This document shows positions 1-35,193 of a stretch of 35,193 bases of DNA, one piece after another. Source of the stretch: a virus. Taxonomy: Duplodnaviria; Caudoviricetes. Below the pieces are notes generated by a model that saw only the letters and a list, made by a program, of their open reading frames with translations, did no database searches and had not been told where the DNA came from. The position numbers and the translations under genes are program-made. Location of the stretch: positions 1 through 35,193 of the IMG/VR virus record IMGVR_UViG_3300042377_001068; one strand, 5' to 3'. The first letter of the stretch is position 1, and each line of letters opens with the position of its first letter.

Positions 1-721
1 AAACTTTTGATTTTTTTACATCGCCCTTCATTGGAACGCCAAGTTTAACTTTACGACCTTGATATTCTGCTTCTTCAATTTTAGCATCTGCATTAAAATC
101 TCCATACATTTCATAAAATTCATCACCTTCACATGTGTGTTCATCGCCTTCTGGAATCATGTCCCATTTTGGTGACTCGTAGTATTCTTCCAAATCTTGT
201 TCTTCCATATTAAACTTAGATTTTGGGTTGGTATGGCACCACTCACATTGTTCTTGAGCAGGTTCACCAGTATATTTGTCGCTGACTGCATACCATCCTT
301 GATTATTGCAATGAGGACAATCTTCTCCTTCAGTTTCGTTGATTTTTGTTTTCGGCATTCCACTCTCAATCCATTTTTTTACTTTTTCAATGTTTTCTGG
401 ACTGTATGGATTATATTCATAAGGGTTCATATCAACATCATGCACTTTACCGTCTGGACCCTTTACGTAAAAAAATAGTTTCATATTGTCTGGTTCTCTA
501 TCTTCTTCCATCCAATATTTAAATACACCTTTTGAGGTTTGAATATCTTTGGCATATTCTTCTCCGGCCATTCCTTCCTTTACCGGTACACAGTTTGGTA
601 CTTCTTTACCACCCTTGTTCTTGGTGCCATATGCTTTGTATCCTTTCCAGCATGGATTTTCCATCTTGGATACTTCTTCAACAACTTCAATAATCAATTT
701 TTTTAGTTCCGATTTCTTCAT
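1..721 (-). CDS. Phage protein running off the left edge (partial, not in ORF track); putative head-internal/virion protein
   Basis: Hand translation from ATG at 721 is open to the window edge: MKKSELKKLIIEVVEE...NPCWKGYKAYGTKNKGGKEVPNCVP...CPHC...CEWC...EEAEYQGRKVKLGVPMKGDVKK. The CWKGY..GTK...VPNCVP and EAEYQGRKVKL motifs are ones I recall from T4-like phage proteins. Confidence 0.8.
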   Translation of the reverse strand, partial: MKKSELKKLIIEVVEEVSKMENPCWKGYKAYGTKNKGGKEVPNCVPVKEGMAGEEYAKDIQTSKGVFKYWMEEDREPDNMKLFFYVKGPDGKVHDVDMNPYEYNPYSPENIEKVKKWIESGMPKTKINETEGEDCPHCNNQGWYAVSDKYTGEPAQEQCEWCHTNPKSKFNMEEQDLEEYYESPKWDMIPEGDEHTCEGDEFYEMYGDFNADAKIEEAEYQGRKVKLGVPMKGDVKKSKV

Positions 722-726
722 AGTAT

Positions 727-1050
727 TTATCCTCTACCTTTGATGCCACTGATCTTGTCTATAATCTGACCTTGCTTCTTTGAGTATACCGCTTTCTTTC
801 TTTCTAATGCTTCTATCTTTCTTTGAACCGGCGCATGTAATTTAGTAATATCCGAATCAATCTTGGCAATATCATTTTTCATTTTATCTAAAGCGGACTG
901 ATAAACAACCAATGACTTTTTGTCTGCATCACTCAACCCATCGTTCGAGGCTTGTGTATCTGCAATAGCATTTGCTCCAATTTCTCCAATCTCTTGGAGT
1001 TTCTTTTTAACAATAGACTGAACAATTTCTCTTAGTTCGGAGCGTTTCAT
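727..1050 (-). CDS. Hypothetical coiled-coil protein with MKRSELRE N-terminus
   Basis: 107-aa ORF, tightly packed between co-oriented neighbours; helical, Lys/Glu-rich. Confidence 0.75.
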   Translation of the reverse strand: MKRSELREIVQSIVKKKLQEIGEIGANAIADTQASNDGLSDADKKSLVVYQSALDKMKNDIAKIDSDITKLHAPVQRKIEALERKKAVYSKKQGQIIDKISGIKGRG

Positions 1051-1055
1051 AAATT

Positions 1056-1691
1056 TTATTTACCGTGCATCTTTAGAATAGCATCAGCAGCTTCTTTGGC
1101 TTTTTTAGCTAATTCAACTTCACGCTTTTCTTCTGGATTTTTCATATCTGTTTCGTCGTGAGATTCTCCTAATTTTGCAGTTGGCACAAAATCAATACCG
1201 TTTTCTTGTGATAGTTCATCTACTAATGAATCAACTTCACCCGTTGGACCTGAAATCTTAAATTCATAATACTTGGTTCTTTCATCATCCCAAACTTTAC
1301 CAAACTTGGCATCTCCCATCCATTTCATTTTAACACCATGTTTTTGAATAATTGCAGCAATTTCATCGCCGGTCATTGGATAAACTGTGTTATCAACGTG
1401 AGCAATATAAGCAACATTCTGACCAGATACATCTTCATTCATTCCTTTAGCTTCCCAAGCAGCCCACATTTCATTTACTTTAGCATGACCTTCGTTCTTA
1501 GCATTATGCATCTTCCACATAGTAGCATAAGCTTTTTGTGGTACATCTTTATACTGTGCCAATAGTTTCTTTTTTAATGCAGACGGGAAATCAGGTGGAG
1601 TTCCTTCTTGTAGGTTGGTTTCAGCAACTCCAAGTCCGATAGCTTCTGTGACAATTTGTTTGATTAGTTTCTTTAGTTCTGATTTCTTCAT
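1056..1691 (-). CDS. Hypothetical protein with MKKSELKKLI N-terminus (putative head-internal protein)
   Basis: 211-aa ORF; same N-terminal decapeptide as the ORF starting at 721; octamer motif upstream. Confidence 0.8.
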   Translation of the reverse strand: MKKSELKKLIKQIVTEAIGLGVAETNLQEGTPPDFPSALKKKLLAQYKDVPQKAYATMWKMHNAKNEGHAKVNEMWAAWEAKGMNEDVSGQNVAYIAHVDNTVYPMTGDEIAAIIQKHGVKMKWMGDAKFGKVWDDERTKYYEFKISGPTGEVDSLVDELSQENGIDFVPTAKLGESHDETDMKNPEEKREVELAKKAKEAADAILKMHGK

Positions 1692-1719
1692 GGTGTTTTT
1701 ATATTTTTTATTATGTATA

Positions 1720-1727
1720 TATAAATA
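1720..1727 (-). promoter_or_regulatory. Recurrent upstream octamer (TATTTATA on coding strand), putative late promoter element
   Basis: tataaata on + strand, 28 nt upstream of ATG 1691; one of 9 exact intergenic copies. Confidence 0.55.
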
Positions 1728-1807
1728 TAAACTACTATATAAAAAACTTATAACTTATAAACAATGTTAACTTTGTTTGTTTAGGTTGTTTTCAGGAAAG
1801 TCCGGGG

Positions 1808-1837
1808 ATTGTAACCACAAAGTTGTATAGCTGTCAA
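1808..1837 (-). promoter_or_regulatory. Sigma70-type promoter TTGACA-N18-TACAAT
   Basis: + strand tgtcaa at 1832-1837 and attgta at 1808-1813, intergenic, pointing toward the gene at 1691. Confidence 0.6.
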
Positions 1838-1861
1838 GCCATAATAACAAAAAAGTGTGTA

Positions 1862-3568
1862 TTATATCAAATCCATCTCATATTTTAGATTTCCACAATC
1901 CCAAATACGATTGTATCCATTATTTTGCATATTCTGCCATTCGGTTAAAATAGCATCAAATTTAGGTAATTTTGATTTTAATACTTGTTTTCTGAAACCA
2001 AATCTATGGTATTTATTATAATATCCATTTTTAAAATACCAATAATTTGGAGGAGATATATGCGACAGTTTCATTCCTATTGAACTGTATATATTTTTGT
2101 GTATATATGTAAATCTGCGATCTGCATAACTTATTATTTTTTTAGGACAATGTTCAGATATAAACACTTTTAAAAACTTTGAAACAATTCCAACTATAGG
2201 AATTGAAGTTGCAAATCTAACTAACTCATATGTATCTTGGTTTGATTTCTTGATGCCAAGCGCAGCTCGTTCTTTTCCGAATGTAATAACTGATACCAAT
2301 TCTTTATTGTAAAATGCACCATATCGTATAGACGATATATCTTTTCCTTGTATGTGATATGTATCAAGAAACTTATCCTTTTCAACATTTGATATTTTAG
2401 ATATAACCAATTCTCGCGCACCTATTCTTTTTTCGGATATAAAACGAGAACGTAATTTTTGTTTTACTATTTCTTTTTTATTTTTCCATTCATCTTCAAA
2501 TATATGAATTAGATGTATATTATTTGCCTCACACTCTGTGGTTTTGAGTAAATGATATTTTTTTGATTTTCCTGCCATCTCTGAGTGCCAGTATAGTCCA
2601 TTAAATTCAATAGCAATTTTCTTTGATGGAATGTATATATCAAGCTCTAAACCGGACGGTAAAATATCTTTACTATTTTCAACTATAGATTCACTGGTAA
2701 TAGATTTTATATAATCTACTATTTCTTTTTCCGCGATAGATGTTTTTTCGTATTCTATTGGATTGCACTTTAGGCAGCGAGGAAGATGTCCGCCGTCTAT
2801 ATGATCTGAAAATATGTCACTGCACGATTTGCATTCAAATTTGTATAAATTGATTCTATCTGTGTTGATATATTCTTCTTTTGTGAATAAAGGAATATAT
2901 CCAACATTCAGCTTGTGTTCATTTAATAATTTATCGTAAAAAGAATCAATAAATTTTTTACGCTTTGTTTCTTTAACGTGCAACATTTTGCTTGGATGTT
3001 CTGCACCGTATTTATCAAGATTTGTTTGCTTTATTTTTTTCCTGATATCACTGGATTGAAATGGATTTTCCACACCATTATTAAGCAAGCAAGTTTTTTT
3101 CTTTTTATCTTTTATATCATCGCGTTGAGATACATGTTTTACTCCATACAATTTAATATTATGCAATTTTGTTTTTTCTATCATTTCTTCGGATTGGAAT
3201 ACCCAATCTACGCCAAACTTTTTTTGATTTGTATCTTGTATCTTTTTTAAGACTTCTTGACTTTTTGACGCATTGTCTACTCCGTATTTACTTAAACAAG
3301 TAAGTTTAGCTTTTTCTGAGTTTACATATGTTTCGCTTCCATACTTTTCTAGCTTTGTCTTTTTAATCTTGGCAATTCTTTCTGGATTTCTTGCCACATA
3401 TATTCCGCTGCATTTTGCCGAACAAGTTTTTTGTTCACGTTTTATCAATGACCAAAACGGGGTATTACAAATTTTACAATTTGTTTCGTGCCAAAATTTT
3501 AAATTTTTTTGCATACCAACATTATGATCATTTTTGCTTATGTTGTCAATTTCTATATTTTTGAGCAT
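1862..3568 (-). CDS. Hef-like homing endonuclease (Zn-finger, KYG repeats, Vsr/PD-(D/E)XK-like nuclease, Hef-type C-terminal domain)
   Basis: CxxC...CSAKC; repeated KYG/KFG..N units; CKSC...CLKC; ELDIYIPSKKIAIEFNGLYWHS; YHIQG...YELVRFA...SYADRR...RIWDCGNLKY. Confidence 0.8.
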   Translation of the reverse strand: MLKNIEIDNISKNDHNVGMQKNLKFWHETNCKICNTPFWSLIKREQKTCSAKCSGIYVARNPERIAKIKKTKLEKYGSETYVNSEKAKLTCLSKYGVDNASKSQEVLKKIQDTNQKKFGVDWVFQSEEMIEKTKLHNIKLYGVKHVSQRDDIKDKKKKTCLLNNGVENPFQSSDIRKKIKQTNLDKYGAEHPSKMLHVKETKRKKFIDSFYDKLLNEHKLNVGYIPLFTKEEYINTDRINLYKFECKSCSDIFSDHIDGGHLPRCLKCNPIEYEKTSIAEKEIVDYIKSITSESIVENSKDILPSGLELDIYIPSKKIAIEFNGLYWHSEMAGKSKKYHLLKTTECEANNIHLIHIFEDEWKNKKEIVKQKLRSRFISEKRIGARELVISKISNVEKDKFLDTYHIQGKDISSIRYGAFYNKELVSVITFGKERAALGIKKSNQDTYELVRFATSIPIVGIVSKFLKVFISEHCPKKIISYADRRFTYIHKNIYSSIGMKLSHISPPNYWYFKNGYYNKYHRFGFRKQVLKSKLPKFDAILTEWQNMQNNGYNRIWDCGNLKYEMDLI

Positions 3569-3604
3569 AAAAAAACTCTATGCATATAAATAGCATAGAG
3601 TTTT
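3569..3604 (-). terminator. Hairpin/intrinsic terminator after tail tube gene, with the promoter-like octamer in its loop
   Basis: Perfect 12-bp inverted repeat aaaactctatgc (3572-3583) / gcatagagtttt (3593-3604); loop atataaata; U-run on minus strand ends at the endonuclease ATG. Confidence 0.7.
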
Positions 3605-3633
3605 GAGAAAGCGTGACCGCTTGAGATATTACA

Positions 3634-4128
3634 TCAAAATTGTAGGATGCAATAATCTACCGTGAGCGTTACGTTAATAAGCAACGCTTCTTGAGAACTC
3701 CAGTCAAGACCAGAGCCATTGAAATCAACAGCCGATGGAAATGCGCCTTTTAATTGCCATTCTTCTACTACGTCACCGACCGGACCAAGAACTTGGATAG
3801 TAACGTCTTTTTTGTAGAAATCTGCATACCCGTTACGACCAGTAACAGATTCGTGAGCCAAACGTACCCACTCCATACAAGCTTGTGCAGCAGATGGAAC
3901 GATTGGGTCATATAGTGTGATAGCAACATCACCCCATTCACTCTTACCTTTTAGCTTGCGCTTTAAGTTGATGTGATCTAGCGTAATTACACCGTTATTG
4001 ATAGAAGGACGAGCAGCAGCTTTGATTAAGTAAGCTGGAATTCCGTCGATGTTCATGATAAAACGGTTTTGAACTTTTGGTTCATAAGCCGTAAAGAATA
4101 TTTGATTTGCTTCTAGTAGTTCTGCCAT
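3634..4128 (-). CDS. Tail tube protein (T4 gp19-like)
   Basis: 164 aa; EPKVQNRF, WGDVAITLYDPI, YKKDVTIQVLGPVGDVVEEWQLKGAFP, LDW...VTLTVDY; near a sheath gene. Confidence 0.9.
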   Translation of the reverse strand: MAELLEANQIFFTAYEPKVQNRFIMNIDGIPAYLIKAAARPSINNGVITLDHINLKRKLKGKSEWGDVAITLYDPIVPSAAQACMEWVRLAHESVTGRNGYADFYKKDVTIQVLGPVGDVVEEWQLKGAFPSAVDFNGSGLDWSSQEALLINVTLTVDYCILQF

Positions 4129-4160
4129 AATATTGGGTGTTTAATTGTTTGTTCTTTCAT

Positions 4161-4168
4161 TATAAATA
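4161..4168 (-). promoter_or_regulatory. Recurrent upstream octamer, putative late promoter element for tail tube
   Basis: tataaata on + strand, 32 nt upstream of ATG 4128. Confidence 0.55.
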
Positions 4169-4347
4169 TAAAAGAAAATATAAAATAGTTTATTTATTAT
4201 CAAAATTCTTTGTCTTTATAATAAGTAGGTCTATTCGTAATTTTGCGAATAATATTGACATAATAATAAATAGTATGCAATGTGAGATTATGAACGTATT
4301 TAACCTTGAAAAAGAATTAAAACGAATTGGGGAATGAAAAGAGTAAT

Positions 4348-5037
4348 CTAAAGTTTCTCAATAAAACATTCTAGTTCATCTTTTCCACTAAAACGAAACG
4401 CTGATTTTTGTGACATAACATTTTTGTTGTTTTTGTCAAACATATGAGACATTGTAAATTTCCTGCTTTCGTGCATTTCTTTTTCTAATGCTGTACGATA
4501 ATCTTGAACAGTTGATTTATACCACCGCCCTTTAGTAGCTAGTATTTGATGCTGTTTTAAGTGTTCACCTAGATGGTGCCATAGTTCTTTATCATATGTA
4601 AAAATGCGTGGAGATGGTTTTGTTACTAACACAAATTTGGGTAAGTTTAGCAATTTCCATTTAGCATCAAACTTGTCACAATCAAGATCTTCGTTTTTAA
4701 CTAAAAACTCATTATACTCACTGGTGTTTATTGACCAATATTTGTTTCTGTCACAATAAACAGATTCATATTCAGAATGTAAATCAGTAACAATGTTATT
4801 TTTATTGTCGCGAACATACATAAACTTTGCGCCAGTCACTTTTGGATTTTTTGTCCAATCTGCTCCAAGTAAAAACATTTCATAGTGTGGCCACACAAAG
4901 CAATAAAATCCACGTGTTGCTGGTGGAGAATGAAAGGTTTCCGGAATACACTTGTAACCACGTTGATTTACAGAACTTAATCCACCAAATCGTGCAAATT
5001 TAAGCTTGCTTGTTTTGCTTATGTCGTATTTTGCCAT
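4348..5037 (-). CDS. Hypothetical phage protein
   Basis: ~229-aa ORF (ATG 5037 preferred over TTG 5043); aromatic-rich globular composition; TTGACA upstream at 5069-5074. Confidence 0.75.
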   Translation of the reverse strand: MAKYDISKTSKLKFARFGGLSSVNQRGYKCIPETFHSPPATRGFYCFVWPHYEMFLLGADWTKNPKVTGAKFMYVRDNKNNIVTDLHSEYESVYCDRNKYWSINTSEYNEFLVKNEDLDCDKFDAKWKLLNLPKFVLVTKPSPRIFTYDKELWHHLGEHLKQHQILATKGRWYKSTVQDYRTALEKEMHESRKFTMSHMFDKNNKNVMSQKSAFRFSGKDELECFIEKL

Positions 5038-5084
5038 ACACAAGCAGAGTTACACAAATATTATAAAATGTCAAGCAAATCGCT

Positions 5085-5855
5085 TTAATCTTTTATTTTT
5101 ACACCAAAATCTTTTTCAAATTGTTTTGGTGCTGCTTTATAACTATCCGCCGTTTCATCTTTTGCATCTTGTGTATATTGCCAGTTGAAACTTAATACGT
5201 CAGGTACTTTAAATCCAAAAAATTTCAATACTTGCTTTTGAATATCAACAACCGAAGAGCCATTCCAGTTTTGTCCAATCAAAACTAGTCCTGCTTCTTT
5301 ATCTGCTATGATATTATCTTCTTTAAGAGTACTATGACGGTTTTCCAACCAAGTAAGACGCTCGATTAATTTTTGATAAATGCCATTAGTTTGTCCCCAA
5401 CGAGTACTAACAAAAAATACAATTGCATCTGCTTCAAACAAAGGTTTGGTTATTTCCCACAACTCATCATCTTTGTTATTAAAACTGCACCAACATCTAT
5501 GATTTCCAGTTGGATTTTTCTTATCATCTTTTAATTTAGAAGCCTTTACGCCACAGTTATTTCCTTCGTGCTTACTTACATTACCTTCGCAATCATATAT
5601 TTTTAATTTACTGGCGTCTATTACTGTAGTATTGCCCAATTGTTCTGAGATATATTCAGCTAAAATTGTGCTTTTTGCTGTTTGTTTATCTCCAACCCAA
5701 CGGTTGCTAGTTGTAACAAATAACACTTTATTTTTATTCTTTAAATGGTTTATTAATTTATCAACCTCGGAAACCATGTTCTCTGATTCATTTAAATTAA
5801 AATGTTCAAACAATAGTTTTTTATGTTTTAAAAGTGTATCTTCAAATGTATTCAT
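5085..5855 (-). CDS. Flavodoxin-like NAD(P)H-dependent FMN reductase / iron-sulfur flavoprotein family
   Basis: VLFVTTSNR...KSTILA FMN-binding loop; CEG...C...CWC cysteine cluster; ADAIVFFVSTRWG...YQKLIERL. Confidence 0.8.
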   Translation of the reverse strand: MNTFEDTLLKHKKLLFEHFNLNESENMVSEVDKLINHLKNKNKVLFVTTSNRWVGDKQTAKSTILAEYISEQLGNTTVIDASKLKIYDCEGNVSKHEGNNCGVKASKLKDDKKNPTGNHRCWCSFNNKDDELWEITKPLFEADAIVFFVSTRWGQTNGIYQKLIERLTWLENRHSTLKEDNIIADKEAGLVLIGQNWNGSSVVDIQKQVLKFFGFKVPDVLSFNWQYTQDAKDETADSYKAAPKQFEKDFGVKIKD

Positions 5856-5859
5856 TTTA

Positions 5860-6801
5860 TCAGAATCTCCAAGTAAATTTTATCTTGTTATGTTCGCGTG
5901 GATCTTCAATGAAGTAAACTTTGGATCTGCCGCTCATGAAACTACCAGATTGTCCTTTGAGAAATTTCATTTGAGCGGGCGATGGAGTTACATACATTGT
6001 CATTGTATTTCCATTTCTATCTGGATGTTGAAATGAGTTTACCGCGTTTATAAAAACAGTATATGCAATATTACTAGCACCTTCGTCTAATGTATTTTCT
6101 TTCACGCTCATCTTCTTATCATATATAGTTGATATACTATCTTTAATTTTATCAAGATAGCCATATGCACGTAATATCTTAAATACTATATTTTCTTCAC
6201 TAAGTTCGCCGCCTTTATCTAAACCAGATTGACGATATTTATAAAGTTTCTCAAGTAGTTTCTTTAACGCAGCTTCGTCGTGCTTTTTAACAAGCGCACT
6301 TATTTTGTTTTTATACTCATTATACTTCTTTTTTATAAGCTCTTTATTAAACTTTGGGCTTTCTTTGACCGGTTCTTTTAGCCATTTGTCATTTAACACA
6401 CTATACTCGCTTGCTGATGTGGGTATATGTGCTTTGTCTTGAACATATATTTCAACATCATGACCTTTCATAGTAATGTTGTGTTTATTGTTCCAACCTA
6501 CTTTAATCGCATCAAAAAGGGTTTGAGCATCTTCTGCTGACATATCTAACTTTTTATAATCTGTAACAACATGCAAGTCTATATCTGAATAGTTTGTCCA
6601 ATTATAATTAGTAGCACTGCCAATGATAACAATGTCATCTACCTCTATAGATATGTTGTTGCTTTCTTTAAGTTCTTTTACAAAATCTTGCGCAACTTTT
6701 AATAATCCATTTCGCACTTCATTGTTTAGCTTTGCTCCATCTTCATTTACAACCCAAAGTTTTGGGCAAAGTGTATTATGATATAATGGATAACTTTTCA
6801 T
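5860..6801 (-). CDS. Pol-beta superfamily nucleotidyltransferase
   Basis: IVIIGSATNYNWTNYSDIDLHV (GS...DxD) with third acidic residue in DVEIYVQ; GGELSEENIVFKILR. Confidence 0.85.
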   Translation of the reverse strand: MKSYPLYHNTLCPKLWVVNEDGAKLNNEVRNGLLKVAQDFVKELKESNNISIEVDDIVIIGSATNYNWTNYSDIDLHVVTDYKKLDMSAEDAQTLFDAIKVGWNNKHNITMKGHDVEIYVQDKAHIPTSASEYSVLNDKWLKEPVKESPKFNKELIKKKYNEYKNKISALVKKHDEAALKKLLEKLYKYRQSGLDKGGELSEENIVFKILRAYGYLDKIKDSISTIYDKKMSVKENTLDEGASNIAYTVFINAVNSFQHPDRNGNTMTMYVTPSPAQMKFLKGQSGSFMSGRSKVYFIEDPREHNKIKFTWRF

Positions 6802-6803
6802 AT

Positions 6804-7388
6804 TTATTCTGGCAAGAATTTCTTTAGTTGAGATATAGAACTAGCTGCACCTGTATGCAATATAGCAACGCGATGTAATGCAGTATTATCCCAAGCATCA
6901 ATATTTTTTTGCATATCATCAATAAGCACATGAGTAACACGACCTGGTATATCTAAGATATATTCTGGTTTTCTTGGACCAGAGCGAGCAATAATCACTT
7001 TTACATTTGGATCAATATGCTTACGAATCCAAGCAGTCTTTTGTTCTGTGATAGTAGTGCCTTGACCAGCACTCAAAATAACAGGAGCTGGATTTTTGAA
7101 ATTGTCTCTGATAAAATCCCAAAGAATTCTAGCATCTGGATTTGGTTCAAGATTAATCCAAAAGTTTGGAACAGCGTTAATAAGTTGCCAGAACCTCTTT
7201 TGACCAGCTTTCTTGTCACCTTTAAATTCTGGAAGATCATAAATTTCTTCTGGTAATAGACCACCGGAAATTTCTTTGAATCCTTTATCCATATTTACGA
7301 GGACTCCATCCATGTCCACGTAGCACTGTATTTTTAATGGGTTCTTTTCTTCAATCTCTTTTAATAAGTTCTTTAGTAAAATTTGCAT
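6804..7388 (-). CDS. HAD-family 5'(3')-deoxyribonucleotidase-like protein
   Basis: YVDMDGVL (motif I), ILSA (II), K (III), LIDD (IV); FW.NL and K..WI motifs typical of NT5C-like phage enzymes. Confidence 0.85.
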   Translation of the reverse strand: MQILLKNLLKEIEEKNPLKIQCYVDMDGVLVNMDKGFKEISGGLLPEEIYDLPEFKGDKKAGQKRFWQLINAVPNFWINLEPNPDARILWDFIRDNFKNPAPVILSAGQGTTITEQKTAWIRKHIDPNVKVIIARSGPRKPEYILDIPGRVTHVLIDDMQKNIDAWDNTALHRVAILHTGAASSISQLKKFLPE

Positions 7389-7393
7389 ATAAT

Positions 7394-7401
7394 TATAAAT
7401 A
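7394..7401 (-). promoter_or_regulatory. Recurrent upstream octamer
   Basis: tataaata fills most of the 15-nt gap, 5 nt upstream of ATG 7388. Confidence 0.5.
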
Positions 7402-7403
7402 TA

Positions 7404-9392
7404 TCACAGTTTGGGATTAGTCCATATATATTTCAAGTTCCCGCAATCCCAAATGCGATCAAATCCATTGTTTTTCATATTTTCCCATTCTGTGATAGAT
7501 GCGTCAAATATAGGCAGTTTCTTGTGCAATACGCCTTTTTGAAACCCAAATCTATGAACTAATTTATATGGATCGGACATGTTAAAATACCAATAATTTG
7601 GAGAAGTTATACCCACAAATGAAAATCCAATTTTTTCATAAAAAGCCCGCATTCCTGAGTATCTTATATCCGCGAACGTTGTTATTTTTTTTGGTTTATA
7701 GTTTTCTATAAAATAAGTTAGTAATTTTCCACCAATACCAATAACAGGTGTTTCACCTACCGCAAAACGATACATTTCATATTCATCTTGCTTTGAGTGT
7801 TTTGTACCTAATGCAACTCTACCTTTTCCAAAAGTCATAACTGCAACAAGTGTGTTTTCAAAAAAAGCACCCAATTTTACTGTTGAGCGATCTGTTCCTT
7901 GGATATGATATGTTTGTAAGAACTTCGAGCAAACATCAGATTCTATTTCTAAAATTTTACATTTTCTAGCAAAAATAGATTTATTGATTGTACTGTGTGA
8001 TTCGCTAATTATTTTATTAGATCCGATAAGATTAAGTATTTTACGTTTTACGATATTTTTTGATACTGCCCATTCATTTTCAAATATATGAATTAGTTTT
8101 ACACCTTTATCTGCGGCCATTTTTGTTTTGTGTATATGATACTTTTTTTCTTTTTCACCAAAAAATTCACTATGCCACACAATTCCGTCAAATTCAATAG
8201 CTACACTCTTGCTTGGAATATAAAAGTCTAATTCAAGCGGTGATATAAGCTGGCGGTCATTTTGTTTAATCTCACAGTCGATTGGAAGATGTTCTTTTAA
8301 AAATTCTAATATTTCCAACTCCGGACGAGATCTTACTGACGGATAGCATCGCTGGCATTTTGGAACTTTACCATCTTCAAGCACCGCATCAAAACAAACA
8401 TCACACGACGTGCATTTAAATTTATAAAATAACTGCTCATCATTTATTCCCCGTGTACCCTTATATTCTTCACGTGTAAATAATGGAACTGCTTGACCAT
8501 CCAATCTGCTACCAGATACAATTGAATAATAAAATTTGTCAATATTGGTGGATGAAATTTGAGCAGCAACATTTTTATTTTGAGACACATGTTCTACTCC
8601 ATACTTTTCGCGTATAGTTTGTTTTGCTGCCGCTGATTGATATCCCAATGTTCCATTTTGCAATCTTTCCATTATGCTTTTGATTGCAAAATCGCTTGTC
8701 ATCTGTTCACCAAAGTGAGCAAATTTAGTGTCATTTGATTTTTTAACAAACTCTTCTAGCTTTGAAATATTTTCCACTCCATATTTTTCTAACAATGTAG
8801 ATTTAAGTTTTTCTAGATTGTTATAATTTTTATTACCATACTTTTCTAGTTTTGTTTGAGAAGCTTTTTCTGGATTAACAAAATTTTCATCTCCATACTT
8901 TGCTTTTTTTGTTGCTTTTAATTTTAACGCAAAACCTGGAATTTGACTTGAATGAGATACGCCATATTTTTCTTTTATAGTTTTCTTTAAACTAGATTGT
9001 ACTTTAGATTTAAATTCTGGAAGGTTTGTATACTCATTCTGACATGCGGTCGAACATGTAACTCTGTTGTGTCGTTTATCCGTTTCAAACAACTCGCGAC
9101 AAATAGGACAAGATTTAATAATGGGCGCTATAATTTTTTTTGAGTTCAAACATTTATATGAACATGTTTTTCTGTATCCTTTATAATAACTATTAAATAT
9201 TGTTGGGCCGTTGCATACTTCACATATACCTGTACCCGTTCCATTTATGTGCTGATACATTTTTTCACCAAATGTGCTGCCTTGGTATATAGAATTTATT
9301 TCATTATATACATTTGGGTATAGTCGTTTTAATTGAACACCAAAATTCTCTCTGTTATTTTCTATAAAATGTAACAATTCTTCTTTATTCAT
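7404..9392 (-). CDS. Second Hef-like homing endonuclease
   Basis: Same architecture as 1862-3568: multiple CxxC/CS..C, KYG repeats, ELDFYIPSKSVAIEFDGIVWHS, YHIQG, RIWDCGNLKY. Start placed at ATG 9392 (MNKEELL), just downstream of an octamer variant; the ORF track extends to 9419. Confidence 0.8.
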   Translation of the reverse strand: MNKEELLHFIENNRENFGVQLKRLYPNVYNEINSIYQGSTFGEKMYQHINGTGTGICEVCNGPTIFNSYYKGYRKTCSYKCLNSKKIIAPIIKSCPICRELFETDKRHNRVTCSTACQNEYTNLPEFKSKVQSSLKKTIKEKYGVSHSSQIPGFALKLKATKKAKYGDENFVNPEKASQTKLEKYGNKNYNNLEKLKSTLLEKYGVENISKLEEFVKKSNDTKFAHFGEQMTSDFAIKSIMERLQNGTLGYQSAAAKQTIREKYGVEHVSQNKNVAAQISSTNIDKFYYSIVSGSRLDGQAVPLFTREEYKGTRGINDEQLFYKFKCTSCDVCFDAVLEDGKVPKCQRCYPSVRSRPELEILEFLKEHLPIDCEIKQNDRQLISPLELDFYIPSKSVAIEFDGIVWHSEFFGEKEKKYHIHKTKMAADKGVKLIHIFENEWAVSKNIVKRKILNLIGSNKIISESHSTINKSIFARKCKILEIESDVCSKFLQTYHIQGTDRSTVKLGAFFENTLVAVMTFGKGRVALGTKHSKQDEYEMYRFAVGETPVIGIGGKLLTYFIENYKPKKITTFADIRYSGMRAFYEKIGFSFVGITSPNYWYFNMSDPYKLVHRFGFQKGVLHKKLPIFDASITEWENMKNNGFDRIWDCGNLKYIWTNPKL

Positions 9393-9448
9393 ATGGATAA
9401 ATATAAGAGAACCCCACAAAAACGCAAGACGTTTTTTCTTATGGGTAC

Positions 9449-9482
9449 AAAAAAAGAACCCACCAATTTCTCGGTGGGTTCT
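9449..9482 (-). terminator. Intrinsic terminator after tail sheath gene
   Basis: agaacccacc (9455-9464) / ggtgggttct (9473-9482) 10-bp stem, followed on the minus strand by a U7 run, 20 nt after the sheath stop. Confidence 0.85.
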
Positions 9483-9502
9483 GTAGAGGAGGATTTTATC
9501 TA

Positions 9503-12481
9503 TTACGCGGTTGGGAACGAAGCACCCGTTGGCATGACGTTAAAATCGAGTACGATGAATTCCGCCGTGCGAGTTGGTTGAATATAGATTTGACCGTACA
9601 AGATGCCACGATCAACTAGATCCGGAGTATTGTTGGTTTCATCCATAACAACTTTGAACGAGTAGATACCGCTGCGTTGTTGTACGCTCTCCAAGTATGG
9701 ATTAACGATGTTCAAGAAACGTTGGCGAGTTGTTGACACATTCTGCTCAAACACTAGGAATCTTGAAGAAGAAGCAATGAACTTCTTTAGAGCAATCAGC
9801 AAGCGACGAACGTTAATACGATCCAATGCGGAAGGATTACGTTGTAGTGTCTTTTGACCCCATGCTACTACACCTTGACCTGGGAAAGCAGCGATTGGGT
9901 TGATATGGTTTTCATATAGACTATCACGTTCGGTGTGTGTTAAGCGGTCGGCGACTTGTACTGCGGTTGGAATGCCACCACGGTTTAGACCGGCTGGAGC
10001 AAACCATTCTGCGGATACTTTGTCGTTAGCAGCAAACACACTCATCATCACAACGGATGGTGGAACTGGCATAATCTTGTTGCTGTTTGTTTCTTGAATC
10101 TTGACCCATGGGTAATAGGTAGCAGCATAGTTTGTGTCAAACTGAGCAGCTAGATCAATTACGGTTTGGATACTTTCAGCACCAGCCATTTGGTTGTGAG
10201 CAATGTCCATAATATAGAAAGCATCGCCACGATTTTCACAAACTTCGATTACTAGCGATGCAACATATGGATGATCGTTGTAATTGATGCCAGGAACTGT
10301 GATTAGATTAAAGTCAAACTCATCAGCGTTACTTAAAGCAGCCAAGGATTGCTTGTATGCATAAGAACCATTTGATTTGTTTGTGGAGCAATCTAGACCT
10401 TGTTGATTGGTTGGCAAGATTTCATTGCCGATTAGGATTGGAAGAGACGGACTTTGACCATCAAATCCACCTTGGAAGCCAAGAACAAAGCGACGTTTCT
10501 TAACGTTGATGCTTTCATCATTTAGAACATAAGCTGCGGTGATTCCGCAATCTGTTTCTAGACTGAATGCTTTGTTTGATGCTGCACTTGAGCCAAGTGG
10601 GATTGGAGCAAAGTATTGCTTGTTGTCTAACTCTGGACCAACGGACGAACCATTTGGATATAGAGCGGCCAAATCAGCGTCGGCTTGTGACGGAGCTGGT
10701 TGGAATACAACACCAGAGCAGTAACGGCCTGGTTGCATCAAGTAAGCAGATGCACTTGTGTATTGCATTGCTGGTAGTTTAGCAAGACGAGCATAGTCGC
10801 CACCGATTGGTGAGGCATATGGTCCAAATCCGAATGGAATTGAATCTGCTGGCCATGGAGATGCTGCCATCTCAACACGAATGCGCTTGCTCTTGTTTAC
10901 GAAATCACCAAACTCAACGATCTTGCCGTTGAAGTCAATATAGTTATAAACATCGCCGATACGACGAGCAACATAGTTGCTGCTGTTTACATCTAGATTT
11001 ACGTTGTCGTAGCGTTCTAGAACTAGTGCTCTTGCGTCTGTGTCCGCGTAATCTCTTACGATTAGAGAGAACGAGCCGTAACTTGTACCAGGAATTGAAC
11101 CAGCGGATTTAACATTGCTGATTTCAATCTTGTACATCTTGTTGGCAGCTGTGCCGTCAGACAAGGTATGAACCTTGAACAAGTCATATGCAGAAGATGT
11201 TGCGGTGTTAAAACCAGCAACCAATTGCGATTGAATGAATGGTGTTTCAGCTTGGCGCAGGTCAAAAGTAGATGTACCAACATCTGGAGTAATGCCATCA
11301 GCAAATTCCATATTGTTACGATTACTGATTTGAATCTTCCAACTACCAGAAGCAACCAACTCATTAATAATTTCTTTTGTTCTGTTTTTGAAGTTTGCAT
11401 ATGTATAAGCAGCTTCAATCTTTTGGCCAGAGGCTACTGGATAATAACCAGCTTTTGGATCTGTTCCGAATACATTTGTCAAATATGCTGACGATTCTTC
11501 TGCTAGAGAGAATTGATATGTGCCATAAGAGCCACTTGCATATTGATTGGTGTCTGTGTCGAAGTATGTTTTGTTTAGTTCTAATACAAAGTCAGAACCA
11601 ACAACAGTTGCATCTTTTGGAGTTAATACAGAACCGCTGAAACCGTATAGGTTTTGTCCACGGTCATAAGCAGTGTTAGCCAAGATAGCTAATACAACTT
11701 CATCACGACCAGTAACCATCGAAGCAGTTCCGCAATCATCTTCACTAGATACTGTAACTGGTGTCCAATTATTTGGATTTAGAGCACCATAACTTCCACT
11801 CAATATACCAGTGATTTGTAGCTCATCGTTGCAATGATTGATTTCAGCGAGCGAGATAGACGAACTATACAAGAAAGCAGTACTTGGTAAGTTTGATGTA
11901 GCGAGTTGTTGCGATGATACATTTGTAGAAACGAATGTACTACCGGTTGAATTTGTACTACCGGCAGAGGTAGAGAAGGCAATATCACCAACAACAACGG
12001 TTGAACCGGCATAAATGCCAGAAGAGAATTCTAAGCTCAATGAGCCAGAAATAACGAATACGCCAGTTGTTCCTGTGTATGTATATGTTGCACCAAGAAT
12101 GACACCACTGAAAGAACCGGATTCTGTGAAACGGCCATATGCACCAGGTATTGCACTGATGATAAGAGCGTCATTTTGAACATAGCCACCAAGACCACCA
12201 ACGCGGCAAACGGTCACTTGACCTTGCTGACGTAGGTATTGTTGAGCGGTAATTGGACCGTATAGTGTTCCGTCTGGATCACCGAAGATGCTTGATAAGT
12301 CACCTTCACTGGTTATTACCGTAGGAGAAAAGCCCGGTCCCTTGTTGAAAGGGGCGACTACTACTCCGCCGATTGCTGCTACGCCCTGTGCTAGAAACGA
12401 CTGGTCGATTTCGCGGGTGAATACACCTGGTGAAACGATGCGCTCTGACGGGCTGTAATTTCCATTTTGTTCTATTGCCAT
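9503..12481 (-). CDS. Contractile tail sheath protein (T4 gp18-like)
   Basis: SPGVFTREIDQS N-terminus; YAATYYPWV, VPPS, WFAPAGLNRG, INPIAAFPGQGVVAWGQKTL, RINVRRL, FVFE-like, IYIQPTRTAEFIVLDF. Confidence 0.96.
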   Translation of the reverse strand: MAIEQNGNYSPSERIVSPGVFTREIDQSFLAQGVAAIGGVVVAPFNKGPGFSPTVITSEGDLSSIFGDPDGTLYGPITAQQYLRQQGQVTVCRVGGLGGYVQNDALIISAIPGAYGRFTESGSFSGVILGATYTYTGTTGVFVISGSLSLEFSSGIYAGSTVVVGDIAFSTSAGSTNSTGSTFVSTNVSSQQLATSNLPSTAFLYSSSISLAEINHCNDELQITGILSGSYGALNPNNWTPVTVSSEDDCGTASMVTGRDEVVLAILANTAYDRGQNLYGFSGSVLTPKDATVVGSDFVLELNKTYFDTDTNQYASGSYGTYQFSLAEESSAYLTNVFGTDPKAGYYPVASGQKIEAAYTYANFKNRTKEIINELVASGSWKIQISNRNNMEFADGITPDVGTSTFDLRQAETPFIQSQLVAGFNTATSSAYDLFKVHTLSDGTAANKMYKIEISNVKSAGSIPGTSYGSFSLIVRDYADTDARALVLERYDNVNLDVNSSNYVARRIGDVYNYIDFNGKIVEFGDFVNKSKRIRVEMAASPWPADSIPFGFGPYASPIGGDYARLAKLPAMQYTSASAYLMQPGRYCSGVVFQPAPSQADADLAALYPNGSSVGPELDNKQYFAPIPLGSSAASNKAFSLETDCGITAAYVLNDESINVKKRRFVLGFQGGFDGQSPSLPILIGNEILPTNQQGLDCSTNKSNGSYAYKQSLAALSNADEFDFNLITVPGINYNDHPYVASLVIEVCENRGDAFYIMDIAHNQMAGAESIQTVIDLAAQFDTNYAATYYPWVKIQETNSNKIMPVPPSVVMMSVFAANDKVSAEWFAPAGLNRGGIPTAVQVADRLTHTERDSLYENHINPIAAFPGQGVVAWGQKTLQRNPSALDRINVRRLLIALKKFIASSSRFLVFEQNVSTTRQRFLNIVNPYLESVQQRSGIYSFKVVMDETNNTPDLVDRGILYGQIYIQPTRTAEFIVLDFNVMPTGASFPTA

Positions 12482-12490
12482 ATGTTATTT

Positions 12491-12530
12491 TCTCCTGTTA
12501 AATTGTGGATAAAAGGTCTATATATAAATA
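12491..12530 (-). promoter_or_regulatory. Shine-Dalgarno AGGAGA (12491-12496) and upstream octamer (12523-12530) for sheath gene
   Basis: tctcct 9 nt before ATG; tataaata 41 nt before ATG. Confidence 0.6.
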
Positions 12531-12594
12531 TGTTGGAAAAACTCAAAACTATTAAAATATAAAGAGAAGTGAGTTTTTCTCCAACTATTTTGTA

Positions 12595-12885
12595 TTATAG
12601 TTTTTTTGGAGTAAATAAACCGGTGGATATGTCAAATGAACCTTCGCCATATTTTGCTACGATCTTATCAAGAAACAATTTTTCTTGAGCTTCAACCGCG
12701 ATCAATTTTTCTTCGATCTTGGTTTCGTTCTTTTTTACTTCGCGCTTTTGTAGTTCAAGCTGACCAAGTGCTAGTGTAGTTTGGTCGTATGCTTGACGAA
12801 TTTCAGTCAACTCAGCAATTTCAGCTTCGTTGAATTTGATTGGTTGATTAGCCAATGGTGATGTATTAGTATTATTTAGTTCCAT
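12595..12885 (-). CDS. Small coiled-coil phage protein
   Basis: 96 aa; LGQLELQK coiled coil and KYGEGSFDISTGLF end, a pattern I recall from large phages. Confidence 0.8.
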   Translation of the reverse strand: MELNNTNTSPLANQPIKFNEAEIAELTEIRQAYDQTTLALGQLELQKREVKKNETKIEEKLIAVEAQEKLFLDKIVAKYGEGSFDISTGLFTPKKL

Positions 12886-12965
12886 ATATAACTATTGTTA
12901 GGTTTTCGTTCTATATATATGAATATATAAAACCAAACGTATTATATAAAAACTATATACTATGT

Positions 12966-13475
12966 TTATGCAAATAATGAACCTAGACTGCTGTTTCCTG
13001 AACGAAATCCAGAATCATATCCATTGGCACCAGGTTGAAAATATTCTGAAACGTCTGTGCTACCTCTTATAAATCCAATGTCTGCTCTTTTACTAGTATC
13101 ACCGCGACGAGCGCCGTAAGAATTGCGAATGTCGGTGCTATTTCTATAAAATCCTGATGGATCTGGTACAATAACATTAACTGACAGATATACTGTTGGC
13201 GAGGTATGAACTTGCTGACTTCTAGGAGCATCTCCGGTATAACCATAACCGTAAATACCATAATAACCAACATTTGCTACAGTTAAAGCTCCATCAACCG
13301 AATAGCATTGTTGATAATAATAATTAACAAATGTTGACCAGACTATACCTAAATCGCCTGTTGCAAAAATCATGAACCATCCGTCACCATCATCAGCACA
13401 GCCATCAACATGCACCGTGATTGTATCACCGGCGCTGATGCTGTTTGAACTTATACTACAATTGACGTATGCCAT
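12966..13475 (-). CDS. Hypothetical beta-rich virion/tail-associated protein
   Basis: 169-aa ORF 2 nt downstream of preceding gene; Gly/Tyr/Ser-rich. Confidence 0.65.
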   Translation of the reverse strand: MAYVNCSISSNSISAGDTITVHVDGCADDGDGWFMIFATGDLGIVWSTFVNYYYQQCYSVDGALTVANVGYYGIYGYGYTGDAPRSQQVHTSPTVYLSVNVIVPDPSGFYRNSTDIRNSYGARRGDTSKRADIGFIRGSTDVSEYFQPGANGYDSGFRSGNSSLGSLFA

Positions 13476-13477
13476 TA

Positions 13478-13729
13478 TTATGAGACTTTAATAAGTCCGG
13501 TTTTTGAAAGTGTTAGTTCTGTAATATAATCGTCGTTGTTTGTCCAACCGTTATATTCTTCTTCGGTAATTACCATATTTACGCCTTTGATCATTTTCAT
13601 ATCTGCGTCAACTAATGTATATGCAATTATCTTTGGTCCTTTTAGACGCACCATTACTACAATGATATCTAAATATTTTACGGTTTTGCCGTCTACTTCT
13701 ATAGGTAATACTTCGATCATGCTATTCAT
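13478..13729 (-). CDS. Small hypothetical protein, possibly tail-fibre assembly associated
   Basis: 83 aa ending YNGWTNNDDYITELTLSKTGL; octamer at 13745-13752 upstream. Confidence 0.7.
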   Translation of the reverse strand: MNSMIEVLPIEVDGKTVKYLDIIVVMVRLKGPKIIAYTLVDADMKMIKGVNMVITEEEYNGWTNNDDYITELTLSKTGLIKVS

Positions 13730-13777
13730 AATTGCTTTAGTTTATATAAATATACTACTGGTGTTCTATTATATCAT

Positions 13778-13808
13778 AAAAAAAGAGTGACTTTTTTAAG
13801 ATCACTCT
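13778..13808 (-). terminator. Probable intrinsic terminator
   Basis: agagtga (13784-13790) / tcactct (13802-13808) stem with minus-strand U-run. Confidence 0.5.
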
Positions 13809-13839
13809 GTTGTGTAAGAATTATGAATTTATTTCTATC

Positions 13840-14256
13840 TTAATTTTCGCCGTCGATATAATCGGCTAGATCTGCTAGTAGACCAGGTTGAATTGGATTC
13901 TTGTCTAAGTTCAAACCAGACAATTTAATCTTTAGTACGCCGTTTACTTCTACTTTCTTTGATAGCAGAGTATTTAGTTCAGCTACAAACTTTTTGTATT
14001 TTTCAGGATCAGTTGTATATGTGTTATCGTCAACACCCATACTAGCTACAAGTAGCTTTTGAGCATCTTCATAGTCAGCTGTAACTTTGCGTAGTACATT
14101 AATGTTTTTAGCAATGTTCCAACAGGTAGAAGAGTTGAATTGAAACGGAATAAAAATGGTTTTTGATGCACCGTCAATTTCTACGACTTTATCATATCCA
14201 TTTAGTAATTTGAAGCGATTGAACGCTGTAACAGCGGCATTAATTGATATTTCCAT
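13840..14256 (-). CDS. Hypothetical helical protein (possible fibre-associated chaperone)
   Basis: 138-aa ORF downstream of fibre gene; own octamer at 14300-14307. Confidence 0.75.
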   Translation of the reverse strand: MEISINAAVTAFNRFKLLNGYDKVVEIDGASKTIFIPFQFNSSTCWNIAKNINVLRKVTADYEDAQKLLVASMGVDDNTYTTDPEKYKKFVAELNTLLSKKVEVNGVLKIKLSGLNLDKNPIQPGLLADLADYIDGEN

Positions 14257-14359
14257 ATAGTTTATAACAGTTGAGAGTTTTACTTGTATATATATGGATT
14301 ATAAATAAAAAACGATTAAAAATTTATTTTATTTTATTTTTTATATATATTTGCCGAGA

Positions 14360-17300
14360 TTATTTGGCTTCTAGTGCGGCGAGGCGGGTGCGGAGGGACT
14401 TGAGTTCAGCGATAGCCAGCGGCATGAACTTGGAGGCGTCCATTGCCCACTGTTGCGTGACTGTCTCCGGGTCGTCGTCGCCCTTGGTCACGGCCTGCGG
14501 GAAGATGGAATAGACCTCTTGAGCGATGAAGCCGTAGGTGTCTTTGACGCCGGATTTCCAGTCGTGGAGGACGGGCCGCAGGGAGTCGATGATGCTACCG
14601 GAATTGGTCAGCGGGCGGATGTTGGTTTTTAGCCGCGCATCCGATGACGTGTTGTATGCCGTCGCGGTGGTGGTGACGGAAATGGTTCCCACTTGGGTTG
14701 TGTCGCGCCGGAAAACAACTACCGCGCCATCGTCGGTGCGGCGGCGAATGTTGACCGAGGCATTGCTTGCGCGTGACACGTTTAACTCCGCGCCGTTGCT
14801 CATCGTCACGCCGTCCGTGGTGCCCGATGAGGTGTCGCTCACGTTGTTGCCCGACCAAACAGACCCCGTCGCCCCCAACGCCCCAGTCACGGCGACAGTA
14901 CCAGAACCTGTGATACGCAGGCGTTCAGTGGAAGAAGCGCCTGTTAGGAAAACAATATGGGCGTTGTCAAACCCCTCTTGCCGCCCTTGAAAAATTAGGT
15001 CGCCGTAATTAAAGCCACTTAGCGATTGTGCCGCATAGATTACGGGTAGCTGAGAATTCGTAGGTTTGGAATTAGCAAACTGGCCAAATGCAAGAGCGCC
15101 GTTCACTTCAAGTTTATATCCCGGCGTCGTCGTCCCAATGCCGACGTTACCGCTGCTGTCGATACGCATACGCTCGGTAGAAACCGTAGCAAATTTCATG
15201 TTGCTAGATGTGTCTACAGTAAACCAACCTTTTTCAACGGTGTTTGCATTATTGACCCACTGAATAAATGAACCTTCCGCATCCGCTGCGGCTTGACGAA
15301 GAATAATTGCTCCTGTTGTCGCGGCGGCGTTTTGGATAAAACGCCCGTTTCCGTTTACGTCCAATTTTGTACTGGGACTTGTCGTTCCAATTCCGACGTT
15401 GCCGGTCGTAGAAGCAATCGTCATCCGCTCGTCTGTTCCCGTTCGGAACCGCAAATCTAAACCACCGGTTTCGGCGTTATTCGTGCTTGAGATAAAAGAA
15501 TACTGTCCGACGCCGCCCTCAAAATATGAGCCGAGAACAAGCCGCTGATCTGCGTTATCGACAACAACTTTTGCGATAGTCCCAGAAGTTCCACTGAAGA
15601 ATCCGTTACCGGCTACATGAAGCTTGAAGCCGGATTCTATCGAGGTCGTCCCAATACCGACGTTACCGCTGCTGTCGATACGCATCCGCTCCGTGCCAAA
15701 AGCAACATTGGCCGTACCTAATGATTGGCCTGTGGCTCCAGTAAAAAATGCCAACCCTGTAGAAGCTGCGCTGGTAGAAGTCCAATTTGCTTCTGCAATT
15801 GCACTGATACTGGCTGGGTAAGTGAATGTGGGTGTGGTGTTGTAATTTCCACCAAAATAAATTGTTCCAAGTGCGTTGCCACTAACAATACCGGTTGAGC
15901 CGTTAGACATGTAACGTTCTAAGACAAGACCACCACTAAAACCTTGAGAAGAATTAGTATCAACGCGATTTCCTTGAACTCTAATGACGGGCGAAGCATT
16001 GGCAGCATCCGTATCTTGAACAAAGATACCACCAGTTACATTGTTAGCAGAAATTGAAAGTTTATAAGAAGGACTCGTCGTGCCGATGCCGACGTTGCCG
16101 CCTTTGGCTAATACCAGTCCAGAACCCCACGAGTCTCCAAATATATTTAATGCCATATAACTATTGGAATAACTTGCAGCAGATGTTCCTTTGTAAAAAC
16201 CAATTAATGCTTCTTTTCCTGAAACCGCCGACTGTCCAATCGAAATACTCATCAATTGAGAATCGGGTTGGGATGGTTGAAAAAAGTTGGCGACGTTTTG
16301 ATAGTTTGTAGTTCCGGATGTGTTTACATCTAAAGTTGCCAAAGGACTCGATGTGCCAATACCGACGTTGCCGTTAGAAATTATACGAACAGCTTCATTA
16401 GTTGTACTTAATGCCAAATAATTTGTTGAATTGTTAGTAATGCCACTAGCAACAATAGAATTTTTATATGCACCTTGCTGTAATACCTGTAGTTGATAAC
16501 CACCACCTTCAGCGGCGGCAACATTGAATTCAACATTAGCAAACATTTTAACATAATCTGCTTTTGTAGATGTTGAATTTAATCCACTGAATATAAGTCC
16601 AGATAATGCTCCAGCAGAGGCGGTGCTACCTATATCAAGTTTAGCACTTGGACTGCTCGTGCCAATACCAACACTACCATTATCAAAAATACTGCTACTA
16701 CCAATTGTATTAGCACCTGTAAATTTAGTTACATAGTTTGTTGTGCCATTTGATACACCAGCAAAATAACTCGCAGTTGATGCTAAACTAGATGTTCCTG
16801 TGATCGGACCATTTACACTTAAACTACCACTTATACTTACACTACCTGTAAATTCTTGTTTATCATTACTAGCATCGCCAAACTTGTTGCTGCCTGTAAT
16901 GACCATAACACTACTTGTAACATACTCTACAGTTAAGTTTGTAATTTTAGCAAAACTTGCTGTAACTTGATTAACTGTAATATTACTATTAGTATCAAAT
17001 GCAACGCCGCCGCCGTTACTTAATTGAGCAGAAGATGAAACAACATTATTTGGAAGAACATAAATGTTTGGAGCATATGATGCACTAAGTGCTGCTAGTG
17101 CATATGAAGCTGTAGATATATAACTTGCAGTTTGAGCTAATAAGACATACGATGCTGTTTGTGCTGTTGTTACAAAACTTGCTGTTTGTGATTGTATTGA
17201 AAAGCTTGATGTTAATGAATATGAAGCACTGACTGCATTTAATACATAACTAGCACTAAGAGCATACGAAGCACTAAATGCCTGTTCTGAAAAACTTGCT

Positions 17301-17542
17301 GTACCAAAAATACTGCCAGTAATTTTAGCAAAACTTGCTGTAACTTGACCAAAGGTTACATTACTAGTAGTATCAAAAGCAGCACTATTGCCGTTTGTAA
17401 ATTGAGCACTACCACTAACTAGATTGCTTGTTACTAAAATACTTGTGCCGTTGTTCCAACTTTTTCCATTCCAGATCCATGAAAGAGAGCCAGTAGAAAA
17501 AATTTGATTTAGCGTTGGGTTTGATGGAAATATTAGTGCCAT
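14360..17542 (-). CDS. Tail fibre with C-terminal intramolecular chaperone (peptidase S74) domain
   Basis: N-terminal FPSNPT...WIWNGKSW; TASY repeats; six (N/S)VGIGT repeats; YNTSSDARLKTNI...GFIAQEV...terminal coiled coil. Confidence 0.9.
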   Translation of the reverse strand: MALIFPSNPTLNQIFSTGSLSWIWNGKSWNNGTSILVTSNLVSGSAQFTNGNSAAFDTTSNVTFGQVTASFAKITGSIFGTASFSEQAFSASYALSASYVLNAVSASYSLTSSFSIQSQTASFVTTAQTASYVLLAQTASYISTASYALAALSASYAPNIYVLPNNVVSSSAQLSNGGGVAFDTNSNITVNQVTASFAKITNLTVEYVTSSVMVITGSNKFGDASNDKQEFTGSVSISGSLSVNGPITGTSSLASTASYFAGVSNGTTNYVTKFTGANTIGSSSIFDNGSVGIGTSSPSAKLDIGSTASAGALSGLIFSGLNSTSTKADYVKMFANVEFNVAAAEGGGYQLQVLQQGAYKNSIVASGITNNSTNYLALSTTNEAVRIISNGNVGIGTSSPLATLDVNTSGTTNYQNVANFFQPSQPDSQLMSISIGQSAVSGKEALIGFYKGTSAASYSNSYMALNIFGDSWGSGLVLAKGGNVGIGTTSPSYKLSISANNVTGGIFVQDTDAANASPVIRVQGNRVDTNSSQGFSGGLVLERYMSNGSTGIVSGNALGTIYFGGNYNTTPTFTYPASISAIAEANWTSTSAASTGLAFFTGATGQSLGTANVAFGTERMRIDSSGNVGIGTTSIESGFKLHVAGNGFFSGTSGTIAKVVVDNADQRLVLGSYFEGGVGQYSFISSTNNAETGGLDLRFRTGTDERMTIASTTGNVGIGTTSPSTKLDVNGNGRFIQNAAATTGAIILRQAAADAEGSFIQWVNNANTVEKGWFTVDTSSNMKFATVSTERMRIDSSGNVGIGTTTPGYKLEVNGALAFGQFANSKPTNSQLPVIYAAQSLSGFNYGDLIFQGRQEGFDNAHIVFLTGASSTERLRITGSGTVAVTGALGATGSVWSGNNVSDTSSGTTDGVTMSNGAELNVSRASNASVNIRRRTDDGAVVVFRRDTTQVGTISVTTTATAYNTSSDARLKTNIRPLTNSGSIIDSLRPVLHDWKSGVKDTYGFIAQEVYSIFPQAVTKGDDDPETVTQQWAMDASKFMPLAIAELKSLRTRLAALEAK
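15129..15691. repeat. 47-nt direct repeat (15129-15175 and 15645-15691) encoding ERMRIDSSGNVGIGTT
   Basis: Hand alignment 45/47 identical. Confidence 0.85.
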
Positions 17543-17651
17543 AAGAAAATTAGTTTAGATTGTATATATTTTTGCCGCGAATGTTTTTTAAGATAGTGAA
17601 TAACCAGCGGCTGTGTATAGATTCTGGAGTGCTACTTGGTCGGTGGACATG

Positions 17652-20432
17652 TTAGTCGTTGGTCGTTTTTGCTGCGAGATAGTAGGTTGTGCCGCCGATT
17701 ACGATAGTCACGGTGCGGTTGGGCGAGGTCGGGCTGACGGTGTTGACGGTGTTTCCGATGGCAAGTGCTCCCGTGCTGCTCAACGCCCCAGTCACGGCGA
17801 GGCCGGTCGCGGAGATGGTGAGGACACTTGTAACGCCATCCGCGCCAAGAGTCATTACCTTGCCGGGTGCGGCGCTATACAAGTTAAAGTTACCGTTGCC
17901 CGCACCAAAACCAACATATGCTCGTTCGGCGTAGCTGCCAGTGGAATTGTCTCGGTAGCTGATATAACCATAGCCTGTCGTGTCCAAATCAGCGGACGAG
18001 TTTATGCGAATCAATCCAATCGTTGAGGTTACATCTAACGCACCGGTCACGGCTAGGCCGGTCGTTGTGAACAATCCAACCGTTGAACCCGCAGGATTGA
18101 TGGCGATGGATGAAGCAACCAATGACAACGTCGCTCGCGTGCCTACATCGTCCGAGAAGGCTCCGATGATACCACCTCCAGAATAATAATTGTAGAGACC
18201 GCCAGAAGCCGATGCAAAAGCGGCCAAGGCACCTGTGCTGACAGAGTAAGAGTTTTTTGACAACCCCGTGCTCGACAACGCCCCGGTCACGGCCAAGCCG
18301 GTGGAGGAGACTCGCGCATACGAGGTTCCCGCTACGCCGAGATTAACGCCATAAGATGCGGCAACATTTAACCATACCTCTCCGGTTGAAGCTCGGCCAA
18401 CGTAGTTATTCGCGGACTGAAATTGCCAAAACACGTCGCCACCGCCAAAGTTTAATAGAGAATTTCCTGTGCCGGTGATACTGCCATCAACGGTTAAATT
18501 CCCCGCATCAGTAAGCTGAAGCCGAGCATTAGTTGCCGCCATATTAAGAATACGGACGGTGCTGCCATCCATGTCCATGATGCGCGTGCCCGATGTAGTT
18601 TGAAAATTTATGTTCGGTGAGTTGGCGGAGCCGTCGTTTAGGGTGAGGCCGGTAGTTGCCGACAACGCACCAGTCACAGCGAGTCCGGTGGAGGAGAGGG
18701 TGGCCCGATAAGTTCCAGCGATTGCAAGGTTGAGTTCGTCGCCGTTGTTGTTGTCGAGAACCGTGTTGTTTACGCCCTGCAAAATTCGGAAGTCCGCGTT
18801 TTGTCCCGTGCGCTTAGCGCGAAATTGAGTGGATGTGCCGGTCGAGGTGATCGTGCCGGTAGAATCCACACTCGTAAAAGCGCCCGTGCTCGGCGTCGCC
18901 GCTCCCACGGTGCCGTTGTATCCGCCCGTCGCACTCAACGCTCCCGTCACACTTAATCCGGTTGAGCTTATGTCCAACACTTTTGCGGCACTAATACTTA
19001 TTCCAATATTATTTGCACCAATTCTATACATTCCACTCGTTGTATCAGTTGCCAAGATTAATGATGGTAACAGTACGGTTCCGGCAGCTAATGATAATAC
19101 ATTATTTGATGTTATATTACCTACCACACCCAACGACCCTGTAATATTTACACTACCAGTAAACAATTGTGTGTCTGTTGACTTTGTACCAAAAATATTA
19201 CTACCACTTGCATAAGCAATACTGCTTGTAATTGTTACTACACTTAGTGCAGTTACTGAAATAGCTGATGCTGTAATTTGACCAACTGTAATATTATTAG
19301 AATTTGTGAATGCTGTTCCACCACCGTTGCTTAATTGAGCAGATGCTGAAACAACATTATTTGGTAATACATAAATGTTTGGAGCATACGAAGCACTAAC
19401 TGCATTTAATGCGTATGAAGCTGTTGTTGAATAAGAGGCACTAACTGCATTTAATGCGTATGAAGCTGTAACAGCCCAACTGCTTGTGATGCTATATAAT
19501 GAACCTGTAATAAAGTTGCCATTGGTACCACTTGTACCTGCTGTGCCAGACACAGCTGAACTTGCTGCTACCCAGCTGCCTGTTCCGTTAAAGTAATATA
19601 CTTTTAAGTCACCTGTGGTTGTATCCCACCATAATGAACCTGTGTATGGATCAACTGGCGCTGTGTCAGATGTTGTTACAGAAACGCTGTTGCCGCTTGA
19701 GCCAGCTGTGCCACTTGTACCCGACGAACCGTTTGCGCCACTGCTACCTGCTGTGCCACTGCTGCCACTGGTACCTGCCGAGCCACTTGTGCCAGTAGAA
19801 CCTGACGAGCCACTGGTGCCGTCTGTACCACTGGTACCGGATGAACCACCGGCACCGCTTACGCCACTGGTACCTGCCGATCCACTTGTGCCAGTAGAAC
19901 CGGATGAACCGCTTGTGCCAGTAGAACCGGACGAGCCGCTTGTGCCAGTAGAACCCGACGAGCCACTGGTGCCGTCTGTACCACTTGAGCCAGATGAACC
20001 GCCAGCTCCGCTCACACCGCTGGTACCTGCCGAGCCACTTGTGCCGGTAGAACCTGACGAGCCGCTTGAGCCATCTGTACCACTTGAGCCAGACGAACCG
20101 CCAGCTCCACTAGCACCGCTTGTGCCACTACTACCTGCTGCACCATTAGCACCATTAGCACCAGCCGCACCACTTGTGCCACTAGTGCCACTACTACCGT
20201 TGTTACCACTTGTGCCGGATGTTCCACTAACACTTAATGCATACGACGCCGTTAAAGCTGTATCTGCCGTACCTGCACTAACAGCATATGAAGCTGTTAT
20301 TGCTGTAGTAGTATATGACGCTGTTAAAGAATTTAAGGCAGACACTGAATTGTTAGAATTCAATGCATGTGATGCTGATATCACCGTTGACTGGTTTGCT
20401 GCTACATTGAGATTTCTTAATAGTGTTGCCAT
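17652..20432 (-). CDS. Tail fibre-like protein with Gly-X-Y stalk and modular C-terminal half
   Basis: TASY repeats; ~60 G-X-Y triplets; GSLWWDTTTGDLKVYY motif; five TGL(A/S)VTGAL repeats. Confidence 0.85.
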   Translation of the reverse strand: MATLLRNLNVAANQSTVISASHALNSNNSVSALNSLTASYTTTAITASYAVSAGTADTALTASYALSVSGTSGTSGNNGSSGTSGTSGAAGANGANGAAGSSGTSGASGAGGSSGSSGTDGSSGSSGSTGTSGSAGTSGVSGAGGSSGSSGTDGTSGSSGSTGTSGSSGSTGTSGSSGSTGTSGSAGTSGVSGAGGSSGTSGTDGTSGSSGSTGTSGSAGTSGSSGTAGSSGANGSSGTSGTAGSSGNSVSVTTSDTAPVDPYTGSLWWDTTTGDLKVYYFNGTGSWVAASSAVSGTAGTSGTNGNFITGSLYSITSSWAVTASYALNAVSASYSTTASYALNAVSASYAPNIYVLPNNVVSASAQLSNGGGTAFTNSNNITVGQITASAISVTALSVVTITSSIAYASGSNIFGTKSTDTQLFTGSVNITGSLGVVGNITSNNVLSLAAGTVLLPSLILATDTTSGMYRIGANNIGISISAAKVLDISSTGLSVTGALSATGGYNGTVGAATPSTGAFTSVDSTGTITSTGTSTQFRAKRTGQNADFRILQGVNNTVLDNNNGDELNLAIAGTYRATLSSTGLAVTGALSATTGLTLNDGSANSPNINFQTTSGTRIMDMDGSTVRILNMAATNARLQLTDAGNLTVDGSITGTGNSLLNFGGGDVFWQFQSANNYVGRASTGEVWLNVAASYGVNLGVAGTSYARVSSTGLAVTGALSSTGLSKNSYSVSTGALAAFASASGGLYNYYSGGGIIGAFSDDVGTRATLSLVASSIAINPAGSTVGLFTTTGLAVTGALDVTSTIGLIRINSSADLDTTGYGYISYRDNSTGSYAERAYVGFGAGNGNFNLYSAAPGKVMTLGADGVTSVLTISATGLAVTGALSSTGALAIGNTVNTVSPTSPNRTVTIVIGGTTYYLAAKTTND
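17781..18962. repeat. Five dispersed 27-nt repeats encoding TGL(A/S)VTGAL
   Basis: Copies begin at 17781, 18036, 18276, 18663, 18936. Confidence 0.8.
19690..20225. repeat. 9-nt-period Gly-X-Y (GTS/GSS) coding repeat
   Basis: Gly at every third residue in the 926-aa protein; boundaries approximate. Confidence 0.85.
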
Positions 20433-20446
20433 ATGATATAATTATA

Positions 20447-20454
20447 TATAAATA
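20447..20454 (-). promoter_or_regulatory. Recurrent upstream octamer
   Basis: tataaata 14 nt upstream of ATG 20432. Confidence 0.55.
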
Positions 20455-20491
20455 TAGGTTATATACTTGTATAGTTTGTATTTTTTTTAGT

Positions 20492-20704
20492 TTATGTACC
20501 AAACAGGGTCATCATTTGAGTTAAGCAATTATTGTTATTATCAAAAGCAATCATAACAGTGTTGCTGTGACCAGAAAAAGTTATATCAGTAAATGTTGAT
20601 AAATCATATGAAAGCCAGTTAGATGGTACTGTCATATATACAGGTATAGATGGTGCTACAGAGTCTATGCAGCTTTGAATTTGTTGAGATACTAGTGTTG
20701 GCAT
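20492..20704 (-). CDS. Small hypothetical protein
   Basis: 70-aa ATG ORF filling the gap, 12 nt after the upstream gene. Confidence 0.6.
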   Translation of the reverse strand: MPTLVSQQIQSCIDSVAPSIPVYMTVPSNWLSYDLSTFTDITFSGHSNTVMIAFDNNNNCLTQMMTLFGT

Positions 20705-20716
20705 AATATTATTTTT

Positions 20717-21760
20717 TTATGTATAGTTGAATAATAATGTATGATTTGTGCCGGTTGTTTCCGTATTAGAAAGAGTAAATCCAAGAATATTATTTGAAGC
20801 ATCTTTAACTACCAAGCTTGACGGAAATGATCTTACCATAGTCATATCACGCAATCTTCCAGCAAAATAATTTGTTGATATATTAAAACAACGTATAGGA
20901 ACTTTAATAAGTTTGCCGCTTATTGTTGTATAGTTTGTTCCATATACATTGGCTAAATTTCTATCCGTTGCTATAGTATTTAGTGATGTTGAACCTGGCA
21001 AGAATGTTACAAATTTTGGATAACCTGTCGTTGTAAGTGGAGAAGTTGTACTATGATTAAACAATGAATGACCGGCACCTAAAGTATCCGTAAATAACGT
21101 AGCAGATACTCCTTTGCTAAGATTAGTTGATTCAACACCGCTTGTTGCAACACCATAAACTCTTCCATCAGATTCTGCGGCATATGATGAACTTTGTTCT
21201 GGATCTAATAAAGCGCCAATTACCGCAGCAGTGCATACAGCCACAGTTGGGTTATAAAATACAACAGCAATTGCTTCTTTTGATTCATATATTGTTAATT
21301 TTACACCTGCAACAAAACTCGCTTGTCTAATTATACGAGCATATCCGCTGGAATATGAACCCGAGCCAAAGGGATATAAACTTGTCCATTGTGTAAATGA
21401 TCCACTAGCATTTTTAACAACAGCACCGTGCAAAATAAGTGAAGCATATGCAGACTCATTTGTAACAACTGTTGGGGTTGCGCTACTAACAGCGCCCGTA
21501 CTGCTCTTTCCAGAAAAAATAACAGATTGACTAACACTTGTTTGAAATCCGGGAAATAAATATACCGCTTCTGTATTAGAACCAGTGACGAACTTGCTTG
21601 GCATTTGCCATGCACTACCGCTACCAAGTGTTCTTGTAGAACCATCATGATACAATGACCCCGTAAGCATGTCGTATATAATATTGAGCGTGCCGCTCAT
21701 AGACGCTGTTGATATAACTCTGACTGGCAATTTTCTCCATTGTAATGCTGGTAAGCTCAT
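20717..21760 (-). CDS. WRKLP-family paralog A6 (putative virion/fibre-associated protein; pairs with A3)
   Basis: MSLPALQWRKLP, YDMLTGS, GSGSAW, SQSVIF, KNASGSF, YPFGSGSY, YESKEA, DPEQ, GRLRD. Confidence 0.85.
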   Translation of the reverse strand: MSLPALQWRKLPVRVISTASMSGTLNIIYDMLTGSLYHDGSTRTLGSGSAWQMPSKFVTGSNTEAVYLFPGFQTSVSQSVIFSGKSSTGAVSSATPTVVTNESAYASLILHGAVVKNASGSFTQWTSLYPFGSGSYSSGYARIIRQASFVAGVKLTIYESKEAIAVVFYNPTVAVCTAAVIGALLDPEQSSSYAAESDGRVYGVATSGVESTNLSKGVSATLFTDTLGAGHSLFNHSTTSPLTTTGYPKFVTFLPGSTSLNTIATDRNLANVYGTNYTTISGKLIKVPIRCFNISTNYFAGRLRDMTMVRSFPSSLVVKDASNNILGFTLSNTETTGTNHTLLFNYT

Positions 21761-21782
21761 AGTATTTAATTTTTAAATTTTA

Positions 21783-22880
21783 TTAGTATTTTAAACATGC
21801 TGTGTGATTTTGTGCCGATTCAACCGAAGATATAGTATACCCAATTATTTTGTTATTTGGATTTCTTAGTGTTTCGTTGGCTGTTCTATTTTTTATAGCA
21901 ACAATATCACGCAATCTTCCTACAAAATAAGTATTTGATAAGTTTGCATTACCACAACATCTAATCGGGGTTTCAATAGTTATATCTGTTGCATTGCTCG
22001 ATGCAAACGTGTCGTCTATAAATTTTTCTGCCAAAGCTCCAAAAAATAAATTAGTTTGTGGTTGAAACATTACAAATTTTGTAGCTTTATAAAAGGAATC
22101 ACTTGTAGCCCCAGCGCCGCCTTCATAATCTCCATTGTTTTCAAATAAGGCGTGATAGTAGTTTAAAGTCAAAAAGCTACTATAAAATCCACCCAGTACG
22201 CCGTTCGTGTTGCTATTTATTAAATTGGATGCGGCAATGCATCCATATAATCTATTATCAACTTCTGCATCCAATGATGTTGTGGTTTGCTCTGGGTCGA
22301 TGATAGCACCGGCAATAAATACTTGAGCATCCAACGCCGCAGTTTGCGTAACCACGGCAATGGCTTCTTTTGATTCATATATGATAAGTTTATCCAGACC
22401 GGCTGGTAACGGTGTCATTCCTGTATATCCCATAGAATAAGATCCACTGCCAAATGGATATCTACTAGTCCATTCTGTAAATGATCCACTGGCATTCTTA
22501 ACTAAAGCACCATATAAACTTCCTGTACTAATAACTATCGGTCCAGATCCTGCGGAGCTTGCGCGACTTCCAGATAGTGTTGGAGGAATTGCTGAACTTG
22601 ATGCGCCAGTTTTACTTTTACAAGCAAAAATAACAGATTGACTTATTACTGTTTGAAAACCCGGAAATACATATACTGCTTCTGTATTAGAACCAGTAAC
22701 AAATTTAGTTGGCATTTGCCAAGCACTGCCACTGCCAATAACACGCGCGGAACCATCGCTATAAAACGATCCTGTTAGCATGTCATATATTGTGTCCAAG
22801 AAATACGACGAAGTTGCAGTGATATTTGATGCAAATACTCTGGCTGGTAATTTTCTCCATTCTAGTGGTTGTAAGCTCAT
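21783..22880 (-). CDS. WRKLP-family paralog A5 (pairs with A2)
   Basis: Same conserved blocks; DAEVDNRLYG. Confidence 0.85.
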   Translation of the reverse strand: MSLQPLEWRKLPARVFASNITATSSYFLDTIYDMLTGSFYSDGSARVIGSGSAWQMPTKFVTGSNTEAVYVFPGFQTVISQSVIFACKSKTGASSSAIPPTLSGSRASSAGSGPIVISTGSLYGALVKNASGSFTEWTSRYPFGSGSYSMGYTGMTPLPAGLDKLIIYESKEAIAVVTQTAALDAQVFIAGAIIDPEQTTTSLDAEVDNRLYGCIAASNLINSNTNGVLGGFYSSFLTLNYYHALFENNGDYEGGAGATSDSFYKATKFVMFQPQTNLFFGALAEKFIDDTFASSNATDITIETPIRCCGNANLSNTYFVGRLRDIVAIKNRTANETLRNPNNKIIGYTISSVESAQNHTACLKY

Positions 22881-22901
22881 AATGTTATATATTGTTAAAT
22901 T

Positions 22902-23942
22902 TTACGAAAAATCCAGCATCACAGAATCAGTTGCGGAATCTTCTTTTCCACTTAAAACAAATCCAATAGTGTTTCCGGATGAATTGTTTCTAATTACGCT
23001 ATTGTTTAGATTGTCTTTAATGACAGATATTTCTCGAAGTCTTCCAAGAAAATATGTTGGCAACAACGTCGCATCTAATGCGCAACATTTTAGTGGAGTT
23101 TTTACAAATTTTCCAGATAATGTTGTATAATTTAATGTTGGATAATATTGCCCTGTACTTATATATTTTTCGGTAGAAACTGTATTAGTAAGTGAATAGC
23201 CTGGTAAGAAAACAACAAACTTTGCATTTGAAGTCCCCGTTCCGTGGGATAAAAAATATGAAGCCGCCGAAGCGTCAGTTAAAAAAGTAGAAACCAAGCC
23301 ACCGGAACCTCCCGATGCCAATCCATATATTCTTCCATCAATCTCAGCATCAAGCGAAGATGTTGGAGAAGATTGTTCTGGGTCTATTATAGCACCGGCG
23401 ACTGCTCCATAATTTATTGCTGTACCAACATCATAAATAAATAATGCAATTGCTTCTTTGGATTCATATATTGAAATTCTGTCCGTCATTCCAATCGCCG
23501 TCATAACTGGACCTATGCGAGCATACCCCGTAGAATATGATCCACTGCCGAATGGATATAAACTTGTCCATTGGGTAAAAGAACCGCTGGCGTTTTTTAC
23601 AGTAGCAGCTACTAAATAATTTGCCGTAGTCGATCCGTTTGTTGCAATTGCAAAATTTCCACTGCTTGTAACTCCCGTAACATTTTTTCCAGCAAAAATA
23701 ACAGATTGACTTACTGTGGTTTTGTATGGAGGAACACAATATACTGCTTCGGTGTTTGATCCGGTTATAAATCTACCAGATGCCGACCAAGCACTTCCAC
23801 TCCCCACGATTCTCAGCGATCCGTCATGATATAAAGATCCTGTGAGCATATCATATACCGTGTTTAAAACAGAAGTAATTGTTTGGTCGGTTTGAAATGT
23901 TCTAACCGGTAGTTTTCTCCATTCTAATGGTTGTAAGCTCAT
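22902..23942 (-). CDS. WRKLP-family paralog A4 (pairs with A1)
   Basis: Same conserved blocks; DPEQSSPTSSLDAE. Confidence 0.85.
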   Translation of the reverse strand: MSLQPLEWRKLPVRTFQTDQTITSVLNTVYDMLTGSLYHDGSLRIVGSGSAWSASGRFITGSNTEAVYCVPPYKTTVSQSVIFAGKNVTGVTSSGNFAIATNGSTTANYLVAATVKNASGSFTQWTSLYPFGSGSYSTGYARIGPVMTAIGMTDRISIYESKEAIALFIYDVGTAINYGAVAGAIIDPEQSSPTSSLDAEIDGRIYGLASGGSGGLVSTFLTDASAASYFLSHGTGTSNAKFVVFLPGYSLTNTVSTEKYISTGQYYPTLNYTTLSGKFVKTPLKCCALDATLLPTYFLGRLREISVIKDNLNNSVIRNNSSGNTIGFVLSGKEDSATDSVMLDFS

Positions 23943-23946
23943 AAAA

Positions 23947-24573
23947 TTATATAGATGATGTTGTGTAAGATGCGATCATATTAAACGTGTATAGTGAAGA
24001 TCCGGCAAGGTTTAAAATTTGAAAGCTGTCGGTATCAACAATAAAATCTTTGGTTTGAAAATCAAAAATGTTTGGAACCGAGGCAAGATTTAAAACTTCT
24101 CCATCAATAAAATAATCAACGTCGCGAACGTCAAAAACATTTGCTGTATTTGAAAAATCTAAATAAAACTCTGGCCCAACAGGAGTTGATGATTCTGGAT
24201 CTGAAAAATTAAAAGAAGAAGATTGAAATCCATTGGTATATACAGAATCTTCTGTGTAATTTACAGATGAAATCGTAGAGTCGAGTGACGACCATCCAAT
24301 ATTTCCATTTACAACGGTTAGATATAAACTATCTTGAGCAGGAAATACGGTCAATGGATTGCCGTCTACACCAAATCCTATAACAGACAATGCACTTAAT
24401 GATGTACCAAAACTACTAGAAAGCCAACTGCCACTGGCATTTTTAGCAAAAGATGCACTAACGGCATTTAATGCATATGATGCTGTACCAAATACGGCTG
24501 ACGTAGCAATCGTGGCAGCAATTAATCCGCTGCCGCTAACTATACCACTTTTATATGTTGTATAACGTGCCAT
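23947..24573 (-). CDS. Adaptor-like paralog B3 (208 aa)
   Basis: MA...YKS...GTASY...NASGSWLSSSF...IGF...YLTV.NG..GWS shared with B1/B2; acidic repeated tail. Confidence 0.8.
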   Translation of the reverse strand: MARYTTYKSGIVSGSGLIAATIATSAVFGTASYALNAVSASFAKNASGSWLSSSFGTSLSALSVIGFGVDGNPLTVFPAQDSLYLTVVNGNIGWSSLDSTISSVNYTEDSVYTNGFQSSSFNFSDPESSTPVGPEFYLDFSNTANVFDVRDVDYFIDGEVLNLASVPNIFDFQTKDFIVDTDSFQILNLAGSSLYTFNMIASYTTSSI

Positions 24574-24579
24574 AATTTT

Positions 24580-24882
24580 TTATGTTGCTACCCATTGTAC
24601 TGTGCCATTTGCCAGTGAAAGATATCCATTATTTACTGTAGTAGGAAATACTACAGGATTTCCACCACGATCAAATCCAATTAATCTTTGCACATTAGAT
24701 GTTCCAACATTAAAATCACTGCCTGTCCACTCTCCACTTGCATTAAGAGCAAACGAAGATGAAATCACAGATTGATTGTTATTACTATACGAAGCTGTAC
24801 CTAATAAACTAGCAGTAACAGCAGACATTCTTGTAATGCTGCCGCTTATAGTACCACTTTTAAAGTTTATTATTTTAGCCAT
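24580..24882 (-). CDS. Adaptor-like paralog B2 (100 aa, N-domain only)
   Basis: Aligns by eye with the first ~100 aa of B1 and B3. Confidence 0.75.
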   Translation of the reverse strand: MAKIINFKSGTISGSITRMSAVTASLLGTASYSNNNQSVISSSFALNASGEWTGSDFNVGTSNVQRLIGFDRGGNPVVFPTTVNNGYLSLANGTVQWVAT

Positions 24883-24893
24883 ATAAAATTATA

Positions 24894-26003
24894 TTATGAA
24901 TAGTTTAGTAAAACCGCATGACTTGATGTTGTTTCACTTTGTGCCAAACTAAATCCAAGTATGTTGTTTGAAGAATCTCTAACTACAACATTAGACGGCA
25001 TATTTTTTATTAAAGAAATATCGCGCAATCTTCCCAAAAATATTCCGCGTGAACCTAACGGATTGCTGCTGATTTCTTGCGTCCTACAATATAATGGAGT
25101 GCGAATCATTTTTCCACTTATTGTGGTAAATCCGTTTTGTAATAAAGTAGCCGCCGCTCCACCTGATAAGGAATTGGATACTCTGTCCGTGGACACGGTG
25201 GCAGATGTACTTGTTCTTGGTATAATTGTTTGAAAAAATGAATAATACGAAGAATTGTTAGTGTACGTATCTTGGTCTACAAAAATTCCACCAGCGCCAG
25301 TGGTACTGTTGGTATGGAAATTTACGCCGACACCAGAATTTACCCACGCACTTCCAGTACGTTGTGCGCCAGTTGTAGCAACTGCATATATTCTACCATC
25401 AATTTCTGTGTTCATAGAAGCAGATTGTTCTGGATCTATAATAGCTCCCGCCATTCCAACTATGCAATATCTAGTATTTGGGTGTGACAAATATACACAC
25501 AATGCTTCTTTTGATTCATATATTACAAATTTAGTACTTCCTGTAATAACACTGGCATTTGCAAATGGTATATATGGGGACATATATGAACCAGATCCAA
25601 ATGGATATGTACTTGTCCATTGTGTAAATGATCCGCTGGCATTTTTTACTGTTGATATATATAAAAAAGACGACGTGTATGATAAACCATTTAAAGCATC
25701 GGATGGCTGACTACTGCTGCTAGGGGCTGTGGTGCTTCTACCAGAAAATATCACAGACTGACTAACACTTGTTTGAAAACCAGGAAATACATATACTGCT
25801 TCTGTATTAGAACCAGTAACAAATTTAGTTGGCATTTGCCAAGCACTGCCGCTACCAAGTGTGCGTGCGGAACCGTCGTGGTATAATGAGCCAGTAAGCA
25901 TGTCATATATCACATTTAAACAATATGAAGCGGTAACATTTGGCAAAAGTGCCGGTAAAGTTCTAACTGGTAATTTTCTCCATTGTAGTGGTGGTAAGCT
26001 CAT
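24894..26003 (-). CDS. WRKLP-family paralog A3
   Basis: MSLPPLQWRKLP and all family blocks. Confidence 0.85.
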   Translation of the reverse strand: MSLPPLQWRKLPVRTLPALLPNVTASYCLNVIYDMLTGSLYHDGSARTLGSGSAWQMPTKFVTGSNTEAVYVFPGFQTSVSQSVIFSGRSTTAPSSSSQPSDALNGLSYTSSFLYISTVKNASGSFTQWTSTYPFGSGSYMSPYIPFANASVITGSTKFVIYESKEALCVYLSHPNTRYCIVGMAGAIIDPEQSASMNTEIDGRIYAVATTGAQRTGSAWVNSGVGVNFHTNSTTGAGGIFVDQDTYTNNSSYYSFFQTIIPRTSTSATVSTDRVSNSLSGGAAATLLQNGFTTISGKMIRTPLYCRTQEISSNPLGSRGIFLGRLRDISLIKNMPSNVVVRDSSNNILGFSLAQSETTSSHAVLLNYS

Positions 26004-26017
26004 ATGATTTTAAATTT

Positions 26018-27085
26018 TTAATATTTGAATAATAACGCTGAATTATTTGAAACTTCACTTGTAGATAATGTATATCCAAAAATATTTCCCGAAGAATTTT
26101 TAACTACCGCATTTGAAAAAAACGAATCTGTTATAGTAATATCTCGCAATCTTCCAAGATAATAATTAACAGAACCGCTGGATACGCATTGCAATGGAAG
26201 ATCTAAGGGCTGTGCTGAAAAATCTCTAAACGATGAAAAATTATAATAGTCCAGAGTATAAGGTCTTGGTTTTAGCACCGTAGCCGTTGTTAATGAACTG
26301 GACTGCGGCGTAAACACAGTAAACATTGGTGTATTATCAGAATTGTTACTACTCGTTGAAAAATGCGAAAGAAATTGTCGCATATCTGTATAAAAAGTAC
26401 TAGTAATACCATATAAATTTCCTTGAGTTGTTACACTGGGCACTCCGGACGTAATAATTCCATATAGTCTATTGTCAAGTTCTGCATCTACTGATGTTGC
26501 TACTTGTTCTGGATCAATAATTGCACCTGCAATAACTGCACATGTTTTATCGTTTACATAATCGTATATTACACCGGCAAATGCCTCTTTAGATTCATAC
26601 AAGCTTATATTTGAATTTCTATCTATAAGATTTAAACTTGTCCATCGGCCATAACCAGTAGAATACGAACTACTGCCGAATGGATATTGACTTGTCCATT
26701 GAGTGAATGATCCAGATTCTGCATTTTTAACACAGGCAATATTAAGAAGTGAAGATGAATAAGAAAATTCTCCCGTAAGAACTGGTGGTATAGCACTGCT
26801 ACTTGCGCCCGTCGAATTTCTTCCTGAAAAAATAACAGATTGACTCATAGCAGTTAATGTTGGCGGAAATATGCCAACGGCTTCTACATTAGATCCTGTT
26901 GTGAATTTAAACGGAGTTTTCCATGCACTACCGCTACCCATAATACGAGTTGAACCGTCGTGGTATAATGAGCCAGTAAGCATGTCGTATATTACGTTCA
27001 ATAATATATTTGTTGTTAATGAACCTGTGACATAGTTCAAATTTCTAACTGGTAATTTTCTCCATTGTAGTGGTTGTAAGCTCAT
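26018..27085 (-). CDS. WRKLP-family paralog A2
   Basis: Family blocks; DAELDNRLYG. Confidence 0.85.
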   Translation of the reverse strand: MSLQPLQWRKLPVRNLNYVTGSLTTNILLNVIYDMLTGSLYHDGSTRIMGSGSAWKTPFKFTTGSNVEAVGIFPPTLTAMSQSVIFSGRNSTGASSSAIPPVLTGEFSYSSSLLNIACVKNAESGSFTQWTSQYPFGSSSYSTGYGRWTSLNLIDRNSNISLYESKEAFAGVIYDYVNDKTCAVIAGAIIDPEQVATSVDAELDNRLYGIITSGVPSVTTQGNLYGITSTFYTDMRQFLSHFSTSSNNSDNTPMFTVFTPQSSSLTTATVLKPRPYTLDYYNFSSFRDFSAQPLDLPLQCVSSGSVNYYLGRLRDITITDSFFSNAVVKNSSGNIFGYTLSTSEVSNNSALLFKY

Positions 27086-27100
27086 ATGATTTTAAATTTT

Positions 27101-28159
27101 TTAACTATAATTAAACATTATTGTTTCTCCCAAACTTACTTCACTTGCACTCAATACAAATCCAAGTGTCGTGCCCGTTGAACTATTTCGTATAATAGAA
27201 TTGTTTGCTGATTTTTTTGTGAATGTAATATCTCTAAATCTGCCAATATAGTTTGTATTAAATTCTGTTATTGCACATTTGATAGGATGTGTTACGGTTT
27301 TTCCAGACAATGTTGTATAATATGCAGAAGGCGAAAATCCTTGATTAGAATTAAATTTTTCAATGCTACCATATCTTGTTGAATTTTGAGATGGGGCAAA
27401 TACAATAAATCTTGGATAGCCAATAGAACCGGTGGTGTAATTGTGAGTAAATGCTTGTATCGTCGAGCCATCTGTTAAAAATGTTGCGCTTAGTGCTCCC
27501 AACACTGGACCAGTTGATGTAACACCATATAATCTACCATCTGTTTCAGCATCAAATGAGGATGTTGGAGAAGATTGTTCTGGATCTACTATAGCACCAG
27601 CAATACCGCCATAATTTGAATTGCCACTTGTTTCATAAAAGAATATAGACAATGCTTCTTTTGATTCATAAATTGTGATTTTATCTCCTACACTTATAGA
27701 AGAAGCTGTCGGTGAAATTGCTACATATCCTGTAGAATATGATCCACTACCAAACGGGTATGTACTATTATATTGAATGAATGAGCCACTGGCATTTTTA
27801 ACATTTGCTATATAAACATAGTTGGCAGTTAGTGCCGGTTCATTACTTGCTGTTTGTGGCAATGATGTTGTGGTTGAAGTAGATTCACGTCCGGCAATAA
27901 TAACAGATTGACTAACTTGAGTTTGATATGCCGGAAACATATATAATGCTTCTGTTTTTGATGATACAGTGACTTTGGTTGGAATTTGCCATGCACTACC
28001 ACTACCGACAACACGAATTGAACCATCAAAATATACAGAACCTGTCATCATGTCGTATATATTATCTAACAGTCTACTCACACTTTGAGTTGCGGAAGTC
28101 CCAGCATACCATAAAGTACGTGTTGGCAATTTTCTCCATTCTAATGGTTGTAAGCTCAT
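27101..28159 (-). CDS. WRKLP-family paralog A1
   Basis: Family blocks; DPEQSSPTSSFDAE. Confidence 0.85.
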   Translation of the reverse strand: MSLQPLEWRKLPTRTLWYAGTSATQSVSRLLDNIYDMMTGSVYFDGSIRVVGSGSAWQIPTKVTVSSKTEALYMFPAYQTQVSQSVIIAGRESTSTTTSLPQTASNEPALTANYVYIANVKNASGSFIQYNSTYPFGSGSYSTGYVAISPTASSISVGDKITIYESKEALSIFFYETSGNSNYGGIAGAIVDPEQSSPTSSFDAETDGRLYGVTSTGPVLGALSATFLTDGSTIQAFTHNYTTGSIGYPRFIVFAPSQNSTRYGSIEKFNSNQGFSPSAYYTTLSGKTVTHPIKCAITEFNTNYIGRFRDITFTKKSANNSIIRNSSTGTTLGFVLSASEVSLGETIMFNYS

Positions 28160-28162
28160 ATG

Positions 28163-28786
28163 TTATGTTGATCCTGTTGTATATCCTATATTTGTAAATA
28201 TAGGCGTCATTGAAGATGTTATTGAAAATAAACTAATAATTAATTCAATTGCATCCGGATACTCTATATAATTATATGTTATATCATTGAATGTTGGTGC
28301 CATTGAAGATGTTATTGAAAATAAACTACCAATATTTAATTCAATTGCATCCGGATAATCTCGCATTGTATTGCTATTAAAATCAATAACTCTTGGTAAA
28401 GCAATTGCGGAAAAATATACCTCATTATCTATCGTTGGAACTAATGTGGCATTTTTTATAGCAGGTATTGACCATCCCGCTGCTCCATTTTTTACAGTTA
28501 AATATGGCCAAGCATTGCCACCATAATTTACTCCTAGATATGCACCCGTTGGTGGAGCATATGTTGTAGTAACGCCAACAGGATCAAATCCTATAATAGC
28601 TTCAACACTTGATGAAGGTAGATTAAAACTACTAGATAGCCAACTGCCACTAGCATTGCTGGCAAACGCCGCTGTAACGAAATATAATCCATAACTGGCT
28701 GTTCCTGTTAAATCAGCCACAATAGACGGCACTTGCATTATACTGCCGCTAATAACGTCACTTTTATATGTTATAAATTTTGCCAT
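28163..28786 (-). CDS. Adaptor-like paralog B1 (207 aa)
   Basis: Shared B N-domain; duplicated YPDAIEL...SLFSITSSM in tail. Confidence 0.8.
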   Translation of the reverse strand: MAKFITYKSDVISGSIMQVPSIVADLTGTASYGLYFVTAAFASNASGSWLSSSFNLPSSSVEAIIGFDPVGVTTTYAPPTGAYLGVNYGGNAWPYLTVKNGAAGWSIPAIKNATLVPTIDNEVYFSAIALPRVIDFNSNTMRDYPDAIELNIGSLFSITSSMAPTFNDITYNYIEYPDAIELIISLFSITSSMTPIFTNIGYTTGST

Positions 28787-28891
28787 ATTTTATATTAATT
28801 ACATAAGCAACGTTGCACAATATATGAACTATTGTAAAAATCTAGTTTGTGCATTGCTTTCATGATGTTAAAATAATGGCTATTTTTTATA

Positions 28892-31800
28892 TTATAGATC
28901 GTATATTGTGCCTAAAGTTATATTACCGAAAGAAGCATTACTGTCTGTTGTACCATCGCCGCTAGTTGTAATAAGACGTAGATATACCAGTGCTTGAGCA
29001 CCTGCTACAATAGCTTCTTTGCCACTGTTCTTTGTGCCCGTTGAACCTAGACTTACGGTTGGATAATTACTACCATTTGCTGTTAAGTAATTCCATGTAG
29101 ATTCATCTGTAGAATATTGTACTCTTATATCACCTAGTGTACTTGTTGTACCAGATTCAACGCGAACCATCAGACTGCATGATGTTACATTAGTTAAATC
29201 TGCTTGTATGCGAAGTTCTGTACCAATTTCAATTTCGCCGGATGTAATATTTGTAATAGTTGTAATAGCATCAGATGTGGCAATGAACGGAATATATGTT
29301 GTGATTTGCTTGTTTAATGCACCGCCGCCACCACCGCCACCATTTAAAGCGTATGAAGCAGTAAGTGCATACGAAGATGATACAACATTATTTGCCCAGC
29401 TACTTGTAATTTCATATAACGAGCCTGTTACAAGTGTTGTTCCACCACCGCCACCACCGCTACCACCACTTAAAGCATAACTTGCTGTTAAAGCAAATGC
29501 ACTATACGAAGAACTATCAATCGAGCCGAGCAAGAATGATGCTGTAGCAGCTTTAACTGCCCAACTACTTGTACCGAACAATGATGATGTAACTGCGGTT
29601 GCAATCAAAGTACCATTGATATTAGCATTACCATTTACATCTAATGGATATGCTGGAGTTGATGTATTAACACCTACAAATGATCCTGTAACAACAAGTG
29701 CATTTGTACCAAAGCGTCCCATTGATACTCTGTCATCAGCATATACTTCAAAGATTGGAAAGCCTGGATAATCGTAAATTTGAGCAAGTGCGCTTGATGA
29801 AACATCGCTGATACTCATTATACTTTGTCCAGATGGACCAGCAAATACAATACTACCACCAGATGCTGCCATACTGATACTACCAGAACTATCTGGGAAT
29901 ACAATAACAGATGCGGTGATTTGACCAAAGGTTACATTACTTCCGGTATTAAATGCAAGATCTGCTCCGTTTGTTAATTGAGCACTGCTTGACACCATAT
30001 TAGCCGGTGTATATCCACTGGTTCCGCTTGTGCCTGTTATACCAGAAGAACCAGATGAGCCGCTATCGCCACTTGTACCGCTTGAACCGGAGGCACCAGA
30101 AGCGCCACTGGTTCCAGAAGAACCGGTCAATCCGCTAGTGCCACTTGTGCCAGAAGAACCTGACGAGCCACTGGTGCCGGTAGAACCTGACGAGCCGCTG
30201 GTACCATCTGTACCGCTCGACCCAGAAGAACCACCTGCGCCGCTTATACCACTGGTACCTGCTGTACCACTTGAACCACTGGTGCCGGTAGAACCTGACG
30301 AGCCACTTGAGCCATCTGTGCCAGAGGAACCACTTGTTCCTGTAGATCCAGATGAACCACTTGTGCCAGAAGAACCTGATGAGCCACTGGTGCCGGTAGA
30401 ACCCGACGAGCCGCTGGTACCATCTGTACCGCTTGATCCAGAAGAACCACCTACGCCGCTTATACCACTGGTACCTGCTGTACCTGCTGTACCACTTGAA
30501 CCACTTGAGCCATCTGTACCAGATGAACCACTTGTGCCAGAAGAACCTGACGAGCCACTGGTGCCGGTAGAACCTGACGAGCCACTGCTGCCATCTGTAC
30601 CAGATGAACCACTTGTTCCTGTAGATCCAGATGAACCACTTGTGCCAGAAGAACCTGATGAGCCACTGGTGCCGGTAGAACCTGACGAGCCGCTGGTACC
30701 ATCTGTACCGCTTGATCCAGAAGAACCACCTACGCCGCTTATACCACTGGTACCTGCTGTACCACTTGAACCACTTGTGCCATCTGTACCAGATGAACCA
30801 CTTGTACCAGATGAACCACTTGAGCCGGTAGAACCTGACGAGCCACTTGAGCCATCTGTGCCAGAGGAACCACTTGTTCCTGTAGATCCAGATGAACCAC
30901 TTGTGCCAGAAGAACCTGACGAGCCGCTGGTACCATCTGTACCGCTTGATCCAGAAGAACCACCTACGCCGCTTATACCACTGGTACCTGCTGTACCACT
31001 TGAACCACTTGAGCCATCTGTGCCAGAGGAACCACTTGTTCCTGTAGATCCAGATGAACCACTTGTGCCAGAAGAACCTGATGAGCCACTGGTGCCAGTA
31101 GAACCTGACGAGCCACTTGAGCCATTTGCTCCGCTGGTACCAGAAGTTCCGCTAAAACTTAAAGCGTATGAAGCAGTAAGAGCATAACTTGATGTACCAA
31201 ATAGTGACGATGTTATACCGCCGTCTACATTCATACTACCTGTTAGTATAAAGCTACCAGTTAATAACAATGCTCCACTGATTTCAAGAGTATCTGCATT
31301 AGTAGAGAAAAGTGTGCTGCCACTATCACCTGTTGCACTAAATGCACCAGATACAGATAACGAACCTGTAATAACAACAGATTGATTTAGTACATTTACA
31401 AACGAAGCTGTTTTTGCAGTTAAAGCAAAACTTGATGTACCTAAAAATGTGTCTGTGCTTGCTTCGTCTATATTAGCCCAAGCAACATAACTTGCTGTCT
31501 TGGCATTTAGCACAAACGATGCGGTTTGAGCCGTAGTTACAAACGATGCGGTTTGTGCAGTAACAATATATGATGCTGTTGCAACATATGATGCCGTTTG
31601 TGCTGTGGTTACAAATGACGCTGTTAGTGCAAATGATGCTGTTGTAGCAAGTGAAGCAGATTGCGCCCAGCTACTTGTGATGTTGTATAATGAGCCAGAT
31701 GTTAAAGCAGCCCCACCACCACCGGCAGAGTTAAGAGCATACGATGCAGTTAATGCTTGTACTGCATAACTTGATGTACCAAAAAGTGAAGATGTTATGC

Positions 31801-32659
31801 CACCATTTACATTTAAACTTCCTGTTAAAATCATTGAACCTGTAACAAGTAAAGAACCTGTAATTTCAATAACATCGCCGTCAATAGTAAGTGGAGTATC
31901 ACCAGCAAGTGAACTATAACTCATAGAACCTGTAACCACAATCGCACCAGAAACTACAAGAGTTTGATTTAGTTGAGTTACAAATGATGCTGTTCTAGCA
32001 AGTGAAGCTGTTTGAGCAAATGAAGATGATAATACAAATGATGCTGTTAGTGCTGTATTAGCAAAACTTGATGTACCAAGGAATGTATCTGTGCTTGCTT
32101 CTTGTACATTTGCCCAAGATATATATGACGCGGTTATAGCAAATGATGCTGTATTTGCCCAGCTACTTGTAATGTTATATAACGACCCAGATGTTAGTGT
32201 TGTTCCACCACCACCGCCAGCAGAGTTAAGAGCATAACTAGCAGTAAGTGCATATGAGCTTGAACCAAATAAACTACCTGTGATACCAGCCGATACACTT
32301 AATGAACCTGTTACTAGTACACTGCCGCTAACATCAAGATTTGTTTGTGGAGTTGATTTACCCACACCTACTCTGCTACCTGTAACAACAAGTGCATTTT
32401 TATTAAATTGACCCATTACTACTTTGTCATCACTTGATACTTCAAGTATTGGTAAACCAGAAATGTCACTAACAGACATTAAGCTGCCGGACATATTATC
32501 AACAATACTAAACAACGATCCTGATTTGCCCATGAATGCAACTTGACCTTCTGGCAATACTTCTAATCTGATACTAGCAGACGAGTTTACGCTGCCACTG
32601 AATTGTATCGTTGGACCGCTGGTTGTGCCTCTATTGGGTGTTATTAGGATATCTGACAT
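28892..32659 (-). CDS. Long tail fibre-like protein with collagen-like Gly-X-Y stalk
   Basis: 1255 aa; duplicated P(I)(L/F)EV..DD.V.MG.F..NALVVTGS domain; TAS(F/Y) repeats; roughly 125 G-X-Y triplets. Confidence 0.85.
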   Translation of the reverse strand: MSDILITPNRGTTSGPTIQFSGSVNSSASIRLEVLPEGQVAFMGKSGSLFSIVDNMSGSLMSVSDISGLPILEVSSDDKVVMGQFNKNALVVTGSRVGVGKSTPQTNLDVSGSVLVTGSLSVSAGITGSLFGSSSYALTASYALNSAGGGGGTTLTSGSLYNITSSWANTASFAITASYISWANVQEASTDTFLGTSSFANTALTASFVLSSSFAQTASLARTASFVTQLNQTLVVSGAIVVTGSMSYSSLAGDTPLTIDGDVIEITGSLLVTGSMILTGSLNVNGGITSSLFGTSSYAVQALTASYALNSAGGGGAALTSGSLYNITSSWAQSASLATTASFALTASFVTTAQTASYVATASYIVTAQTASFVTTAQTASFVLNAKTASYVAWANIDEASTDTFLGTSSFALTAKTASFVNVLNQSVVITGSLSVSGAFSATGDSGSTLFSTNADTLEISGALLLTGSFILTGSMNVDGGITSSLFGTSSYALTASYALSFSGTSGTSGANGSSGSSGSTGTSGSSGSSGTSGSSGSTGTSGSSGTDGSSGSSGTAGTSGISGVGGSSGSSGTDGTSGSSGSSGTSGSSGSTGTSGSSGTDGSSGSSGSTGSSGSSGTSGSSGTDGTSGSSGTAGTSGISGVGGSSGSSGTDGTSGSSGSTGTSGSSGSSGTSGSSGSTGTSGSSGTDGSSGSSGSTGTSGSSGSSGTSGSSGTDGSSGSSGTAGTAGTSGISGVGGSSGSSGTDGTSGSSGSTGTSGSSGSSGTSGSSGSTGTSGSSGTDGSSGSSGSTGTSGSSGTAGTSGISGAGGSSGSSGTDGTSGSSGSTGTSGSSGSSGTSGTSGLTGSSGTSGASGASGSSGTSGDSGSSGSSGITGTSGTSGYTPANMVSSSAQLTNGADLAFNTGSNVTFGQITASVIVFPDSSGSISMAASGGSIVFAGPSGQSIMSISDVSSSALAQIYDYPGFPIFEVYADDRVSMGRFGTNALVVTGSFVGVNTSTPAYPLDVNGNANINGTLIATAVTSSLFGTSSWAVKAATASFLLGSIDSSSYSAFALTASYALSGGSGGGGGGTTLVTGSLYEITSSWANNVVSSSYALTASYALNGGGGGGGALNKQITTYIPFIATSDAITTITNITSGEIEIGTELRIQADLTNVTSCSLMVRVESGTTSTLGDIRVQYSTDESTWNYLTANGSNYPTVSLGSTGTKNSGKEAIVAGAQALVYLRLITTSGDGTTDSNASFGNITLGTIYDL
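30013..31150. repeat. Hierarchical 9-nt-period Gly-X-Y tandem repeat
   Basis: GTAGTSGISG(V/A)GG anchor recurs four times, 216, 279 and 234 nt apart. Confidence 0.9.
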
Positions 32660-32674
32660 AGTTTAAGAGTTATG

Positions 32675-32682
32675 TATAAATA
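32675..32682 (-). promoter_or_regulatory. Recurrent upstream octamer
   Basis: tataaata 15 nt upstream of ATG 32659. Confidence 0.55.
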
Positions 32683-32710
32683 CTATATAGGATATAGAAT
32701 CGTGTTATTT

Positions 32711-33439
32711 TTAAAGTCCAAATCTTGATTTATTTGAGTTGTAGTTTTGTAGTAACTGCGATGCTGTTAATTCTCCGGTATAAAGTCGATAACTTGCTAT
32801 ATTTCCTTTCATATAACCATTTGTTACATTGCATCCACTGTTTCCGTCTGCGCCTATTATATTACAGTTGGAACCTTCTCCACCCGCCGGTCCAAAATTA
32901 TTTGAACCCACCGCTATTTGAGCACCGTTTATATAAATTTTATAAGATGATGCTGTATTTTTGTTACCGCCGGTATAAACAAATTGCATGCATATCCATT
33001 TATTTATATAATCACTGTTTGTCACAGGAGTGCCATATTGTGTGGATAATCTAAAAGTGGGTATAATATTATATGTTCCCGACGGGTTATACAACACAAT
33101 GAAAAATTCACTGTCTTGTTTAATTCTGATTGGCATTATATACTCACCACTAGCTAAAGTTTTATTAATATACCACCACAGTTCTCCGGTAAATGCACTG
33201 GTTCCTGTACCAACTATATTCTGGCTACCAATAGATATATAATCATTAGTTCCATCAAACACAATACTACCACCATCTGCACTATTAAATGTTGGACCGT
33301 TAGTTAATGTTCCATTATTATTGTTGCCGCTCAAGTCACTCCAACTTGTTCCACTTTTTGGATAGCTTTTAATATTAGCAGCATCAAGGCTTAATACTAA
33401 ATTATCTGTAACAGATTTAATTGGTGCCATTACACTCAT
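32711..33439 (-). CDS. LamG/concanavalin A-like lectin domain virion protein
   Basis: LVLSLDAAN.KSYP.SGTSW.DLSGN.N.GTL.NG...FDGTNDY; KIYING; G.IA..RLY...LT...LQNYN..K.RFGL. Confidence 0.85.
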   Translation of the reverse strand: MSVMAPIKSVTDNLVLSLDAANIKSYPKSGTSWSDLSGNNNNGTLTNGPTFNSADGGSIVFDGTNDYISIGSQNIVGTGTSAFTGELWWYINKTLASGEYIMPIRIKQDSEFFIVLYNPSGTYNIIPTFRLSTQYGTPVTNSDYINKWICMQFVYTGGNKNTASSYKIYINGAQIAVGSNNFGPAGGEGSNCNIIGADGNSGCNVTNGYMKGNIASYRLYTGELTASQLLQNYNSNKSRFGL

Positions 33440-34143
33440 AGTGCAAACCTTCCTTTAGTTGCGTTATAGTTTTGTAAGATTTCGGATGCTGTTAGTGCTT
33501 TGTTGTATATTGATAGTTGTGCTATGTTTGAATTTGAAAAATATAGTGTCCTTCCTCCGCCAATATTATATTTTCTTGTTGGATTTAAATCGTAATAATT
33601 AGCAGTATTTCCAGAATAACTTCCAGAAAATACTGCATTTAAGTAAATAGTCAATAGTCCTGTACTTATATCTCTTGTCAATGTGACATATTTCCATTGA
33701 TTTAATCCTAAAGACCCTGCACTTGTGTCGATCATATTAATATTAGAACCGTTTGTAGTAGGTCTTCCCCATATTTGCCAACGATTATCAAATTGATACA
33801 TCGCCAGTCCTGCACCAGCGTTCACTCTATATCCATTTGTTTCAAAAAATACTCTATATCCTCCAGTGTTTGTCTTCGCATAATACCATAAATTAATAGT
33901 AAAACTATCACTAAAAGTACTAGTTGTTTCTTGAGTATCAACATAATCATCACTTCCATCAAACACAATACTTCCACCATTTGCACTACTAAATGTTGGT
34001 CCATTAACCAATGTTCCAGCATTTCCATTGCCACTCAAGTCGTTCCAACTTGTTCCACTGCTTGGATAACTCTTATTATTACCAGCATCCAAGCAAAGCA
34101 CAAGTCCATCTGATACAATTTTTGGTCCGTTGTTATAACTCAT
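33436..34143 (-). CDS. LamG/concanavalin A-like lectin domain virion protein
   Basis: Same N- and C-terminal blocks; NQWKYVTLT, IYLN; ATGA overlaps with neighbours. Confidence 0.85.
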   Translation of the reverse strand: MSYNNGPKIVSDGLVLCLDAGNNKSYPSSGTSWNDLSGNGNAGTLVNGPTFSSANGGSIVFDGSDDYVDTQETTSTFSDSFTINLWYYAKTNTGGYRVFFETNGYRVNAGAGLAMYQFDNRWQIWGRPTTNGSNINMIDTSAGSLGLNQWKYVTLTRDISTGLLTIYLNAVFSGSYSGNTANYYDLNPTRKYNIGGGRTLYFSNSNIAQLSIYNKALTASEILQNYNATKGRFAL

Positions 34144-34811
34144 AGTGCAAACCTTCCTTTATTTGCGTTATAGTTTTGTAATATTTCTGATGCTGCGAGT
34201 GCTTTGTTGTATATTGATACTTGTGCTATGTTTCCAGTAAACCAATCTCTTTGTCCGCCGGGAAGACCATCATTAATTGTTCCTCCTAAACTTAAAGCGG
34301 TAGTATCCAAAGATCCAGCACCACACACTGTCGTATTTATATTAGTAATACCGTCACCATAAACTGTTAAGGAAGTTCCCAACCTTACCATCACTAAAAA
34401 GTGCCATTGATTATTACTTAAAGTTATAGAATTATAATCAGTGCTCTGTTTTACCCCCCCTCCCCACAAAGTAGGACTGTTGTTTGATCCAAACCAAAAT
34501 CCTGTGTCAAATTTTTTGTCAGCAATTCTGGCATATCCAATACTAGAGATACTCTTAAACCACGAGCATATAGTAAAATCATTTAATTGTGTAGTGTATG
34601 ATGTCTGCGTATAATCATTCGTCCCATCGAAACTCAAAGACCCCCCATCGGCACTATTATACCCAACTCCATTCACGAGAGTTCCATTATTATTGTTACC
34701 GCTCAAATCAAACCAACTTGTTCCACTGCTTGGATAACTCTTAGTATTACCAGCATCCAAGCAAAGCACAAGTCCATTTGTTACAATTTTTGGTGAGTAT
34801 AGCGTTGCCAT
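34140..34811 (-). CDS. LamG/concanavalin A-like lectin domain virion protein
   Basis: Same blocks; FTICSWFK, NQWHFLVMV, F.GNIAQVSIYNKAL. Confidence 0.85.
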   Translation of the reverse strand: MATLYSPKIVTNGLVLCLDAGNTKSYPSSGTSWFDLSGNNNNGTLVNGVGYNSADGGSLSFDGTNDYTQTSYTTQLNDFTICSWFKSISSIGYARIADKKFDTGFWFGSNNSPTLWGGGVKQSTDYNSITLSNNQWHFLVMVRLGTSLTVYGDGITNINTTVCGAGSLDTTALSLGGTINDGLPGGQRDWFTGNIAQVSIYNKALAASEILQNYNANKGRFAL

Positions 34812-34847
34812 ATATGTAACTTTATAAACTATATTTAGCTATGATCT

Positions 34848-35114
34848 TCACGCACCAGAACCAGAATTTGGAGATGTCCATTCTGCTGTTGCTAATATAT
34901 CTAATATTTCAGTATATGTATATGGTCCTTCTGTGCCTGTTAGTGTAGCTACAAAAGATGGAGTTTCATTGTCCCATTTAACAAATGTTTTTGAGCCATC
35001 AACTGATTTTCTTACAGTGTCAGATGATGTTTCGCATACAGCTGTAAAGTCTACAGATTCTAATTGGGAAACTGGGAATATTAAAAAGTTTCTATTTTCG
35101 TATAATTCGCTCAT
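34848..35114 (-). CDS. Small acidic phage protein adjacent to LamG genes
   Basis: 88 aa; ETS..TVRKSVDG.KTFVKW and YT..EIL.IL...EW pattern recalled from phage fibre regions. Confidence 0.75.
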   Translation of the reverse strand: MSELYENRNFLIFPVSQLESVDFTAVCETSSDTVRKSVDGSKTFVKWDNETPSFVATLTGTEGPYTYTEILDILATAEWTSPNSGSGA

Positions 35115-35129
35115 GGTATTTATGTGTGT

Positions 35130-35193
35130 TTAGTATTCTACTGTTAATTTTGATATATCTTTATTCAATAAACTGTTGTTTTTTATGAATTCG
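35130..35193 (-). CDS. C-terminal fragment of an upstream gene (partial)
   Basis: Open frame ...EFIKNNSLLNKDISKLTVEY* ending TAA at 35130-35132. Confidence 0.4.
   Translation of the reverse strand, partial: EFIKNNSLLNKDISKLTVEY

What the first reader, a model, noticed from the sequence alone, without database searches (positions are those of the whole stretch)
20717..28786. Duplicated 'adaptor + three-subunit' cassette: candidate undescribed heterotrimeric adhesin system
Seen: transcription order B1(207)-A1-A2-A3-B2(100)-B3(208)-A4-A5-A6, with gaps of 3-22 nt, between two collagen-like fibre genes. The six A paralogs pair by position. A1/A4 share LQPLEW, DPEQSSPTSS.DAE, YTTLSGK and IRN.S.G.T.GFVLS. 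A2/A5 share DAE.DNRLYG and lack T.SGK. A3/A6 share MSLP.LQW, TTISGK and VV.D.SNNILGF. So three distinct subtypes were kept in order through duplication of a ~4 kb unit, each triplet led by a ~208-aa B gene. I recognise no domain family for A or B. Inference: each cassette builds an obligate A/A'/A'' heterotrimeric head attached by B to a fibre, giving two alternative receptor-binding assemblies. Most characterised phage fibre tips are homotrimers.
Basis: partly seen in the sequence, partly recalled or inferred. Interest (0 to 1): 0.85.

Follow-up and report, generated by a model that had tools for sequence, protein, structure and literature searches.

The report
Six-paralog phage arm-subunit gene array
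An uncultured lake phage carries six old copies of a gene whose product is predicted to fold like the globular subunits that stack into the side arms of Pseudomonas phage JBD30, and because relatives carry one, two, three, five or eight copies, the array likely builds a variable chain-like host-gripping arm rather than a fixed three-subunit head.

Summary
The array is real: B1-A1-A2-A3-B2-B3-A4-A5-A6, gaps 3-22 nt, in a myovirus tail region. The positional pairing is detectable (top 3 of 15 pairs by exclusive residues; 4.2-kb-spaced DNA repeats), so an old block duplication is plausible, though wider trees leave it unresolved. The obligate-heterotrimer reading fails its own test: 53 bounded loci carry 1 (44), 2 (4), 3 (1), 5 (1), 6 (window) or 8 (2) copies, and two close relatives lack exactly A4. 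A6's confident model matches JBD30 gp47/gp48 (VIA Z 18.3, 272 residues, next 4.8), which form six-subunit arms of heterodimers, not trimeric heads. A gene of that size follows an A gene in 51 of 64 loci (control 30 of 277), once per array. Best reading: a JBD30-like bead-chain arm, B a likely anchor, C a likely cap or chaperone; no interaction was tested (complex prediction unavailable). The scan noted JBD30-like paralog arrays on other DNA eight times before. New variant of a known kind.

The parts
28892..32659 (-). Upstream collagen-like (Gly-Ser/Thr-X) fibre gene, 1255 aa; context
   Evidence: Pfam Collagen E 3.8e-49, PHROG tail fibre; carries weak copies of the B N-terminal motif
28163..28786 (-). 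B1, 207 aa; likely anchor, ends in the Thr/Ser-rich tail that precedes a first A
   Evidence: no Pfam/PHROG hit
27101..28159 (-). A1, 352 aa; first-position class
   Evidence: 82-83% identical to orthologs in L006/L007
26018..27085 (-). A2, 355 aa
   Evidence: orthologs 51-52%
24894..26003 (-). A3, 369 aa
   Evidence: orthologs 54-56%
24580..24882 (-). B2, 100 aa; short B lacking the C-terminal tail; a short-plus-long B pair also heads the arrays of L001, L002, L005, L008, L018
   Evidence: 81-86% identical in L006/L007
23947..24573 (-). B3, 208 aa; likely anchor
   Evidence: AF2 model unusable, pLDDT 40
22902..23942 (-). A4, 346 aa; first-position class; absent from relatives L006 and L007
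21783..22880 (-). A5, 365 aa; residues about 199-318 replaced in strain X20
20717..21760 (-). A6, 347 aa; predicted JBD30 gp47/gp48 fold; loop about 214-251 replaced in strain X20
20492..20704 (-).
   Evidence: 94% identical in L007; no family at Pfam/PHROG
17652..20432 (-). Downstream collagen-like fibre gene, 926 aa; context

Best explanation
The six A genes are old, separately conserved paralogs whose products are predicted to have the globular fold of phage JBD30 gp47/gp48 and likely co-assemble, pair by pair, into a short chain-like virion arm that would grip a host surface structure. Shown: gene order, paralogy, variable copy number, conserved neighbours B and C. Predicted: the fold. Inferred from JBD30: subunits stack as dimers into a bent arm rather than closing into a three-fold head. 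Inferred from gene context: B is a short fibre-like protein whose C-terminal tail likely docks the first subunit on the virion; C, present once per array whatever the number of A genes, likely caps the chain or chaperones its assembly; the hypervariable loops, mostly in the C-terminal half, likely face the host. The array grew by tandem and block duplications in one lake-phage lineage and can shrink by crossover between near-identical gene starts, as the A4-less relatives suggest.
For: AF2 model of A6: pLDDT 94.3, pTM 0.93. VIA-align over 48,161 chains: 8rk3 Z 18.3, rmsd 4.2, 272 of 347 residues, next entry Z 4.8. Foldseek PDB: top two rows are 8rk3 chains G and K, prob 1.00/0.98, E 1.4e-3/9.4e-3, TM 0.43/0.48; chain lengths fit gp48 and gp47. 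BFVD: 9 matches at E<=0.001, all viral, several named virion structural proteins; three further rows (E 1.7e-3, 0.12, 0.035) have the lengths of 0305phi8-36 gp158/159/160, adjacent MS-detected virion proteins of a myovirus (mapping by length). JBD30 arms are three gp47/gp48 heterodimers and contact the type IV pilus in a 26 A map (PMC11445458). Context: sheath, tube, fibres, LamG genes. All intact A genes from arrays of three or more form one clade, 100/97. Orthologs are kept by position with substitutions biased to third codon positions. A close strain has variable blocks of A5 and A6 replaced while the pieces over A1, A2 and A4 stay about 94-97% identical. A 58-82-aa gene follows an A in 51 of 64 loci with downstream sequence versus 30 of 277 control ORFs; 16 of 25 clusters at 50% identity.
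Against: No sequence-level link to gp47/gp48: hhalign probability 0.4 and 0.2, no PHROG hit for the six A or for 103 distant homologs, identity about 10%, TM just under 0.5; a shared fold shows no function. Only A6 was modelled. 44 of 53 bounded loci have one A, so co-assembly of different paralogs is not required, and each window paralog could build its own homomeric arm. The array lies upstream of the sheath, not between tape measure and distal tail genes as in JBD30, so the attachment site is open. Homology between near-clade and distant C proteins is weak (hhalign prob 0.9; best cross-HMM E 2.6e-4 among 10 sequences, 0.48 among 12,267 frames); 13 of 64 loci lack such a gene, and JBD30 has none after gp48. 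A 2026 preprint assigns pilin tolerance of related Pseudomonas phages to the trimeric fibre, not to these arms.
Confidence: 0.58

Rival explanations
1. Each paralog forms its own homomeric JBD30-like arm or receptor-binding unit, and the array is a host-range repertoire of parallel adhesins sharing one chaperone (C) and a few anchors (B).
For: Five near-complete genomes have a single detectable A, so homomers likely work; A4 is dispensable in L006/L007; variable loops are replaced between strains; one C per array.
Against: Orthologs are held in fixed order across relatives; first-position subunits form their own class (82/88), which suggests positional roles; two B genes serve eight A genes in L001/L002; the solved example is heteromeric.
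Confidence: 0.24
2. One reading: each cassette builds an obligate A/A'/A'' heterotrimeric head joined by B to a collagen-like fibre, giving two alternative assemblies.
For: Positional pairing in the window; L005 has exactly B,B,A,A,A,C with orthologs of A4-A6; B sits before each triplet; 0305phi8-36 has three adjacent proteins that likely share the fold.
Against: Only 1 of 52 bounded loci other than the window has a multiple of three; B3-A5-A6 with two A genes in L006/L007; runs of 6+2 in L001/L002; the fold match is to dimer-chain subunits; in the 63-row tree A2 groups with L001/L002 gene 7 (96/93), not A5.
Confidence: 0.07
3. The A proteins are structural scaffold or decoration subunits of the head, neck or sheath, with no direct receptor role; the flanking collagen and LamG proteins do the binding.
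For: The array lies upstream of the sheath; in L022, L025 and L031 the single A lies a few genes before what I read by eye as a major capsid protein gene (recalled, not searched); lectin-like LamG genes and three fibre genes are adjacent.
Against: Hypervariable surface-type loops and strain-level block replacement fit host contact; the one solved homolog fold contacts pili (PMC11445458).
Confidence: 0.11

Closest known systems
Pseudomonas phage JBD30 gp47/gp48 tail-fibre-forming proteins (PDB 8rk3; Valentova et al. 2024, PMC11445458)
   Same: Whole-length predicted fold (Z 18.3, 272 residues); similar size; adjacent paralogous genes in a tail module; six subunits per JBD30 arm equals six genes here (possibly coincidence).
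   Different: No detectable sequence similarity; two genes at low identity in a siphophage versus 1-8 genes at 42-52% identity in large myoviruses; JBD30 has no B or C neighbour (gp46 before, gp49 after) and its arms are held by distal tail and upper baseplate proteins; receptor here unknown.
Bacillus phage 0305phi8-36 gp158/gp159/gp160
   Same: Three adjacent MS-detected virion proteins of a myovirus, flanked by small virion proteins gp157 and gp161; BFVD rows of matching length resemble A6.
   Different: Mapping is by length and accession order only; no sequence similarity to A or of gp161 to C; function unassigned; the passages I saw of PMC2147016 do not mention them.
Phage phiKZ hetero-hexameric fibre base (gp131 x3, gp133, gp134, gp135; PMC13250141)
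   Same: A tail-gene paralog family proposed to co-assemble into one heteromeric fibre part, so paralog co-assembly in phage fibres is in print.
   Different: Described as a helical bundle leading to a propeller-tipped gp131 trimer; no phiKZ chain appeared among the top fold matches of A6.
Pseudomonas phage Lydia gp67/gp68 (PMC11946847)
   Same: Predicted JBD30-like pair, showing the fold is spread beyond JBD30.
   Different: Two genes, siphophage, prediction only.

Membership tests
JBD30 gp47/gp48-type arm proteins | Whole-chain fold similarity to gp47/gp48 | tested here: met
   A6 model versus 8rk3: Z 18.3, rmsd 4.2, 272 aligned; Foldseek prob 1.00/0.98. Only A6 of six was modelled.
JBD30 gp47/gp48-type arm proteins | Sequence-level membership of the gp47/gp48 family | tested here: not met
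   hhalign of alignment A4 against gp47 and gp48 single sequences: prob 0.4, 0.2; 0 PHROG families for 6 window A and 103 homologs; PDB hmmsearch best E 0.24. Hence 'works like', not 'member'.
JBD30 gp47/gp48-type arm proteins | Encoded in a tail/virion module as adjacent paralogs | tested here: met
   position relative to tape measure and distal tail genes differs
JBD30 gp47/gp48-type arm proteins | Heterodimers stacking into a six-subunit arm on the baseplate | not tested
JBD30 gp47/gp48-type arm proteins | Binds type IV pili | not testable with these tools
   Host unknown; no cultured phage with an A gene found.
   1 of 52 bounded loci besides the window; whole-record searches
   Seen with six sequences and by exclusive residues; with relatives A1+A4 86/56 or 62/38, the other two not recovered but not rejected, p-AU 0.236 and 0.351; adjacency clade p-AU 0.053
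   B leads runs of 1, 2, 3 or 6 A genes in the near clade and is undetected in distant loci
Homotrimeric fibre/spike head | Trimeric beta-helix, coiled-coil or knob fold | tested here: inconclusive
   No such entry among top fold matches; oligomeric state not modelled

The most novel reading that the evidence does not exclude
B-(A)n-C is a widespread, undescribed three-part kit for bead-chain phage arms: an anchor tail nucleates the chain, position-specific A subunits add in gene order so that gene number sets arm length and composition, and the single small C protein caps it, which would answer how JBD30-type arms stop growing and let lake phages lengthen, shorten or re-tip an arm by one crossover.
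Probability: 0.2. Interest if true: 0.7.

Novelty: new variant of a known kind. Interest (0 to 1): 0.36.

Why it matters
The JBD30 arm is the only solved example of this fold that the searches found, yet an unnamed family with the predicted fold is common in uncultured phages (362 clusters at 50% identity) and has expanded to 3-8 position-specific copies in one lake lineage. If the arm reading holds, non-trimeric bead-chain appendages are a second general adsorption architecture beside trimeric fibres, and natural variants with 1, 3, 5, 6 and 8 subunit genes plus a candidate cap make the rules of arm length and order testable. It is not a new heterotrimeric adhesin system.

Tried and rejected
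No hits: Pfam and PHROGs for A, B, C; PDB sequence search for A, B, C (B's best row, E 0.003, is a split low-score match and was rejected); cultured-phage tblastn with A6 and P0146; GTDB scan with A3 (the A10 scan gave 5 MAG contigs, read as phage contigs in bins). Fused longer forms of A: none among 7994 candidates, weak evidence. B3 structure: pLDDT 40, unusable. ESM Atlas: A6 matches only unnamed viral clusters; C's pectate-lyase-labelled rows share 121 of 256 features and were not accepted. Complex prediction of A6 with C was not available, so no verdict. Promoter/terminator counts equal shuffles (38 vs 41.4; 6 vs 4.8): no sign that the two halves are separately expressed. Inverted repeats are short and no recombinase gene is in the window; listed read joints inside the array look like paralog cross-mapping (with 35 joints not shown; contigs drop rare variants), so active shuffling was not pursued. 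No RNA holder listed. My recollection that the 0305phi8-36 matches were the curly-fibre candidates was wrong for the triplet: they map to gp158-160; gp129 matches only weakly (E 0.12). A likeness of B's core to the T4 fibritin foldon is recalled only and no call supports it. Rows dropped: 21 duplicate loci before the counts; A fragments under 300 aa from trees; loci with under 1100 nt upstream or 300 nt downstream (21 of 74) from the copy-number tally.
Full report
Context. The window is a 35-kb virus record with all long genes on the - strand: LamG-domain genes, collagen-like fibre genes, an S74-chaperone fibre, a tail sheath and a T4 gp19-like tube. The tube is closest to Microcystis phage Mel-JY01 (62%) and Flavobacterium Immuto phages (53%), which does not fix the host. 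23 of the 24 listed holder runs are lake-water metagenomes, 8 flagged as possible sources.

Observation. Order, lengths and gaps are as stated. The A proteins are 42-52% identical in all pairs. Residues shared by exactly two paralogs put A1/A4 (26), A2/A5 (17) and A3/A6 (16) first of 15 pairs, next 11. The six-row tree shows the same pairs at 88/93, 68/72 and 94/93, and DNA repeats spaced about 4.2 kb link A1/A4, B1/B3 and A2/A5. An old block duplication is therefore plausible. Against a clean picture: the N-half tree does not pair A2 with A5; third-position identity is no higher within the named pairs; with relatives added, A2 groups with gene 7 of the eight-gene arrays (96/93), and A3, A5 and A6 sit in an open fork. 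AU tests reject neither the positional clades (p 0.236, 0.351) nor, narrowly, an adjacency clade (p 0.053) (29 of the 63 rows). The halves are unequal: B2-B3-A4-A5-A6-C corresponds gene for gene to the whole cassette of L005, and B1-A1-A2-A3 is the addition.

Copy number. Five collection scans that returned A loci gave 74 distinct loci including the window after 21 duplicates were removed; 53 have enough flank on both sides. They hold 1 (44 loci), 2 (4), 3 (1), 5 (1), 6 (the window) or 8 (2) A genes. These loci are not independent; they fall into 25 clusters at 50% identity. Whole-record searches of 10 records gave one match in five near-complete genomes and two partial ones, two in a 95%-complete record, and eight in two partial ones; a paralog as remote as gp47 is from gp48 could be missed. 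L006 and L007 are close relatives (A1 82-83%, B2 81-86%) in which the end of B3 joins the start of A5. A4 and A5 begin with about 40 nearly identical bases, so loss of A4 by crossover is the likely cause (inferred). An obligate three-subunit unit is thus not conserved even among the nearest relatives.

Fold. AlphaFold2 on A6 with a 150-row alignment gave pLDDT 94.3, pTM 0.93. Against 48,161 representative chains the only entry above Z 5 was JBD30 baseplate 8rk3 (Z 18.3, rmsd 4.2, 272 aligned, residues 10-347; next 4.8). Foldseek ranked 8rk3 chains G and K first, just above E 0.001; their lengths fit gp48 and gp47. In PMC11445458 (abstract, found passages, section 14 part 1 of 2) each of three lateral bent arms is three gp47/gp48 heterodimers, the two folds are similar, and the arm contacts the type IV pilus in a 26 A map. 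BFVD gave 9 viral matches at E<=0.001 and weaker rows whose lengths match 0305phi8-36 gp158-160, adjacent virion proteins by mass spectrometry. There is no sequence-level link to gp47/gp48. The family is large and unnamed: 362 representatives at E<=0.001 among 1.84 billion; the Atlas rows are unnamed, mostly viral.

Conservation pattern. Conserved blocks cover the predicted core strands; variable blocks lie near residues 141-152, 168-178, 207-248 and 256-276 of A6. Window-L007 orthologs differ most at third codon positions in all seven genes compared. In strain X20 the DNA for about residues 214-251 of A6 and 199-318 of A5 is replaced by unalignable sequence of similar length, while pieces over A1, A2 and A4 differ at 65/1115, 26/1024 and 67/1346 bases. 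This fits host-facing loops (inferred).

Partners. B homologs lie directly before the first A throughout the near clade, also in single-A loci; in L004 and L016 the B region is the C-terminal end of a 499-565-aa fibre-like protein (E 2e-25 and 4e-23 with a profile that did not include them). Long B proteins share a Thr/Ser-rich C-terminal tail that short B2 lacks; several distant loci have other upstream genes with similar tails (by eye). This supports B as an anchor but not as a per-triplet adaptor. C (70 aa) has 20 homologs. A 58-82-aa gene follows an A in 51 of 64 loci with downstream sequence, versus 30 of 277 other long ORFs by the same rule, and there is one per array for 1, 2, 3, 5, 6 or 8 A genes; in L001/L002 it sits after the sixth of eight. 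Near and distant C proteins share a hydrophobic pattern, but homology is only weakly supported; one counted gene (L089) is probably unrelated. No binding could be tested.

Mechanism. Most likely (0.58) the A proteins co-assemble as in JBD30 into a chain of globular subunits, anchored by B and finished or chaperoned by C, and grip a host surface structure. The main rival (0.24) is a set of separate homomeric arms. A preprint (10.64898/2026.03.17.712343; abstract and section 8) ties pilin tolerance in related Pseudomonas phages to the trimeric fibre, so even in JBD30-like phages the arm's part in specificity is open.

Literature and prior notes. Six full-text searches found JBD30, a predicted JBD30-like pair in phage Lydia (PMC11946847, passages) and a heteromeric paralog-built fibre base in phiKZ (PMC13250141, passages), but no description of this family, B or C; since the family has no name, that blank is weak. 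PMC2147016 (passages) does not mention gp158-160 by the terms I searched. Supplements were not read; the JBD30 appendix on the gp47/gp48 interface may bear on the chain model. I reached the JBD30 match before looking at the scan's notes; eight earlier AI notes describe JBD30-like paralog arrays of 3-8 genes on other DNA, one sharing words with A6. They are not independent support.

Verdict. Real feature; new variant of a known kind; interest 0.36. What this window adds is the natural A4-deletion, the copy-number series and the one-per-array C gene.

Noticed in passing
window 20492-20704 (-): 70-aa gene C right after A6, the most consistent neighbour of the A family across very different phages; no known family.
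   Followed up: yes
window 7404-9419 and 1862-3568 (-): Two large homing-endonuclease-like genes (PHROG 3339/559, Pfam DUF7487), one right after the sheath gene and one right after the tube gene.
   Followed up: no
window 4348-7388 (-): Non-structural genes between sheath and tube: NT5C-like nucleotidase, nucleotidyltransferase-like and FMN-reductase-like genes (weak Pfam hits).
   Followed up: no
window 32711-34811 (-): Three tandem LamG/concanavalin-like paralogs upstream of the fibre gene; L012 has a similar run.
   Followed up: no
window 34848-35114 (-); L004 11238-11510; L020 9305-9577: An 88-90-aa gene that looks alike by eye recurs near A modules and LamG genes; no Pfam or PHROG hit.
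   Followed up: no
window 12595-12885 (-); L001 17856-18146; L003 4634-4921: Conserved ~96-aa helical gene directly before the sheath gene in this lineage; no family hit.
   Followed up: no
window 19500-20432 (part laid): The Gly-Ser/Thr-X collagen-like repeat region attracts many contigs from other lake phages, with depth up to about ten times that of the array.
   Followed up: no
L034 10975-11397; L029 9929-12294: Single A genes occur in very different settings: before baseplate-wedge-like genes in L034 and before lysis-like genes in L029 (read by eye), so the module moves between tail types.
   Followed up: partly
window 28180-28333: B1 has an internal 61-nt tandem duplication near its 3' end, absent from the shorter L007 ortholog.
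   Followed up: no
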